Source of the DNA: Pachysolen tannophilus NRRL Y-2460 | Lineage: Eukaryota | Direction of reading: 5' to 3' | DNA length: 64,000 nt | NCBI GenBank assembly: GCA_001661245.1 | Contig: KV454012.1 | Location: 340,147-404,146 of the forward strand | Part shown: in pieces, positions 1 to 64,000 of the stretch | How positions within the stretch are numbered: the first letter of the stretch is position 1 | How the letters are laid out: each line of letters starts with the position of its first letter | Program-made: the position numbers and the translations under genes | The notes under the pieces: model-generated | What the model was told of the DNA's origin: nothing | Database searches by the model: none | What the model saw: only the letters and a program-made list of their open reading frames with translations

Positions 1-989
1 GTCATAATTACTGCTTCATATCCAGAAATTCCCATATGCCATAAAGGGAAATGCCATACGCATAAAAAGATGGAAGTTGTAATTGTCCAGTACATATAAG
101 AATTAATGACATTCACTAAAAATTGGAAATATCCAAATTTAACAACTGATTGTGTTGATCTAGAAATTTTTTCGGTTACCAGAGTTCCGTTACCATTCTG
201 GAAACCATTAGTAGTTTCAATAGTAGTTTCAGTGGATATTGGTGTTGGTACAGAATTAATTTCGAATAAGACTGAACCATTTTCTGATGGAATCAATTGT
301 ATCTTGATATCTTTAAAATCTTTAATAGTCCAAGCATCAAAGGCAATATCTAGAAAAATAAGAGACCATTCGATATATGCATAATAAGAATATGCTCCTG
401 CAACTCTATGAACTTTATGCTGGATGAATAGATAAATTAATGGACCTAAAGCACCAAAAAATGTCAGAGCTGTAATAATTCTACCAAATTTTAAACTTGA
501 ACCAATAGGTGATAATTTTGTTATTGATATTGTCCATGGAAGTGTTAAAACAATATAACTAATCATGAAAATATCATGGAAATCATGATCATCAGTAGAA
601 GTAATATAAACCCAACCGCCGCACGTGACTGTTCTTAATATACCAACAATTAAAATAATTTTATTATAGATTGAATTTTTCTTGTATAATTTTAAATAAC
701 ACAAGAAAATTAATAAAAATCTGGGCCCTGAAGTTAAAGCTATTAATATTTGGAAAATAGATCTTTCTGGATATCTATCTCCAATAGTTGCAGAAACACT
801 TGGAAACCATTCATCTGGATACCCATAATGAGCATTTTGAACAATTTTATCATAATGTAACAGAACACCAACTATAAGAGCCGCTATAAAAGCAGAAAAT
901 GCACATATCGTATGAGCATACGCAACTACCACAGCATTAAACTGAATAATGGGTGTCGGTATTGGTGTCACTATTGAAGATGAAGTCAT
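1..989 (-). CDS. CWH43: Cwh43/PGAP2-like GPI lipid remodelase, N-terminal part (runs off the window start; missing from the ORF track)
   Basis: Manual translation from ATG at 989: MTSSSIVTP...AYAHTICAFSAF...LHYDKIVQNAHYGYPDEWFPSVSATIGDRYPERSIFQILIALTSGPRF...HRVAGAYSYYAYIEWSLI, typical of the Frag1/Cwh43 N-terminus. Confidence 0.93.
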   Translation of the reverse strand, partial: MTSSSIVTPIPTPIIQFNAVVVAYAHTICAFSAFIAALIVGVLLHYDKIVQNAHYGYPDEWFPSVSATIGDRYPERSIFQILIALTSGPRFLLIFLCYLKLYKKNSIYNKIILIVGILRTVTCGGWVYITSTDDHDFHDIFMISYIVLTLPWTISITKLSPIGSSLKFGRIITALTFFGALGPLIYLFIQHKVHRVAGAYSYYAYIEWSLIFLDIAFDAWTIKDFKDIKIQLIPSENGSVLFEINSVPTPISTETTIETTNGFQNGNGTLVTEKISRSTQSVVKFGYFQFLVNVINSYMYWTITTSIFLCVWHFPLWHMGISGYEAVIM

Positions 990-1707
990 ATGTAATTAAT
1001 TATAAAAGAAAGAAAAAAAACTTTAAAAACAAGATAGAAATGAAATTAAAGAAAGAAAAAAACAACTAAAAGAAAGAAAAACAAAAATGAAAAAAAAAAA
1101 AAAGAGAAAAAAAAAAAAAAAAAAAAATTAAATAAAAAAAAAAAATNNNNNNNNNNNNNNNNNNNNNNNNNNNNNNNNNNNNNNNNNNNNNNNNNNNNNN
1201 NNNNNNNNNNNNNNNNNNNNNNNNNNNNNNNNNNNNNNNNNNNNNNNNNNNNNNNNNNNNNNNNNNNNNNNNNNNNNNNNNNNNNNNNNNNNNNNNNNNN
1301 NNNNNNNNNNNNNNNNNNNNNNNNNNNNNNNNNNNNNNNNAAAAAAAAAAAAAAAAAAAACTTAATTAGCAAAAGCAATCTTTCTGCTGCGATTAAACAA
1401 CACTGCTCAACCTTTTAAACTTGATAGTTGTAATTTATTATTTTTTAATTTATTTTATATTATAATATATATATATATATTTACAACACGTTATTTTACC
1501 AGACATAATAAAAAAAAAAAATTTTTTCCAAACACAAATTTTGGTCGTGCGTAAATGTTCCAAAAAAACTTTCAAATTTTGTTATTAAAAATGGAGCAAT
1601 AGAAAGGTTGATAACGATAATAAAAAGAATTAATAATAATTATATTATTATTATTATAGTTAATCCATTGGTTGTATTGGATCAATCAGGTAAATTTAGT
1701 TGTGAAT

Positions 1708-2070
1708 ATGTCGAGTATGTTTTTGTGTATTTTTTTTCCTTTTTTTTTATTGATTTTTATTACTGACTAAAAATAATTTATTTTGGTAGATACAAAAGAA
1801 CACATTAGATCACCAAATGTTTCATTTGATACGATTAATTATGCAGAGCCTGAGCAATTGAGGTTGGCACAAGAATCGATGTTGAGGGAACAATTGGTGA
1901 GGGTTGCTGCATTAAAAGTTGTTAGAAAAGCATTGGAGAAATGTTATCTGGTCACTGCACCTAATCATTATGAGGATTGTAGAGAAATTGCAGAAAAATA
2001 TATGGATATGTTACCAAATCATAGAGTTCAAGGTTATTTGGGATACCAAAAAAATGATCCTTCAAAATAA
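1708..2070 (+). CDS. Mitochondrial complex I accessory subunit, NDUFB10/PDSW-like; exons 1708-1714 and 1790-2070
   Basis: ATG TCG A|GTATGT donor, TACTGAC branch, TAG acceptor at 1789 give in-frame MSNTKEH...; motif REQLVR...ALEKCY...NHYEDC (CX10C-like). Confidence 0.8.
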
Positions 2071-2083
2071 CCCATTAAGGGGT

Positions 2084-2120
<37 letters not shown>

Positions 2121-3012
2121 TTAAAAAAAATACAGATTAATCATTATTTATATGTTATGTTATATAAGGTTTTTAAAGAACCGGGTTTAACTTGTAAAAT
2201 CATTTTTTGAGGGGAGGACTGTTTTTTTTTTTTTTTGCAGAATCGTAGTTGTATGGTCTTGTAGACTAAAAAAATCGAATTCACCTAGTTGAAAGAGGTT
2301 CAGGGACAGTAAGAAATAATTTACCGGCTGATTTTTCTAGTACTTTTGTTATTATTGGCTAGGCCAAAGGCTGGTTTAAAGGCTGGTTTAAATGTGAACC
2401 AACGCTGGGGAGATGCTGAGATGCACGAGGGCGGGCTCCAGGGCGGCTCCAGGGCGGCGCTAGGCCGGCGCTAGGCTAGCTGTACCGCCGGCCACTACTA
2501 AAGGCCACTACAACCGTCCACAACTACAGGGTTGAAAACTTGGAATGGAAAAAATTTTATTTCCTCTTCTTCATATTCCTATCTTACTATATTATATTAC
2601 AAATTCCACCTTCTCCTAAAAACATTTGCTACCCACTCGTAATCTACTACGACCTATATGACAGGGCTTCCCTTTAAAATTTCTAATTTCCTTTGAATTA
2701 CTGAATTTCTCTCTGCGGGAAAGTTTCCACCTGCACTTGTATGCAATGTTATGCACTATTATGCACCTGCTAACACTTTTTAAAATTTCTTTGGACTTCC
2801 TAATAAAGCAACTCCTACTGTATTAGGAAACCAATTTTTTATATTTCCTAAAAAAAAAAATTTTTTAAATTTTTTAAATTTTTTAAATTTTTTTCTGTGA
2901 AAATTTCAGTTTCATTAACACTCAAACATATAAAAACATAGCCAAATTCAATACGAGTTACCGCAATAGGAAGGTGACTTCTTGTTGTGGAAGGCGGATG
3001 GTCGTCAATCGG

Positions 3013-3028
3013 TTTCCTAATTTGGCAT
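3013..3028 (+). promoter_or_regulatory. Mcm1/MADS-box-like site upstream of VRG4
   Basis: TTTCCTAATTTGGCAT matches CC(A/T)6GG with TTT flank; single motif match only. Confidence 0.4.
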
Positions 3029-3287
3029 TTTTCACAGGAATTTCAGTTCAACAGCAGAAAAATAACTTTTGTTGACATCTTTTCTTTCCTCTTTTAAAAT
3101 TCCTTCAATAATAACATTTATAAGAGTGTTATTTTCTGTTAATTATTTAAATTTAATTTTTATTTTTATTATAATTAATTTATCTTTTTTTTTTATCTCA
3201 TCTTGTATTGATCAATATATTTATATATATTATTTTGTATTTTGTATTTTTAGATTGGGGAAAAAAGAAAAAAAAAAAGATTAAAAA

Positions 3288-4301
3288 ATGTCGAATGAAA
3301 AGAAAGATAATATTGAGGTAACGACTAGTAGCGTTCCAGCACCGGTTACTAAATCATTAACTAATTCAGCTCCATTATCGATTTTATCGTATTGTATGGC
3401 TTCTATTTTAATGACGGTGACCAATAAATATGTTGTTTCTGGTATGTCATTTAATATGAATTTTTTATTATTGGCGGTTCAAGGATTTGTTTGTGTTGGT
3501 TTAATTAGTGTTTTAAAAGCTTTAGGTATTATTACTTATAGAGAATTTAATAAAAATGAAGCTAAAAAATGGTCACCAATTGCATTTTTATTGGTTGGTA
3601 TGATTTATACTTCATCAAAATCTTTACAATATTTATCAATTCCTGTTTATACCATTTTTAAAAATTTAACTATTATTTTAATTGCTTATGGTGAAGTTTT
3701 ATGGTTTGGCGGTAAAGTTACTTCAATGGCTCTTAGTTCATTCTTATTGATGGTTTTATCTTCAGTTATTGCTTGTTATGGTGATTCTAATGCTGAAGGT
3801 AATTGGAATTTAAATATTGGATATTTTTGGATGCTTACAAATTGTTTTTCAACTGCTTCATTTGTATTATTTATGAGAAAAAGAATTAAATTAACAAATT
3901 TTAAAGATTTTGATACAATGTTTTATAATAATTTGTTAAGTATTCCAATCTTGGTAATTTCATCATTTATCTTGGAAGATTGGTCTGCTGAAAATTTAGA
4001 AAGAAATTTCCCAACAGATTCAAGAGTACTGACAATTTCTGCAATGGTCATTAGTGGTATGAGTGCTGTTGGTATTTCTTATACTTCTGCATGGTGTGTT
4101 AGAGTCACTTCTTCTACTACTTATTCAATGGTTGGTGCTTTAAATAAATTACCAATTGCTTTATCAGGTTTAATATTCTTTGATGCTGCAATCAATTTTT
4201 TTTCAGTTACTTCAATCTTTGTTGGTTTTGCTGCTGGTTTAGTTTATGCAGTTGCAAAACAAAAACAAAAAGAACAAGAAGCTGCAAACTTGCCAAAATA
4301 A
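3288..4301 (+). CDS. VRG4: Golgi GDP-mannose transporter
   Basis: [44 protein letters not shown] (GALNK motif); 337 aa multi-TM protein. Confidence 0.96.
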
Positions 4302-4319
4302 TCAATCAAATAAAAAAAA

Positions 4320-4562
4320 TTTTTTTTTTTTTTTTTGATTTATTTTAATCATTTTTATACAGCTTTTCTACTTTAACTACTGGTTGGTGTCTACAACAAC
4401 AGAGATTTTTTGAAAAAAAAAAAAACAAAAAAAACAAAAAAAAAATAAAAGAATAAATGTGGTACATCTATCTATATAATGAATAACCACATATATTTTA
4501 TTTCGTCTTATATATTGGATTATTTTGTACACTTAAAATCTGAATGATTTTCTTTTTTTCTT

Positions 4563-4603
<41 letters not shown>

Positions 4604-5072
4604 NNNNNNNNNNNNNNNNNNNNNNNNNNNNNNNNNNNNNNNNNNNNNNNNNNNNNNNNNNNNNNNNNNNNNNNNNNNNNNNNNNNNNNNNNNNNNNNNN
4701 NNNNNNNNNNNNNNNNNNNNNNNNNNNNNNNNNNNNNNNNNNNNNNNNNNNNNNNNNNNNNNNNNNNNNNNNNNNNNNNNNNNNNNNNNNNNNNTTTTTT
4801 TTTTTTTTTTTTTGATTTATTTTAATCATTTTTATACAGCTTTTTCTACTTTAACTACTGGTTGGGGTCTACAACAACAGGAGATTTTTTGAAAAAAAAA
4901 AAAAACAAAAAAAACAAAAAAAAAAATAAAAGAATAAATGTGGTACATCTATCTATATAATGAATAACCACATATATTTTATTTCGTCTTATATATTGGA
5001 TTATTTTGTACACTTAAAATCTGAATGATTTTCTTTTTTTCTCTCTTTTTTTTTTTTTTTTTTTTTTTTTTT
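4320..5072. repeat. Near-identical ~280 bp direct duplication on either side of an N-gap (about 4320-4603 and 4795-5072); probable unmerged contig overlap
   Basis: Same sequence GATTTATTTTAATCATTTTTATACAGC...CTGAATGATTTTC on both sides of the gap, differing by a few bases and homopolymer lengths. Confidence 0.85.
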
Positions 5073-5286
5073 ATTATTATTATTATTATTTAATATTTTG
5101 ACTTTGTGAATTCACATTTGATATACTAATATTACTTTTAATATTGTATTCATTGGTATACCATTTTTTTTTTTTTGTTGTTGAAATTAATTGTTCATTT
5201 TGAGTCATTTTTATATATATATACATATATATATATACAAAATATACAAATATTTTTATATATTAATATTAATATTATTGTTATTA

Positions 5287-6957
5287 TTAATCTTTATCAG
5301 GTCTTGCCTTTGGACCCCAATTTTTAGTTGGATTTTGTTGATACCTAACAATTTTAACTTTTCTTAATGTTTTAATTTTTTTGCTTGTTTCATTTAAATC
5401 AAATTTTATTCCTTCAATACCTTGTGGGAATGATTGTTTCCCTAATTGTTCATTTGTTAAAATCTTAAAAGCTGCAGTAGTCTCACTTAATTTATCCATT
5501 TTAATGGGATTCAATTCTATCCATTTCTTCATAATAAGCCATATCAATTCCCATGGTGCATCTGTCTTAATCAGTGATGGACAAGCATGGGTTAATGAAA
5601 CATCATATCCAGAATTACCAATAGCTGCAGCTAGTTCGTTAATAGACGGTGGTTGACAATGTAATACTGAAGAAAGTGATGTTGGTTTAAAATAAAATGG
5701 TTGTTCTAATTCTTGTTTGGCTAATATAACCATACCTTTTATTCTACTAGTGGTACCATAAACATCTTCTGGTAAAGTTTTTTGAATCTCCAAGATTTTA
5801 TCCATGAATTCCTGATTATGTAACGGTCCAGACCACATTGGACCTGTTAAATGATTTTTATAACCACAATACGTACATTCAGAACCACATGGTGGTCCTT
5901 GACTTCTTTTAAAATTATATTGATTTTGTTTAGAAGTTGCCTTTTCATTTATAATTTTCTTTCCCAATGGTTGATTATAAGTTGTACCACAACCAGAACA
6001 TAAATATGTAATCATTGTATTTGACATTAATTCTTTAACCTTAATTGGTGACGTTTTAACTTTTATAAATAATCGAACATAAAAATCAATTGATAAACAA
6101 AGTTGAGGTTCAATTGTCTTTTTATATTTTGCTGCAGTTGAAGCAATTAAATTCAAAACTAATCTTAATGCACTCTCATGGGTTGGATCACCCCAAACAT
6201 TAGTTCCACCATATAATGCAAAACATTTTTCTGGGTAACCATTACCTGCTAAAACACCTAAATCAGTACAAGTTACCAACAATAACCCATTGTCTTTGAT
6301 TGATTGTAATGCTGAATCGATAAAAGGTGCTGCGGTTCCATAAGGGTCCAAATCAATGACATGAAACAGATTCTGTGATTGTTGTTGAGACATGAATACA
6401 ATAGCGTCACCTTGGTTCGCTTTAACAATATCTTGAACGCCATTATGATTGATATTTCGCTTGATAGATTCTACAGCTGAAGGCGAAAAGTCATTGGCAA
6501 CAATACTCTTCACAAGTGGTATCTCCTTGGCATATCTAATTGCTCTTAAACCAGAAGCACTGAGAGCTTCTAAAATCGTAATATAAGGTTTTGATGGCTC
6601 TTCATCATTACCCAGTAACTCTACTTCTGCTTCTTCTTCTTTTTCTACTTCTTCTTTTTGTTGTTGTTGTACCTTTTGCGCCTTTGGTTCTCCATCTGCA
6701 TTACGCTTCCGTGATAACCTTTCCTTCTGAATAGCCGCATGCCTACCTCGTTCCAACTCCAGCCATGCTCTTATTCCAGTCACACTCAAGTCTCTGTTGA
6801 ATTGTTGAATTGGATTATAAAAAACAGTATTTTCAACAGGCGTTAAAACACTGGCTTTACCTTCTTTAATTGCTGTAAACTTTTCCAAGTTTATCTCCTT
6901 CTCACACATTCTCAAGATCAGCTTCTGTGCTCTGGATAAAACCCTAATAAAGTCCAT
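5287..6957 (-). CDS. TRM1: tRNA (guanine26-N2,N2)-dimethyltransferase; in-frame ATGs at 6957 and 6909
   Basis: VFYNPIQQFNRDLS, ILEALSASGLRAIRY, IDLDPYG, LLLVTCTD, C-terminal RYQQNPTKNWGPKARP. Confidence 0.96.
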   Translation of the reverse strand: MDFIRVLSRAQKLILRMCEKEINLEKFTAIKEGKASVLTPVENTVFYNPIQQFNRDLSVTGIRAWLELERGRHAAIQKERLSRKRNADGEPKAQKVQQQQKEEVEKEEEAEVELLGNDEEPSKPYITILEALSASGLRAIRYAKEIPLVKSIVANDFSPSAVESIKRNINHNGVQDIVKANQGDAIVFMSQQQSQNLFHVIDLDPYGTAAPFIDSALQSIKDNGLLLVTCTDLGVLAGNGYPEKCFALYGGTNVWGDPTHESALRLVLNLIASTAAKYKKTIEPQLCLSIDFYVRLFIKVKTSPIKVKELMSNTMITYLCSGCGTTYNQPLGKKIINEKATSKQNQYNFKRSQGPPCGSECTYCGYKNHLTGPMWSGPLHNQEFMDKILEIQKTLPEDVYGTTSRIKGMVILAKQELEQPFYFKPTSLSSVLHCQPPSINELAAAIGNSGYDVSLTHACPSLIKTDAPWELIWLIMKKWIELNPIKMDKLSETTAAFKILTNEQLGKQSFPQGIEGIKFDLNETSKKIKTLRKVKIVRYQQNPTKNWGPKARPDKD

Positions 6958-7135
6958 AAAATTAATCAAGAAATAACTTGACAAATTCAATGATTTCAGT
7001 GAATAAAAAATTTTTCAAAAAATGTTTTTTTTTTCTTTATTTTTTTCTATATAATTTTTAGATGATCATCTTTGCATCAACTAAAATCGAATTTTTTGAA
7101 TATAGCGGTGAGAGTTTTAATCAAAGCTATATTTG

Positions 7136-8839
7136 ATGATTAGATCTATCAGTGTGAGATCATCGTTTTTATCTGTGTTTAACTGTATTGGAAAGCGTTT
7201 ATTAATTAAAAATTCATTGGTACAAATTAAAACAAATAAGTTTATTATGACGCCCATTTTTTTCCATAGAGATATTAGCACTGATATTAATTTGAATCCA
7301 GCAGAGGCAAAGATTAGAGGTCTCTTGGTGGATTTTTGTGATCAGTACAATCTGAAGCATGATCCCCCATTAGTTTTACGTATTACTGGTGGATGGGTAA
7401 GAGATAAGCTTTTGGGGAATGAAAGTAATGATATTGATATTGCTATTGATCATTTGTCAGGTGAGAAATTTGCTAGTCTCTTGGTAGATTATATTAATTC
7501 AAAACCTAAAATAACAGAAGATGAAAGAATATTAAGTAATTCAATTCATAAAATTGAGAAAAACCCAGAAAAGTCGAAACATTTAGAAACATGTACTACA
7601 AAATTATACGGATTAGATATAGATTTTGTTAATTTAAGAAATGAAGAATATACTGAAGAAAGTCGCATACCAATTATCAAGTATGGAACACCTGAAGAAG
7701 ATGCATTGAGAAGAGATGCTACATTAAATGCCCTTTTTTATAATTTGCAAACTCAAAAAGTGGAAGATTTTACTCAAAGAGGTTTAGAAGATTTGGCTAA
7801 TGGTTTACTCAGAACACCGTTATCACCTAAAAAGACATTCTTGGATGACCCATTAAGGTGCTTGAGACTAATACGTTTTGCAAGTAGGTTCAATTTTTCT
7901 ATTGAACAAGAGACATTGGACGCAATGTCTCAAGAGGAAATTAGGCATGCATTGCATAGGAAAATTAGTAGAGAACGTGTTGGTGTAGAAATTGAAAAAA
8001 TGTTAGCTGGACCAAATCCTGACTATGGTTTGAAATTAATATACCAGACGCAGTTGTACAGCTCTATTTTTAACTTTGGTGATGTAACAGATGTTGTAAT
8101 GGACATGAATAAAGACAAGCATGTCTTAATTCGAGAAATTTCACAGCGCAATCAAGAATTTTTGAAAAAAATTGTTACAGAGTTTCCACTTTTAATTGAA
8201 TTAATCCAAAAACATGAAGATTTAAATGAGGAATGGGAAATAATTAACAAAGATAAATTTTTGAAAAAAATTCTATACTTATCACTTCTAATAACAGAAT
8301 GGGAAGGTTTGCAACTTTTAGCAAACCCAAAGAAAAAAATTAAAAAAATGTTATATGCATCGGAACTAATTATTAAAGAAGGTGTCAAATATTCCACAAA
8401 AGAAAGTGATATTATATCAGGGATTGTGAACTCAAGCGAATCTTTTAAATCATTTGTAAATCTTGTTTTAACCAATAGTTCCATTAAGAGATCAGAAATA
8501 GGATTATTTATTAAAAATTACAATGAGTACTGGAGGTTGGCAGTTATCTTTAACTTATTGAGCTCTTGTCTCAAGAACAATAATGAACAAAACTTGGACG
8601 TGATTTTTAAAAATTATGAAAGCTTTTTAGATACTATAGTAGAATTAGACTTATCACATGTATATACAATTAAACCACTCATAGATGGTAAGACTTTATC
8701 ACATGAATTAAATATCAAACCGGGCCCATGGATGAAGAAAGCTCAGGATCTGATATTAATCTGGCAATTAGATAATTCGGATAAGAGTAAAGAAGAGTGT
8801 CTTGACTATATTAAAAAAATTTTACCAGAATTTATTTAA
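7136..8839 (+). CDS. CCA1: tRNA CCA-adding nucleotidyltransferase with N-terminal presequence-like extension
   Basis: LRITGGWVRDKLLG, DIDIA, KSKHLET, DFVNLR, DALRRDATLNALFYN, TFLDDPLR, ISRERVGVE. Confidence 0.96.
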   Translation: MIRSISVRSSFLSVFNCIGKRLLIKNSLVQIKTNKFIMTPIFFHRDISTDINLNPAEAKIRGLLVDFCDQYNLKHDPPLVLRITGGWVRDKLLGNESNDIDIAIDHLSGEKFASLLVDYINSKPKITEDERILSNSIHKIEKNPEKSKHLETCTTKLYGLDIDFVNLRNEEYTEESRIPIIKYGTPEEDALRRDATLNALFYNLQTQKVEDFTQRGLEDLANGLLRTPLSPKKTFLDDPLRCLRLIRFASRFNFSIEQETLDAMSQEEIRHALHRKISRERVGVEIEKMLAGPNPDYGLKLIYQTQLYSSIFNFGDVTDVVMDMNKDKHVLIREISQRNQEFLKKIVTEFPLLIELIQKHEDLNEEWEIINKDKFLKKILYLSLLITEWEGLQLLANPKKKIKKMLYASELIIKEGVKYSTKESDIISGIVNSSESFKSFVNLVLTNSSIKRSEIGLFIKNYNEYWRLAVIFNLLSSCLKNNNEQNLDVIFKNYESFLDTIVELDLSHVYTIKPLIDGKTLSHELNIKPGPWMKKAQDLILIWQLDNSDKSKEECLDYIKKILPEFI

Positions 8840-9217
8840 TTTGATGTTTATGTGTATAGTTTAAATATGAAAGAATAATCATGTTTGGAAGCAAAAAATT
8901 CCTATATCCAAACTTCGATGCTGATGACAATAGCCGAAGAATAAGAAAAAATAAATAAATATGAAGCAAAGCCTAAAAAATGGAAATAAAATAAAATGAA
9001 AACAAGTAAAAGCAGGTGCCTAAATCTAAAGTCTAAAATGATTATAAAACTCTAAAGCTGGGCAATACGGAATGAATATGTTTTGACGGGAATTCTTTTT
9101 TNTTTTTTTTTTTTTTTTATTTTTTCTTATTTTTTCTATTTTCACAATTACGTTTTATTGATTTTTATTAAATTTTGCATTGATATAAATTCTGATCTTT
9201 CAATTTATTAAGAGATA

Positions 9218-9786
9218 TTATTGTTCGTGACTAATAAACTCAAATAAATTGAAAAAGTTCTCATTAAATTTTCCTTCACCTGTAGTATCTAAAAAGTTAT
9301 CGTACAATAGGGTCTGACTATTGAAATCTTCGTTCATGTCTAAAGACAGTTGAACTTGATGAGGATGAGGACTCGAATGATGATATTGCAGGTGAGCACC
9401 CATTGGCGAAGTCACAGCTTTCAAAGTTATCTCTGAATCAACGGTATTCATCAGATATGAGTTTGTATTAACGATGTGCTGTTCTACCAGTGGAAACTGC
9501 TCATGTTTCTGACGAATGCCACCAATAGCAATCTCGGGATTATTCTGCCATTGTTGATGCTTCAATTGCTTGTGATGAGAATGCTGTTGTGTCAATTTGA
9601 GATCCCCTTGGAAATCACTTGAGTTATCAATCTCGGTTTTCATTGAAAAATCAGGACTTGTTGGGGTTGCAATAGATGAAACACTATTAGCTGTCGTTGA
9701 ACCAGAAGGTATATCCAAAGGAGGACCTAAACAGCTACCAGAGATACCGGCATTGAAACTGCTTGGAGATGCAGTATCATTAATGC

Positions 9787-9817
<31 letters not shown>

Positions 9818-11918
9818 GTTGTTGTTGTTATAGTCAGTTCTTCTAGCAATAGCAGATAAATTATATAGACTAACACTTGAAGAATTCATCCTATTGTAAT
9901 GCTGCTGCGGCTGTTGCTGCTGCTGCTGCTGATTTCCATGAATAAATGAGTGATAGTATCCATTGAAAACCTCATTTTTATAAGAATCTTGCCTTTGAGC
10001 CATTGGCAGTTGGAAATTATTATCACTCATACTCATTGAAAGACTGTTTGAGTGTCTTGACCTTCTCGAATTAGATCTAATAGGTGACAACCTTGGTCCT
10101 TTAGTTGGAGTACCAGAAGCATTATTTATGGAAAACAGTGAAATAGATCTCTGATGAGTGGGTCTCATTGCTCTCATTGGTGAACTATTAGCTATAATTG
10201 TCATTGGTGTTGCACTATTAGAGTTATTCGTCAATGTCATATTATTAAAGCTTGAATTAAGAGAAACTGAAGATAAAGTTCTCCTTGACTGTTTTCTCTT
10301 GATACCCATCACTTTGGACATAGCAACCAATGCATCATTCTCTGAGTTTGTTGAATTTACCAGCTTTGTGAGCGAAAATTCGTTTGGATATGCAATGTCA
10401 ATATACTCATTATTTTTTTCTTCTTCATCCTCGTTATCAGTAGCACTTAGGCTATAGGGAGTATTACCCAAACTACCCACATTCAGCAATGAGCTATTAC
10501 TTTTCAGTAACGAATGCAAAACAGGTGAATCTATCATTCTATATGGAGAGGATGATGTTAAAATTGGAGGAGATCCACTTCTAGCTCTATTGAGTTGTGG
10601 TGCCATTCTTAAAGAGCATAAATCTGAAGTTGAGGAAGATGAACTTATACTTTTTGATAAATTTGGTAGTAAGATGGCTCTACCAGAATCGTCAATTTTA
10701 ATACAAAGTCCCGAAACATTTGAACCGGATCTATTTCTGTTCAGATTGTTGTTATTTGAAGTATTGTTACTATTTATCAGCTGTGATGGAAGTACTATTG
10801 GACTTGGTAGTTGATGATGATCCATACTAACTGGGGTTAATACAGCAGGTGAAGAACTTGATTGAGTACGTAAAAGAGGATATCCGTTTGATCTTGATTG
10901 CTGAACAGTAGTTGTATAAGTTCTTTTCAAAGGAGATGATGAAGCAGTAGCGGGTCCACTATTTGTACCACCATTCAGGGTACCTGTTTTTGCTAAATCA
11001 TGAATACTATTAGTAATATATGCAATCATTGGACTAGGATGTACCAATGGGGCAGCAGAATCAATAGAATCATCAGTAGATACAATGGATTCTTTAATTT
11101 TTTCTGTCTTTGAATTAGTATTATTTCTTCTTAAAAATTTTGGAAATCTATTTGGTTTCTTGCCAGTTGGAGTAACAATATTATCATTTGGAATTGTAGT
11201 TGTAGTTGCAGCTGCAGTTGTAGTTGTATTTTGGTTTGAAGTCACCGGTTGTTGTTCAACAAATACAAATTCAACAGGATTCCCATTTTTATCAGTTTTA
11301 GGTCTTCTAGGTAAATGTCTTCTACCAAAATTTGTAGTTGAAACAACTCTTGCAGTATGTTGTTTTAATGAACAAGAAGAGTCATGTGAAGTACAAGTTT
11401 CATTTGTAGTATCATTTTCTAAATTACCAGCATTAGAAGATGCCTTTGACAGAATAAGATTTGATTGTTCTTCACAATCATCACTCTTATATTTTTTCAA
11501 TCTCCATACTTTTCTAGAATTAGAATTCGAATTGGGTATTGAAACTTGAAAAGTTTTAGTTGGTGTTGCTAATACTGGAGAAATTTGAGGTGAATTTTTT
11601 TTCTCCTTTAACGAACTACTATTATTAGCACTACCTCCGCCGCCCTCGTTATTAATAACTCCTCCACCTGATGTTGTTGTTGAGGTTGTTGTTGATGATA
11701 AAAAACTTATTGGAGATTTCAAAGATGATGACTGTTGATTCCCATTATTGCTTGTATCCACTTTTAAATGTGGTCGCCTTAAAGAATAAAAAAAAAATAA
11801 AAAATAAAGTAAAACATTGAAATCAGTTAGTAAATAAATCTTAAACGGTAAATCAAACAAACGGCGAAATCGAAAATCTAAAGCCGAACAAAGGAAATAC
11901 TTACCTTGACATCTTCAT
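9218..11918 (-). CDS. Ser/Asn/Thr-rich disordered protein of about 860 aa, possibly a Bck2 positional homologue; exons 11918-11905 and 11777-9218
   Basis: Long ORF lacking an early ATG; ATG AAG ATG TCA AG|GTAAGT donor at 11904, TACTAAC branch near 11830 and AAG acceptor at 11778 restore the frame (MKMSRRPHLKVDT). Identity is inferred only from composition, size and position next to CCA1. Confidence 0.7.
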
Positions 11919-12524
11919 GATGCTATAAATGTTGAATTATAGTTGTTCCACCAAAGCGCCAAGTAACTCAAGCCAAAAATAAGCAAGATAATAGGAATTG
12001 AATGAATTAGAAAGAAAAAAATAAAAAATTTAAAAAAAAATTAGAAATTTAAAAATAAAAAAAAGTCCTGATCATATAATAGACAAAAAAACAAAAAAAC
12101 AAAAAAAGTTATAGTTTAGTTAGTAAAAGGTTGCCTTGCCTAAGGGCGCTAATTATATTTCTCTTTTATCCTTTTGTTAAAAAAAAAAGGAATTGAGTCA
12201 AAAATGAATAAAGTTCAAATTACTCACTATCACTATTGTTAATTAAAACTAAACTAAACCAATAATAATGTCAAGTAGGCAATTAGTGAGAAATAAATTA
12301 TTAATATAAATAATGAATTATAAAAATTGATCTAATCTTATGGGGGGGAGGGACCTAAAAGAATTTTTTCTTTCAACTTTCTTTTCGGGAACCAAGAAAA
12401 TGAGAAAAAATAAAATCTAAAAAAAAACTAAAAATTTATAAAAAAAAAACCCCAAAAAAGTAAACTATAATCACAAATCTAAACTTCAAGTTTAACTAAT
12501 ATACTCATCAACATAGATCTATCC

Positions 12525-12558
<34 letters not shown>

Positions 12559-13441
12559 CTATTGAAAAGAAAATTTTTCGAAACAAGAGAAAAAAAAAAA
12601 AATTTGACTTGAATTTAATTGCTTTTACTTGCCATGAAACTCGCTGGCAGATAAGTCTTAATGAAAAATCACTACATGTATTTCTTTTTACATAACAATT
12701 CCTAATTCTTTAGCGCCATAACCATAGTTCTTTTCCTTTATAGTACAAGTTACGAATTCGCGAACCCAAGGTAAAAATGCATTCAATTTAAATGCACAGC
12801 TTAAATTAGGCTGCATTTATAGTTTTTAGTAGTTCGCTTGCTTATAGAAAAAACGGTGCAATCTTTTTAAATTAGTTTTAGTGGAAAAGAAAAAAAAAAA
12901 AAAAAAAGCGAAAAAAAGAAAGAAAGCGTATAAAAAACGTTCTAGTCTAAAATAGAAGTTAAGATTTTGTTCTACTCCGATCGGCTAGTGGTGTCACTAG
13001 TAATATTATATAGAATAAAATTTTAATATACTATTTATATTTTAACAATTGCATGCAACGGATATATGTTTCGGTTTAGTTATTAGTCCTTTTTTTATAT
13101 ATATATATACTTTATTTATTAAAGCTGGTTGAGGTCAGAAAAGAGTTAAAATACCCGGAGAGGAGGGGTTGGATATTTTTATAAAAACGCACGCGTTTTT
13201 TAATTTTTTTAATTTGTGTGCTAGAAAGTAGTTTTTCCGCAGAAAAAAGAAGTAGAAGTAGAAGAAAAAAAAAAAAAATTTTTTTTTCTCTCGTACATTA
13301 TCATTTTATGTGAAAAAGAAAAAAAGAAAGAAAAAAAAAAACACTCAAAATTCACATACATACATACATTGCATATATTATCTTCTATATATGCTACCTA
13401 ACTATACTATATACTAGAAGATATATTTATATTTATATATA

Positions 13442-16400
13442 TTATTGTTTGCTTTGTTCTTTTAATTTTAAATACATTGCCATAATTTTTCTGCTTGGGA
13501 CTCTAACTGGCCAGAAATAACTGGCAAATACCCATAAATGTTTTTGGAATTTTTCTTGTTCTCGCTTTGGTTTGTTTATAGTTTCTTTGGCTATATGATC
13601 ACCAACAGTGATTAATTCTTTTTTCAAGATTTTAACCCATTGTCTCTTATCCAAACCGTTTGAACCTTTCTTTAAGATCCTTAGAGACTGTCTAACATCA
13701 TGTAAATTGTCCTTACAATTTTCTTCATCCATGCTTTCATATTCGGAATAATAAGGTTCAGGTTCCACTTGTTTGTGATTAATGTGATATTTCCCAGCTG
13801 AACCTAAAGTTGATGAAGTTTTCCCAGATTCAGAACGAGGAGGAGAATGGGCAGAAGATGAAGATTTTGTGTTTGCAGTCTTTGGTCTTGGTGTCAATTT
13901 ATTATGTTCGTCATCGGCTCCACTTCCACTACCTAATCCCACGCTACTAAGATCAGGAGTCTCGGATCTCTTGTTGATTTTCTTTACTCTTTTCCTTATT
14001 GGAGGAGTAGCAGAAGGAACAGAATTTTGTAAATCTTGCTCTTCTTTCAATAATCCATACAAGTAATCAAATCTTCTTGTAAGATGTACTGATCCAGGAG
14101 TTCTCTTGACGGTTTTAGACTCAGCACCACTACCTTGAATTTCATTACCATTTTCATCTTTGATTGGTGTAGCCTTGACTTTTGGATTATCCAAGAAAAT
14201 TTTATTACTTAATCTTAATAATGGATCATCCCTAATTTGGGCCCAAGATCCATGACCAAATTTGTATATACCAACAAGTAACATCGCATCATCCCTCTCT
14301 GTCCATTCACATGACCAAGTATGTACAGGTTTGGGATGAATAGTGAATCGGAAACTTAAAGGATCATCTTTTGGAATAACTGATTTTAACAATTTCATCT
14401 CATGAGGTCTTTGTAAAATCACTTCTGCATTCAATTTAGTGACTCCTTGATAATCAAATAGTATGGCCTTTTTAATTTCTTTCCGTCTCATCATCCACAA
14501 CGCCGTGGTGGAGGTACTATTACTGTTACTGTTAGTATTACCGTTGCTGTTACCGTTGTTATTGCTGTTGTTATTGCTGTTCGTCTCCGTATTATCCGCC
14601 GAAGTGTTGTTCATTCTCTCTTTCTGTTCTTGAGCACTCTTTTCAATATCAGCTAATCTTTTACTTCTACGATCTTCTTCAATAGCAACTAATTTTTGAG
14701 CTTCCGCAACCATTTCCGTATAACAATTCTTAAGCAAATCCAAATTCTTATTTGATAAAGTACCATCACCAATCAATTGATCCCACATCTCACTGATATC
14801 ACCCCATTTACCAATGGCACGGTAAATGGCACGAATCTCTCTTTCTGTAAGTTTATTAAACTCTTGATTTTGGGCTTGTTGGGCTTTTCTCTTCTTTGCT
14901 CTCATTTTTCTCTGTTCATCTTCATCATCTTCAAAATCATCCTCATCATTATTAGATTCATCCAAACTTCCCTGCATACTCTTTACCGCAGCTTTACGTC
15001 TAGAATACATTTGTATCTGTTGCTGTAAATAAGCATCATCCTCACGCTTTTTCTCTTCTTCTTTAAGCTTTTTCAATTCATCTTCAGGAATGATATCATC
15101 CCAATCAACATCAGCCTTATAATCAGTGACTTCAAATTGTTTCAAAAATTCTTCTCCACCAAGATTACTCTCACCCAAATCTGGAGTAGTAATATGATCT
15201 TCTGCATGATTTAAGACATCATCCAAATTCAAATCTTCCAATTTCTTCTGGTTATCACTTGCTTTAAACATGTTACCAGCACCAAATTTTAAGATTTCAC
15301 TCAACTCACCCGCAGATGGTTCATTCTTCTTACTTGCTTTGTTATTGTTATCCGCTATACCTAAAGATATAATGGCATATTCCAATATCATCTTTTTCCG
15401 AGCTTTTTCTAAAACCTGTTCTTCAACCGTATCTTTAGAGACAAATCTATAAACCATAACATGATTTTTTTGGCCAATTCTATGGGCTCTTGCCATAGCT
15501 TGTAAATCTGCTTGAGGATTCCAATCAGAATCAAAGATAATCACAGTATCTGCAGTCATCAAGTTTATACCTAAACCACCAGCTCTTGTAGATAATAAGA
15601 AAACAAAATCATTTGAACCATCTTGATTAAAATGGTCAATAGATATACGACGTTGGCTTGAAGGTACAGTACCATCCAACCTTTGAAACATATACCCCTT
15701 TATAGATAAATAATCACCCAAGATATCAAGCATTCTCACCATTTGCGAGAAAATCAAGACTCGATGACCATCTTTCTTCAATCTTGATAATAATTTGTCC
15801 AATAAAACCATTTTACCGGAAGACATTATTAATCCTTTCAATATATTCTCTCTAGAAGACGATCCGGCTCTTCTTAACACCAATTCCTCGGCATTATCAA
15901 ACAAATATGGGTGATTGGATGCTTTCTTCAACTCTGCCATGACATTTAAAAGCGATATTTGTGAACCTTTAATACCAGCATTTAAAGCAGCATAATTTTT
16001 GGTCAAGATATTTTTATAATATTGAGTTTGCATATCAGATAATTCAACTCTTAATATTCTCTCTGTCTTGGAAGGTAAAGATTTTTCGACATCTTTTTTC
16101 AATCTTCTTAAAATGAAGGGAGTAATTTTTTGTTGTAAATCTTTAATATATGTTTCTTGTTCGTCATCAGGTTTATCGAAATCAATTTCTTGTTCTATCT
16201 TGAATTTTCCTGGCATAAGAAAATTGACTAAAGCTGCTAATTCTTTAATATTATTTTGTAAAGGTGTACCTGTTATCAATAATCTGTTATTAACTTTGAA
16301 ATCTCTTAAGGATTCGTAAAGGGAAGATTCTGCATTTTTCAATCTATGAGCTTCATCGACTGCCAAGTACTGCCATTTAAACGCTCCTAGTTCAAACTTG

Positions 16401-17950
16401 TCTTTTAAAATATATTCGTAAGTAGTTAATAATACGTTAAATTTTGGTTTTTTGTTTGAAGTGTAAAATTCATAATCTCTTATGGTTTGTCTTGCCTTGG
16501 TATTACCTAAGTAGTAGACACAATTAACGTCTGGAGCCCATAATTCAAATGTTTCTTGCCATGCTGGAACTGTTGATAATGGCACCACTACGAGATGAGG
16601 ACCATTTTGTCTTCTTGCATAAATCAACCAACTTAAAAATGCTACAGTTTGAACAGTTTTACCTAAACCCATTTCATCAGCTAAAATTCCATTTTCATTT
16701 CTTGACCATAAGAAAGCCATCCAATTCAAACCTGTCAATTGGAAATCTCTCAATTCTCCATTTTTCACAAACAGTGGTTGTGTCAACAATTTTTCAAAAC
16801 GAGGCCTATTATCACCATAATGAGCAGAGAAATGAGGTAGTATTTTTGAATTTTGTCTACTTTGGAATTGCAGGACTCTTTCAGGAGCAATTTTTGCTAT
16901 ATCATCTGCCAATTCCCAAGTACATTCATCATAGTTTAATCTTTTCCATTTACAGAAATATTTTAAAGTAGAAGTACCATCTTCTTCAACAATTCTTTCA
17001 CTATCAACGATTCTTTCTACTTTTGTATATTCAGAAGCTTCATCCCTTCGTCTTTCCTTCTCTAAATCCATACTTTCAAGATCTTCTCTTGTAATATAAG
17101 GATCACTTCTAATTTCATGATCATAAATGATATATTGTTTGATATAATTATCAACTTTTTTAATACCTCTTAAATTTTGTAAATTTTCATAAGTTTCAAA
17201 AGTATTATGCAAATGAGATTTATCCATCCATTTAATTTTAAATTCATAATCTTTTTTGGGATCACCAATCTCCTTAATAGTTGAAGAATCATCATCATCT
17301 TTAGATCCTATTAATCTACTGTCCATTACTTGATCTATTTGCAAATCCTCTTGGGTCTGGTTTTCATAATAATATCCACCTTCATAATATCCCTCTGCAG
17401 CATTTCCATCATATTCGTCCTCTTCACTTTCTAATAAATCACTATCATCATCATAATCCACAGCATAATTAACAGTCTTGTTATTTCTTGAAGAAAACCT
17501 AATTTCAGCAGGAGTTGTTGAAGATGATTTCTTATTTTTCGATTTCAATTTTGTTTTTGATTTTGTTTTTGATTTCCTAGTATTATTATTATGATGATGA
17601 TTACTATTAGTATTATTATTATTAGTATTATTATGGGAGTTGGATTTCCCCTTTTTAACGCGTTTACTACCACTCCTCGAACCAGTACCTATAAACTCAT
17701 CATCATCATCATCATCAACGACAAAATCGTCCATTGGTTCATCTTCAAGATCCCCATCTTCCTCGTCATTATCGTCATAATCGTCATAATCTTTTTGTAC
17801 TCCATTTTGTTTCTTAGATCTTTTTCTTGGACGATCATCTACGTCATCATCAGATATATCCGCCATTGTAGTAATCGGTATATGAGGACGACTAGATCTT
17901 CTTAATCCATACAATTCAGGATTTTGAAGAACTTCACTTCGGAAACTCAT
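13442..17950 (-). CDS. CHD1: Chromodomain helicase chromatin remodeller
   Basis: [15 protein letters not shown]-terminus, two chromodomains, SNF2 motifs ([37 protein letters not shown]), SANT/SLIDE-like region. First ATG at 17950. Confidence 0.97.
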
Positions 17951-19668
17951 TCTCTTCGATATAATAGACTGCAATCTGTCTCAGCCAACTTTCTAATTTC
18001 AAATTCTTTAGTATAATCCTAAAGATTATTTACTATATAAATATATAGAAATTTTTCACAATAAAGAAAGAAAAAGAGAGAGAAAAAAAATCTCACTCAA
18101 GAAAAAATTAAATCTATTTTTATGGGAAAACCGTTTTTTTAAAAAAAAAAATGAAGCCAAAAAAAAATAAAAAAAACGAATAGTCGAAAATATAAAATCA
18201 ATCTTTGATTTATTATGATTAGTTGATGGATTGATCGTTTTAAAAATTCATAAACAAGTATTTACTCTGTAGTTACTTATTTATTATTTTCTTTTTTTTT
18301 TTTTTCCTAAATTTTTAAATTTTTTTTTTTTTTTCCTTTTTTTTTTTATGTGAACCGACAACTACACAGGATGGAAAAAAAAGATTTTTTTTTCCCGACA
18401 ACAAAAGTTACAATGTGACAAAGCCTTTAATTGGGTCTTGTATCAATTTTCTTTCACCTACAACTGAGTATAAACTTGATATTTTTTTTTTTAAAAAAAA
18501 TTAATCCTGTTTTTCCACTGAAAAAAAAAAAAAATCATGAGAACAACTATATAACTAAAAAATCAAAAAAGAAAAAGAAGAAAAAAAAAAATTAATTGTC
18601 TATATAAACAGTAATTGCTTTACAACGTTAACATGCTGTGCTTTTAGTTTTTCAATTTTGTATCTTTCCGATGTAGTACACGAGAACTTGGGTTAAAGCC
18701 TGAAAGCCTTACCCCGCCCACGAACCGACCAAACCGATAAAAACAATCAAAATTTATCACCAGTAAGTAACATACAAACAACTAAATCCTTTTAAATTGT
18801 TCATATGTATACTAAAATAAAACTTTGATCAAATCAATAACTTTGTGAAAAGGGAAACAAAAAAACCCTCGCAGTGGAAAAAGTACCTGCATTTCGCTAA
18901 ATCAAATATGAAACCATACAGAGTAAAACAACAATCAAACCAAACCCAAACCCAAAAGAAAAACAAACGCAAACGTAACCAAACCACAAGAATAAAATTA
19001 CTATCTGAAACAAGACTTCATAAATAGAAAAATATTCTTTAAATCAAAAAAAAAAATCTTCAAATCAAATCCCTTAATAAACCAAAATTATTACGTACCC
19101 TTAAAAAGCGAAAAAAAAAAAAATTCTAAAATTTTTATAGAGATAAACAAAATCCTAATGTTAAAAAGGAAATTTATGATTAAAAAAACAAGTTTTTTGC
19201 GGGAGATTCAACCCTTTTTATACCATTTCTGCAATAAAAACTTACTGACACGTGGTATTTGACCCACTCACTAACACGCACTGACAGAAATATTAATCAA
19301 ACAATCATATATATATGATTATTCATATGGATATGGTCAAAGATTACTGAAATTTTACAATTCTGACAACAATTCATGTCCCATACTACTCTGGATTTAA
19401 TTACTGTAATCTATAAACAAAATTGTACAAAAATTGGGTATTGGATATCTTCCCGCCAATGAAATCGCTGTATTTACTAATCCCATAGTGACTGGTTTTA
19501 CACACTTCCCATATTATTTCTCATCACTACCAAGTTTGTATGGGAAAACAACACAAAATTCACAATTTTTAGGGGCTGTCGTGTGGTTGAAACACAAAAG
19601 TCTCAATTCGAAAAAAGAAACAAAAAAAAAATTTTCTTTTTTTTGTTTCTTTTTTCTAACACTCTCTG

Positions 19669-19678
19669 TGAAAAATTT
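19669..19678 (+). promoter_or_regulatory. RRPE ribosome-biogenesis element upstream of RLI1
   Basis: TGAAAAATTT followed by a (TA)n tract; fits an RLI1 promoter located left of the flipped segment. Confidence 0.55.
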
Positions 19679-19691
19679 CTCTCTACTGAAA

Positions 19692-19722
<31 letters not shown>

Positions 19723-19744
19723 TAAGATAATATTTGAACAACAA

Positions 19745-19780
19745 GGAAACAATAGCAATACGTGTATTTTTATCACTCAT
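19745..19780 (-). CDS. RLI1: Inverted N-terminal 12 codons of RLI1 (MSDKNTRIAIVS)
   Basis: Reverse complement reads AATAAAGA ATG AGT GAT AAA AAT ACA CGT ATT GCT ATT GTT TCC, the conserved ABCE1/Rli1 N-terminus missing from the + strand ORF. Confidence 0.93.
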
Positions 19781-19915
19781 TCTTTATTCTCTTGCCTTTC
19801 TATCGAAGAAACTTATTTAAAAAACAAAAAAAGACACCCCAACTTCTTATAATTACTAACTGCTTTTTTATTTTTCAATAATTACACAGTTCTTGCTTGT
19901 CCTATAAAAGTGATA

Positions 19916-21700
19916 ACAGATAAGTGTAAACCCAAAAAATGTCGTCAAGAATGTCGAAAGTCTTGTCCGGTTAATAAAACAGGTAAATTGTGTATTGAGG
20001 TGACACCAGCAGATAAGATTGCGTTTGTTTCTGAGGTATTATGTATTGGGTGTGGTATTTGTGTTAAAAAATGTCCATTTGATGCATTGACAATTATTAA
20101 TTTACCAACAAATTTGGATAGTGAAGTTACCCATAGATATTCTGCAAATTCTTTTAAATTACATAGGTTACCTACACCAAGACCGGGACAAGTGTTGGGG
20201 TTAGTTGGTAGTAATGGTATTGGTAAATCAACAGCATTAAAGATTTTAGCAGGAAAACAAAAACCAAATTTAGGAAGGTATGATGATCCACCAGATTGGG
20301 AAGTAATTTTAAAATATTTTAGAGGTTCAGAATTACAAAATTATTTTACCAAAATTTTGGAAGATAATATTAAAGCAATAATTAAACCACAATATGTTGA
20401 TAATATTCCAAGAGCTATAAAAGGTCCAGTAAATAAAGTTGGTGAATTATTGACAGCTAAATTAGAACGTAAAGAACTGGGAAAGAAAATCGTTGATGTC
20501 TTGGAATTAAAACCTGTTTGGAAAAGAGAAATTTCTAAATTATCAGGTGGTGAATTACAAAGATTTGCAATAGGTATGGCATGTGTTCAAGATGCTAATG
20601 TTTATATGTTTGATGAACCTTCATCATATCTTGATGTTAAACAACGTCTTAATGCTGCAGAAATTATTAGATCATTATTACAACCTTCAGTATATGTCAT
20701 TGTTGTTGAGCACGATTTATCTGTCTTGGATTATTTGTCAGATTTTGTTTGTATTTTATATGGTGTTCCATCTGTTTATGGTGTTGTTACATTACCATCT
20801 TCTGTAAGAGAAGGTATTAATATTTTCTTGGATGGTCATATACCAACTGAAAATTTAAGATTTAGACATGAATCTTTACAATTTAGACTTTCTGATGCAT
20901 CAGATAATTTAATTATTGATCAATCAAGATCATTTTCTTATTCATCAATGAAAAAAACTCAAGGTGATTTCCATTTAAAAATTGAAGCTGGTGAATTTAA
21001 TGATTCCGAAATCTTGGTTATGATGGGTGAAAATGGTACAGGAAAAACTACATTTTGTAGATTATTAGCAGGTGCCATAGAACCAGATGAAGGTACAAAA
21101 GCACCTAAATTAAACGTTTCAATGAAACCACAAAAAATTGCACCAAAATTCACAGGAACAGTTAGACAATTGTTTTTAAAAAGAATCAGAGCATCTTTCT
21201 TACATCCTCAATTTAATACCGATGTTCTTAAACCTTTAAGAATAGATGATATTATTGATCAAGAAGTTCAACATTTATCCGGTGGTGAATTACAAAGAGT
21301 TGCTGTTGTCATGGCATTAGGTGCCCAAGCAGATATTTATTTGATTGATGAACCTTCTGCTTATTTGGATTCTGAACAACGTATTATCTGTTCTAAAGTT
21401 ATCCGTAGATTTATTATTCATTCCAAGAAAACTGCTTTTGTTGTAGAACACGATTTCATCATGGCCACATATTTGGCTGATAAAGTCATAGTTTTCGAAG
21501 GTACACCTTCAAAAGATGCCACTGCAAGAAAACCAGAAAGTTTATTAACAGGTTGTAATAGATTTTTGAAAAACTTGAATGTTACTTTCAGAAGAGATCC
21601 AAATTCGTTTAGACCAAGAATCAATAAATTGGACTCTCAAATGGATAAAGAGCAGAAATTGGCAGGAAATTATTTCTTCTTGGACAACACATCATTATGA
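19916..21700 (+). CDS. RLI1: ABCE1 Fe-S ABC ATPase (ribosome recycling), body lacking its start codon in this orientation
   Basis: [12 protein letters not shown]...[13 protein letters not shown]e-S domain, two NBDs ([26 protein letters not shown] twice), FRPRINK. Confidence 0.97.
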
Positions 21701-21917
21701 ACCATTTAAAAATGATTAATATAGCTTTTCTCTTCATTTTGGTTCTATAAAATGTACTAGAATATGTGATCTGATAAAGTAAAAAATTGGCTTTGTGGTC
21801 GTTGCAGAGCGAAAAATTTTTCAAAAAAATTTAAAAAAATTTAAAAAAAAAAAAATTTTTTTAGAGTCCGAAAATGGCAGACGGACAAAAAAAAAAAGTT
21901 TTTCCATTACTTTTTAT

Positions 21918-21924
21918 CGGGTAA
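21918..21924 (+). promoter_or_regulatory. Reb1-type site between RLI1 and PAB1
   Basis: CGGGTAA exact match to the Reb1 core. Confidence 0.4.
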
Positions 21925-22062
21925 ATAGTATAAAGTAAAAATTTCGGAAAAATAAATAATTTTTAAACAAAATTGTTTGGTAGTGTGCAGAAGCACAATT
22001 AAATGTAATCACATAGACAGCCCTCAAATTATTTAAAAATTAGAAACAAAAGAGGCTTTATA

Positions 22063-22140
<78 letters not shown>
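22063..22140 (+). repeat. Perfect (AAT)26 microsatellite upstream of PAB1
   Basis: 78 nt uninterrupted AAT run. Confidence 0.95.
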
Positions 22141-22586
22141 TATAAATGGTAATCAGTAATGATAAAATGATAATAAAGTAAACTAAAATACAAGAAACTT
22201 TTCTTTCTTCTTTTTATAGAAACCCCACTATTAAGCAAATGCAACTTTCAAGTAAAATAAAATAAAATAAAATAAAATAAAAAAAAAAAATTAAAAAGAA
22301 AAAAAAATAAAAAAAAACGCCGTCAAAATCACAAAAAAAAAATCTATCTTTTTCTTTCATTGCTTTCTCATTCACAGTTGCATTAAAACTCATTTTAATT
22401 AAACATATAATAATATATATTCCAATTATAGTTTTATTTGAATTCAATATATTCTCATATATATTACTCAAATTAATAACTTTTATATATATACTTATAT
22501 AAAAATTAAAAAAAAAAAAAAAAATAAAGAAAAAAAACTTTTAAAAAAAATTAGAAAAACCTAATAAAAAAATATATAATATAATA

Positions 22587-24473
22587 ATGTCAACCACCCA
22601 AGATTCAGCCAAGGAAGTTCAAGAGAAACTTGAAGGCTTATCCCTTTCATCAGACGCCGCTTCCTCTGCCACTCCTGCTGCTACCGAGGAAACCCCATCC
22701 ACTTCTACTGAAGATACTTCAAAAGTTGTTGAAAATTCTGCTTCATTATATGTTGGTGAATTAGATCCAAGTGTTAATGAATCTGAATTATTTGAAGTTT
22801 TTTCTCCAATTGGTCAAGTCTCTTCGATCCGTGTTTGTCGTGATGCTGTCACTAAGCGCTCTTTAGGTTATGCTTATGTCAATTTTCAAGATGTTAAAGA
22901 TGGTGAACGTGCTTTGGAAGAATTAAATTATACTCCAATTAAAGGTAGACCTTGTCGTATTATGTGGTCTCAACGTGATCCTGCATTACGTAAAAATGGT
23001 GCTGGTAATATTTTCATTAAGAATTTACATCCAGCTATTGATAATAAGACTTTACATGATACTTTTTCTGCTTTTGGTAACATTTTATCTTGTAAAGTTG
23101 CTACAGATGAATTGGGTAATTCAAAAGGTTTTGGGTTTGTTCATTATGAAACAGCAGAAGCTGCTCAAGCCGCCATTGAAAATGTTAATGGAATGTTATT
23201 AAATGACCGTGAAGTTTATGTTGGTCCTCATGTTTCTAAAAGAGAACGTGAATCCAAATTTGAAGATTTAAAGGCAAATTTTACAAATATTTATGTTAAA
23301 AATATTGATTTAGAAGTTAGTGAAGAAACTTTTAAAAGTTTATTTGAACCATATGGTAATATAACTTCAATTTATATTGAATACGATTCAGATGGTAAAT
23401 CTAGAGGTTTTGGTTTTGTTAATTTTGAAAATCATGAAGATGCTCAAAGAGCTGTTGAAGAATTAAATGATAAAGAAGTTAATGGTAAAAAAATTTATGT
23501 TGGACGTGCTCAAAAGAAAAGAGAACGTTTAGAAGAATTGAAAAAACAATATGAAGCTGCTCGTTTAGAAAAATTATCAAAATATCAAGGTGTTAATTTA
23601 TTTGTTAAAAATTTGGATGATACCATTGATGATGAAAAATTACAAGCTGAATTTGAACCTTTTGGTACTATTACTTCAGTTAAAGTTATGACTGATGATC
23701 AAGCTAAATCTAAAGGTTTTGGTTTTGTTTGTTTTTCATCTCCAGAAGAAGCTTCAAAAGCATTGGCTGAAATGAACCAGAGAATGGTTGCAGGTAAGCC
23801 ATTGTATGTTGCCTTGGCTCAACGTAAAGATGTTAGACGTCAACAATTGGAACAACAAATTCAAGCTCGTAACCAAATGAGAATGCAACAAGCTGCTGCC
23901 TCTGGAATTCCAAGTCAATTTATTAATCCAATGTTTTATGGTCAAGCTGCTCAACAACCAGGTTTCTTACCACCAAATGCTAGAGGTAATGCTCCATTTG
24001 CCGGTGGTCCAAACCCTCAAATGATGATGCAACAAGGTATTCCAAGACCTGCACAAATTCCAATTCCACAAGGTCAATTTAACCGTGCTCCAAATGGTCA
24101 ACCTTTACCAGTTTATGGTATGCCACCTGTATTCAATAATGTTCCACAACAACGTTATTACAACAATAGAAACCAAGGTGGTCCAAGAAGACCACAAAAC
24201 CAACAAATTAAGCCAGAAGAAGGTACTTCTTTAGCTTCAATTTTACCTCAATATCCACCAGAACAACAAAAGAGAATGTTGGGTGAAGAATTGTATCCAA
24301 AAATTGTCAACACTGGTAAAGCCACAGATGCTGAAGCTGCCGGTAAGATTACAGGTATGATGTTAGATTTAGAGAATGATGAAATTTTAGCTTTATTGAG
24401 CGATGATAAATTATTTGAATCCCATTTTAATGATGCCTTAGCTGCATACCAACAATACAAAGCTGAAAAATAA
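22587..24473 (+). CDS. PAB1: Poly(A)-binding protein
   Basis: Four RRMs ([41 protein letters not shown]), Q/P-rich linker, MLLE/PABC domain (LGEELYPK...[10 protein letters not shown]). Confidence 0.98.
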
Positions 24474-24867
24474 GCATTTGTAAAATTCTAAAGCTTTATT
24501 TTTCACCTTTTTTTTTTTTNTTTTTTTTTTTTTTTTTTTTTTTTTGTAGTATATATATAATTGTTATTTTTTTTGATTTTTGAATTTTGAAAGATTTATT
24601 TGAATATATATAAAAAAAGGAAACAATTTTTTGTAGAATTAAGATAGAGTTCAAGATTAAATTAATAATTATTTCATCTATTTTTGATCTCTATTTGATA
24701 AACGTTGTTGATAATCTCTATTTTTAAAGAGAAGAAAATTCGTGTATCCGATAACGAAAGAAGAAGCTTTTATAAATTAAAAAATTACATGCTCTGCTGG
24801 GCCTTCTCATCATTAACAAATAAAATATAGACTTTTCATATATATCAAACTATTTGAGTTTTGAAAG

Positions 24868-26122
24868 ATGTCTTCTACTAATAGTGTGAGTGGAGATTCC
24901 ACGAATGATATAAATTCACATTGTAAGTTGAAAAAAAAAAAAAATTTAAAACTGATTTAGTATATATATATATATATATGTATATATTATGACATGGATA
25001 TTTGACTAACAATTAAATATAGTAATTTATACAACTTTAACATCAAATTCGACTACTTTGTATACTAATGAAAATTTGAATATTACTTCTTGTTTGAATA
25101 TTAATTGCACTGAACTTGTCTCTGAGGAATTGGGTTATATAAATTCAAATAAGGATAGTGCACATAGTAGTAGTCTTGGTAGCGCTAATGGTAATGGGTT
25201 GAAAAAGACAGGGAATTTTGGTAGTATTATAATAAATGGTAATACTTTATATCGAGGTTCCATTACGGTTAATTTAATGTTATATTATTTCAAATATTTA
25301 TTGCCAAGTAATGATTTGATTACAATAGTGACGATATGTACAGATAAGTTGAATCAAAATTTTGTTTTAAATGTCTTAAATCGAATTTTGAAAGAATATA
25401 AAATTTTTAAAGAAGAACAAGATCTGTTGATTTCGGACCAAAAGACCAAACTTGCTAATAATAACCTGAATCAAAATAGTAACGCTGTTGGATCCACTTA
25501 TTTCCATTTTGGACATCAACAGCAACCACAACAACAGCAAAATTCATCATCCCCTAAATCTCCTAAGAATGAAGATGGTACTACTATTGTTGGTGATATA
25601 GACAAGCATAAAGAACCAAATAAGTTAGAATTTAAGATAAAATTTAATCAAATTATAAAATTTGAAGAATTGAAGTTATCTAAATATAAAAACTATTATT
25701 CTGCACTGAATAATAGTAATGGAAATACTTTTGGTAATGCTGATGAAGTTGGATTGGCAAATGACGAAATTGATGAAGTGCGTAATATGATGAACGAAAA
25801 CATTGAAAGAGTGATAGACCGTGGAGAGAGGATCAGCTTATTAGTGAACAAGACTGATCGGTTAAATAATGTTTCGAGTTCTTTCAGAAGAAGAACAATC
25901 TCTATTAGAAGAAAATTTTGGTGGAAAAATTTTAAATTCTTCCTGATGTTGAGTGCATTACTAGTCATCTTTATGTACTTATTTGGAGGTGAGTTTTGTG
26001 GACTACCGCTTTACTCCAAATGCTTTGAGCATGGTGGAGGTAGTGATGGCGATGGCAGCGGTCGTAGTAGTGGTGGTGGTGGTGGTGGTAATGGTGGCCA
26101 TACCGGTGCTTTATTGGACTAG
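24868..26122 (+). CDS. Longin R-SNARE (VAMP7/Nyv1-like); exons 24868-24922 and 25023-26122
   Basis: Synaptobrevin motif EIDEVRNMMNENIERVIDRGERISLLVNKT...WWKN plus TM helix; intron GTAAGT...GACTAAC...TAG is frame-consistent. Confidence 0.85.
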
Positions 26123-26321
26123 TGATTGGGTACCGATTTGGAAAGGGAAAGCTGTAATAATATAGAATTAGTTGAGTTTTTAATGAAGTACTTTGAAGTC
26201 TTTGCTAGATTTATAGTTTACAAAAATTAGAAAATAAAGTTCGTGGTTAAAGTAGTAATAATAATAAAATTAAGAAAAAAAAAGTAACATATATATATAT
26301 ATATAGACATTTTTTGGTTAA

Positions 26322-27374
26322 CTATTCATCCACTTCATCATCTTCTTCATCATCTTCGTCTTCACCTTCAGTAGCTGATTTGAAATTTTCTTCGTGATTT
26401 TCATTTTCTTCACCTTCTAATTCTATATGTTCTTTTTCGAGTATTTGAGAAGGATTCAATTTTTGCTGTGAGTTTTGGGCATGATCTTCATCATCATCAT
26501 CATCGTCATCCTCTTCTTCTTCTTCTTCTTTTTCTTCTTCTGCAACATTTGCCTCGTCATTGTCTTCGCCATTGTCATCGTCATCATCATCATCATCATC
26601 ATCACCGTCTTGCTCTTGTTTTTCCTTTTCTGTATCCTCTCCTTTGGCAACCGTATTACCTTTGTTATCTTTTAACTTTTTTGGTTTCTTTTCAGTTTCC
26701 TTTGTCTCTTCATCCTCTACTTCCTCCTCATTCACACTAGCATCTTCCTTATCATCATTAAGATTTTGTTCTCCAATAGCTTCTTGTTTTTGTTTTTTCT
26801 TTAATTGCAGTTTCAGTGTAAAATTTTCTAATTCATCTTTTATAATTGGAATATAAGAATCAAATCCAGTAAGTTCTAATGCATTTATAATATCTTGTGC
26901 ATTGACCGTTTTCCTATTTGCATCCTTAGCTATCTGCGTAGCATGATGGAAAAGGTGACTTATATATACAACACTACTTCTTTGAATCAATGTTAATGAA
27001 TCTTTAGCTAATATAAAAGAAGATTTTTCAGGAAGATTTTCTTCTTCTTCTATATTATTATTACCTTCATTTTCTTCAGAATTTTTTTCTGGAATTAAAA
27101 CAGACTTTGCTATTCTTGCAATGGTTGCCTTGGGGAAAAGAATTTCCTAAATCAAAAAAAAAAAAAAAAAAAACAAACCTCATATTAGTACTCAAAATCA
27201 TCAATTAATTAATTTTAAAATAAAATCTTTTAAACTTACATCTATCGAAATAATCTCATGATTTGACAGTTGCAGTTGCTGCAGCGGCAGCGGCAGCAGC
27301 AGCAGAACTCCAGATGGATTATTTCCATCAGACGAATCTTGCAGCTGGCTCTTCCTCCACCCTTTAGCTGGCAT
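26322..27374 (-). CDS. DPB4: DNA polymerase epsilon/ISW2 histone-fold subunit; exons 27374-27240 and 27146-26322
   Basis: MPAKGWRK start, ISID|EILFPKATIARIAK, histone fold (RKTVNAQDIINALE), acidic tail; GTAAGT donor, TACTAAT branch, TAG acceptor. Confidence 0.92.
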
Positions 27375-27449
27375 ATTCTATAAACCTTTTTTTTTTCTTA
27401 AGTTTTAGTTGTATCTTTTACCATATAAAAATATATATATACTTTTTCA

Positions 27450-27455
27450 ACGCGT
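27450..27455. promoter_or_regulatory. MCB element upstream of DPB4
   Basis: ACGCGT 76 bp upstream of the ATG of a replication gene in very AT-rich DNA. Confidence 0.5.
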
Positions 27456-27924
27456 TTTTCTTCATACTAATTCTCTTTTTCTTTTTACTTTCTTGGGGAT
27501 TTGAAGTAGTGCAGCGCTAACTCAAAAAAACTAAAAAGAGAAATTTAAGCGTGTGGCTGCAGAATGAAATAAGATAGAGATGAGGACAGAGATTTAAAAA
27601 AAAAAAAGTAATAGCAAACATATAAACATATAATAAATATATATACAAAGAAGAATTAGACGCTGTTTATAAAAAAGTTACTTTTATAAATTATTGTTTT
27701 AAAATAGTATTGAAACTATTTTAATAAAAGACAAGGTGAATAGATAAATTGAATTATATTGAGAAAAAGAGAGAAAAAAAATTTTGTTTTTGTTTTTTAA
27801 ATTTTTCGAAAAGGGGTGGTAATAGGGATATGCATAGTTTTAAGGTAATATTAATAAAGTATTAAGATTAAAAGAAAAAAAAAAAAAAAAAAAAAAAAAA
27901 GAGAGTGGATTTGAGGATTTGAAA

Positions 27925-30900
27925 ATGGGTGACCATAAGGTGGATGATACAATTCGAATACCTAGAAGATCGTTTACTGCTTTTAGATTAACGTATTGTA
28001 CTTCAAGACAAATTTCGAAAAACTCAGAAGTTATCTTGTTGGGGCCAATTCCAAATATATGGGTTACAAGTAGGTCTTCAGTGGTTTTAAAATCAATGGC
28101 TCGGTTGTCTCATAGAGAGAAAGTTAAAGATGTAATTTATAGGAAATGCAGATCAGTTGATGAGACTCTCAAGGAATGGGAGGCTTTTGATCTGACAAGT
28201 ACAGAAGAAGAAGAGGAAGAAGAAGAGCTGCGGCGCGAGAGAGAGGTTCGCTCTACAATCAGTCCTCTGGTGCCTTTGAAAAAATTACCAGAATTAACTA
28301 TCCAAGGTTTTGAGAAAGCATCAGATAGTAGAAATGGTCATAGGCAAATTACTACAGGAGGCTCAACAAGTTCAGAAATTAACAATTCTTATACAACAAC
28401 TACTGCAACAGAAAATTCAGATTCTGTAGGTGTATATGCCAATCATAGTGTCATAAATAATGTTCTTCAACCTTTATTTAGATATGATTCAAAAATATCA
28501 AAAAATACACACTCAAGGGGTAAAAAATTTAATGAAAGAAGAAGCATTGATGAAAATATCAATAGTCTGGAATATAAATCAAAAATAATAGGTTGGAATA
28601 ACGATATTGAAGATTTATCAATACTAAGAGATTCTTTTAATTTAGAAAATGAAAATGAAAACGAAAATACTATAAAATTAACTACCTTACCACAAAATAA
28701 TAATATAATTAATAATGATCAATATCGAATGCTTTCTCAAACTGGTGGACTTTCAAGTAGTACTCTTATTCATGATGATAAAGAAAAGAATAAAAAAATA
28801 AAATCATCCAATGTTGAACCAAATGGTTTCAACACTCAGCGGAACCTTAAATCATTAAATAATACTTCTCCTAAAACAGAAATTATAGACCCTGGTCCTA
28901 AATCCATTAATTCACAAATTTTAAGTCAAACAAAAAGGAATAACTCACTGCCAATATCAAGAAGGGTAGAACCCCAAATTAAAGAAAAGTTGAATATAGA
29001 TCAACAGCCGCTAATTTCTTCCATATATGCCAATATCCACGCACGACAGTTGGCTAATGAAAGTAAATATTCTGAAAAATCAAGTAATCTTCAATCAGGT
29101 ATATCCAATAACAATACTGAAAACTATGCAACAAAGTCGTTATCTTTATCATATAAAAGTGCAAAAGGTGATTTACTGCTAACTGATAGCAGCAAAACTC
29201 ATGATCACGATCATGATCATGATCCAAATGTTGAAACTGTAAACTCTTCACTCAATAACGAAGATTCAATTTTGCTATTCCAAAAAAAGCTTCCATTGAG
29301 GCAAAACATTTATGATGACCAAACTAATCAGGAATCTGAATTTTCTAAAAACTTACCTCAGGTATTGAACGGTGATAATAAAAAAACACAAACGAAAAGT
29401 CTGTCTCCTAGTTTTGAAGATAAAGCATCCTTAAATGCTTTCCTGACAACTTATTCAGTTCCTGGTGCCAGTTCATTATCTTCTAATTCTAATTCTTTGA
29501 GCTTAACAGATGATTCTCAAAAGCAAAAAAACAATCAAGTTCCAAAAACTTTACAACATTCCGAAGAAACTACAAAAAACGCAAGCTTTTTCAAAGTATC
29601 ATTTGCTAACCCTGAAAAGAAAAGGACAAAAGGTTCAACGATCAGTAAACTTGGTGCTAATGGTGTTCTGATTAAAAAAATAAGACCCAAGCCTTTGAAC
29701 GCAGAGCATCGATCATTGGTCTATCCAGTAGAGGCAAAACATTATCAAATATTGAAAAGATTAGAAAAAAGAGCTTTCAGCGTTAAACATAAATTCACAA
29801 AAGAGGTTGAAAACTTGGAGAAAAAGAGACGTTTGAAACTGAAGCTAAAGAATTTTCAAAATGGATCAATTATAAAAGTGGAAAAAATGCTTGTTCTAGT
29901 TAAAACTTCTCTTTCTTCTATATGTCATACCGTAGCGGTTTCTGGCCTAATGGAGAACGAGGGGTGCGACACCAGAGTTGTTGAGAGATGGAAGGAATAT
30001 ATTGTGGTAGTAAGATCAACAGGTGACTTGGAAAATCCACTTTACATTCAATTTTACAGAAACAGGAAGATTCCAGAGAAACAGACATCACAGAAGAATG
30101 AATTTGATTTTAAATTAAATATTCATACTAGTATCGTTAAATTTTATAGCTCACTTGACAAGACAATTTCCATCACTATGAAAAATTCTGAGAATGGTAG
30201 CTATATGTTTTATATATTGAGAACAAGTACTCAGTCTTCAGCAATACGATGGCATTCATTTTTTCAGGAAATTTTGGGTTACAAAGTGAAATCAAAGCTT
30301 AGGTTGGATCTCCCTGAGCTTGATGTATCTATGAATATAAGTATACCTTACTGTGATTTTGAAAGGATTATCAAAGAGGGTCAGAGGAGAAAAGAAGAGT
30401 TTGAAATATTAGTCAAAAATAAAGGATACAAAGTTGAACAAATAGCATTTTCAGATTACTTGATTAATATCATTGCGAAAAACTTGAAAGAGTGCAACTT
30501 GTATCATGAAAAGATAAAATTTTTGGAGTATCAGGATCATCTATTCTCTTTTGCATGGAAACATTATGATCGATTAGAATGGATATTTGGCGAAAATCAA
30601 AATTTACTATATGGAAAATGGTCAATGGGTTCAACGCATACGTTGGAATTTAGGTCAGCCAAACATTATCCAACAACTGTTTTAACAACTGAAGGAAGAC
30701 ATGTATCTGAGCCTATCCCAATAGAAGGATTTTTAGGCAGATTAACTTCAAGATCTGGAAAAGATATTTCTTCCTTTCTTAAAAAACCAATTTTCAAATT
30801 AAAGTACTTCTACACTAACGATAATATGTTAATGTTCTGTAAACCTTCAAGAGCCATACCCCCGTTGCCTGAATCAATCGATTTTGAATCTTGTTTTCAG

Positions 30901-32118
30901 AATGGCGAGAGACTCAAGGAAGTTATTAATTCGATGCCAGCAATTTATCAGAAAAACCCATTCAAGTTGGATGATAACGATCATATTGAGTGGCTAAAGC
31001 CAGGCATGAGTAAAGCTGAGTTTATCCAAAAGGACAGGCATGCGTTACAAGAAATGGAACGAAAAATATCTCTGGTTACCAGAGCAGATGGTTTAATTGA
31101 TATGTGTCAAATAATACAGGTTAAATCAGTTCCAGTTAGTGAAATCAAAAATATAATCAAAACTGCTAGTAGTTTACTTTGGACTTCCTCGCCTACTCAT
31201 GTTAATGACATGAATTTAGTGGATGCTTGTTTTGATATAATATTGAATGATGGTGGAATTATTAGGTTACAGGCTCCTTCAAGATCTATTAAATATGAAT
31301 GGATCGCCAAGTTAATTCAAATGAGAGATTATTGGATTCAAAGGAAAAAAGATGATTTATCGAGATTAATGAGAGTCAGGCAAAAAAACATGGAGATTTT
31401 ACATGCTAGCGAATATGTTGAGTCTACAATTTCTCATTCTACACCTAAGTGGGAGACTTCAAGAGGTATTGCAGACTCCTATATATACAACGTCAGTGGT
31501 ACGGCATTATCAAGATGTGTCGTGATGAGTGGAATCTTATATCAAAAACCTAAAAAGCATTCAGTTTTTACAAAATACTTTGTCGTATTATGTCCCGGGT
31601 TCATAATTTTATACAGTATGTTCAAAAGAAATCACTCAGGTTTTGTTAAAAGTACTACTGATTATAGACATTATTTAACAATTCCAGTCCATGAAAGCTA
31701 TGTGTATTCAGGGATGAATACCACACTAGACTTACTAGATAGAAATGAAGAGTTTGATGAGATCCACCCGGGGCACTATTCGTTGCCAAGAATTTATCCT
31801 GATTTCTGGAAATCTTCAGAAGAAGAATCGGAAAGATGTTTTACCTTGTGGTTCGGTACCAAAAGAGCTATTGCAGGCAAAAAAGAGCATATAAATAGGA
31901 GGACTAATGATAGTCACGCTAGCTTACAAAATTCACAAATAAATTCCTCTCGAAATCCTGGGTTAATCAGAATGGTAAATAGATTAGGAGTCACTGGTAG
32001 AAGCATTGTGTTTATGGCAAGGTCAAGACAAGAAAGAGACTTGTGGGTTACAAGGTTACTCTCCCAGATTGAAAGGTTTGCGGTTTTAGATTATGATGAG
32101 ATCAAGTTGGTTCATTAG
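27925..32118 (+). CDS. SPO71: Prospore membrane PH-domain protein
   Basis: IPRRSFTAFRL N-terminus, EKMLVLVK...DTRVVERWKEY, WKHYDRLEW, EPIPIEGFL, SGILYQKPKKHS, C-terminal FMARSRQERDLWV. Confidence 0.9.
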   Translation: MGDHKVDDTIRIPRRSFTAFRLTYCTSRQISKNSEVILLGPIPNIWVTSRSSVVLKSMARLSHREKVKDVIYRKCRSVDETLKEWEAFDLTSTEEEEEEEELRREREVRSTISPLVPLKKLPELTIQGFEKASDSRNGHRQITTGGSTSSEINNSYTTTTATENSDSVGVYANHSVINNVLQPLFRYDSKISKNTHSRGKKFNERRSIDENINSLEYKSKIIGWNNDIEDLSILRDSFNLENENENENTIKLTTLPQNNNIINNDQYRMLSQTGGLSSSTLIHDDKEKNKKIKSSNVEPNGFNTQRNLKSLNNTSPKTEIIDPGPKSINSQILSQTKRNNSLPISRRVEPQIKEKLNIDQQPLISSIYANIHARQLANESKYSEKSSNLQSGISNNNTENYATKSLSLSYKSAKGDLLLTDSSKTHDHDHDHDPNVETVNSSLNNEDSILLFQKKLPLRQNIYDDQTNQESEFSKNLPQVLNGDNKKTQTKSLSPSFEDKASLNAFLTTYSVPGASSLSSNSNSLSLTDDSQKQKNNQVPKTLQHSEETTKNASFFKVSFANPEKKRTKGSTISKLGANGVLIKKIRPKPLNAEHRSLVYPVEAKHYQILKRLEKRAFSVKHKFTKEVENLEKKRRLKLKLKNFQNGSIIKVEKMLVLVKTSLSSICHTVAVSGLMENEGCDTRVVERWKEYIVVVRSTGDLENPLYIQFYRNRKIPEKQTSQKNEFDFKLNIHTSIVKFYSSLDKTISITMKNSENGSYMFYILRTSTQSSAIRWHSFFQEILGYKVKSKLRLDLPELDVSMNISIPYCDFERIIKEGQRRKEEFEILVKNKGYKVEQIAFSDYLINIIAKNLKECNLYHEKIKFLEYQDHLFSFAWKHYDRLEWIFGENQNLLYGKWSMGSTHTLEFRSAKHYPTTVLTTEGRHVSEPIPIEGFLGRLTSRSGKDISSFLKKPIFKLKYFYTNDNMLMFCKPSRAIPPLPESIDFESCFQNGERLKEVINSMPAIYQKNPFKLDDNDHIEWLKPGMSKAEFIQKDRHALQEMERKISLVTRADGLIDMCQIIQVKSVPVSEIKNIIKTASSLLWTSSPTHVNDMNLVDACFDIILNDGGIIRLQAPSRSIKYEWIAKLIQMRDYWIQRKKDDLSRLMRVRQKNMEILHASEYVESTISHSTPKWETSRGIADSYIYNVSGTALSRCVVMSGILYQKPKKHSVFTKYFVVLCPGFIILYSMFKRNHSGFVKSTTDYRHYLTIPVHESYVYSGMNTTLDLLDRNEEFDEIHPGHYSLPRIYPDFWKSSEEESERCFTLWFGTKRAIAGKKEHINRRTNDSHASLQNSQINSSRNPGLIRMVNRLGVTGRSIVFMARSRQERDLWVTRLLSQIERFAVLDYDEIKLVH

Positions 32119-32146
32119 ATTTGTTTTTGAATATTTCCCATGTTTT

Positions 32147-33538
32147 ATTGTTTCACTTCAAACACCAAAACCTTCGGTCTTAAAAATAGAAGCATTAAAT
32201 GCAGATGACCAGTATTTAAGCAGCGATAATGCATCTGTTGTGGAAAAATGGGGGGCCGCATTGAGCGATTTGGAAATGTTGTTTCCGAACGAATTCCTAA
32301 CTGGAACAATTGAATTATCTGACATTGGAGATGAAGATTGTTCTGCCTCGACTATACAACGAAATTCATTGGCAACTACTATAGGAAGAGATGAAAATTT
32401 CCAGATTTCGGATGTTAATATGCTGAGTTTGAGTGCTAATTTATTAAACATCTCGACAAGATCTTCTTATTTCCCACGGAAATCGCAAAACGCCATTATC
32501 CTTATTCTAAATCAATATAACATGTCACAGAATTCAGTAACAATTTTCAAAAATATAATTAGAGCTTTAGCATTGATTGAGTTAGAAATTTTTTTTGTGT
32601 CGACAGAAAAAGTATCATTATCGCTTGAATCAGGTTATAAATCAAAGGCAGTTATCTTGAAGAATAACTGTGAACAGGAACTTATTGATGCGTTGGATAA
32701 AGGGAAGGATAACAGTTCTTTTTCAAACCAAGAAGGAAACTTATCAACGGTAATAAATGAATATTTGCTGGAATGTAAATATCCATTAGAGCAGATTGCA
32801 ACTGTGGTTTTATCAAATTTATCGCTAAACTTGAATAATTTTCCAACCATAAAGAATATATTTATTGAAATTGGCGTTGTAAATAATAAGAATAGCCCAC
32901 TTGAAATATATTCGTACCCTCAAGATAGGACCACGGTCAAGTTAAATTCTTGGGATGATGTGATGGAAAGAATATGCGGTGAATTAGATTTGTCTTTTGA
33001 TCGAATTAATGATAATGATCAACAACAAGAAAACAGAAACTCTATCAAAAGTATTTTTGGTTTTGGTTTTGGTTTTGGTACTGGTACTGGTAAGAATATC
33101 TCTCCCAGGCAATCCGAAGATAGTTCACTTAAAAAACAGAACCTAGGATTACCAATTACTGATGATTTCAGTAAGCATGATTCGGAAAGTATTTCTTCAG
33201 AGAGTGACTCAGATGCTGAAGTAATTGACGAATTATTAGAAAATTTTGATACCAGCGATATTGATGCAGATTCAACTACATACAAGGATACCTATCCCAA
33301 CACTAACAAACCAGTTGACTTGTTTTGTGAACTGATTAATTCAGAAGATAAAAAAGCGAATGCGATTGAAAACATTGATACATCTGCCTTAAATCCAAGA
33401 ATCTGGTCTGAAAATTCAAAATTGAATTACAAAATTGAAAGTAGGCAGAGAATGGACAATAGTTCAGGTAGATGGAGTTCGCTTTTTTCAGATATTGACC
33501 GTGCTCTATATGAAACTTCTAAATCCCCATATGAGTAA
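32147..33538 (+). CDS. STE5: Inverted C-terminal half of the Ste5-like scaffold (end of PH domain, VWA-like region, acidic tail); left boundary approximate
   Basis: Begins mid-domain: TPKPSVLKI...YLSSDNASVVEKWGAALSD...FP, resembling the last strands and Trp-containing helix of a PH domain. The nominal ATG at 32093 lies inside SPO71 and leaves no promoter space. Confidence 0.75.
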   Translation: MVSLQTPKPSVLKIEALNADDQYLSSDNASVVEKWGAALSDLEMLFPNEFLTGTIELSDIGDEDCSASTIQRNSLATTIGRDENFQISDVNMLSLSANLLNISTRSSYFPRKSQNAIILILNQYNMSQNSVTIFKNIIRALALIELEIFFVSTEKVSLSLESGYKSKAVILKNNCEQELIDALDKGKDNSSFSNQEGNLSTVINEYLLECKYPLEQIATVVLSNLSLNLNNFPTIKNIFIEIGVVNNKNSPLEIYSYPQDRTTVKLNSWDDVMERICGELDLSFDRINDNDQQQENRNSIKSIFGFGFGFGTGTGKNISPRQSEDSSLKKQNLGLPITDDFSKHDSESISSESDSDAEVIDELLENFDTSDIDADSTTYKDTYPNTNKPVDLFCELINSEDKKANAIENIDTSALNPRIWSENSKLNYKIESRQRMDNSSGRWSSLFSDIDRALYETSKSPYE

Positions 33539-33849
33539 AACCTTCCTTTGCATAGTTCAAGTTAGACATTAATCATTAATTGATATGGGAAAAAAAACAA
33601 CAGATTTCGGATAACTACAAATTTTTCTACCACCTATGTAATATTTTCATAATCCTTTGTGACAAATTTGAAATTACTTTACATAGAATGTACATAAGAC
33701 ACTTGAATATAAATATACATCTTTTTTATATTCCAGATAATAGTTGAGGTATATCAATCAATCAAACTTTTTAGGCTTTTTAGTTATATCCAAATTTATA
33801 GTATGACAACCAACCTGTAAGCTTCAAATTTTACACATCTTCATAAATA

Positions 33850-33931
33850 GGCAACGTGGCCGAGCGGTTAAGGCGAAAGATTAGAAATCTTTTGGGATTT
33901 TCCCGCGCAGGTTCGAGTCCTGCCGTTGTCG
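33850..33931 (+). tRNA. tRNA-Ser(AGA), 82 nt with long variable arm
   Basis: Acceptor GGCAACG/CGTTGTC, discriminator G, A-box TGGCCGAGCGG, anticodon arm AAAGA-TTAGAAA-TCTTT, variable arm GGGA-TTT-TCCC, T-loop GTTCGAGTCC, followed by an oligo-T terminator. Confidence 0.98.
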
Positions 33932-34048
33932 TTTATTTTTTATTCTCTAATTTTTTTTTTTTCCTTTTTAGGAAGATACGTATGCATAAGAAATCATGTT
34001 TAATACCTTTTACCTAAAATTCTATTTAATTAGCAAAAGCAAAACACT

Positions 34049-35695
34049 CTATAAATTTGAATTGATGCAAAAATTTGCCTTTATACCCAGTGGTGAAGAA
34101 GCAGGACTTGAAGCATTGTGATCAACATTATTCAGCAATTTGATTGTATAATAATCGTTATAATCTGAATTAACAATCAACAATTGAAAACTAAATAAGT
34201 AGCAATATTTGTTTGACCAGTTTTTACCATCTTTTGAAACTAAAAGTTTATCAGCTAATCTTAATAATCCAAAAGAATCGACTATGGATTCACTTATTTC
34301 CCTTTTAACTTTTTGTTTTTCAAAATTTCTAGTTAAATCAGCTATAAATCTTGAACGAAGTAATGCCAATGGTATACTATTATTGAAAGATTTTTGTGTG
34401 TGAATAGAACTAAAGACTTTTGTCTTTGTAGAAGTTGGGGATGAAATTGGTGATTTTGAAGCTGATGAAATAATTGATGACATTGCTGATATTGAAGAAC
34501 CTCTTGAAGCTTTTCTATGATGTAATGATGCTATCCCAGACGCCACAAGTCTTTTGTCTGGAATATCAATTGATAAATCAGAATTTGGTCTAATTTTACC
34601 TTTTCTTGAAGAAGATGATGGGGTTGTTGAACTAATGATGGAAGGGCTTAATCGTAATTTTGGAGTTGTTGTTATTCTTTTATTTTGATCTTTTTTAGAT
34701 ATGGAAGTTGGTAACGAGATTTTAGAATTCTCAAGTAATTGTTTTGTTAAAATCGAATCTGCAGTATTATCATCACTTGGAATAGCCTCTTGATTACATT
34801 TTTTACATATAGGAAATATTGATCTACCATTTGTATTTTTTAATCCATTTGAAATTTTTCCTAGATCATCAAAAGTTTCTTCTTCAATAACAATGTTTTT
34901 AGGTGTTTCAACTGTTGAAAATTCTATTGCAACGTTAAAACATTGTTCATGACAAGTATCACCACATTTTAGTTCTATAATTTTTTCTGAAATATCTGTT
35001 GAAGTTAAAACAGATTCTAAAGGTTCATCACAAAAAACGCACCGTATTCCAAGTAAATTTTTACGTTGTCTTGGAGATTGATTATAAGCAAATGGTTGAA
35101 CTCTTGGAGGTGAAGATAATCTAGAAATAGAAGAAGTTGGAAACTTGATTCTTGGTTCTGATGAAGGTACGTTACGTATATGACGTACTGGAGTTCTAAA
35201 AGGATCTGGTAAATCTTGAATTTCAAAAGTGGGTTTATTGATTCTTGGGAACGGGGACTGAGAAATTTCTGGAACTTCTATCTTTGGCATTGATGTTGAT
35301 TTTGAAATATTTGCAGCTGGAAGTAATTTATTATTATTATTAAATTTTGATTTTTTCTTGAAAAACAATGATGGAGAACTAGGCATTTTCCTATGAGTAT
35401 TATTACCATTACCAGCAACTGCATTACGAGAAACTGAATTACCACTGACTTTAGCATCAGTGTGCCTGCTTAAATTATTCGTTAAAGCATTCAAAGATTC
35501 TTCATCAATTAAACTTCCTGGTGGTATTATTGATTTCTTATTCTTATTAATATTATCACCACCATGTGATCCAGGTGATGAAAACCTTGTCTTTGGCTTC
35601 CAACTTGTAGATAATGACGGCGAAACCGAATCCATCTTATCTATATCTCGATCTATTATATTATTACTATTTTTTCTTTTAGGTTTCAATGACAT
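34049..35695 (-). CDS. STE5: Ste5-like MAPK scaffold, N-terminal half (RING-H2 plus first part of the PH domain), truncated at the inversion junction
   Basis: RING-H2 CVFCDEPL...ELKCGDTCHEQC...FPICKKC, then FGLLRLADKLLVS...CYLF (Ste5/Far1 PH start). Neighbour of SPO71, as STE5 (YDR103W) is of SPO71 (YDR104C) in S. cerevisiae. Far1 is not excluded by sequence alone. Confidence 0.8.
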   Translation of the reverse strand: MSLKPKRKNSNNIIDRDIDKMDSVSPSLSTSWKPKTRFSSPGSHGGDNINKNKKSIIPPGSLIDEESLNALTNNLSRHTDAKVSGNSVSRNAVAGNGNNTHRKMPSSPSLFFKKKSKFNNNNKLLPAANISKSTSMPKIEVPEISQSPFPRINKPTFEIQDLPDPFRTPVRHIRNVPSSEPRIKFPTSSISRLSSPPRVQPFAYNQSPRQRKNLLGIRCVFCDEPLESVLTSTDISEKIIELKCGDTCHEQCFNVAIEFSTVETPKNIVIEEETFDDLGKISNGLKNTNGRSIFPICKKCNQEAIPSDDNTADSILTKQLLENSKISLPTSISKKDQNKRITTTPKLRLSPSIISSTTPSSSSRKGKIRPNSDLSIDIPDKRLVASGIASLHHRKASRGSSISAMSSIISSASKSPISSPTSTKTKVFSSIHTQKSFNNSIPLALLRSRFIADLTRNFEKQKVKREISESIVDSFGLLRLADKLLVSKDGKNWSNKYCYLFSFQLLIVNSDYNDYYTIKLLNNVDHNASSPASSPLGIKANFCINSNL

Positions 35696-36345
35696 ACTTA
35701 ATGTTAAGAAGTCTCCAGCCTTAACTTAACTTTTTTTTCTTTATTTTTATTTTTGGTGATTTTTTTTTCTGCAAGAAAATTTATTTTACTTCAAAAATTG
35801 ATCCCATCAGTAAAAATTATATTTTCAAATTGTTTTTTTTTTAATTTTATTATCTCTATCAAATATTCTCCTTATCTGATGATCTATAATGAGGTGTATA
35901 TTATATTATAAATTTTTTTTTTTAATTTTTTATTTTAAAGTGCCTCAACCGATCATTTGATGAAGTACTATTGATTTCTAAGATGAAAAAAAAGAATAAA
36001 ATTTTTTAAAAAGATAGTAGTAGTTGTATAAATTTAGCGGTATACTTGAGGCAGTCTTGTTTCACCTTCTCACAACTGCCCCTTACAAAATGAGGACAGC
36101 CACATAAAAGAACCCCGAAAGAATCAAGCTAAATTAAAACGTCCACATTTCATACTTTGATTTACTTAGGTCTATCTAAGTAAAACCTAAGTAAGACTAA
36201 GTAAGACTAAGCAAGCTAAGGCAGTTTAAGGCTGGTTAAGGCAAGTTTAGGCAAGGTCCCAAAATTGATGGTCTTGAATAGTTTTAAATATCATGTAATT
36301 CAACTAATTGTAACCAAGGTATTAAAGATTTTTCAAGCATATTTG

Positions 36346-36378
36346 ACATATTTGACATATTTAATATGTCAAATATGT
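36346..36378. repeat. Perfect 16-bp-arm inverted repeat with a 1-nt spacer in the STE5-PDA1 intergenic region
   Basis: ACATATTTGACATATT-T-AATATGTCAAATATGT. Confidence 0.9.
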
Positions 36379-36963
36379 TTGATATACTGCATGTCTTTTA
36401 ATTAAAAGGGCAATTAATTGTGTCCATCCAATTTTATTAGTTTTTGGCAGTTGTATCTGCTGGACGGAGGAATCAACTAAACAGGCAGTCCGAAGAGGGC
36501 AGCAGTTAATTGCAGTCAATTGCAGGTAGCCAAGTGGAAGCTGACAGGTTGCCGCCGGCGGAAAGCAAAAGGGGCGGTTTCATTTTTGGTTCAATTTTAT
36601 TTTATTTCCCCTTCACTTCCCACCCCTGCCGCCCTAAACCTCATTTTTTTTTCTTCTTCATTTTACGGGCGTTATTGCTTTCTTTTCTACTTTTTTTCTG
36701 CTTTTGGGCGGATTGGTAAAATCCGCGTACTCGATAGAGAGAAGCCCATTTAGTGGAAGATTTTTTTCTTTTTTACCGTAGAAGAAAGAAAGAAAGAAAG
36801 CAAAGGTTTTTAATTTTAACTATTTTTTTATTATTTTTTTATTTAATCATTTTATCAATTCAATTCAACTTAATTCAACTTAAATCAATTCAAATCAATT
36901 CAATTTAATTTGATCAATTGAGGGTTTCTTTTTTTTTTTCTTTTTTAAATTTGATTATTGAAA

Positions 36964-38235
36964 ATGTTACGTTGTTCTTCTTTTTCTCCGGTTGCGAGAA
37001 AAGTATTTCAATCTTCGTTAGTAAGAAATAATAGAATTAATGTTAAAGTTAATAATACTTTATCGGCGGTTAGAAGATTAGCAACTACATCTGATGAAGC
37101 TGCTGAAAATATTGCTAATGACCAGACAGTTCAACTTGAGATTCCTGCAACTTCTTATGAAGGTTATATGTTGGAAGATCTTCCTGATTTAACTTTTGAA
37201 ACTGAAAAATCAACCTTGTTACAAATGTATAAAGATATGGTTATTATTAGAAGAATGGAAATGAGTGCTGATGCTTTATATAAAGCTAAAAAGATTAGAG
37301 GCTTCTGTCATTTGTCGGTAGGTCAAGAAGCTATTGCTGTTGGTGTTGAAAATGCAATTACGAAAAAAGATAGTGTTATTACATCTTATAGATGTCATGG
37401 TTTCACTTATATTAGAGGTTCTCCAGTTAAAGATGTCTTGGGAGAATTGATGGGTAAAAGATGTGGTGTTTCTTATGGTAAAGGTGGGTCCATGCATATG
37501 TATACAACGGGATTCTATGGAGGAAATGGAATTGTTGGAGCCCAAGTCCCATTAGGTACGGGTTTAGCTTTTGCACATCAATATAATAATGAAGCAAATT
37601 GTACATTTAACTTATACGGTGATGGTGCTGCTAATCAAGGTCAAGTTTTTGAATCTTTTAACATGGCTAAATTATGGGATTTACCTTGTATATTTTGTTG
37701 TGAAAATAATAAGTATGGTATGGGTACTTCAGCTTCTAGATCATCAGCAATGATTGAATATTATAAAAGAGGTCAATATATTCCAGGTTTAAAAGTAAAC
37801 GGTATGGATGTATTGGCAGTTTTCCAAGCTTCAAAATTCGCAAAAGATTGGGTTATTTCAGGTAATGGACCTCTTGTATTGGAATTTGAAACTTATAGAT
37901 ATGGTGGTCATTCAATGTCTGATCCAGGTACTACTTACCGTACAAGAGAAGAAATTCAAAACATGAGATCAAGAAATGACCCAATTGCAGGATTAAAACA
38001 CCATTTGATCGAATTGAATATTGCAACAGAAGATGAAGTTAAAGCTTATGATAAAGCTGCTAGAAAATATGTTGATGAACAAGTCGAGTTGGCAGATGCT
38101 GCCCCACCTCCAGAAGCCAAGATGGATATTTTATTCGAAGACGTATACGTCCCAGGATCAGAAATCCCTGTATTAAGAGGCAGAATCTCAGATGATTCTT
38201 GGTCATTTGCTAAAGGTGGATTTGCAAACCGTTAA
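36964..38235 (+). CDS. PDA1: Pyruvate dehydrogenase E1 alpha, mitochondrial
   Basis: Presequence, IRGFCHL, YGKGGSMHMY, YGDGAANQGQ, YRYGGHSMSDPGTTYR. Confidence 0.98.
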   Translation: MLRCSSFSPVARKVFQSSLVRNNRINVKVNNTLSAVRRLATTSDEAAENIANDQTVQLEIPATSYEGYMLEDLPDLTFETEKSTLLQMYKDMVIIRRMEMSADALYKAKKIRGFCHLSVGQEAIAVGVENAITKKDSVITSYRCHGFTYIRGSPVKDVLGELMGKRCGVSYGKGGSMHMYTTGFYGGNGIVGAQVPLGTGLAFAHQYNNEANCTFNLYGDGAANQGQVFESFNMAKLWDLPCIFCCENNKYGMGTSASRSSAMIEYYKRGQYIPGLKVNGMDVLAVFQASKFAKDWVISGNGPLVLEFETYRYGGHSMSDPGTTYRTREEIQNMRSRNDPIAGLKHHLIELNIATEDEVKAYDKAARKYVDEQVELADAAPPPEAKMDILFEDVYVPGSEIPVLRGRISDDSWSFAKGGFANR

Positions 38236-38742
38236 AAGTTGACAAAATATTGATCAAATTATAAATAGTTTTCTTTTTTGTCGTTGCCTCTTTTAAATTC
38301 CAAAAAAAAAAAAAAACATTTTTTTATTTTTATTTTCTTTTTTTCTTGTTCTGTTCTTCAATAATACGCTTTCTTTAGAACTCTTCATTTTTATCTCTTA
38401 AATTCAACCACTTTGATTCAATCATCATTATTATATATCAAAAGTAATAAAGTGATAATGGTAAAAGTAATAAACTAATTAAATGGGTCGCGCGCACGAC
38501 TTTTTCATCTTTTTTTTCAAGTTTTTTTTTTTTTTGTAATTTTTTTTATTTTTCATTTTTAAACAATATTAAAAAGAACAAGAGATTTATAAATTATTTT
38601 AAATAAAAAGAAAACTATTCCTTTCACTGGCATTGAGCGTCAAAAAAAGAAGTCATTATTATCGAGACTTTAGCGCTTAGTAACTAGTTTGTGTTTTTTG
38701 GTTTTTTTTTTTCTTTTTTTTCTTTTTATTGATCAATTCAAG

Positions 38743-41700
38743 ATGTCAGATAAGAAAATTCAACAGTATAAGTACGATGAGATGTCGAATAAGGTCTTAA
38801 GGGCCGATAAAAGACTTATGGATGACCCTAAAGCAAGAGCAGAAAGAGATATTAATTCAGTTCCGGAGTCTTTGGTGGGGAAAATAAGCGTGAAAGATAT
38901 GGGTTCTAGAGCACATGCTTCAAAACCAGAAATCTCTGAAGAAGAGAAAAAAAAATTTGCCACAAGAAATAAATCAAGAATAAATAATAAAAATGATTCA
39001 AATTCCAAGAAAGTAAAGTCTCAGAGATATAATGGTAATGCGAATTTATTTGATATAGAAAGTTTGAATTACGTACCGAAAACTGCAGAAAATCAACTGA
39101 TTTATGATGAATTACTTTCATGGTCTTCAAATCAGTTGGATAACGATGCTTCTCAAGATGTCATAAGATCTTTAACAGATTTAATCTTGGAAGTGTTATA
39201 TGATGAAAATTTAACTGATATTAACAAGAAACTGAAGTGTGAGGAATTGTTGGAACATCCTTTAAATGGAAATGATTTTCAAGAAGCTTTAAGCTTATCA
39301 AAACAAATCACTGATTATAGATTCAACGAAGATTCAGCAGTAAATGGAAATGAAGAACAAGGAATAGCTGTTGTCTTTGATGAGGACGATGACAATGAGG
39401 ATGAGATGATAGACGAAGGAGAAGATGACGATGAAGGAGAAGAAGAAGAAGAAGATGATGATGATCACGACGATGACAATGACAATGATGAGCATAAACA
39501 ATTATTAGAACCTGAAGAAGAAGTTGTTGAGGTAACTAATCATGATAATTTTGAAAAAAATTCAGTGGAACAAGAGACAAAACTTGTGAAAATAGAAAAT
39601 TCTTCAAAGAATTCTACTAATAATCAGCATGACTTAAAATCTTTACTAGGTATACAATCAATAGATAAATTTTGGTTAACAAGAGAGTTATCTTCGATTT
39701 TTAAAAATTATGATTCATACAAGAATGCAGAATTAGCAAAGAAAATATTCATATTGTTGGATGACACAGTATCGGGGAAAATAGATACAAGAATACTAGA
39801 AAATGAATTGATGGAATTATTAGAATTTGAACACTTTGACTTTATTGAAAATTTAATGAAAAATTATAATGTCATATATTACGGTATAAGATTGAGCTCT
39901 TTAGACAAAGAAGAAGATAAAGTTCTTGTATTTCAAGAAATTGAGAAAAAAGGCTTAAACCACTTGGTTGAAGAATACACAGGTAAACTTACTGAAATAA
40001 GAGGAAAGCGGAATGAACCTGAAACTCTGGAAGTCATATCGGAGGACCATGTGGTGAAAAAGAGAAAATTGGAGCAACAAATAGTGAATAAGAGACAACC
40101 TAGGCTAGTTGACTTAGATGCTTTGGTTTTCGATGAGGGCTCTCATTTAAGAACTTCATCCACTTTGAAATTACCTAAAGGTGCATATAAACTTCCCAAA
40201 AAATATGAGGAAATTCATATACCTGCCCCTGAACCCCCAGCGTTTGCAGAAGATGAAAGATTAATACCAATAAAAGAATTAGATGAATGGATTCAACCAG
40301 TTTTCCCAGAAGCTGAAACTGCTACTTTAAATAGAATACAATCAAAAGTATATCCAACTGCCTTCAGAACTGACGAAAATATCTTATTATGTGCACCAAC
40401 TGGTGGTGGTAAAACTAATGTTGCAATGTTAGCAATTTTGAGAACTTTATCTAATTACCGCGATAAAGATACAGGGAAAATTGACTTAAATGGATTCAAA
40501 ATTGTTTATATTGCACCATTAAAGGCCTTGGTTCAAGAACAAGTTAGAGAATTTCAAAGAAGATTATCTCAGTTTGGCATAGTTGTTAATGAACTTTCTG
40601 GAGACTCAAATTTAACCAAACAGCAAATATCAACAACACAAATTTTAGTCACTACTCCTGAAAAATGGGATGTCATCACTAGAAAAATGTCCGATGGTTC
40701 GTATGTTAATTTAGTAAGATTGATTATAATTGATGAAATTCATTTATTGCATGATGAAAGAGGACCTGTTTTAGAAAGTATTGTTGCTAGAACTATTAGA
40801 AATACTGATTCGGATAGCAATGAAGAGCCTGTAAGATTGATAGGTTTATCGGCCACTTTACCAAATTATCAGGATGTAGCAATGTTTTTAAGAGTAGACC
40901 AAAATAAAGGATTATTTTATTTTGATGCAACTTATAGACCATGTCCTTTATCTCAGCAGTTTGTTGGTATTAATGAAAAAAGAGCCTTGAAAAGATATCA
41001 AGCAAATAATGAAGTTTGTTACGAAAAAATTTTGGAAAGTGTATCAGAAGGAAATCAAGTTATTGTATTCGTTCATTCAAGGAAAGATACTTTCAAAACG
41101 GCTAAATGGATTAGAGATAAGTTGTTAGAAAACAATCAGTTAAACAAATTGTTGAAATCCGACTCTGGTTCAATCGAAATCTTAAAACAGGAATCTGAAA
41201 ACTGTAAAGATTCGGGGTTAAAAGATTTATTACCTACAGGATTTGCTTTGCATCATGCTGGGTTAAATAGATCAGATAGGTCTTTATCAGAAGATTTATT
41301 TGCTGCCGGATATATTCAAGTTTTAGTTTCAACCTCCACCTTAGCATGGGGTGTTAACTTACCTGCTCACACAGTTATAATTAAAGGCACCAATGTTTAT
41401 TCTCCCGAAAAGGGTACCTGGGTGGAATTATCTGCACAGGATATTTTGCAAATGCTTGGTAGAGCAGGTAGACCAAGGTATGATAAGAGTGGTGAGGGTA
41501 TAATCATCACATCTCAAGATGAGATTCAGTATTATTTAGCTATTTTAAACCAGCAGTTGCCTATTGAATCTCAAATGATGGGCAAGCTAGTTAATAGTTT
41601 GAATGCTGAAGTTGTTTTAGGCAATGTAAAATCGCGAGATGATTGTGTTGACTGGTTAGGCTATACTTACTTGTTTGTAAGAATGCTTCATTCACCAGTC

Positions 41701-44700
41701 CTTTATCATGTTGGTCCAGAGTATAAGGATGATAAGTTATTGACCGAGAAAAGAGAAGATTTGGTTCATTCGGCTTTAACGATATTAGATAAAAATAAAT
41801 TGATTATCTATGATGCTAATACAGGATCTATCACATCAACGGAATTGGGTAAAATTGCATCCTATTATTATATTAGCTATGAGTCGATGAACTTATATAA
41901 TCAGCAATTGAAATTTTTTTCATCGCCAATTGATATTTTGAGAATCTTTGCGCAGTCAGGAGAGTTCAAGTATATTCCAGTCAGACAAGAGGAAAAAATG
42001 GAAGTCAGCAAATTGTTAGAAAAAGCACCTATTCCCATAAAAGAAGCTGCTGCGGATCCATTGGCTAAAATTAATGTTTTATTGCAATCATATATTTCAA
42101 GATTGAAGTTGGACGGTTTTGCTTTAGTGGCCGATATGGTATATATTGTTCAATCTGCCGGTAGATTACTAAGAGCTATCTATGAAATAGCTTTGAAGAA
42201 AAAATGGTCAGCTCTAACAAGAACGTTATTAAATTTATCCAAAATGGTTGATAAAAGAATGTGGTTATCTAACTCCCCGTTTCGACAGTTTCCAAATGTG
42301 CCGTATGAAATCATTAGAAAGACCGAAAATTCGCAAATGCCATGGTCTCATTATTTTAATTTGTCAGACCCAGCAGAAATGTCACAAGCTATTAGATCTG
42401 AGAAGTATGGTAGAACAGCTTTTGAGCTTTTGAAAAGCTTTCCAAGATTGACAATGGCAGCTACTGCACAGCCAATTACCCCTTCATTATTAAGAGTTGA
42501 GTTGGAAGTTTTACCTGAATGGGACTGGAATGTTGAAATCCATGGATATGCAGAAAGCTTTTTACTATTAGTTGAAGACTGTAATGGTGAAAACATATTA
42601 TTCAATGACACTTTTTTGGTTCGTAAAAATTACATCAATCAGGAGCATGTTTTAGAATTTACTGTTCCTATTTTAGAACCTCTTCAACCAAATTACTTCA
42701 TATCTTTGATAAGTGAAAGGTGGTTACATTGTGAAGCTAAAATACCTTTGAGATTTGGACGTTTGAAAGTACCAAAAAAATTTCCAGCACCAACTCAATT
42801 GTTAAATTTACAATTAACTCCAGTTACCGATTTGAAGATTAAAGAGTTTGAAAATGTTTTTGGTTTTGAATATTTCAATAAATTTCAAACTCAGGCTTTT
42901 CAATCTTTATATAATTCGAACGAAAATGTATTAATTGGAATGTCAAAAGGTTCAGGAAAAACTGTATGTGCTGAGCTATCTTTGTTGAATCATTGGAAAC
43001 AAAGTAAAGGGAGAGCCGTATATATATCTCCATCACAGGAAAAAATAGGATATACTTACAAGGATTGGAAAAAAAGATTTTCAGGAATAGCAGGTGGTAA
43101 ACTTGTCGATAAACTAACTGGCGAATTAACTCAAGATTTGAAAATCTTAGAAAATTCGCATTTAATTTTATCAACCCCTCAACAATTTGACACAATTTCA
43201 CGTCGTTGGAAATATCGTAAAAATATTCAGCAAATTGGGCTATTTATTATAGATGACTGTCATACGATAGGAAATGGATATGCAGGTACTGTGTATGAGG
43301 TTATCATTTCGAGAATGAGATTTATTCATGCCAGACTTGAAAATGACTTGCGTATTGTTGGTTTAACCACCTCTTTAGCAAATGGTAAAGATTTTGCGGA
43401 ATGGATTGGAGTTTCAAAAAATAATTTATTCAACTTCAGTTCTAAAGAGAGAATAAATCCTTTAGAAATTCGTTTACAATCATTTGATATTCATCACAAT
43501 CCATCTTTAATTCTATCGATGATACGGCCAATATTCCAGGCTGTTGCGCCATATTCTGAAGGTGAAAGTAATGTCACAATTTTTGTTCCATCGAGAAAGC
43601 ATTGTGTTGAAATCAGTGCCGAATTTGTCAAGTCGGCTAACTCTCATGACATTGACTTTTTGAAGACCGATCTTGAATCTATCGAGCCTTTTTTGGTCAA
43701 GATAAGTGACGCTGCGTTAAAAGAATCATTGACCAATGGTATTGGATACTACTATAAAGATATGCTTCCTGGTGATAAATCAACCGTTGAGAAATTATTC
43801 AATGCTGGAGTTTTAAGCATCTTGTTTGCAACTCGTGAAACATGTTTTACTTGTCCTGTTGCTAATTTTGTTGTGGTCTTGAGTACTCAGTATTATGAAG
43901 GAAAGGAACATCGGTACATTGATTATCCCATCAATGAGTTGTTAGAGATGATTGGAACATCTGTTGCTGATGAAGGAGGTTCAGCAAAATGTCTGATTCT
44001 AACAAATTCTTCCAAGCGTGATTATTACAAAAAATTTTTGAATGAACCTTTACCAGTGGAAAGCCACTTGAATATTTTTTTGCATGATGCATTAATTAAC
44101 GAAATTACTACGAAAACAGTGAACTCGAGACAGGACTGTATCGACTGGTTAACGTTTTCATATTTCTATAGAAGATTACAGTTCAATCCTAGTTTCTATG
44201 GTGTTGAAAACACTTCTCATTTGGGAATTTCCGAATATTTGTCAGAACTAATTGAGAATACTTTGAAAGACTTAGTTGATGCTAAGCTTGTTGAAGTCGA
44301 AGATGATGAAGAGGAGGAAGAGGAAGAGGAAGAAGAGAACAAGGATGATGAGGAATCAGAAGCAAAGGTAGAAATTGTAGCTCTTAATGGTGCTATGATT
44401 GCCGCTTACTACAATATTTCGTTTATTAGTATGCAAACATTTACTTTATCATTAACTAACAAGACAAAATTGAAAGGATTGTTAGAAATTATCACATCTG
44501 CCTCTGAATTAGAAGCAATACCTGTAAGAAAACATGAGGATGAAATTTTATCTAAAATTTATAATAGACTTCCAATCAAATCATCAAATCCTAATTACGA
44601 GTCTCCATTTTTCAAGTCATTTATCTTGTTGCAAGCTCATTTTTCTAGAATACATTTGCCTCATGATTTAGTTTCCGATCAAAAATTTATTTTGGAGAAA

Positions 44701-45378
44701 ATTTTGAATTTATTATACGCTTGCATTGATATTTTATCTTCAGAAGGTTACTTGAATGCTATCACCGCCATGGATATCTCCCAAATGATAGTTCAAGCTG
44801 TTTGGGATTCCGATCCTCCATTGAAGCAAATTCCGTTTTTCAGTGCTGACATTCTCGAAAGATGTGCCAGCGCAAAAGTTGAAAGTGTTTACGACATCAT
44901 GACTTTGGAAGATGACGAGAGAAACAATATTCTTAAATTATCTGACAGAGAATTATCCAAAGTTGCGGAGTTTGTGAACAACTACCCAAATGTGGATTTA
45001 TCCTACCAATTGGATACTTCAGAACCAATGATAGCGAACGAGGATAGAGAGATTATTGTAACTTTGGAAAGAGACGAAGAAGTAGATGATCTAACAGTTG
45101 TTGCACCACATTATCCATTCAAAAAGTTGGAAAACTGGTGGGTTGTTGTAGGAGATCCGAAGATGAGACAACTTTATGCTATCAAGAGAACTACCATCCC
45201 AGGACAGTCAAAGCAGATAAAGTTAGATTTTTCTATTCCAACTGCAGGTCACCATAAATTATCAATTTGGTGCATGTGTGATTCATATGTTGATGCGGAT
45301 AAAGAACTTTCATTTGAAATTGATGTCGAGGAATCTGAAGACGCAGAGAATAAAAGCGATGCTAATTCAGAAGATTAA
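38743..45378 (+). CDS. BRR2: U5 snRNP Ski2-like RNA helicase
   Basis: YKYDEMSNKVL start, tandem helicase cassettes (APTGGGKT, DEIH, QMLGRAGRP) and two Sec63 units; first ATG at 38743. Confidence 0.98.
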   Translation: MSDKKIQQYKYDEMSNKVLRADKRLMDDPKARAERDINSVPESLVGKISVKDMGSRAHASKPEISEEEKKKFATRNKSRINNKNDSNSKKVKSQRYNGNANLFDIESLNYVPKTAENQLIYDELLSWSSNQLDNDASQDVIRSLTDLILEVLYDENLTDINKKLKCEELLEHPLNGNDFQEALSLSKQITDYRFNEDSAVNGNEEQGIAVVFDEDDDNEDEMIDEGEDDDEGEEEEEDDDDHDDDNDNDEHKQLLEPEEEVVEVTNHDNFEKNSVEQETKLVKIENSSKNSTNNQHDLKSLLGIQSIDKFWLTRELSSIFKNYDSYKNAELAKKIFILLDDTVSGKIDTRILENELMELLEFEHFDFIENLMKNYNVIYYGIRLSSLDKEEDKVLVFQEIEKKGLNHLVEEYTGKLTEIRGKRNEPETLEVISEDHVVKKRKLEQQIVNKRQPRLVDLDALVFDEGSHLRTSSTLKLPKGAYKLPKKYEEIHIPAPEPPAFAEDERLIPIKELDEWIQPVFPEAETATLNRIQSKVYPTAFRTDENILLCAPTGGGKTNVAMLAILRTLSNYRDKDTGKIDLNGFKIVYIAPLKALVQEQVREFQRRLSQFGIVVNELSGDSNLTKQQISTTQILVTTPEKWDVITRKMSDGSYVNLVRLIIIDEIHLLHDERGPVLESIVARTIRNTDSDSNEEPVRLIGLSATLPNYQDVAMFLRVDQNKGLFYFDATYRPCPLSQQFVGINEKRALKRYQANNEVCYEKILESVSEGNQVIVFVHSRKDTFKTAKWIRDKLLENNQLNKLLKSDSGSIEILKQESENCKDSGLKDLLPTGFALHHAGLNRSDRSLSEDLFAAGYIQVLVSTSTLAWGVNLPAHTVIIKGTNVYSPEKGTWVELSAQDILQMLGRAGRPRYDKSGEGIIITSQDEIQYYLAILNQQLPIESQMMGKLVNSLNAEVVLGNVKSRDDCVDWLGYTYLFVRMLHSPVLYHVGPEYKDDKLLTEKREDLVHSALTILDKNKLIIYDANTGSITSTELGKIASYYYISYESMNLYNQQLKFFSSPIDILRIFAQSGEFKYIPVRQEEKMEVSKLLEKAPIPIKEAAADPLAKINVLLQSYISRLKLDGFALVADMVYIVQSAGRLLRAIYEIALKKKWSALTRTLLNLSKMVDKRMWLSNSPFRQFPNVPYEIIRKTENSQMPWSHYFNLSDPAEMSQAIRSEKYGRTAFELLKSFPRLTMAATAQPITPSLLRVELEVLPEWDWNVEIHGYAESFLLLVEDCNGENILFNDTFLVRKNYINQEHVLEFTVPILEPLQPNYFISLISERWLHCEAKIPLRFGRLKVPKKFPAPTQLLNLQLTPVTDLKIKEFENVFGFEYFNKFQTQAFQSLYNSNENVLIGMSKGSGKTVCAELSLLNHWKQSKGRAVYISPSQEKIGYTYKDWKKRFSGIAGGKLVDKLTGELTQDLKILENSHLILSTPQQFDTISRRWKYRKNIQQIGLFIIDDCHTIGNGYAGTVYEVIISRMRFIHARLENDLRIVGLTTSLANGKDFAEWIGVSKNNLFNFSSKERINPLEIRLQSFDIHHNPSLILSMIRPIFQAVAPYSEGESNVTIFVPSRKHCVEISAEFVKSANSHDIDFLKTDLESIEPFLVKISDAALKESLTNGIGYYYKDMLPGDKSTVEKLFNAGVLSILFATRETCFTCPVANFVVVLSTQYYEGKEHRYIDYPINELLEMIGTSVADEGGSAKCLILTNSSKRDYYKKFLNEPLPVESHLNIFLHDALINEITTKTVNSRQDCIDWLTFSYFYRRLQFNPSFYGVENTSHLGISEYLSELIENTLKDLVDAKLVEVEDDEEEEEEEEEENKDDEESEAKVEIVALNGAMIAAYYNISFISMQTFTLSLTNKTKLKGLLEIITSASELEAIPVRKHEDEILSKIYNRLPIKSSNPNYESPFFKSFILLQAHFSRIHLPHDLVSDQKFILEKILNLLYACIDILSSEGYLNAITAMDISQMIVQAVWDSDPPLKQIPFFSADILERCASAKVESVYDIMTLEDDERNNILKLSDRELSKVAEFVNNYPNVDLSYQLDTSEPMIANEDREIIVTLERDEEVDDLTVVAPHYPFKKLENWWVVVGDPKMRQLYAIKRTTIPGQSKQIKLDFSIPTAGHHKLSIWCMCDSYVDADKELSFEIDVEESEDAENKSDANSED

Positions 45379-45605
45379 AGTAGATAGTCATTCATATATA
45401 TATATATATATATTGTATTATAGCTTTGTAAATTTATGTTTAGTTGTTGTATATTAACTTCTGTCAACTGGTATTATATCGGGTTAGTAAATAAATCTTC
45501 ATCATATAAGAATACAAATACAAGTATTTTTGCTTACTAAATGATTTGATCAATTATCTCATCAGTCTATAAAACTCTTTTCATTACTTGATTCATAGAT
45601 ATTCA

Positions 45606-48018
45606 ATGAAGTAAGTGGTTTTTGTAGATGTATAGCAACTTGTATTAGGAATTTTTTGGCTTACTGACATTATTAATTTATAGATTTTTCATAGATGATT
45701 TACCAGTTTTATTCCCATACCCAAGAATATATCCAGAGCAATATGCTTATATGTCGGATATAAAGAAGACTTTGGATGTTGGGGGGAATTGTATATTAGA
45801 AATGCCTTCGGGTACTGGTAAGACTATTTCGTTGTTATGTCTTACTGTAGCATATCAGATGTTTTATCCTGAACATAGAAAAATCATATATTGTTCTCGT
45901 ACTATGTCGGAGATTGAAAAAGCATTGATTGAATTGAATTCTTTAATGGAATATAGAACGAAAGAATTAGGTTATAAAGAAGACTTTAGAGGTTTAGGTT
46001 TAACCTCACGTAAAAATTTATGTTTGCATCCTGTTGTATCAAAGGAAAGAAAAGGTGTTGTTGTTGATGAAAAATGTAGAAGAATGACAAATGGACAAAA
46101 TAAAGCTAAAAGAGAAGCTGGAGAAGAAACTAATATTGATTTATGTTCATTTCATGAGAAATTATATGAAAAAGATCCTCATAATTTAATTCCTCCTGGA
46201 GTTTACTCGTTTGATTCTTTGGTGAATTATTGTCAAAAGGAAGGAACTTGTCCATATTTTACCGTTCGTCGTATGATGCCGCTTTGTAATATCATTATTT
46301 ATTCTTATCATTATTTATTGGATCCTAAAATTGCTCAAAGAGTTTCAAAAGAATTATCAAAGGATAGTATAGTAATTTTTGACGAGTCACATAATATTGA
46401 TAATGTTTGTATTGAATCTTTATCTATAGATTTAACAGATGATATCTTGAAAAAAGCTTCTAGAGGTGCTAATAGTTTAAGTAAAAAAATAGAAGAAGTG
46501 AAAAGAACAGATAGTAAGAAATTACAAGATGAATATGAAAATTTGGTTAAGGGATTAAGAGAAGCAGAAATTGCTAGGGATGAAGAATTATTTTTAGCAA
46601 ATCCTGTCTTACCAGAAGATTTATTGGATGAAGCTATTCCTGGAAATATAAGAAGAGCTGAACATTTTGTTTCGTTTTTGAAAAGGTTTATTGAATATTT
46701 GAAGATGAGAATGAAAGTTTTACATGTTATATCAGAAACTCCAACATCTTTTTTACAGCATTTAAAACAATTAACATTTATTGAAAGGAAACCTTTAAGA
46801 TTTTGTTCGGAAAGATTAGCATTATTAGTTCGAACATTGGAAGTTGAAGATATTGAAGATTTTATGTCTTTAAAAGATATTGCAACATTTGCTACATTAG
46901 TTTCTACGTATGAGACTGGATTTCAATTAATTTTGGAACCTTTTGAAACGGAGAATGCTACTGTTCCAAATCCTATTTTACATTTTGCATGTTTGGATGC
47001 TTCTATTGCGATGAAACCTGTCTTTGATAGATTTTCATCAGTTATTATTACTTCTGGTACGATATCTCCTTTGGATATGTATCCTAAGATGCTTAATTTT
47101 GAAACTGTTATTCAAGAATCTTATACAATGACATTAGCAAGAAGATCTTTTTTACCAATGATTGTTACAAAAGGTTCAGATCAAGTTTCTATTTCTTCAC
47201 GTTTTGAAATCAGAAATGATCCAAGTGTTGTTAGGAATTATGGTACTTTATTGATAGAATTTGCCAAGATTACTCCTGATGGAATGGTTGTATTTTTCCC
47301 ATCATATCTTTATATGGAAAGTATTATATCTGCATGGCAAAACATGGGTATATTGGATGAAGTTTGGAAATATAAATTAATTTTAGTTGAGACACCGGAT
47401 GCACAAGAAACCGCTAGAGCTTTGGAGACATATAGAACTGCATGTTCTAATGGGAGAGGGGCAGTGTTGTTATCAGTTGCTCGTGGTAAAGTCTCGGAAG
47501 GTATTGATTTTGATCATCATTATGGAAGAACTGTATTAATGATTGGTATTCCTTTCCAATATACGGAATCAAGAATTTTAAAAGCTAGATTAGAATTTTT
47601 AAGAGATCAATATCAAATCAGAGAGAATGATTTTTTATCCTTTGATGCAATGAGACATGCTGCTCAATGTTTAGGTAGAGTTTTAAGAGGTAAAGATGAT
47701 TATGGTGTGATGGTATTAGCAGATAGAAGATTTGCTAGAAAAAAAAATCAACTACCAAAATGGATAGCCCAGGCCTTATCCGATGCAGATACAAACTTAT
47801 CCACCGATATGGCCATTGCCAGTGCCAAGAAGTTCTTGAGAACTATGGCCCAACCTACCGATCCAAAAGATCAAGAAGGTATATCTGTTTGGGATATTGA
47901 ACAATTAAAAAATTATCAAAAGGGACAGAGAATGCTTGATTTCGAGGATAACGAGTTTGAAGAAGATGAGGATATGGTCTTGACAAAAGAAGAAGAAGAA
48001 GCATTAGCTAAATTATAG
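45606..48018 (+). CDS. RAD3: TFIIH/NER DNA helicase XPD; exons 45606-45610 and 45684-48018
   Basis: ATG AA|GTAAGT...TACTGAC...TAG|A TTT restores MKFFIDDLPVLFPYPRIYPEQY; EMPSGTGKT, Fe-S cysteines, VARGKVSEGIDF. Confidence 0.97.
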
Positions 48019-48106
48019 GCACAATATATATATCATATATCTAGTTTGTTTTTTTTTTGTCAATAAAAAATGAAAATTCAAAAATATAAAAAAAAAAAAA
48101 AAAAAA

Positions 48107-48388
48107 TAGCAGTTGTACTAACACACATCTTAGCTCTTTTATTTTTTCCCTAATAATAAGAGAAGCCAACGAGGTGTAATCCAGACCGCCTTCCCACGGG
48201 TAGTGTACTGTGCTGGATTGCTCCCCTTCAGTGGTGGCACTACTCATTGCCGGAATTAGATATCTAGATTACTCATAGAACCTAGATTCCTACCGCGAAA
48301 ATCGAACTGGGCACCTACAAGTTGTAAATAAAAGAGACTAGAAAGTTACGAAAACGTCGCTAACACTTCCGCCAAAGGCCATTACAGC
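48107..48388 (-). ncRNA. SCR1: Signal recognition particle RNA (7SL/SCR1), about 280 nt; ends accurate to a few nt
   Basis: Minus strand starts GCTGTAATGGC (fungal Alu UGUNR motif), has GCGGAAGTGTTA pairing with 3' TAGTACAACTGC and CTCTTTTAT with ATAAAAGAG, an internal B-box-like GTTCGA, a helix-8-like GAAGG-GGAGCAATCC-AGCA, and ends in a long T run (Pol III terminator). Confidence 0.9.
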
Positions 48389-48797
48389 AAGGGATTTTTG
48401 CTAAAAATAATTTACATACCAAAACAGATAAAACACACGTAAAAAAAAAACAACACACACACATACACATAAAAATTCCAGGGTTCAAAAGGTGCCTCTA
48501 AGTGTACTACCTCCTAGGGCTTTCCCTATAACTCCCGCCGCCTTATGCTTGCCTCGAGGCTCTCGAAACCCTTTTTTTTTTTGGTTTTTTGTTGTTTTTT
48601 TTTAATAAAAAAAAATTTTTTTCACCCCTTTTCGAATCTAGATCTGTCTCACATAAGTGACGAAAAGTAAACAAAACACGAACCTTTTCTGTAATAGGGA
48701 AAAATCCAAATTAACACTTGTTTTAGAAATGTAGCGGTATTTGTTCAATTAAACTAATTTATATTTCTTTCGTTACATAGATGTATAACATATATTC

Positions 48798-48830
<33 letters not shown>

Positions 48831-49050
48831 AATCTATATGTTGATATATTTTATTTCGGATGATAAGATTATTTGCTATATTGATGTTTAAATTTTTTTA
48901 AAAAAGAGTAGGAACTTTATACAGTCCATAATTGATTTAGGAGTTTCTTTGTTTGTTTTAATTGTTTTCTATCTTCATATACCATTGAACAAAGCAATTT
49001 TTGTTAACTTTTTTTTTATTTTTTTTCTATTTTTTGCTATTTTGTGAAAA

Positions 49051-50589
49051 ATGAACCTTTTCTCTGGGAAGTCCAATTGGGCATGGGAAATAGATGAAAA
49101 TACATTTGATGTTATTGATGTGGATTTTTTCACTAATCATAAATTTTCAACAGTGATCAATTATATCCTTTTTTTATTTTTTTTAATTTTAAAAATTGCA
49201 TTTATAGGTTCAGATATCTATACTGCAATCAAATTAATTGTTTTCGATAAATGGTCTTCAGATATTACTCCATTCATTTCATATGATATCTGTCGTTGGA
49301 TTTTTATTGGATGTATCTTACTTTCAGTTTTATTAATTGTTTGGAACTTCATTTATGGATTAAAAGTATATTATACAAGAAATATTTCATTAACTTATAT
49401 TAATCCTATTGCTAGAAATATTTATTGTTTAAGATCTTATAAATATTTTTGTGTTTATAACGAAATAACTTCAGATAATTTTTTCAGTGGATTAGTCTTT
49501 TTCACCTATTTTAAATTAAGAAATTGTTTAGGTTTAATTTGTTGTGATTCTCCAAGACAAATAATTAATTTAATTACAATTATTAAAATTTTAAAATTTG
49601 ATTCAAGTATGGTCTCAGTAATTAAAAATATTGCTGCTACAAATAAGACAGAAGCAATTATATTATCATTAATGACTTTTTCATTTATTATTTGGTTTAT
49701 TTTCTTTATTGAATTTGTTTATGCTATATTATTTTTTTTGCCAATATATTATAGAGTGGTTTATAAATTGAAATTTAAATATGGATTAAAACAATATTGT
49801 TGCATAAAGATTAATGAAGTTATACAAAATAAAATCCAAATACGGCATTCTCATTCATTAGATGATATTAAAAAGGAAAATGCAACAATTTATCCAAGAT
49901 TACCAGAAGTTGGGACACTTGGAACCCTTGAAACACCATTCTCAAAATTTCCATCAACTTCATTTCAAGATACTTCATCATGTTCTGGTTCAACTTTTGT
50001 TGATGAAAGACTGTCATCAGAAAGAAAAAATATCACATCAGATAAAAGAATTAATCCCTTTGATGATGATGTTGATTTTGATGATGAATCTAATTATCGT
50101 GGTATTAAAACACATCAAAAAACCGATTATATTATTGATATAAGTTCAAGTCAAAATAGTTTTAAAAATCCTTACCCTTATAGATTACAAGATTCTTCTT
50201 CATCATTTTCAGTATTGAAACCTCCTCTGCCAACATTTCCTTATAATGGTAATAGCAGTAATAAAAAATTTTATAACTTGGAACAACTGTCGGCTAGCTC
50301 ATTATCGCTTACTGACAGTTCTAACAATACTCCATTTAAAAACCAATCAACAGATCGTTTTTTCTCAAGTGGTTATTCAGCTTCATCTAGGAGAAATATA
50401 TCAGCCGATGAATTATCAATCCCACCAAGATCAACATCCAATAATTTTTATGCAAGTAATGTTAGTTTGAAAAAAGGCAGTGAACGTTACTATACAAGAG
50501 AAATTAGTAATAATTCACTTGATAGTTTAGACAGTTATGTTTCTTCTAAAAAACCAACAAGGAATAAAAATCCATTTAATGGAAATTAA
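49051..50589 (+). CDS. Kch1/Prm6-family low-affinity potassium transporter
   Basis: FDVIDV.FF, SDIYTAIKL..F..WS...P.I, WIFIGCILLS, NISLTYIN, SPRQIIN; TM N-terminal half and Ser-rich tail. Confidence 0.8.
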   Translation: MNLFSGKSNWAWEIDENTFDVIDVDFFTNHKFSTVINYILFLFFLILKIAFIGSDIYTAIKLIVFDKWSSDITPFISYDICRWIFIGCILLSVLLIVWNFIYGLKVYYTRNISLTYINPIARNIYCLRSYKYFCVYNEITSDNFFSGLVFFTYFKLRNCLGLICCDSPRQIINLITIIKILKFDSSMVSVIKNIAATNKTEAIILSLMTFSFIIWFIFFIEFVYAILFFLPIYYRVVYKLKFKYGLKQYCCIKINEVIQNKIQIRHSHSLDDIKKENATIYPRLPEVGTLGTLETPFSKFPSTSFQDTSSCSGSTFVDERLSSERKNITSDKRINPFDDDVDFDDESNYRGIKTHQKTDYIIDISSSQNSFKNPYPYRLQDSSSSFSVLKPPLPTFPYNGNSSNKKFYNLEQLSASSLSLTDSSNNTPFKNQSTDRFFSSGYSASSRRNISADELSIPPRSTSNNFYASNVSLKKGSERYYTREISNNSLDSLDSYVSSKKPTRNKNPFNGN

Positions 50590-50977
50590 TAAGTTTTTCT
50601 TTTTTTTGATTTTGGAGTATTCATCGTTTGAGCATTAATTAAGATTTTTCATTGTCCATTTTTCATTTTTCATTTTTCATTTTCATTTTCATTTTCATTT
50701 TTTTTTTGTTTCTGCTTTTTTCTTTAAACCATTTTGCATAGCTTTTTTTTTTCTTTCCTATACTTATTCTTCTTCCTCGAGTGATTAATCTAATACAAGT
50801 CCTAGTTGATTTGATATAGTTCTTTTCGTAGTTATTTAAAGCCGTTTGTATATAGTGATGCACGACTGATGTTAATTTTTTTTTATTTTTATTTTTTCTT
50901 TTTTGTTTTTTTAACTATATGACGATGAGATTAAAATATTTTTATCTTTAAAGATATATTTGAAGAAATAAGAGACC

Positions 50978-51823
50978 ATGAATAATTTAATCAACTATAC
51001 CAGTAGTAGCGATGGGGAAGAAGAGAACATTTTGGATAAGAAAATTGAATTACCTAAACCAAATTTCATGAATCAGGGGCCCAGTGGTAGTGGTAGTAAC
51101 GGTGGTAGTGGTGGTGATAGTAATGATAGTAATAATAATAAAGTAACCGCTACTAATAGAGTATTGGGAGGTGGATTGAAAAACACCTTTATTGATTCGC
51201 TGGTTTCTTTTGATACCGATAATATAGTATTGAAAGAGTCAGATGTGAAAATAACTGATTTCGTTCCATCGAGCATGAGAAAGAAAAAGAAAGGAGTCAT
51301 CATACAAAAAACAGATGAAAAATTGCATGAGGATAAGAAACCAACAACAGAGTTAGATTTAAAGTTGGATTTATTTGGTGATACAAGTAAAAATAATACA
51401 AAGAGAAGAACTGATTTTGCCAAATTACTGCCATCAGTAGCATCTATAAATTATGGTAAACCAAATATAGAATCATCATCGTCTATACAACACGAAACGC
51501 ACAAAGAAAAAAAAGAAGAGATTAATTTTTCAGTTACAACTTCAAAAGACTCAAGAAAAAGGCAAAAAATAGATGAGTCCAAATTAATCGATTTTAACGT
51601 GGATAAGTTTTATGAAAAAAACAATGAACTGATCAATAAAGGTGAATTAAGCTTTGAAGATTTACAAAGACAAAATAAAAAATTAAAATTTTATAACTCA
51701 AGTGGTAAAAACCAGTTGAACGAGTTGATCAAATTTAACGAACAAAACACAGATAAGCTTAGTGATAAGTTCAACACAGAAAGATCTTTGAAGCAAAAAA
51801 TAGGTAAAAAATATGGGTTCTAA
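50978..51823 (+). CDS. PRCC-family nuclear protein
   Basis: N-terminal LINYTSSSD, DFNVDKFY..N, GKNQL..L and C-terminal KYGF typical of PRCC-like proteins. Confidence 0.7.
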   Translation: MNNLINYTSSSDGEEENILDKKIELPKPNFMNQGPSGSGSNGGSGGDSNDSNNNKVTATNRVLGGGLKNTFIDSLVSFDTDNIVLKESDVKITDFVPSSMRKKKKGVIIQKTDEKLHEDKKPTTELDLKLDLFGDTSKNNTKRRTDFAKLLPSVASINYGKPNIESSSSIQHETHKEKKEEINFSVTTSKDSRKRQKIDESKLIDFNVDKFYEKNNELINKGELSFEDLQRQNKKLKFYNSSGKNQLNELIKFNEQNTDKLSDKFNTERSLKQKIGKKYGF

Positions 51824-52032
51824 TAGAAATGAAAAAGAAAATAAAAATAACACAACAGTATTTAATTCTTCCAGTTAGCGGTACTAAACATTTATATTTC
51901 CCATAGTGGATCATATACAAATATATAGTACCTATATATTTGTCGTGTATTTTATTACAAAAATGTCTGTTGCGTCGACATATACCGCTACGCTTATTGT
52001 TTATATATAATACCGTATTTATAAATTTACAC

Positions 52033-52063
52033 GATAAGCGAAAAAAGAAAAAAAACTGATAAG
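52033..52063 (+). promoter_or_regulatory. Paired GATAAG (Gln3/Gat1-type) sites upstream of the amino acid permease
   Basis: GATAAG at 52033 and 52058, with further GATAA cores downstream. Confidence 0.55.
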
Positions 52064-52517
52064 AAAATTTCCTAATTACGTCCTTTCATAATCTTGCAGA
52101 AAATAGTTGTTCTCTTGGGGGAAAAAATAAACGAAATTTTTATAGTTTTCCCGCCTATTTTTTCATTTTTTTTAATATAATGCCCAATGTAAAATTATTC
52201 AATTTAAACCTGATTGCCGACTTCCTGATAATAAAGACAAATAATTCTTGCGTTACATGTAATAATTTTTTATGCATTTTCTTTTTTTTTTTTTTTGCGC
52301 CCTGACTTATTCAGATCTCTGTTTGGACTTGAGCTATCTCTGCTTCAACCCAAATAAGATAAATAGAGTTCCCAGATTTGAAATTTAAGATCTCCTGAAT
52401 ATATAATTACTTTGGAAGTCTTGTCTTTGTCTTTTATTTTTTTTTTTCTTTTGGAGTCTGGCTTACTCAAAGAAATAGAATAAATATAAAAAGTTAGACT
52501 AAGAAAGAACTAAGAAT

Positions 52518-54308
52518 ATGTCAGCAGCATTGGCAGATTTGGTGAGTTCTTCTTCAAGAAGAATCTATGATGAAAAACATGAAAATTCATCAAGTCAAGT
52601 CAAAGATGACACAGTAACGGTGAATATTGGTGAAGTTGAGTCTCTTGATCAATTCCAGAAAGAAAATAAAACTCAGAAAGGGTTGGAACAAAGACATATC
52701 CAATTGTTAGCTTTAGGTGGTTGTATTGGTACTGTAAGTATGAATCCAAATAATATATAAATTTTTTTTCCAAAAAAAATTACTAATAAAAAAAACAAAT
52801 TTGTAAAATTATAGGGTCTTTTCGTTGGTTCTGGATCCGCTCTTTCAACATGTGGACCTGCTGCACTTTTAATAAGTTATATGATTATGTCCTTTTTTGT
52901 TTGGTCAGTTATGCAACAGATAACTGAAATGGTAACATGGTTACCTTTACCTGGAAGATCAACAATGTCTTACTTAGCTGCAAGATATTGTGATGATTCG
53001 TTATCTTTTTGTGTTGGTTGGAATTATTACTATGCTTTTTCAATGATAGCTCCAGCAGAAGTTTCTGCTGCGGCTTTTGTCATACAATATTGGAGTTCGC
53101 TTAATGTTGCAGTTTGGATTAGTATAATGTTAGTTCTTATGTTAGCTTTAAATTTTGCTCCTGTTAAATATTTTGGTGAATCTGAATTTTGGATTGCAAC
53201 TATCAAATTATTTGCAGTCACTGGTTTAATTATTGTTGGTATTGTTATCTTTTTTGGAGGTGCTCCAAAATCTGATGGTGTTTTAGGTTTCCATTATTGG
53301 AAACATCCAGGTGCTTACGTTGAACATTTAGCTGACGGCAACACAGGTAAATTCTTGGCATGCTGGACTGCTATCATTAAATCAGGGTTTTCATTTGTCT
53401 TATCACCGGAGTTAATTACTACAGCAATTCTGGAATCGAAAAATCCAAGATATTCATTACCAAAAGCATCAAATAGATTTATTTACAGATTAATGTTTTT
53501 CTACATTGGAGGAACTTTAACTATTGGTGTTATTTGTGCTTCTAATGATAGTAGATTAATGAGCGCAATTGATTCTGGTTCATCTAGTGCTGCTGCAAGT
53601 CCATTTGTTATTGGTATTCAAAATTTTGGTATTCCAGTCTTAAACCATATTATCAACGCTTGTATCTTAACATCTGCTTTTAGCTGTGGTAACTCATTTA
53701 TCTATTCTTCAAGTAGAATCTTGTATTCAATGGCATTAGAAGGTAAACATGCTCCTAGGTTTTTTGCGAAGACAAATAGGCATGGTGTTCCATATATTGC
53801 AGTTATAATTGGAGGTGGTTGGATCTCATTAGCTTATTTAGAAGTTTCAGATTCTTCCTCTGTTGTATTTACTTGGTTATCAAATATTGCTACAATTTCT
53901 GGATTTTTTGGTTGGATTTTTTCATCAATTATCTATTTAAGATTTAGAAAAGCAATGATTTTCCATGGAACATACGATAAAAATCCTTTCAAGGCAAATC
54001 TACAACCTTATTGTGCTTATTTAACCCTTGGATTTTTCTCTATTTTGGCCTTAACTAATGGTTATGCCGTTTTTATTAAAGGTAATTGGAGTACAAGTGA
54101 TTTTTTCGCTGCTTATGTTACAGTTGGATTTGTATTTGTCTTATATTTTGGTCACAAATTATATACAAGAAATTGGAAAAGATGGTACATACCTGTTGAA
54201 GAAATCGATGTTTTCACCGGCTTGGACGAAGTAGAAGCTGAAGCAGCTTCCTACAAGAGAAGAGACCCAAAAAATATCATTGAAAAGTTTTGGTTTTGGT
54301 TGGTTTAA
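52518..54308 (+). CDS. Yeast amino acid transporter (YAT/APC family, Put4/Agp2-like); exons 52518-52733 and 52815-54308
   Basis: LEQRHIQLLALGGCIGT|GLFVGSG across a GTAAGT...TACTAAT...TAG intron; FGESEFW, LGFHYWKHPG, SPFVI, SSRILYSMA. Confidence 0.93.
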
Positions 54309-54344
54309 AAAAGCTATATAAAAAAAAAAAAATAAAAAAAAAAA

Positions 54345-55883
54345 AAAAAAACAAAAAAAAGAAAGCTTCAGCCTACAGTGTATTTCTAGAGTTGAGTTCC
54401 TTTTACTTTTTATCTTTCAGTTCTTTCTTCTTTTCTTTTTCTTTTTATTTACTTTTCTTTTCACTATCTTATACACACAATATTTTCAATTTATTTCAAT
54501 CTCTTTTCTTTTACTTTGATATTACGAGTTTAATAACTAGCTGATTAGTACAACATTTTATTGGAACATTATACATACATACATACATACCGTAGTAGTA
54601 GTAATAATAATAGTAATATAGTAATAGTACATAGTCGTGTGGCATGTGCTCATGATCACTATAGGAAATCCTTCGTTTTCAACGCTTTAACTTTAACGGA
54701 AAGAGATCATCATCAACAAAAGAAAAACAGTTGATAAGACAATCAATTGAAATTGAATGAAGTCAAACAAGTAATAACAAAATAGAAAAAAAAAAAAAAC
54801 TGAGAAAGAAGAGAGAAAGGAAATAATTAGAAAACAATATTAGTACTCTATACCCGTATCATCATCTCAATAATCAAACATACAGTACTTATAAAATAAA
54901 ATATTTCATCAGAAAAATAAATAGATTCCCCATGATTGATAACCTTACTATAGCCCTGCAGTTACCCTGAAATCCAACTGTTTTTCTTGGGTGAAGAGAT
55001 CAAAAACATTAGAAAAACGAAAAACAAAAAAAAAAAAAAAAANNNNNNNNNNNNNNNNNNNNNNNNNNNNNNNNNNNNNNNNNNNNNNNNNNNNNNNNNN
55101 NNNNNNNNNNNNNNNNNNNNNNNNNNNNNNNNNNNNNNNNNNNNNNNNNNNNNNNNNNNNNNNNNNNNNNNNNNNNNNNNNNNNNNNAAAAAAACAAAAA
55201 AAGAAAGCTTCAGCCTACAGTGTATTTCTAGAGTTGAGTTCCTTTTTACTTTTTATCTTTCAGTTCTTTCTTCTTTTCTTTTTCTTTTATTTACTTTTCT
55301 TTTCACTATCTTATACACACAATATTTTCAATTTATTTCAATCTCTTTTCTTTTACTTTGATATTACGAGTTTAATAACTAGCTGATTAGTACAACATTT
55401 TATTGGAACATTATACATACATACATACATACCGTAGTAGTAGTAATAATAATAGTAATAATAGTAATAGTAACAATAGTCGTGTGCATGTGCTCATGAT
55501 CACTAATTAGGAAATCCTTCGTTTTCAACGCTTTAACTTTAACGGAAAGAGATCATCATCAACAAAAGAAAAACAGTTGATAAGACAATCAATTGAAATT
55601 GAATGAAGTCAAACAAGTAATAACAAAATAGAAAAAAAAAAACTGAGAAAGAAGAGAGAAAGGAAATAATTAGAAAACAATATTAGTACTCTATACCCGT
55701 ATCATCATCTCAATAATCAAACATACAGTACTTATAAAATAAAATATTTCATCAGAAAAATAAATAGATTCCCCATGATTGATAACCTTACTATAGCCCT
55801 GCAGTTACCCTGAAATCCAACTGTTTTTCTTGGGTGAAGAGATCAAAAACATTAGAAAAACGAAAAACAAAAAAAAAAAAAAA
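54345..55883. repeat. Near-identical ~700 bp direct duplication flanking an N-gap (about 54345-55042 and 55188-55883); probable assembly overlap
   Basis: GAAAGCTTCAGCCTACAGTG...CATTAGAAAAACGAAAAAC present on both sides of the gap with small indels. Confidence 0.88.
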
Positions 55884-56297
55884 ATTTTTTCTTGAAAAAT
55901 CTTAGCGCAAAACATTTGGCTGGGAAAAAGTGAAAACGAGAGGATGTTTTTCTCTTTTTATATATATTTTTTTTTAATACAAAAGGTTTTTTATTTGTTT
56001 TAAACAGCGGTTAATATTAAAATATTTAAATACTAAATTACTTACTTCTTTCATATCCATTACCTAAACTAAACCAAAGTTCATTGAAGAAAGTAATATT
56101 ATAGCATTTGAACCTATTTACTATTAAAAAAAAAAAAAAAAAGAAAAAAAATTAGGTAATTTCCACTCATTTCAAATTGTTTTATTAAATTAGTCAGTCA
56201 CAAGAGCTATTTTTTCTTTTTTTCTTTTTTTCTTTTATTTCTTTTCCCTCTTGTATATTAAAAAAGACCACCTAAAAGAAGCATAGTTATCAGTAGT

Positions 56298-59200
56298 ATG
56301 GATGATCAAATCCAGCAAGCCGTAGAGATTGCTTGCAACCCAAGCGCCAATAATGAACTTAAACAAGAAGTGAGTTTTTTTTTTATTTTGCCATCGCAAA
56401 AGTTTTTATACTAACAGAAGAAAATTTGGTTAATTTTTGTAGGCGCTTCAATTTATAAAAGAAGTTAAAACTTCAAATGACGGATGGGAAAGCTGTTTGT
56501 CGTTATTACATAAAAATCAGTCTATTTCCGAACAAACAAAATTTTTCATTTTTCAAGTATTAGATGAAAAGATTGAAGATTTAAATAATGATCAATTATT
56601 ACATTTAAAAAATTGTTTATTTCAATATGTAAATGATTTGATTTTAAATAAAGTTATTCAACTGGTTTATATTAGAAATGCAATAGCGAAAACTATGGCA
56701 CTTTTGTTTTGTCGCATATATGTTAATATTTATCCAAACTATTTAAAAGATTTGTTAAGTTTAATTAAAAATAATAATGGTAATGGCGGTTATAATGAAA
56801 TGGCCACAGATTTATATATGAGAGTCTTATTAGTGATTCATTCAGAAATTGGTGATAATTTGATTCAGAGAAAAAGAGTAAATATTGAATATAATAATAC
56901 TGTGAAAGATGCAATTAGAAGTAATGATGTTACAAATTTAACTTCATCTTGGAAAGATATATTATCATATTTTTCACAACAGGAACCATCTGATTTCATA
57001 AATGAAATCTTGAATAATACAGTACAGAGCATTGGTGATTATATATCATGGGTGGAAATTAATTTGATCTTGGACAATGATTATTTAAATTTGATTTTCC
57101 AATTTTTAGGTAATTCAAGACCATCTAATCAAAGAATAGTAACTTCAAATACTTTTATGGAAATTATTAAAAAAAAGATGCCAGTTTTGAAAAAATTAAA
57201 TTTAATGACTGTATTGAATTTAACTTCTGTAATTTCAAATTTAAATTTATCCCAAAGTTCACAAGATTTAGAATTCATGGAATCAATTTCAAAATTAGTT
57301 AACGCTATTGGAGTAGAGTTGATTTTGATCTTAGAAAATGCTACACAAGAAGAGTTGGCAAATAATGAATTTAGAAATTTAACAATGCAACAAATTTTAC
57401 AAGTTTTCCCCTTAGTATTCCAATTTCTTAGACATGAATATGATGATGTAGCAGTTCATGTTTTCCCATTCATTGGTGCATATTTATTATTTTTAAAACA
57501 AAACATAGTGAATGAAAATATCGATTTTTCACCTTTAAACAATGAAGAAATATTGACTTCTTTGTTGAATAATATTATTTTAAAAATGAAATATGATGAA
57601 GAAGATGATGGATCAGATGATGAAGATGTTGAAGCATTCCAAGAGGTTAGAAATAAATTAAAATCATTCCAAGAATCTGTAATGGTTTTAAATGAAAACT
57701 TGGGCTTATCAGTTCTCACCAATTGTATTAATGAAAGTTTATTTGGTGAATCAAAAGAATGGAGAAAATTGGAATTGGGATTATTTGAGTTAACAAACTA
57801 TAGTGAGATATTGAAGAATAATATCATGAACTTACCAAAAACAATGGTTAATGCTTCAAGACCATATTATATTTTCAATGAAATGTTATGTAAAGTTGTT
57901 GAGAATGCACCAAAGATCTTGGTTCATCATCCTTTAATACAATTGTTGTTTTTCGAATTAATCTTGAAACATTATAATTTTTTTGTTAATTCCAACATAG
58001 TTGTTGAAGGTATCGATAAACAAGTTTTAGTTTTAAAAGTTTTGAAAATTTTCATAAGTGAATTTGGTGTTTTCAACTCAAATTCAAAAGTTAAATTGAG
58101 ATCATGGTTCATTTTTTATAGATTTATTAAAATGACTAAACCAAAAGTAGAAGATTATATTTTGGAAGAATTAATTAACAATTTATTACCATTGTTGGAT
58201 ATTAAATTTTCTACTCAAGTGGCAATTAATCCTAAGAATCCAACAGAAATTGAATTAGAAAATTTAGAAGATCATTCGAATTTTGAAAGTCAATTATACC
58301 TTTTTGAATCAGTTGGTTTATTAATTTCATTTGTAGATAATTCAAAAGCTGAATTTCAAGTTAAATTAATGGAAGTTATATTACAACCTTTATTTTTAAA
58401 TTTGGAAAATTGTATTAACAATGTTCGTCAATCAAAATCAAATTTATTAGTTCCAATTCAAACTCATCATTTACTAATGGCAATAGGAACTTTTATAAAA
58501 GGATTCGAAAATTGTTTTAACGCTAATGAAATTATTAATGAAAAATTTTTAAATCATTTAGAACAAATTTCTACGGTTGTTATTATAACTTTAGAAAATT
58601 TCATAGATTTTAATATTATTAGGAATGCTACAAGATTTACATTGGTTAGAGTTTTTTTAATTTTGAGTAAAAATGTTTCATTAACCAATAATTTACTAGA
58701 ATTTATATTGAACAAATATTTGTCATTATTATTGGTGAATTTTGATCTTTTAAAAATATCTGAATTAATTGAATTCCTTAATTTTATAGGACAGATATCA
58801 CATTTTTTGAACAAATTTCAAAATTTTTATGGATTATTAAATAATTTGATTACTCCATTAATAACGAAAACTTCCCTGATTATAGATGATAAATCCATTG
58901 AATCAGATGATTTTGTTAAAAAGGAAAAGGAAAATTTGTTAATAACATTAATTTCTCTTTTAATAAGCATATCAAATAACAATTTAACAAGTTTATTGTT
59001 AACACCAGAAAATGGACCAATTTTTGGTACTATAGTTAACAAATTGTTAAATTATTCAATAAATATATCTGAGCCACAAGTTTCTAAATTGGCTATTGCT
59101 GAATTAAATAATTTGGTGGTTGTACTTGGACCTGGATATATAACAGATCCAGAAGATATAAATGGTAAAAATGTTATTGTTGAAGATATCAATACGATCT

Positions 59201-59508
59201 TGATTAATAATTTAATCATCTTATCTTTTGAATTACCCTTTAAACATACCGATTTTGATATCAAAAACTCTCAACATAGATCCTTAGTCACCGAGATTGC
59301 AAGAATATTGAAAAGCATAAGTTTAATTGGATCCCCAAAGAATTCAGATCAACCAAATGAATCAATGATTAATAATTTACAAATGTATATGTCCAGTTTA
59401 AACATTCAAGGAAACGTTATTGAGGATTTTTTGAAAAATTTGATGAACAGCAACGAAAAAGAATTTAACAAATATTTGATAAACTTCATAACCCAATTCA
59501 AAGGATAA
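56298..59508 (+). CDS. LOS1: Exportin-T (tRNA export karyopherin); exons 56298-56369 and 56443-59508
   Basis: MDDQIQQAVEIA...LKQE|ALQFI across a GTGAGT...TACTAAC...TAG intron; IHSEIGD, VKDAIR.ND, YISWVEINLI, RSWFIFYRF, FESQLYLFE. Confidence 0.9.
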
Positions 59509-60410
59509 TTCTTACTATTGCATCATCCTTTTTTTTTTTTTTCGTTTTTTCTTTTTTTTTTTTTTATTTTTAGGTTTATCATGAAACGAAAAGACTTTTG
59601 AAAAAATTCAAAAAATTAAAATAAAAAAAGCATTCATTATATAGATCTTTTTCTTTTTTTTTCCATATTTTCTCTCTCTTCTTCTTCATATAAAAGGATA
59701 TTGTACTTGCAAGACTAGACAAAAGGCTAAAATAGACTAGTTAAAAGAAGTGTAACATTCTTAACATGAATTAGTATATATATTTAATCTAATTTAATCC
59801 AACTATTGGTAGTTTTAGTATACTTTGTATACTTTGTATTCTTGTATTGGTAGGGTTTACCCGTACTAAACAAATCGTTTTTCCTTTGATCCCACCAGGA
59901 CCCATTTTTTATTAAGAAAAAAATTAAAAAAAAAGAAGAAAAAAAATTTATTCGACACCAAATTATATTATATTATATACGTTTATAAAGTAGAAGAAAT
60001 TTTTTGAATTTATTCATCAAATCAATTTATAAGTGGCTAATCAAATTGAGTAAAGAGATAGTTTTAAAAATAATTATATTGGTGATATCTTTTTAATTAC
60101 TTTTATATTCCTCCCCAAAAAAAAATTTTTTTTTTATTTTTTTTTTTTAGATATTTTATCCGTCTTTGCTTAATTGTTTTCTTACTCAAAAAGCTTTTGG
60201 TTATTTTCAAATTTTCAAATTTTTTTAATTTTATTTCTATCCAGTTTATTAAGAGAGTAGACAGGGTTTTCGGTTTTATCATTAGATAATATTTGGTTTG
60301 CTTGTGTTTCATAACTTTTTGAATTGTAAGTTTCCCAAATTGTGTCATTAAATTTTTATTTTTTTTATTTTGGAAATAATAATAGTAAAGGCAAAAAGAG
60401 CTTAAATATA

Positions 60411-62636
60411 ATGGGAGTTCCAAGTACATCTTCTTCAGCACCTGATACAATAGTTATTGATGACCCTTCAATTATTTCGGCATCAAAAAGAGATAATAAT
60501 AATAATAATAATAGGAGCAAACAAAAAGATTCAAATATTGCAGAAAGCAGTCAAGAGAATATGAATGCAATCACTAGATTTTTAGAAAGTGCAGCAGCTG
60601 CAGCTGCGAAAGAAGAACAATCCACTTCTTCAACTTCAGCTATAATAGATACAATTAAAAAAAACAATGTTGATTCTGAAGAAATTTATATTGAATATCC
60701 AAGAAGAGTTGTTTTGCATAAATATGGACCTGAAGGTTTGTTAAAATTAAAAGAATCACCATTAGTTGCAGAATTTATTAAAAAATTACGATTCCCTGAT
60801 GAGGATTTTTGGAGATTACGTACTAAAACATTCTCTCTCAATCAAGGTAATAACGGTAACAGTAACAACAGCAATAATAGCAACAACAACAATAACAATA
60901 ATAATAATAATAATAACAATAATAACAATAACAGCAATAACAAATGGTCGAGTGCACATCACCATCATGGGAACAATGGTACAGGTGAAATGGGTAGTTT
61001 TTCAATAAAGACACATGACAGAAGAAGAAATAATACCACTAATACAAGAAAGAAGAGAAGAGATAGTGAAAATCATCATCATAATATTAGCAGGAAATTC
61101 AATAATAATGTTCATGATCGTAGAGGTGAAGATGAGGAAGAAGAAGAGGACACACCTGAATGGATGTTAGAAAATGATGAACCAGTTGGTAATTCGGCAG
61201 TGGATTTTGAGAAATGGAAAGCTAAGATGAAATTAGAAGAAAAAAGATTGAATGGAGAAACTGTAACTGAAAACGAATTAAACGAATTAAAACACTTGGA
61301 TGATCCACAATTACGTGAAAATCAACAAGATCAAGAAAATAATCAAAATAATAAGGATTCTAAAAATGCAATTGATAATTTCTTTGGTTTTTATAAAGAA
61401 ACTTCTTCGGTTACAAAATCTTTTAACGATGCGGATAATAAATTGGTAGAATCAGAATTCCAAACATCATCCATTTCGAAAGATAGTCAACAAACTTCAG
61501 AGAAAAGTTCAAGATTTAGCTCTTTTTTTGGTGTTGCCTCACCTCCTCCCTCTCAAAGTACTACACTTGATAGACAAGGAGGTTCGCGTCTTCTGTCTAT
61601 ACTTAATGGTAACAAGGATAGTAGTAACAATAATGTCAATGTTAGTACGCCTTCTTCCAGCATTGTTTCACCGGTTCAACAATCCCAACGTTTTGTAGTT
61701 GGAAATGGTCCTTCTTCTGCCCTGCAAAATCAATATCAACAGCAACAACAGCAACAGCAACAACAGCAACAGCAACAACAGCAACATAGTCAAGTGCCAC
61801 ATGAGCAACAAGAAAATTCTGCTGCATCTCTATTAAATTCAATTAAAATGAATTCCAATCATAATCAAAATAGTCCTCAGCAACAATCCGCAGAACCACT
61901 GCAAAAAAATGACGTATTTTTCATGTCGCTATTGAATAAATCAGTGCAGCCCCCACATCAACCTTCTTCTGAACCCCAACAATCTCCGGCTTATAATAAT
62001 TCACCTCAGTTGAACAGGCCATTGTTCCAACAACCGCAAGTTAATCAACAATTCCAAGTTCCTCTCCAACAACAGCCACAGCGGCCAGGACAGTTTCCTC
62101 CAGGTCCAGGTCCAGGTCAGGTTCCAGTTCATATTCAGCAACAGGCAGATCAGCGTCAAGGAGGTCCTCTTCAACAATTACCACCACATATACAGCTGCA
62201 GCAACTTAATCAAAGCAAAGGCGTTAACTTTCAACAGTTTGCACCAAATGGCCAAAACCCGCTGGGTCCGTTTAATCAACAAATGCCTCCTTGGTTAATG
62301 CAAGGTGCCCCAATACCACCTCTGTTCATGAATGGTGGTAGAGGCTTACCAATTCCACAACAGCAAGGTGTTCCTCCACCTGGTTTACAACTGCAAAATC
62401 CACAGCAACCAGCTCTGGGTCAACAACCACAATTTTCGTCGAATGGAATGCCATCGTTCATCAATGGTCCACCTCCACCTGGTTTCAATGGAGGCCCAGG
62501 TTTTGGATTCCCACCACCACCACCGATGTTGTTCCCACAACAACCACAACAACCACATCAGCCTCAACAGCAACAACAGCAACAACAGTTTACCAGGATG
62601 AGTGGTCCACTTCCACAGTTTCAACAACGTAAATAA
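60411..62636 (+). CDS. EAP1: Eap1-like eIF4E-binding protein
   Basis: YxxxxLL motif (YGPEGLL), P...FWRL, TPEW, DFEKWKAKMK, SRFSSFF, P/Q-rich tail with PPPG motifs; first ATG at 60411. Confidence 0.78.
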   Translation: MGVPSTSSSAPDTIVIDDPSIISASKRDNNNNNNRSKQKDSNIAESSQENMNAITRFLESAAAAAAKEEQSTSSTSAIIDTIKKNNVDSEEIYIEYPRRVVLHKYGPEGLLKLKESPLVAEFIKKLRFPDEDFWRLRTKTFSLNQGNNGNSNNSNNSNNNNNNNNNNNNNNNNNSNNKWSSAHHHHGNNGTGEMGSFSIKTHDRRRNNTTNTRKKRRDSENHHHNISRKFNNNVHDRRGEDEEEEEDTPEWMLENDEPVGNSAVDFEKWKAKMKLEEKRLNGETVTENELNELKHLDDPQLRENQQDQENNQNNKDSKNAIDNFFGFYKETSSVTKSFNDADNKLVESEFQTSSISKDSQQTSEKSSRFSSFFGVASPPPSQSTTLDRQGGSRLLSILNGNKDSSNNNVNVSTPSSSIVSPVQQSQRFVVGNGPSSALQNQYQQQQQQQQQQQQQQQQHSQVPHEQQENSAASLLNSIKMNSNHNQNSPQQQSAEPLQKNDVFFMSLLNKSVQPPHQPSSEPQQSPAYNNSPQLNRPLFQQPQVNQQFQVPLQQQPQRPGQFPPGPGPGQVPVHIQQQADQRQGGPLQQLPPHIQLQQLNQSKGVNFQQFAPNGQNPLGPFNQQMPPWLMQGAPIPPLFMNGGRGLPIPQQQGVPPPGLQLQNPQQPALGQQPQFSSNGMPSFINGPPPPGFNGGPGFGFPPPPPMLFPQQPQQPHQPQQQQQQQQFTRMSGPLPQFQQRK

Positions 62637-63155
62637 AGTGCAGCTAAAGTATAGGGTTTTTCACGTACATTATGGGGTTTAAATTTTTTTTTTTTCTTTA
62701 TTTTTTTTTTTTTTTTTTTTTTATACCATTTAATACGTCAATACGAAGTATAGTCTCTTTTATTTGATTTAGTTAGCGGATCAGTTGTGTTGTAACTATT
62801 AAGAGTTAATTTATTCCCTAAAGCTTGTAGTTCAACATTTAGTACTTCCTAGAAAATATAAAATTCTATTGAAACTGCGTCCAATTGTGTCTGCGGCTCT
62901 TTTCTTCAGATCCAAATAGGCGAAAATGAAAAACTAAAGCGATTGAAACGTTAACGGAAAATACTTATTATTACTCGATATTGAGATAAGAGACCCCCTA
63001 TTTTTCATATAAAAACTAGGATTTAAGAGTAGTTATTTCATTCATCTTAATTGTAATAGTTTTGTTCTTTCTTTTTTCTTTTTTCTTTTTTCTTTTTTTT
63101 TTTTTTTTTTTAGCTGGAAAAAAAAAACAAAGTTTATTGAGCTTCTTGAAGGAAA

Positions 63156-64000
63156 ATGTCGAAAGTTGTTGTAGTCGGTGCCGGTGTTACTGGTTTAACA
63201 ACTGCTTACTTCTTATCAGAAAAAGGTTATGATGTTACAATAGTATTTAAGAAGGCCTTTTTTGATGGATATGATGATCTGTGCTATGCTTCCAATTTTG
63301 CAGGTGCCAATTGGCATAGTTTTGCCAGTCATGATGAAATTGAATTACAAGAATATGATAAACCGGCATATAGGAAATTTTTACATTTGGCCAAGACTGA
63401 TCCAAAAGCTGGTATAATATTGAAAAAAAACGTTTCTTATATAGAGAAAGAGACTTTTGCTAAAAAGTATAACAATGACCCTTCCAAAGTTTCACATCCT
63501 TGGTTTAAAGATTTTGTTGAAGACTACAAAATTATTCCTCAGCACGAATTACCAAGTAATATTGGGTTCGGAACTTCTTATCTTGGTGTTGTTATTACCA
63601 CGCCTATTTATCTTAACTACTTGTTACTGAAATGTGTTGAAAACGGAGCTACCTATAAAAGAGCTACTCTTGAACATATTAGAGACGCTGAAAAATATCA
63701 CCATTCGGGTATTAAACCTGATGTTATTGTCAATTGTACAGGACTTTTAGCAGCTAAATTAGGTGGAGTGGAAGATAAGGAAGTGTATCCGATTAGAGGT
63801 CAAATTATTGTAGTTGAAAATGACTGCAAAGATGTCATGAGTGTAAAATTTGAAGATCCCCAAAATCCAGATGATTTGTTATATATTATGCCTAGAAAAG
63901 AAGGTGGTGCTATTATTGGTGGTTGTTTCTTAGCCGATATTTGGAATAATACTCCTGATTACGAAATGGCAAATAGAACTTTGCAAAGAGCTAAAAAATA
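63156..64000 (+). CDS. D-amino acid oxidase family flavoprotein (runs off the window end; missing from the ORF track)
   Basis: MSKVVVVGAGVTGLTTA (GxGxxG), YASNFAGANW, VIVNCTGLLA..LGGVED..VYPIRGQ, YIMPR..G..IIGG. Confidence 0.93.
   Translation, partial: MSKVVVVGAGVTGLTTAYFLSEKGYDVTIVFKKAFFDGYDDLCYASNFAGANWHSFASHDEIELQEYDKPAYRKFLHLAKTDPKAGIILKKNVSYIEKETFAKKYNNDPSKVSHPWFKDFVEDYKIIPQHELPSNIGFGTSYLGVVITTPIYLNYLLLKCVENGATYKRATLEHIRDAEKYHHSGIKPDVIVNCTGLLAAKLGGVEDKEVYPIRGQIIVVENDCKDVMSVKFEDPQNPDDLLYIMPRKEGGAIIGGCFLADIWNNTPDYEMANRTLQRAKK

Follow-up and report, generated by a model that had tools for sequence, protein, structure and literature searches.

The window, by which we mean the whole 64-kb stretch of DNA analysed here, carries most of the RLI1 gene on its plus strand, while the beginning of the gene lies upstream on the opposite strand. 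Codons 13–606 and the stop codon of RLI1/ABCE1 occupy positions 19916..21700 (+), as judged from the ORF list, the homologues and Pfam; read from the ACA at 19916, the frame continues for 594 residues and then reaches its stop. According to the ORF list and a motif scan, the enclosing stop-to-stop frame on the plus strand (19853..21700) is devoid of methionine before frame residue 242, at window position 20576. This earliest in-frame methionine corresponds to residue 233 of the protein and falls downstream of the Fe-S domain. With the start lost and the next methionine at residue 233, the form of the gene written in the window would therefore lose the whole Fe-S domain.

The 12 missing RLI1 codons are found at 19745..19780 on the minus strand, where positions 19780..19745 translate to MSDKNTRIAIVS and the ATG is located at 19780-19778; this assignment is based on the translation, a six-frame scan and the comparison with relatives. 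Upstream of the ATG, the minus strand reads ...AATAAAGA, and the adjoining 135 nt (19781..19915, minus strand) would represent, judging from the sequence, the 5' leader and proximal promoter of RLI1, flipped along with the start codon. The initial annotation had described a plus-strand RLI1 frame without a start codon and its first 12 codons on the minus strand at 19780-19745, and both are indeed present at these positions. A search in all six frames of the whole 64-kb window for the core K-N/S-x-R-I-A-I/V-V gave no occurrence outside minus 19780..19745. The match of the 12 residues to the conserved start of the protein lies far beyond chance.

For the identification of the gene, a homologue search was carried out in which the 8000 candidates sharing the most words with the query were scored and 120 were listed. 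Among the matches listed, the 594-residue frame is 86–90% identical to RLI1/ABCE1 of Ogataea, Komagataella, Kuraishia and [Candida] boidinii, the best of those listed being P0002, a Logan yeast protein with 90% identity, and it shows 82–83% identity to RLI1 of Saccharomyces cerevisiae and S. mikatae. P0002 was also considered as the organism's own intact protein, an assignment which was rejected because it is only 90% identical. P0122, the sole other member of the P0002 cluster, is also 90% identical, and we therefore attribute both to a related species and not to this one. In the RLI1 frame, two stretches were matched by PF00005 (ABC_tran, E 1.4e-36), corresponding to two ABC-type nucleotide-binding domains, and the N-terminal Fe-S domain was matched by PF04068 (Fer4_RLI, E 4.1e-8) and PF00037 (Fer4, E 6.4e-7). 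As the plus-strand frame lacks the first 12 residues, the match to the Fer4_RLI profile starts only at position 9. In its domains, and once intact also in its 606 aa and its conserved N-terminus, the protein resembles Rli1/ABCE1 as known from S. cerevisiae (YDR091C) and the yeast orthologues; it differs from them in having codons 1–12 and the leader on the opposite strand, a difference seen in the window alone and not in the public contigs. Rli1/ABCE1 is essential in yeast, and a haploid with the flipped form alone should be inviable. In the available text of two papers, Rli1 is presented as an essential Fe-S protein (PMC3442406, PMC4523923).

When the segment 19745-19915 was reverse-complemented in place by a script, a single open frame of 606 aa was obtained, consisting of 12 plus 594 residues. 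The initial annotation had proposed that this reversal would restore the frame with nothing lost or gained, which is exactly what was observed. A length of 606 aa is shared by five of the seven relatives that were fetched, including the closest one, the remaining two having 607 and 608 aa. The fetched relatives share these first 12 residues exactly or nearly so, with x-D-K/R-C-K-P-K-K-C coming next, and the 12 residues are also the most frequent N-terminus among the stored homologues (21 proteins). Aligned with P0002, the best relative, the protein encoded after reversal is identical at 548 of 606 positions, with residues 1–25 identical throughout. Full-length colinearity with the orthologues (about 606 aa with an MS-x-KN-x-RIAIVS start) is not found in the window as written, whereas it is found both in the contig orientation and after the scripted reversal. 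The homologues, the Pfam matches, the translation and the scripted reversal all confirm the earlier identification of the gene as RLI1 and of the flipped piece as the carrier of its leader, its ATG and codons 1–12.

Upstream of RLI1, a motif scan yielded a GATGAG core at 19520-19525 (minus strand) and A/T-rich motifs at 19627-19635 and 19671-19678 in the plus-strand region, which we take, from their consensus sequences, to be elements of the GATGAG and RRPE-like type. A TA tract follows at about 19694-19724 in the plus-strand region, with TA palindromes covering 19690-19725. This upstream region (19520-19724) lies to the left of the flipped piece and is not affected by the flip. After the scripted reversal, the RLI1 ATG comes to lie at coordinate 19880, with the RRPE-like motifs about 200 nt upstream of it. 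The statement of the initial annotation that the restored start would be placed downstream of an RRPE and a TA tract is in agreement with this position, the function of the motifs being presumed from the consensus. In the same region, positions 19607-19659 form an A-rich/T-rich inverted repeat of 23 nt with 96% complementarity and a 7-nt spacer, which has low complexity and probably represents a nucleosome-excluding poly(dA:dT) promoter tract.

The other genes of the window were surveyed by scanning 22 of its 24 ORFs with 150 aa or more; the other two (11004..11549 on the plus strand and 46335..46922 on the minus strand) run antisense within larger ORFs. A Pfam family was matched in 17 of the 22, and the neighbours are ordinary yeast chromosomal genes, including those for a CHD1-like helicase, a PAB1-like RRM protein, a synaptobrevin, an SPO71-like protein, pyruvate dehydrogenase E1, BRR2, RAD3 and exportin-T. 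Further broken genes that might hint at systematic flips were not seen in the 22 scanned ORFs. An amino-acid permease appears split into two parts (52503-52760 and 52815-54308, both on the plus strand): the first exon ends in ...LALGGCIGT, and the main ORF takes up with GLFVGSG... about 55–70 nt further on in another frame. This split, and with it the apparently short N-terminus of the permease, is likely to reflect a short intron and not a break. The SPO71-like ORF (27844-32118, plus strand, 1424 aa) is followed by an ORF of 482 aa without a Pfam family (32090-33538, plus strand), which overlaps it by 29 nt in a different frame; the two could be separate genes or one frameshifted gene. In the interval between RLI1 and the PAB1-like gene, positions 22058-22152 hold a long tract of AAT/ATT trinucleotides, whose translation is poly-Asn, poly-Ile, poly-Leu or poly-Tyr according to the frame.

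Public sequencing runs containing the stretch numbered five, from two studies, with 85–86% of the sampled words present; none of these runs is listed as RNA. Logan contigs from four of these runs (X1, X2, X3 and X5) were compared with the window over 19300-20400. Runs X1 to X3 come from one sample and study, which may or may not be the sample behind this record, and X5 comes from a second sample and study with another organism label. In every run, the contigs showed 0 differences from the window in the flanks 19300-19609 and 19916-20400, and they therefore derive from the same or a near-identical genome. These comparisons were made with contigs and not with raw reads. The contigs establish the intact form as present and dominant; since rare variants are lost from contigs, a rare flipped form could go unseen. 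The contig depths of about 44 versus about 133 are depths of contig words and not copy numbers.

At both ends of the segment the contigs depart from the window. For the first junction, all four runs possess a contig linking 19745 directly with 19916, the two lying on opposite strands and 0 letters being assignable to both sides. This contig is about 2 kb in length (256 nt in X5), and its shorter side comprises 80–111 letters. In record 5 of X2, for example, positions 14-101 correspond to minus 19745-19832, and from position 102 onwards the record corresponds to plus 19916-20400. Read in the direction of the gene, the join leads from the ATG to codon 12 and then directly into codon 13. For the second junction, a contig of about 150 nt covering 19819-19915 extends 48–49 letters beyond this stretch in 4 of 4 runs, and the 30 letters printed of this extension past 19915 match uniquely to minus 19715-19744 (0 matches in 100 shuffles). 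Contig cover is missing from 19610-19744, where repeats were skipped, so that the left junction is read from these loose-end letters alone. Both junctions of the intact orientation are present in both samples. In contrast, a colinear crossing of 19744|19745 or 19915|19916 in the orientation of the window was found in none of the 16 contig records of the four runs. Relative to the public contigs, the 171-bp segment 19745..19915 is thus reverse-complemented, as seen from the contig joins in all four runs. The initial annotation had allowed an ambiguity of about 3 nt at the junctions, which does not hold, since the contigs place them exactly at 19744|19745 and 19915|19916 with 0 shared letters. 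It had also suggested that reads be counted by orientation, and that a flip be regarded as an artefact if all of them were colinear and intact; when this count was made on contigs, all four runs from the two samples gave the colinear, intact form, which points to an artefact on its own reasoning.

Inside the segment, the contigs and the window differ in the length of homopolymers. In the X3 contig, the A-run that follows 19825 exceeds that of the window by 11 nt, loose A-runs are present at 19819/19832 in the other runs, and one extra T follows 19863 in 4 of 4 runs when compared with the window. These length differences (19819-19833 and 19863-19869) stem either from a consensus error in the record or from polymorphism in run length. 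The points at which the record departs from the reads cluster in the low-complexity leader, as would be expected of a draft assembly with a poorly resolved patch at this place. Such a patch does not, however, explain a flip that is exact to the base, and an edit made after assembly would look alike. Elsewhere, the window contains N runs at 1147-1340 (194 bases), 4604-4794 (191) and 55043-55187 (145) as well as single Ns at 9102 and 24520, which could mark scaffold gaps and uncertain base calls in a draft assembly, or else withheld stretches. Being AT-rich (30.3% G+C) and interspersed with N runs, the window looks like a draft scaffold.

An intron could in principle account for a frame without a start codon. 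The plus strand contains a perfect TACTAAC at 19854-19860, 55 nt upstream of codon 13, which might serve as a branch point with the first exon coming from elsewhere; this motif is expected only about 0.03 times per 171 nt on both strands, and AG dinucleotides follow it. However, a GTATGT or GTAAGT 5' splice site is absent from either strand of 19300-20000, a plus-strand copy of the N-terminal peptide is absent across the window, and the contigs give a continuous, unspliced gene of 606 codons in which the TACTAAC is antisense within the leader. As there is neither a 5' splice site nor a plus-strand first exon and the contig gene is unspliced, the intron was rejected and the TACTAAC was judged to be coincidental; we consider the probability of unusual splicing to be close to nil. 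The flip might instead be a fixed, strain-specific inversion in the assembled isolate, with RLI1 function supplied from a second copy, from an intact allele in a heterozygote or through an unusual start. This would take the sequence of the window as it is given, and the two homopolymer differences inside the segment would be compatible with a slightly different isolate as the source. Nevertheless, the intact form is present in two independent samples with flanks 100% identical to the window, and the Fe-S domain would go, as no in-frame ATG precedes residue 233, in a protein that the available text of PMC3442406 describes as essential. In addition, natural inversions seldom break and rejoin exactly, with nothing lost or gained and no microhomology. 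A fixed inversion is, all in all, very improbable.

Site-specific invertible switches are represented in bacteria by the fimS or Hin type and in yeast by the 2-micron FLP/FRT inversion. The locus is similar to these systems only outwardly, in that a short segment with a gene start stands in the 'wrong' orientation, and unlike them it has no flanking inverted repeats, no recombinase in the scanned ORFs of the window and only one orientation in the public contigs. In detail, exact inverted matches within ±25 nt of the junctions reach 5 nt at most, in accordance with the earlier observation that inverted repeats are missing there. In a control of 2000 random position pairs with the same spacing the mean was 5.7 nt and 88% of the pairs reached at least 5 nt, so that the flanking matches are not above chance. 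None of the 25 longest inverted pairs of 19400-20300 brackets 19745/19915, and no Pfam family of recombinases, integrases or transposases was matched in the 22 scanned ORFs (of 24 in the window with 150 aa or more), 5 of which had no family at all. One boundary moreover separates codons 12 and 13 of a gene that is conserved and essential, which would be an implausible site for a regulated switch. An invertible ON/OFF element, or a heterozygous or mosaic minor form caught by the assembly, has one point in its favour, namely that contigs can miss rare variants; the contigs of all four runs (two samples) contain intact junctions only, and neither flipped junction occurs in any of them. We regard such an element or minor form as very remote. 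The initial annotation had left the choice between a misassembled or altered sequence and a real invertible or heterozygous element; the former is borne out by the intact contigs of 4 of 4 runs, while the latter is not, neither flipped junction having been seen. More generally, it is highly doubtful that some cells, or the assembled isolate, truly contain the flipped form as a repeat-independent 171-bp inversion, tolerated in a heterozygous state or as a minor population and perhaps acting as a reversible OFF allele of RLI1. If this were true, the flip would part an essential gene of translation and ribosome recycling from its start codon, which would be a remarkable route of silencing. Taken by themselves, the contig data leave a small chance for a rare or strain-specific inversion.

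Very probably, the flip is not biology but a record artefact that arose through either misassembly or alteration of the sequence. The read-derived contigs contradict the record at the two anomalous junctions and agree with it in the flanks. An exact flip in place, with no inverted repeats, no microhomology and neither gain nor loss of bases, leaves the signature of a computational or assembly operation and not that of recombination between repeats. As in local misassemblies and inversion errors of draft genomes, the segment disagrees with contigs from two samples and is an exact reverse complement; the wrong homopolymer lengths within this stretch and the N runs in other parts of the window belong to the same picture. 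Unlike in a typical assembler error, the junctions are clean to the base, and no gap or N stands beside the flipped piece. A clean, gapless flip in place is not common among assembler errors, which counts against one, and it would equally suit a deliberate or accidental edit.

We hold with high confidence that the predominant genome of the organism carries RLI1 in the intact orientation. The RLI1 gene of the organism would then be an ordinary one, with 606 uninterrupted codons and with promoter, leader and ATG colinear on the plus strand. In the record, bases 19745-19915 would have been swapped for their own exact reverse complement, be it through a local misassembly or finishing error in the draft or through a change made to the sequence after assembly. 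There would accordingly be no switch, and the apparent OFF orientation would not be a state of the cell. The finding serves as a quality flag, since RLI1 would be annotated from this record as a pseudogene or as N-terminally truncated. If the record were left unflagged, the loss or rewiring of an essential gene would be wrongly inferred for an organism whose contigs show the gene to be normal.

What the first reader, a model, noticed from the sequence alone, without database searches (positions are those of the whole stretch)
19745..34120. Two independent clean gene-breaking inversions within 15 kb: candidate repeat-less DNA inversion process versus sequence artefact
Both broken genes keep open frames and conserved motifs with no sign of decay, so the inversions are very recent, reversible, or not biological. 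Neither lies at an N-gap. Loose similarities exist near the junctions (AATATTT on the left, CTATAAA..TGA on the right in both), but they are not equally spaced in a frame-consistent way and are expected in AT-rich DNA. No recombinase or transposase is encoded in the window. Further inversions confined to intergenic DNA would be invisible to me. Because RLI1 is essential, I rate artefact at least as likely as a programmed system.
Basis: inference. Interest (0 to 1): 0.75.

Follow-up and report, generated by a model that had tools for sequence, protein, structure and literature searches.

The report
Two flipped gene pieces, probably misassembly
Two short stretches of this draft yeast sequence lie back to front and cut two otherwise perfect genes, one of them essential, which is most simply a fault of the sequence record and not a new DNA-flipping system.

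Summary
RLI1 codons 13-606 lie on the + strand (19916-21700). Codons 1-12 (MSDKNTRIAIVS) lie on the - strand at 19745-19780. Flipping 19745-19915 (171 bp) restores the N-terminus of the closest homologue exactly. A Ste5/Far1-like gene runs on the - strand from 35695 to about 34070-34120 and continues on the + strand from about 32140-32155 to 33538. That is a flip of about 1.9 kb that also carries a tRNA-Ser gene.

Neither flip has inverted repeats, microhomology or N-gaps at its junctions. The shared junction motifs are not robust (P from 0.01 to 0.46). The other roughly 19 genes of the window are whole.

The broken 548-aa ORF is in the public protein set, seen on one 2.19-Mb contig, so the flip is in the public record.

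I rate a record or assembly artefact at about 0.72:
- An essential gene is left with no usable start.
- Both genes are undecayed.
- The window shows other local assembly faults: every N-run sits in a homopolymer, and two of three long gaps are flanked by duplicated sequence.

No artefact mechanism was shown, and reads or a second assembly could not be consulted. A real heterozygous or subclonal rearrangement gets about 0.18, and a programmed system about 0.03.

The parts
19745..19915 (.). Inverted segment 1 (171 bp). It holds RLI1 codons 1-12 and about 135 bp of the gene's 5' flank, in reverse orientation.
   Evidence: Flipping exactly this block gives [20 protein letters not shown], as in P0001.
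19745..19780 (-). RLI1 codons 1-12 (ATG..TCC), stranded on the opposite strand.
   Evidence: The 12 residues are 12 of 12 identical to the start of P0001.
19916..21700 (+). RLI1/ABCE1 codons 13-606 plus the stop codon. The frame is intact.
   Evidence: 90% identity to P0001 over 100% of the query. Fer4_RLI starts at profile position 9 of 35, so the first 8 positions are missing from this strand; Fer4 and two ABC_tran stretches are present.
32141..34069 (.). Inverted segment 2, about 1.9 kb. This is a working placement; the left junction lies within 32138-32159 and the right within 34066-34126.
   Evidence: collinear orthologue alignments; codon-usage score keeps rising on the N tail to 34073; the orthologue HMM prefers R = 34117-34126 with L = 32150-32159.
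32141..33538 (+). C-terminal part of the Ste5/Far1-like gene: the end of the PH domain and the region after it, up to the stop codon.
   Evidence: E = 3.7e-29 to P0128 residues 510-775; weak Ste5_C match, E = 0.27; the EKWGAALSDL helix is conserved.
34070..35695 (-). N-terminal part of the Ste5/Far1-like gene (Cys-rich finger and first half of the PH domain). As it stands it reads on to a stop at 34049-34051.
   Evidence: PH_10 profile positions 1-74 of 121; the 548-aa ORF is in the public protein set as P0121.
33850..33931 (+). tRNA-Ser(AGA) gene carried inside inverted segment 2.
   Evidence: ARAGORN; Rfam tRNA, 58.3 bits.
27925..32118 (+). SPO71-like gene. Its stop codon lies 20-40 nt before the left junction of segment 2. 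As the sequence stands it has no 3' flank of its own, and the C-piece frame overlaps its end.
   Evidence: (Spo7_2_N, PH_SPO71, and PH_4 at 1-181 of 183).
19729..19735 (+). AATATTT, 10 nt left of junction 19744|19745. Its counterpart is at 32130-32136.
   Evidence: 71 matches in the window against 76.7 expected.
19902..19913 (+). CTATAAAAGTGA, ending 2 nt before junction 19915|19916. Its counterpart, CTATAAATTTGAATTGA, is at 34049-34065.
   Evidence: 6 matches in the window against 4.75 expected.
19746..19754 (-). TATTGTTTC at the left end of segment 1. The same 9-mer lies on the + strand at 32146-32154, at the left end of segment 2.
   Evidence: 3 matches in the window against 2.21 expected, and 2 of the 3 are at these segment ends. 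P = 0.008 for this flank pair alone.

Best explanation
The two flips are faults of the sequence record. Two blocks, 171 bp and about 1.9 kb, were written in the wrong orientation while a short-read, scaffold-level draft was assembled or improved. In the living yeast both genes are most likely whole. Shown: the flips, their cleanness, the lack of repeats, the non-viability of the present RLI1 arrangement, and other assembly faults nearby. Inferred: that the organism carries the other orientation, and which software step did the flipping. Candidates are mis-orientation of small contigs by wrongly oriented read pairs, followed by gap closure.
For: 1. RLI1 cannot be expressed as it stands.
- Codons 1-12 and the 5' flank point away from the gene body.
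- The body's frame has no ATG before codon 242 of the ORF.
- The - strand exon is followed by TTGTTGTTC, not by a 5' splice site. Six real introns in this window use GTAAGT or GTGAGT.
- Sources name the S. cerevisiae orthologue YDR091C an 'Essential iron-sulfur protein' (rows P0091 and P0106).

2. There is no decay.
- The RLI1 body is 90% identical to P0001 over its full length.
- Both pieces of the second gene are open frames.

3. The one junction that can be read to the base is blunt and conservative, with 0 nt of microhomology. This is what reverse-complementing a block in software gives.

4. The window is draft quality.
- It has 5 N-runs, and all 5 lie inside poly-A or poly-T runs.
- 2 of the 3 long gaps are flanked by tandem copies of the adjacent sequence: 54346-55042 against 55188-55884, differing only by small indels, and 4320-4603 against 4797-5084.
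- Pieces of 0.3-0.7 kb were therefore mishandled elsewhere in the same 64 kb.

5. The broken 548-aa ORF is known from 1 member sequence on 1 contig (2,193,613 bp) in the protein collection. No independent assembly is known to repeat it.

6. Wrongly oriented read pairs in mate-pair libraries are a described cause of scaffolding errors (10.1101/025650; abstract and passages seen).
Against: No mechanism for the artefact was shown.
- The junctions carry no N.
- There are no inverted repeats of k-mer size that would let a graph assembler traverse a block backwards.
- Contiguous sequence across all four junctions suggests that some reads, or a closing step, supported them.
- A flipped contig normally leaves gaps or overlap scars, and none is seen.

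With the second junction placed at 32141/34069, the flanks of the two flips share a 7-mer, a 9-mer and a 7-mer. P(sum) is 0.016, and 120 of 20,000 simulations had 3 or more flank pairs sharing at least 7 nt.

No intact form of the second gene was found among proteins of 817-2330 aa. The tool itself calls that result weak. It also cannot speak to an intact form hidden inside another cluster.

Ploidy and copy number of the region are unknown to me. That the species is haploid is my recollection only.
Confidence: 0.72

Rival explanations
1. The flips are real but not programmed. They would be one recent complex rearrangement, or two, carried on one of two copies of the region (a diploid, disomic or segmentally duplicated state) or by a large subclone of the sequenced culture. 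The assembler then happened to take the rearranged path. Two double-strand breaks rejoined end to end, or replication template switches, would produce them.
For: The sequence is continuous across all junctions without N. Blunt, repeat-free joins fit end joining. Two events 12 kb apart could be a single complex event. In a strand-symmetric assembly graph, a heterozygous flip leaves both orientations equally traversable (inference). A (TA)n tract at 19690-19725 lies 20 nt from one junction, and such tracts are fragile (recalled).
Against: A haploid cell could not live with this RLI1. No ambiguity codes or other signs of heterozygosity occur in the window: the base counts hold only A, C, G, T and N. 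Perfect conservation at the readable junction is unusual for two-break end joining (recalled). The only duplicated sequences seen are gap-flank artefacts.
Confidence: 0.18
2. A programmed or reversible inversion process that needs no repeats, acting at short sequence cues (AATATTT, TATTGTTTC, CTATAAA..TGA). It would switch genes off and on in this CUG-Ala yeast.
For: With the second junction at 32141/34069 or 32144/34066, the corresponding 25-nt flanks of the two flips share AATATTT, GAAACAATA (as reverse complement) and CTATAAA. P(sum) is 0.010-0.017. 2 of the 3 TATTGTTTC sites in 64 kb sit at the left ends of the two segments. Both genes are undecayed, as expected for a reversible state. The likely species does invert its MAT region, but through 2-kb inverted repeats (PMC6692504, passages seen).
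Against: The motif signal disappears when the junction is placed where the orthologue HMM prefers it (P = 0.19-0.46) and weakens with wider flanks (P = 0.05-0.07 at 35 nt). Each motif occurs at chance frequency in the window. The motif spacings differ between the two flips. The two ends of each flip are unrelated to each other, unlike every known invertase site. No recombinase, transposase or nuclease family appears among the Pfam hits of the 22 ORF translations scanned. Switching off an essential gene has no evident use.
Confidence: 0.03
3. These are not inversions at all. The - strand pieces would be leftover pseudo-exons or duplicates, and the genes would be completed by introns or trans-splicing from elsewhere.
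For: The genome is rich in short first exons: 6 genes of the window have one. A TACTAAC box lies on the + strand at 19853-19859, upstream of the RLI1 body.
Against: No ATG-bearing exon followed by GTAAGT, GTATGT or GTGAGT lies on the + strand in 19380-19915 (my reading). The - strand piece supplies exactly the 12 missing codons and ends on the exact codon boundary. The C piece of the second gene supplies exactly the missing half of the PH domain and everything after it. Neither piece is duplicated elsewhere in the window.
Confidence: 0.02

Closest known systems
Mis-oriented small contigs and local misassemblies in short-read scaffold assemblies (for example from wrongly oriented pairs in mate-pair libraries; 10.1101/025650)
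   Same: A draft with gaps, small blocks affected (0.17 and 1.9 kb), perfect sequence inside the blocks, genes broken without decay, and other small-block errors nearby.
   Different: There is no N and no overlap scar at the junctions. The step that produced the flips was not identified.
Flip/flop mating-type inversion of methylotrophic and CUG-Ala yeasts (Pachysolen tannophilus: an 8-kb region between 2-kb inverted repeats; PMC6692504)
   Same: A DNA inversion in what is probably the same species. It is reversible and affects gene expression.
   Different: That system works by homologous recombination between long inverted repeats and breaks no gene. No inverted repeats are present here.
Site-specific invertases (FLP/FRT of the 2-micron plasmid; Hin/hix and Gin/gix)
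   Same: They invert a defined block cleanly, to the base.
   Different: They need matched inverted sites at both ends and a recombinase. Neither was found. My knowledge of these systems is recalled.
Scrambled germline genes of spirotrich ciliates (inverted gene segments joined at pointer repeats)
   Same: Gene pieces lie on opposite strands with intact coding sequence, in AT-rich DNA.
   Different: Those pieces carry matching pointer repeats at their ends and are unscrambled in a second nucleus. Here there are no pointers, and the organism is a budding yeast with ordinary genes. My knowledge of that system is recalled.
Two-break end-joining or template-switch micro-inversions in somatic or laboratory genomes
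   Same: They need no repeats, are small, and are sometimes clustered.
   Different: They usually leave microhomology or small indels (recalled). The readable junction here has neither.

Membership tests
Assembly or record artefact (mis-oriented block) | The sequence comes from a draft assembly that shows other local errors. | tested here: met
   There are 5 N-runs, all in homopolymers. 2 of the 3 long gaps are flanked by duplicated copies that differ only by indels.
Assembly or record artefact (mis-oriented block) | The block boundaries coincide with contig joins, N-gaps or overlap scars. | tested here: not met
   The nearest N is at 24520, 4.6 kb away. There are no palindromes or duplicated bases at the junctions.
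Assembly or record artefact (mis-oriented block) | Reads or an independent assembly support the opposite orientation. | not testable with these tools
Assembly or record artefact (mis-oriented block) | The arrangement as written is biologically untenable, while the flipped arrangement is normal. | tested here: met
   RLI1 lacks its start and first 12 codons. Flipping restores the homologue's N-terminus exactly and one complete PH domain.
Inversion mediated by inverted repeats (flip/flop, homologous recombination) | Inverted repeats flank the inverted block. | tested here: not met
   In one search, local alignment of the left flank against the reverse complement of the right flank scored no better than shuffles (174 of 300 and 206 of 300 shuffles scored at least as high). 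Searches agree.
Site-specific recombinase switch | Matched recombination sites at both ends, plus a recombinase gene. | tested here: not met
   No matched sites. No recombinase, integrase or transposase family among the Pfam hits of the 22 ORF translations scanned. Genes outside the window were not examined.
Ciliate-type scrambled gene | Pointer repeats at the ends of consecutive gene segments. | tested here: not met
   There is 0 nt of shared sequence at the RLI1 coding junction.
Split gene joined by splicing | A 5' splice site after the upstream exon, and a branch point with a 3' site before the downstream exon, on the same strand. | tested here: not met
   The exons lie on opposite strands. 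The - strand exon is followed by TTGTTGTTC. Real introns of the window start with GTAAGT or GTGAGT.
RLI1/ABCE1 (identity of broken gene 1) | An N-terminal Fe-S domain followed by two ABC ATPase domains; about 606 aa in yeasts. | tested here: met
   Fer4_RLI, Fer4 and two ABC_tran stretches; 90% identity to a 606-aa homologue.
Ste5/Far1-type mating scaffold (identity of broken gene 2) | A Cys-rich RING-like finger, a PH domain (PH_10) and a Ste5_C/VWA-like C-terminal region. | tested here: inconclusive
   The PH_10 half-domain scores just under the curated cut-off (24.4-26.7 bits against 27.5). Ste5_C gives only E = 0.27. The Cys-rich motif is seen by eye. One orthologue is named only 'Zinc finger protein'. 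That Ste5 and Far1 share this domain architecture is recalled.

The most novel reading that the evidence does not exclude
A CUG-Ala clade yeast has a repeat-independent, reversible DNA inversion process that cuts and flips short blocks at loose AT-rich cues (AATATTT ... TATTGTTTC ... CTATAAA-TGA). It would transiently break genes, including an essential one, in part of the population. The assembly would have caught two such events within 15 kb.
Probability: 0.03. Interest if true: 0.85.

Novelty: not a real feature. Interest (0 to 1): 0.2.

Why it matters
If the flips are artefacts, the value is practical. A public yeast scaffold carries at least two gene-breaking orientation errors and two gap-flank duplications in 64 kb. 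The essential gene RLI1 and a mating-pathway scaffold gene would therefore be mis-annotated or counted as missing or fragmented in comparative studies that use this record. The broken 548-aa ORF is already in the public protein collection.

If the flips were real, they would be either an unusual clustered rearrangement carried in a type-strain culture or, at long odds, a kind of DNA inversion with no precedent in fungi. A single read mapping or PCR settles the question.

Tried and rejected
1. Intron or trans-splicing explanation for RLI1. Rejected: the exons lie on opposite strands, there is no 5' splice site, and no alternative first exon lies in 19380-19915.

2. Inverted or direct repeats at the junctions. 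None exceeded chance. The long 'inverted repeats' are N-runs and poly-A against poly-T.

3. One nested large inversion instead of two small ones. Rejected on paper: it would swap the two blocks and would not restore either gene.

4. Shared junction motif. Counts in the window match chance. The composite AATATTT-N-TTTATAG has 0 matches in the window as it stands. Closeness to the junctions gives P = 0.010-0.46, depending on junction placement and flank width. Left as unexplained, not as evidence.

5. Exact placement of the second flip. Codon usage and the orthologue HMM disagree by about 50 nt. Unresolved.

6. More broken genes in the window. Six apparent N-terminal truncations are ordinary short first exons. 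Pfam domain coverage is complete in the other genes that have a Pfam match; the ORFs at 3285-4301, 9218-11914 and 60411-62633 have no match.

7. Search for an intact long form of the second gene. None found among 7999 scored candidates of 817-2330 aa, which is weak evidence.

8. Cluster membership of P0001 and P0121.

9. Papers on how the likely species was assembled (Riley et al. 2016; Liu et al. 2012). Not held. PMC4580222 has no occurrence of 'inversion' or 'inverted', and PMC4293462 mentions the species only in passing.
Full report
**What the window is.**
The window is AT-rich (about 30% G+C) and encodes ordinary budding-yeast genes. Pfam assigns them as CHD1, RLI1, PAB1, a longin SNARE, a histone-fold protein, SPO71-like, PDA1, BRR2, RAD3, LOS1 and others.
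- RLI1's nearest named relatives are Ogataea, Komagataella, Kuraishia and Ambrosiozyma, at 86-87% identity. One unnamed protein, P0001, reaches 90%.
- The public protein P0121 is the 548-aa ORF at 34052-35695 (- strand). It has Ala at both CTG codons of that ORF, 2 of 2. The record was therefore translated with the CUG-Ala code.
- That code and the base composition point to the CUG-Ala clade, probably Pachysolen. This is my inference; the clade's membership comes from passages of PMC6692504.

**Inversion 1.**
- The + strand frame 19853-21700 holds RLI1 from TDKCKPKK onward. It has no ATG before its codon 242.
- The - strand of 19745-19780 reads ATG AGT GAT AAA AAT ACA CGT ATT GCT ATT GTT TCC, which is MSDKNTRIAIVS, and then leaves coding sequence.
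- All 12 of 12 homologues printed start with this conserved dodecapeptide pattern.
- P0001 starts [20 protein letters not shown] and is 606 aa long, which equals 12 + 594.
- Pfam's Fer4_RLI model begins at profile position 9 of 35 on the + strand piece.
- Reverse-complementing exactly 19745-19915 (171 bp) therefore restores the gene with no base missing or added at the coding junction. It also puts about 135 bp of 5' flank and the (TA)n tract at 19690-19725 upstream of the ATG.
- A 12-of-12 residue match that ends on the exact codon boundary is far beyond chance.

**Inversion 2.**
- The - strand ORF 34052-35695 has a Cys-rich finger and the first 73-74 of 121 positions of Pfam PH_10.
- A search of 1.84 billion representatives gave 70 proteins at E of 0.001 or better.
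- Against 12 of these, the N piece aligned to 12 of 12. The + strand ORF 32090-33535 aligned to 9 of 12; it did not align to P0133, P0136 or P0137.
- The C-piece match lies directly after the N-piece match in 6 of the 9. It overlaps the N-piece match by 12-18 residues in the other 3 (P0122, P0126, P0131).
- The best C-piece match is P0128 residues 510-775 (E = 3.7e-29), against 188-494 for the N piece.
- The conserved PH helix EKWGAALSDL is on the + strand piece.
- An HMM of 14 orthologue PH regions scores the N piece at 76 bits, the C piece at 45 bits, and joined forms at 120-129 bits.
- The block also carries tRNA-Ser(AGA) at 33850-33931.
- As written, the SPO71-like gene's stop codon (32116-32118) is followed at once by the C-piece frame.

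**Where the second flip's junctions lie.**
- The junctions could not be fixed to the base.
- The codon-usage log-odds keep rising along the N tail to residue 541 (34073). That places the right junction at about 34066-34075.
- The orthologue HMM prefers the shortest loop, with R = 34117-34126 and L = 32150-32159.
- The closest orthologue, P0128, has a 15-residue insert at this point. That fits the first placement.

**Is anything special at the junctions?**
- No N lies nearer than 24520.
- Local alignment of each left flank against its right flank, direct and reverse-complemented, and of flanks between the two flips, never beat shuffles. Between 67 and 300 of 300 shuffles scored at least as high, across 8 comparisons. 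Seed-based repeat searches agree.
- The RLI1 coding junction has no microhomology.
AATATTT has 71 matches against 76.7 expected. CTATAAA-N(0-8)-TGA has 6 against 4.75.
- I found a third shared word, TATTGTTTC. It has 3 matches in the window against 2.21 expected, and 2 of the 3 lie at the left ends of the two blocks.
- With the second flip at 32141/34069, the four pairs of corresponding 25-nt flanks share 7, 9, 7 and 5 nt. In 20,000 simulated pairs drawn from real intergenic and coding windows, P(sum of 28 or more) is 0.016. Also, 120 of 20,000 simulations had at least 3 pairs sharing 7 nt or more.
- The signal is not robust. Over 4 junction placements and 3 flank widths, P ranges from 0.010 to 0.46. 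It is 0.19-0.46 at the placement the HMM prefers.
- I record the motif overlap as unexplained, not as evidence.

**Are there more flips?**
- I checked every stop-to-stop ORF of 120 aa or more that is plausibly a gene.
- Six of these genes lack an ATG at or near the start of their main ORF: 9218-11914 (- strand), 25010-26122, 26322-27146 (- strand), 45649-48018, 52815-54308 and 56443-59508.
- Each has an upstream ATG-bearing mini-exon with GTAAGT or GTGAGT, a TACTAAC-like box and a YAG.
- Pfam domains are complete in the other genes that have a Pfam match. The ORFs at 3285-4301, 9218-11914 and 60411-62633 have no match.
- So 2 of about 21 genes are broken, and both lie within 15 kb.
- Flips confined to intergenic DNA, or flips that turn whole genes, would not be visible.

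**Is the flip in the public record?**
- Yes for the second flip. P0121 is the broken ORF, including its non-native read-through to the stop at 34049-34051.
- Its 90% cluster has 1 member seen on 1 contig, of 2,193,613 bp.
- No protein from this organism covering RLI1 appeared among proteins of 326-1040 aa; the best hit was 90% identical.
- An intact copy could be hidden as the second member of P0001's cluster. The tool that would show this was switched off.
- A search for an intact long form of the second gene found none, which is weak evidence.
- I therefore have one record and no independent check.

**Quality of the record.**
- All 5 of 5 N-runs sit inside poly-A or poly-T runs.
- Two of the three long gaps are flanked by tandem copies of the neighbouring sequence.
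- The first pair is 54346-55042 against 55188-55884. The copies differ only by 1-3-nt indels and have no substitutions. That looks like two consensus versions of one locus.
- The second pair is 4320-4603 against 4797-5084.
- Blocks of 0.3-0.7 kb were thus mishandled twice more in this window.
- A paper I read in passages describes a public scaffold-level assembly of P. tannophilus with contig N50 in the 10-100 kb class (PMC13232491).

**Weighing.**
- As written, RLI1 has no start, no promoter-proximal flank and no first 12 residues of its Fe-S domain.
- Database names call the S. cerevisiae orthologue essential (rows P0091 and P0106).
- A haploid cell could not carry this arrangement. That the species is haploid is my recollection.
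- The rest of the picture fits a block written backwards in software better than a biological event. The two events are close together, undecayed and repeat-free. The one readable junction is base-perfect. The draft has other block-level errors nearby.
- Against this, I cannot name the step that flipped the blocks, and the junctions carry neither N nor overlap scars.
- A real rearrangement on one of two copies, or in a subclone, therefore stays open.
- A programmed system has only the fragile motif overlap in its favour. It lacks matched sites, a recombinase and a rationale.
- My odds: artefact 0.72; real but unprogrammed 0.18; programmed 0.03; not an inversion 0.02; the remainder unassigned.

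**What stayed unchecked.**
- Reads, any eukaryotic genome collection, and cluster members could not be consulted.
- The assembly methods papers (Riley et al. 2016; Liu et al. 2012) were not held.
- Supplements were not consulted.

Noticed in passing
34052-35695 (-); 21xxx (RLI1 residue 188 of the + strand piece); about 27262-27344 (-): Evidence for the CUG-Ala genetic code. The public protein P0121 has Ala at both CTG codons of this ORF. RLI1's single CTG codon aligns with Ala in 3 of 6 homologues. Exon 1 of the histone-fold gene has a run of in-frame CTG codons, which reads as an Ala-rich tract under that code (my reading).
   Followed up: partly
54346-55042 and 55188-55884, around N-run 55043-55187: A block of about 697 bp is present twice, on either side of a gap. 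The copies differ only by small indels and have no substitutions. This is most likely one locus assembled twice.
   Followed up: yes
4320-4603 and 4797-5084, around N-run 4604-4794: A second gap-flank duplication, about 284 bp long and bounded by poly-T runs.
   Followed up: partly
1147-1340, 4604-4794, 9102, 24520, 55043-55187: All five N-runs, including the two single Ns, lie inside long poly-A or poly-T runs. Contigs in this record break at homopolymers.
   Followed up: yes
11780-11915 (-), 24869-25020, 27146-27374 (-), 45606-45684, 52519-52814, 56299-56442: Six genes have very short first exons followed by canonical introns (GTAAGT or GTGAGT, a TACTAAC-like box, then YAG). RAD3's first exon is only ATGAA. 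ORF lists alone make these genes look truncated.
   Followed up: yes
19853-19859 (+): A perfect TACTAAC box lies inside inverted segment 1, followed by a T-rich stretch and AG sites just upstream of the RLI1 body. No matching 5' exon or splice donor was found. By my own rough estimate it is a chance occurrence, with a probability of about 0.04 for a 171-bp block counted on both strands.
   Followed up: partly
19690-19725: A (TA)n microsatellite lies 20 nt left of junction 19744|19745. It could be a fragile site or a point where a contig ends.
   Followed up: no
48105-48390 (-): A fungal signal recognition particle RNA gene (Rfam Fungi_SRP, 129.3 bits, full length).
   Followed up: no
17981-19700: About 1.7 kb between CHD1 and RLI1 has no ORF of 120 aa or more and no Rfam match. 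Its content was not examined.
   Followed up: no

What the first reader, a model, noticed from the sequence alone, without database searches (positions are those of the whole stretch)
32147..34120. STE5-like mating scaffold split mid-PH domain by a ~1.9 kb inversion that also contains tRNA-Ser
Seen: the minus ORF 35695-34049 has RING-H2 and stops shortly after the first PH strands (LRLADKLLVS...CYLFSFQLLIV...YTIKL). The plus ORF ending at 33538 starts with what looks like the rest of that PH domain (SLQTPKPSVLKI...SVVEKWGAALSD) and has no independent promoter or credible ATG. Flipping the interval joins them into one protein of about 1000 aa (RING-PH-VWA-like) convergent with SPO71, the S. cerevisiae arrangement. 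The left junction is within about 32119-32160 and the right within about 34052-34130. One in-frame option uses a TGTT microhomology (NNV|SLQTP). Inference: an inversion that turns a pheromone-pathway scaffold on or off would be a new kind of fertility switch, conceptually like the flip/flop MAT inversions of methylotrophic yeasts. Those use long inverted repeats, which I cannot find here.
Basis: partly seen in the sequence, partly recalled or inferred. Interest (0 to 1): 0.88.

Follow-up and report, generated by a model that had tools for sequence, protein, structure and literature searches.

The report
Assembly-flipped block splitting an intact STE5
The two gene halves do belong to one yeast mating-scaffold gene, but public sequencing reads of the same strain show only the intact, un-inverted gene, so the "inversion switch" is most likely an orientation error in this assembly.

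Summary
In the window, a minus-strand ORF (35695-34049) and a plus-strand ORF (ending 33538) are consecutive halves of one Ste5-like RING-PH-VWA scaffold. A 1,925-bp block (32149-34073), which also holds tRNA-Ser(AGA), separates and misorients them. Flipping the block in a script gives one 1003-aa ORF, convergent with SPO71. That ORF aligns to 900-1000-aa orthologues in a single stretch across the joint.

I laid read-derived contigs of four public runs (two samples, two studies) on 30500-36500. They match the window with no substitutions. All four join 32148 to 34073 and 34073 to 32150 on opposite strands, which is the colinear gene. Depth across these joints equals the flanks. Depth arithmetic shows that no contig in any run covers the window's left junction. 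No inverted repeats flank the block.

Odds:
- About 0.7: an orientation error in the assembly.
- About 0.2-0.25: a real inversion private to the assembled culture.
- About 0.03: a programmed switch.

Interest is low.

The parts
27925..32118 (+). SPO71-like gene (1397 aa), the convergent neighbour of the scaffold gene
   Evidence: ORF. Pfam PH_SPO71 E=9.9e-35, PH_4 E=4.6e-75, Spo7_2_N E=8e-19.
32149..34073 (.). 1,925-bp block that is inverted in the window relative to read-derived contigs of four public runs (1 nt of ambiguity at each end)
   Evidence: table 5 gives opposite-strand joints 32148/9|34073/2 and 32149/50|34073/4 in X1, X2, X3 and X5. table 8 records 1, 2, 6, 7, 11, 12, 16 and 17 run through these joints. 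Flipping exactly 32149-34073 restores a 1003-aa ORF.
32150..33538 (+). C-terminal 462 codons plus stop of the Ste5-like gene: end of the PH domain, VWA-like domain and C-terminal RWSxLFxDID motif. It is misoriented in the window.
   Evidence: Aligns to P0002 from 493 and to P0003 499-773 and 874-896. Alignment A1. The family profile hits Ste5 VWA structures 4F2H and 3FZE.
33590..33597 (.). A8 homopolymer inside the block. All four runs have one more A.
   Evidence: table 4: 'put in behind 33589: A' in X1, X2, X3 and X5, each in the single contig covering the place. Sequence shown.
33850..33931 (+). tRNA-Ser(AGA), multi-copy in the genome. In the colinear form it lies on the minus strand between the SPO71 and STE5-like stops (flipped coordinates 32291-32372).
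   Evidence: ARAGORN. Depth is raised and contigs break here (tables 2, 7, 8). Mapping.
34049..34072 (-). Spurious 7-codon tail plus stop (FCINSNL*) that ends the truncated N-half ORF in the window. In the colinear form this is intergenic DNA beside the SPO71 3' end.
   Evidence: Codon positions read. Joint position.
34073..35695 (-). N-terminal 541 codons of the Ste5-like gene: RING-H2-type Cys/His motif and the first PH strands
   Evidence: ORF. Pfam PH_10 N-terminal part only. 39% identity to P0002 169-506. Conserved Cys/His columns in A1.

Best explanation
The locus is an ordinary, intact orthologue of the pheromone-pathway scaffold gene STE5. It encodes 1003 aa (RING-H2, PH, VWA-like domain) on the minus strand, convergent with SPO71, with a tRNA-Ser(AGA) gene between the two stops. 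In this assembly a 1,925-bp block (32149-34073) has been written in the wrong orientation. The block carries the 3' 46% of the gene, its 3' flank and the tRNA. This artificially cuts the gene inside its PH domain. Shown here: the halves belong together, and reads of an indistinguishable strain carry only the colinear form. Inferred: the cause is an assembly or finishing error, for example a patch or small contig inserted backwards, and not biology.
For: (1): I laid contigs built from reads of X1, X2, X3 (one sample, study P1) and X5 (another sample, study P2) on 30500-36500. In 4 of 4 runs one contig goes from 30500-32148/9 directly into 34073/2 downwards. A second contig goes from 36500 down to 34073/4 and directly into 32149/50 upwards. 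This is exactly the block flipped. Contig depths are 123-133 (X1), 170-184 (X2), 65-70 (X3) and 119 (X5), the same as the flanks. (2) My arithmetic tables 2 and 8: the depth of bin 32108-32308 (124.5, 173.1, 65.9, 119.6) equals the length-weighted sum of just those two contigs in every run. So no further contig covers the window's left junction. (3) tables 3 and 8: the long pieces have no other letters over 6 kb, so these runs come from the same or an indistinguishable strain. The only other difference is a homopolymer length (A8 against A9 at 33590-33597), which lies inside the block. (4): flipping 32149-34073 gives one 1003-aa ORF that aligns in a single HSP across the joint (residues 541/542) to P0002, P0003, P0004 and P0005. 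(5): full-length homologues match the family profile in a single stretch, for example P0006 (1023 aa), P0002, P0003 and P0010. (6): no inverted repeat links the junctions. (7) Identity: profile A1 hits 'Protein STE5' VWA structures 4F2H (E=4.5e-11) and 3FZE (E=1.4e-10). Of 53 profile hits that I scanned, 26 carry Pfam Ste5_C above its cut-off.
Against: Both breakpoints lie in unique sequence and not at the tRNA repeat, and the flip is exact to the base. Repeat-driven misassembly does not usually look like this, and a balanced inversion needs two false junctions. I could not see the reads from which the window was assembled, so the inverted form may truly exist in that culture. Contigs drop rare variants, so a minor inverted subpopulation in the four runs is not excluded. 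The right-junction bin also holds small tRNA-related contigs that were not all listed, so the depth arithmetic is clean only for the left junction. The homopolymer difference falling inside the block has about a 1 in 3 chance of being coincidence.
Confidence: 0.7

Rival explanations
1. The inversion is real but private. The isolate or subculture used for this assembly carries a spontaneous 1.9-kb inversion, from two breaks joined without homology, that inactivates STE5. The result would be a sterile mutant. Other sequenced stocks of the same strain keep the intact gene.
For: The breakpoints are in unique sequence, the flip is exact and balanced, and there is at most 1 nt of junction ambiguity. 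This is what end-joining would give and is not typical of repeat-induced misassembly. From general knowledge, recalled and not tested here: loss-of-function mutations in pheromone-pathway genes, STE5 among them, are recurrently selected in propagated haploid S. cerevisiae cultures.
Against: 4 of 4 runs from 2 studies, with no substitutions against the window over 6 kb, show only the colinear form. Inversions are a rare class of mutation. No read evidence for the inverted junctions was available.
Confidence: 0.22
2. A programmed, reversible inversion switches the Ste5 scaffold on and off. The inverted state would be a minority in most cultures and was captured by this assembly.
For: Only that the inverted form appears in one assembly and that contigs cannot exclude rare variants (header).
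Against: There are no flanking inverted repeats or recognisable recombination sites. Known flip/flop systems use long inverted repeats (recalled; for PMC5720833 I saw only the start of the abstract in the listing, which describes a 19-kb inversion at MAT). Contigs pass the colinear junctions without a break in all four runs, so the other orientation is absent or very rare there. One breakpoint cuts a coding sequence mid-domain without any site structure. No relative shows a split form among the homologues listed.
Confidence: 0.03
3. The split is ancient and functional. The organism expresses the RING/half-PH part and the half-PH/VWA part as two separate proteins.
For: Both halves are open reading frames in the window.
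Against: The reads show the colinear gene. The C-half has no ATG of its own except one inside SPO71. The cut lies inside the PH fold.
Confidence: 0.01

Closest known systems
Ste5, the MAPK-cascade scaffold of the pheromone response in Saccharomyces cerevisiae and other budding yeasts
   Same: Same domain order: RING-H2, PH, then a VWA-like domain. The family profile matches the solved Ste5 VWA domain (4F2H, 3FZE). It also matches proteins named Ste5 in S. arboricola (P0028), Maudiozyma humilis and Saccharomycodes ludwigii. The gene is convergent with SPO71, as I recall for YDR103W/YDR104C (recalled, not from a call).
   Different: Very divergent. The window's halves alone hit neither Pfam Ste5_C nor the PDB. 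The closest relatives (Wickerhamomyces proteins P0002 and P0010) are only about 37-39% identical in the N-half. The Fus3-docking motif PF11610 was not detected. A short extra S/P-rich segment sits in the PH domain at the joint.
Far1, the paralogous RING-PH-VWA polarity scaffold and CDK inhibitor
   Same: Same three-module architecture, according to Cote et al. 2011 (PMC3023161; abstract and passages read).
   Different: No protein named Far1 appeared among the 30 profile hits whose names I looked up. The function-bearing names were Ste5. Synteny with SPO71 points to STE5. I built no Ste5/Far1 tree, so Far1 orthology is unlikely but not formally excluded.
Flip/flop mating-type inversions of methylotrophic yeasts (Ogataea polymorpha, Komagataella phaffii)
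   Different: Those systems invert a region at MAT (19 kb in O. polymorpha; PMC5720833, start of the abstract seen in the listing) between long inverted repeats (recalled). Both orientations coexist. Here there are no inverted repeats, and only one orientation, the one opposite to the window, is seen in reads.
Orientation (inversion) errors in genome assemblies
   Same: A block with exact boundaries is flipped relative to independent read-derived contigs of the same strain. A homopolymer-length discrepancy lies in the same block.
   Different: The boundaries are not at the local repeat (the tRNA gene). The way the error arose is not identified.

Membership tests
Ste5 scaffold family | RING-H2-type Cys/His zinc-binding motif in the N-terminal third | tested here: met
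   Conserved Cys/His columns (C-x2-C ... CGDTCHE-C ... C-x-KC) are shared by the N-half and P0002-P0005 in alignment A1. Pfam RING models score only below their cut-offs in the orthologues, and nothing was listed for the window's N-half. The feature is therefore met at motif and alignment level only.
Ste5 scaffold family | PH domain following the RING | tested here: met
   The N-half matches PH_10 profile positions 1-38 (or 1-73 including the spurious tail) at 23-24 bits, below the 27.5 cut-off. The rest of the domain, including the ...VEKWGAALSD helix, lies in the C-half and aligns to the same domain of the homologues. Homologues P0019 and P0020 pass the PH_10 cut-off.
Ste5 scaffold family | VWA-like domain (Pfam Ste5_C; binds Ste7 and co-activates Fus3 in S. 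cerevisiae) | tested here: met
   Profile A1, which includes the window's C-half, hits PDB 'Protein STE5' 4F2H at E=4.5e-11 and 3FZE at E=1.4e-10 over profile positions 486-667. P0002 scores 24.4 bits on Ste5_C against a cut-off of 25. The window's C-half alone gives no Pfam or PDB hit, so this is met at profile level only. Binding functions were not tested.
Ste5 scaffold family | Fus3-docking motif (Pfam PF11610 'Ste5') | tested here: not met
   No hit in either half. Among 53 homologues scanned only P0028 (S. arboricola Ste5p) has it, so it seems confined to close relatives of Saccharomyces and is not defining for the wider family.
Ste5 scaffold family | Orthology to STE5 rather than FAR1 (synteny, phylogeny) | tested here: inconclusive
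   The gene sits next to and convergent with SPO71 once the block is flipped. The S. cerevisiae arrangement is recalled. Of 53 scanned profile hits, 26 carry Ste5_C above its cut-off. Names found among 30 looked up: 3 Ste5-type, 0 Far1. No tree with labelled Far1 sequences was built, and the rest of the genome could not be searched for a paralogue.
Programmed invertible DNA switch (flip/flop type) | Inverted repeats or recombinase sites at both ends of the invertible segment | tested here: not met
   The repeat finder on 31500-34800 (seed 7, minimum length 10) lists no inverted pair linking ~32149 and ~34073 among the 25 longest shown of 170 pairs. The pairs shown are 70-88% matches in AT-rich DNA elsewhere. 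The junction ambiguity is 1 nt.
Programmed invertible DNA switch (flip/flop type) | Both orientations coexist in cell populations | tested here: not met
   Only the colinear orientation is present in contigs of 4 of 4 runs. No contig lies over the window's left junction (and depth arithmetic). Caveat: contigs drop rare variants, and raw reads were not available.
Programmed invertible DNA switch (flip/flop type) | Orientation changes with condition (for example nitrogen starvation) | not testable with these tools
   No condition-specific or RNA runs were listed.

The most novel reading that the evidence does not exclude
The inverted form is real and recurrent. A low-frequency, homology-independent inversion of 32149-34073 would reversibly disable the Ste5 scaffold in a subpopulation of cells. 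It would be invisible in contig-level data and would have been captured by chance in this assembly. A weaker version is a one-off sterile inversion fixed in the assembled culture, at roughly 0.2.
Probability: 0.03. Interest if true: 0.8.

Novelty: not a real feature. Interest (0 to 1): 0.08.

Why it matters
If the inversion were a genuine switch, it would be a new way of gating fertility in yeast. The evidence instead says that the gene is intact in the organism. The practical value is a correction. The two gene models in this assembly, a 548-aa RING/half-PH protein and an orphan C-terminal ORF, should be merged into one 1003-aa STE5 orthologue. The block 32149-34073 should be flagged as misoriented. 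The case also shows that mid-domain gene splits with exact flips need read-level checks before they are given a biological reading.

Tried and rejected
- Whole-genome search of the window's own assembly: no genome is held. I could not look for a Far1 paralogue or for other flipped blocks.
- RNA evidence: no RNA holder was listed, so nothing can be said about transcripts.
- Single-sequence searches of the halves:
  - C-half against Pfam: nothing at E<=0.01. At E<=10 there was only a chance-level HAT1_C_fung hit.
  - C-half against the PDB: 0 hits at E<=10.
  - N-half against the PDB: only a chance-level bL36m hit, E=0.27.
  - The identity came out only with the family profile.
- Looking for the colinear 1003-aa protein in the protein collection: the 'longer' search with the N-half found only P0006 (33% identity, 1023 aa). 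The tool itself calls this weak evidence. It is not used for or against.
- Naming a Far1 reference among profile hits: 30 proteins were looked up and none was named Far1. I therefore attempted no labelled Ste5/Far1 tree.
- Earlier findings of this scan: nothing by place, words or sequence.
- The idea that the two similar S/P-rich segments flanking the joint (...SSPASSPLGIKAN and SLQTPKPSVLKIEALN) reflect a breakpoint duplication. Both align to the same homologue columns. I dropped the idea because the reads show them in tandem in the intact gene, and one search lists no DNA-level repeat between them.
The single read-laying run took X1, X2, X3 and X5.
- A literature search for STE5 plus inversion plus mating-type switching returned 5 papers, of which 4 were listed. 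Judging from titles and abstract starts only, none concerns an inversion in STE5.
Full report
**What is in the window**

Under the standard code the region holds these features:
- an SPO71-like gene on the plus strand (27925-32118; Pfam PH_SPO71, PH_4, Spo7_2_N);
- a plus-strand ORF ending at 33538, whose only upstream in-frame ATG (32093) lies inside SPO71;
- tRNA-Ser(AGA) at 33850-33931 on the plus strand;
- a minus-strand ORF 35695-34049 of 548 aa;
- an E1 dehydrogenase gene (PDA1-like, 36964-38235).

The 548-aa product matches only the N-terminal part of a PH model (PH_10 positions 1-73 of 121, 24.4 bits, below the cut-off).

**The halves belong together**

The 548-aa product finds 900-aa-class proteins. 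One is P0002, a 916-aa Wickerhamomyces ciferrii 'zinc finger protein' at 39% identity. Another is P0003, 901 aa.
- The N-half aligns to P0002 residues 169-506.
- The plus-strand ORF aligns to P0002 from residue 493.
- It also aligns to P0003 499-773 and 874-896.

These are consecutive parts of one protein. In the six-row alignment A1 the first PH strands lie in the N-half. The rest of the PH domain, a VWA-like region and a conserved C-terminal RWSxLFxDID motif lie in the C-half.

**What the reads say**

The run search listed five holders of the stretch 31900-34400 in two studies. Each held 0.95 of the sampled words. I laid the read-derived contigs of X1, X2, X3 (one sample) and X5 (a second sample and study) on 30500-36500.

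The long pieces carry no substitutions against the window, so the strain is the same or indistinguishable. In all four runs:
- one contig covers 30500-32148/9 and continues directly with 34073/2 running downwards;
- a second contig covers 36500 down to 34073/4 and continues directly with 32149/50 running upwards.

Together these are the window with block 32149-34073 flipped. The contigs break only in the multi-copy tRNA gene. Their depth (X1 123-133, X2 170-184, X3 65-70, X5 119) equals that of the flanks.

I checked the depth table by arithmetic. For bin 32108-32308 the reported values (124.5, 173.1, 65.9, 119.6) are exactly the length-weighted sums of those two contigs. So nothing else, and in particular no contig with the window's left junction, was laid there in any run. 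The right-junction bin also holds small tRNA-related contigs, so it cannot be checked this way.

The only other difference from the window is one extra A in the A8 run at 33590-33597. That run also lies inside the block.

**Rebuilding the colinear form**

In a script, flipping exactly 32149-34073 gave a single 1003-aa ORF from 35695 to a stop at 32684-32686 in flipped coordinates. tRNA-Ser then lies on the minus strand at 32291-32372, between this stop and the SPO71 stop.

The joint is in frame (...GIKAN|VSLQT...), between residues 541 and 542. The joined protein aligns across the joint in a single HSP:
- to P0002 (196-586 against 169-536);
- to P0003 (187-835 against 163-773);
- to P0004 and P0005.

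The 17 residues DHNASSPASSPLGIKAN after NNV are part of the real protein. Only the last seven residues and the stop of the 548-aa ORF are spurious.

**Identity of the gene**
- The halves alone give no Pfam or PDB family hit for the VWA part.
- The profile of A1 hits the two solved 'Protein STE5' VWA structures: 4F2H at E=4.5e-11 and 3FZE at E=1.4e-10.
- The profile finds 263 proteins at E<=0.001 in the representative library, 85 of them at E<=1e-30.
- Of the 150 listed I scanned 53 with Pfam, choosing mostly the long ones with near-full-length matches. Of these, 26 carry Ste5_C far above its cut-off. P0006 is sub-threshold, as is P0002.
- I looked up names for 30 hits. The function-bearing names were Ste5p (S. 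arboricola), Ste5 protein (Maudiozyma humilis) and 'Ste5 Fus3-binding domain-containing' (Saccharomycodes ludwigii). One was probably misnamed FtsY. None was Far1. The rest were hypothetical or unnamed, from Wickerhamomyces, Komagataella, Kuraishia, Pichia and others.
- Cote et al. 2011 (PMC3023161; abstract and passages read) describe Ste5 and Far1 as paralogous RING-PH-vWA scaffolds that coexist across Saccharomycotina.
- The convergent SPO71 neighbour matches the S. cerevisiae STE5/SPO71 arrangement as I recall it.

I therefore file the gene as a divergent Ste5 orthologue. Far1 is unlikely but was not excluded by a tree.

**Why not a switch**
- No inverted repeat links the junctions.
- Junction ambiguity is 1 nt.
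- Only the colinear orientation appears in reads of two independent samples.
- All full-length relatives are colinear.
- The known flip/flop systems invert a region at MAT. For PMC5720833 I saw only the start of the abstract. That they use long inverted repeats is recalled.

**What remains open**

I could not see the reads behind this assembly. Both breakpoints are in unique sequence and the flip is exact, which is unusual for a repeat-driven misassembly. It would also fit a genuine end-joining inversion in the assembled culture, which would make that culture sterile. Contigs cannot exclude rare variants.

My odds:
- assembly or finishing orientation error, 0.7;
- real but private inversion, 0.22;
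- programmed switch, 0.03;
- functional split gene, 0.01.

**Verdict**

The structural inference, one gene cut by a flipped block, is correct. The biological interpretation is not supported. Interest is low, and the useful outcome is a corrected gene model.

Noticed in passing
window 33590-33597: The window has A8 where all four laid runs have A9 (table 4). Apart from the flip, this is the only difference over 6 kb, and it lies inside the flipped block. It hints that the block's sequence came from lower-accuracy data. It could also be coincidence, with about a 1 in 3 chance.
   Followed up: partly
window 34073-34111 (-) and 32153-32200 (+): The two segments on either side of the true joint (SSPASSPLGIKAN and SLQTPKPSVLKIEALN) both align to the same PH-strand columns of the homologues (one search also aligned the first one there). 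The intact protein may carry a short, diverged internal duplication or a loop insertion in its PH domain. No DNA-level repeat was listed between them.
   Followed up: partly
window 33849-33941: The tRNA-Ser(AGA) gene is multi-copy. Depth is about 2.3 times the flanks, several short variant contigs cover it, and a loose end carries a different upstream flank in all four runs (tables 2, 7, 8). Read-derived contigs break here, not at the block's boundaries.
   Followed up: no
window 35718-35940: This AT-rich, low-complexity promoter region upstream of the STE5-like start was skipped by the read-laying tool as a repeat. The contigs themselves run through it (table 8; sequence).
   Followed up: no
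window 22587-45378: The neighbouring genes look ordinary: a PAB1-like gene (4 RRM plus MLLE), a synaptobrevin-family gene, a PDA1-like E1 dehydrogenase and a BRR2-like helicase. I noticed no other split genes among ORFs of at least 150 aa, but I did not examine them in detail.
   Followed up: partly
runs X1-X3 and X5: The two studies label their organisms differently (organism A and organism B), yet their contigs are identical to each other and to the window over 6 kb. The labels may be synonyms or a reclassification. I did not pursue this.
   Followed up: no
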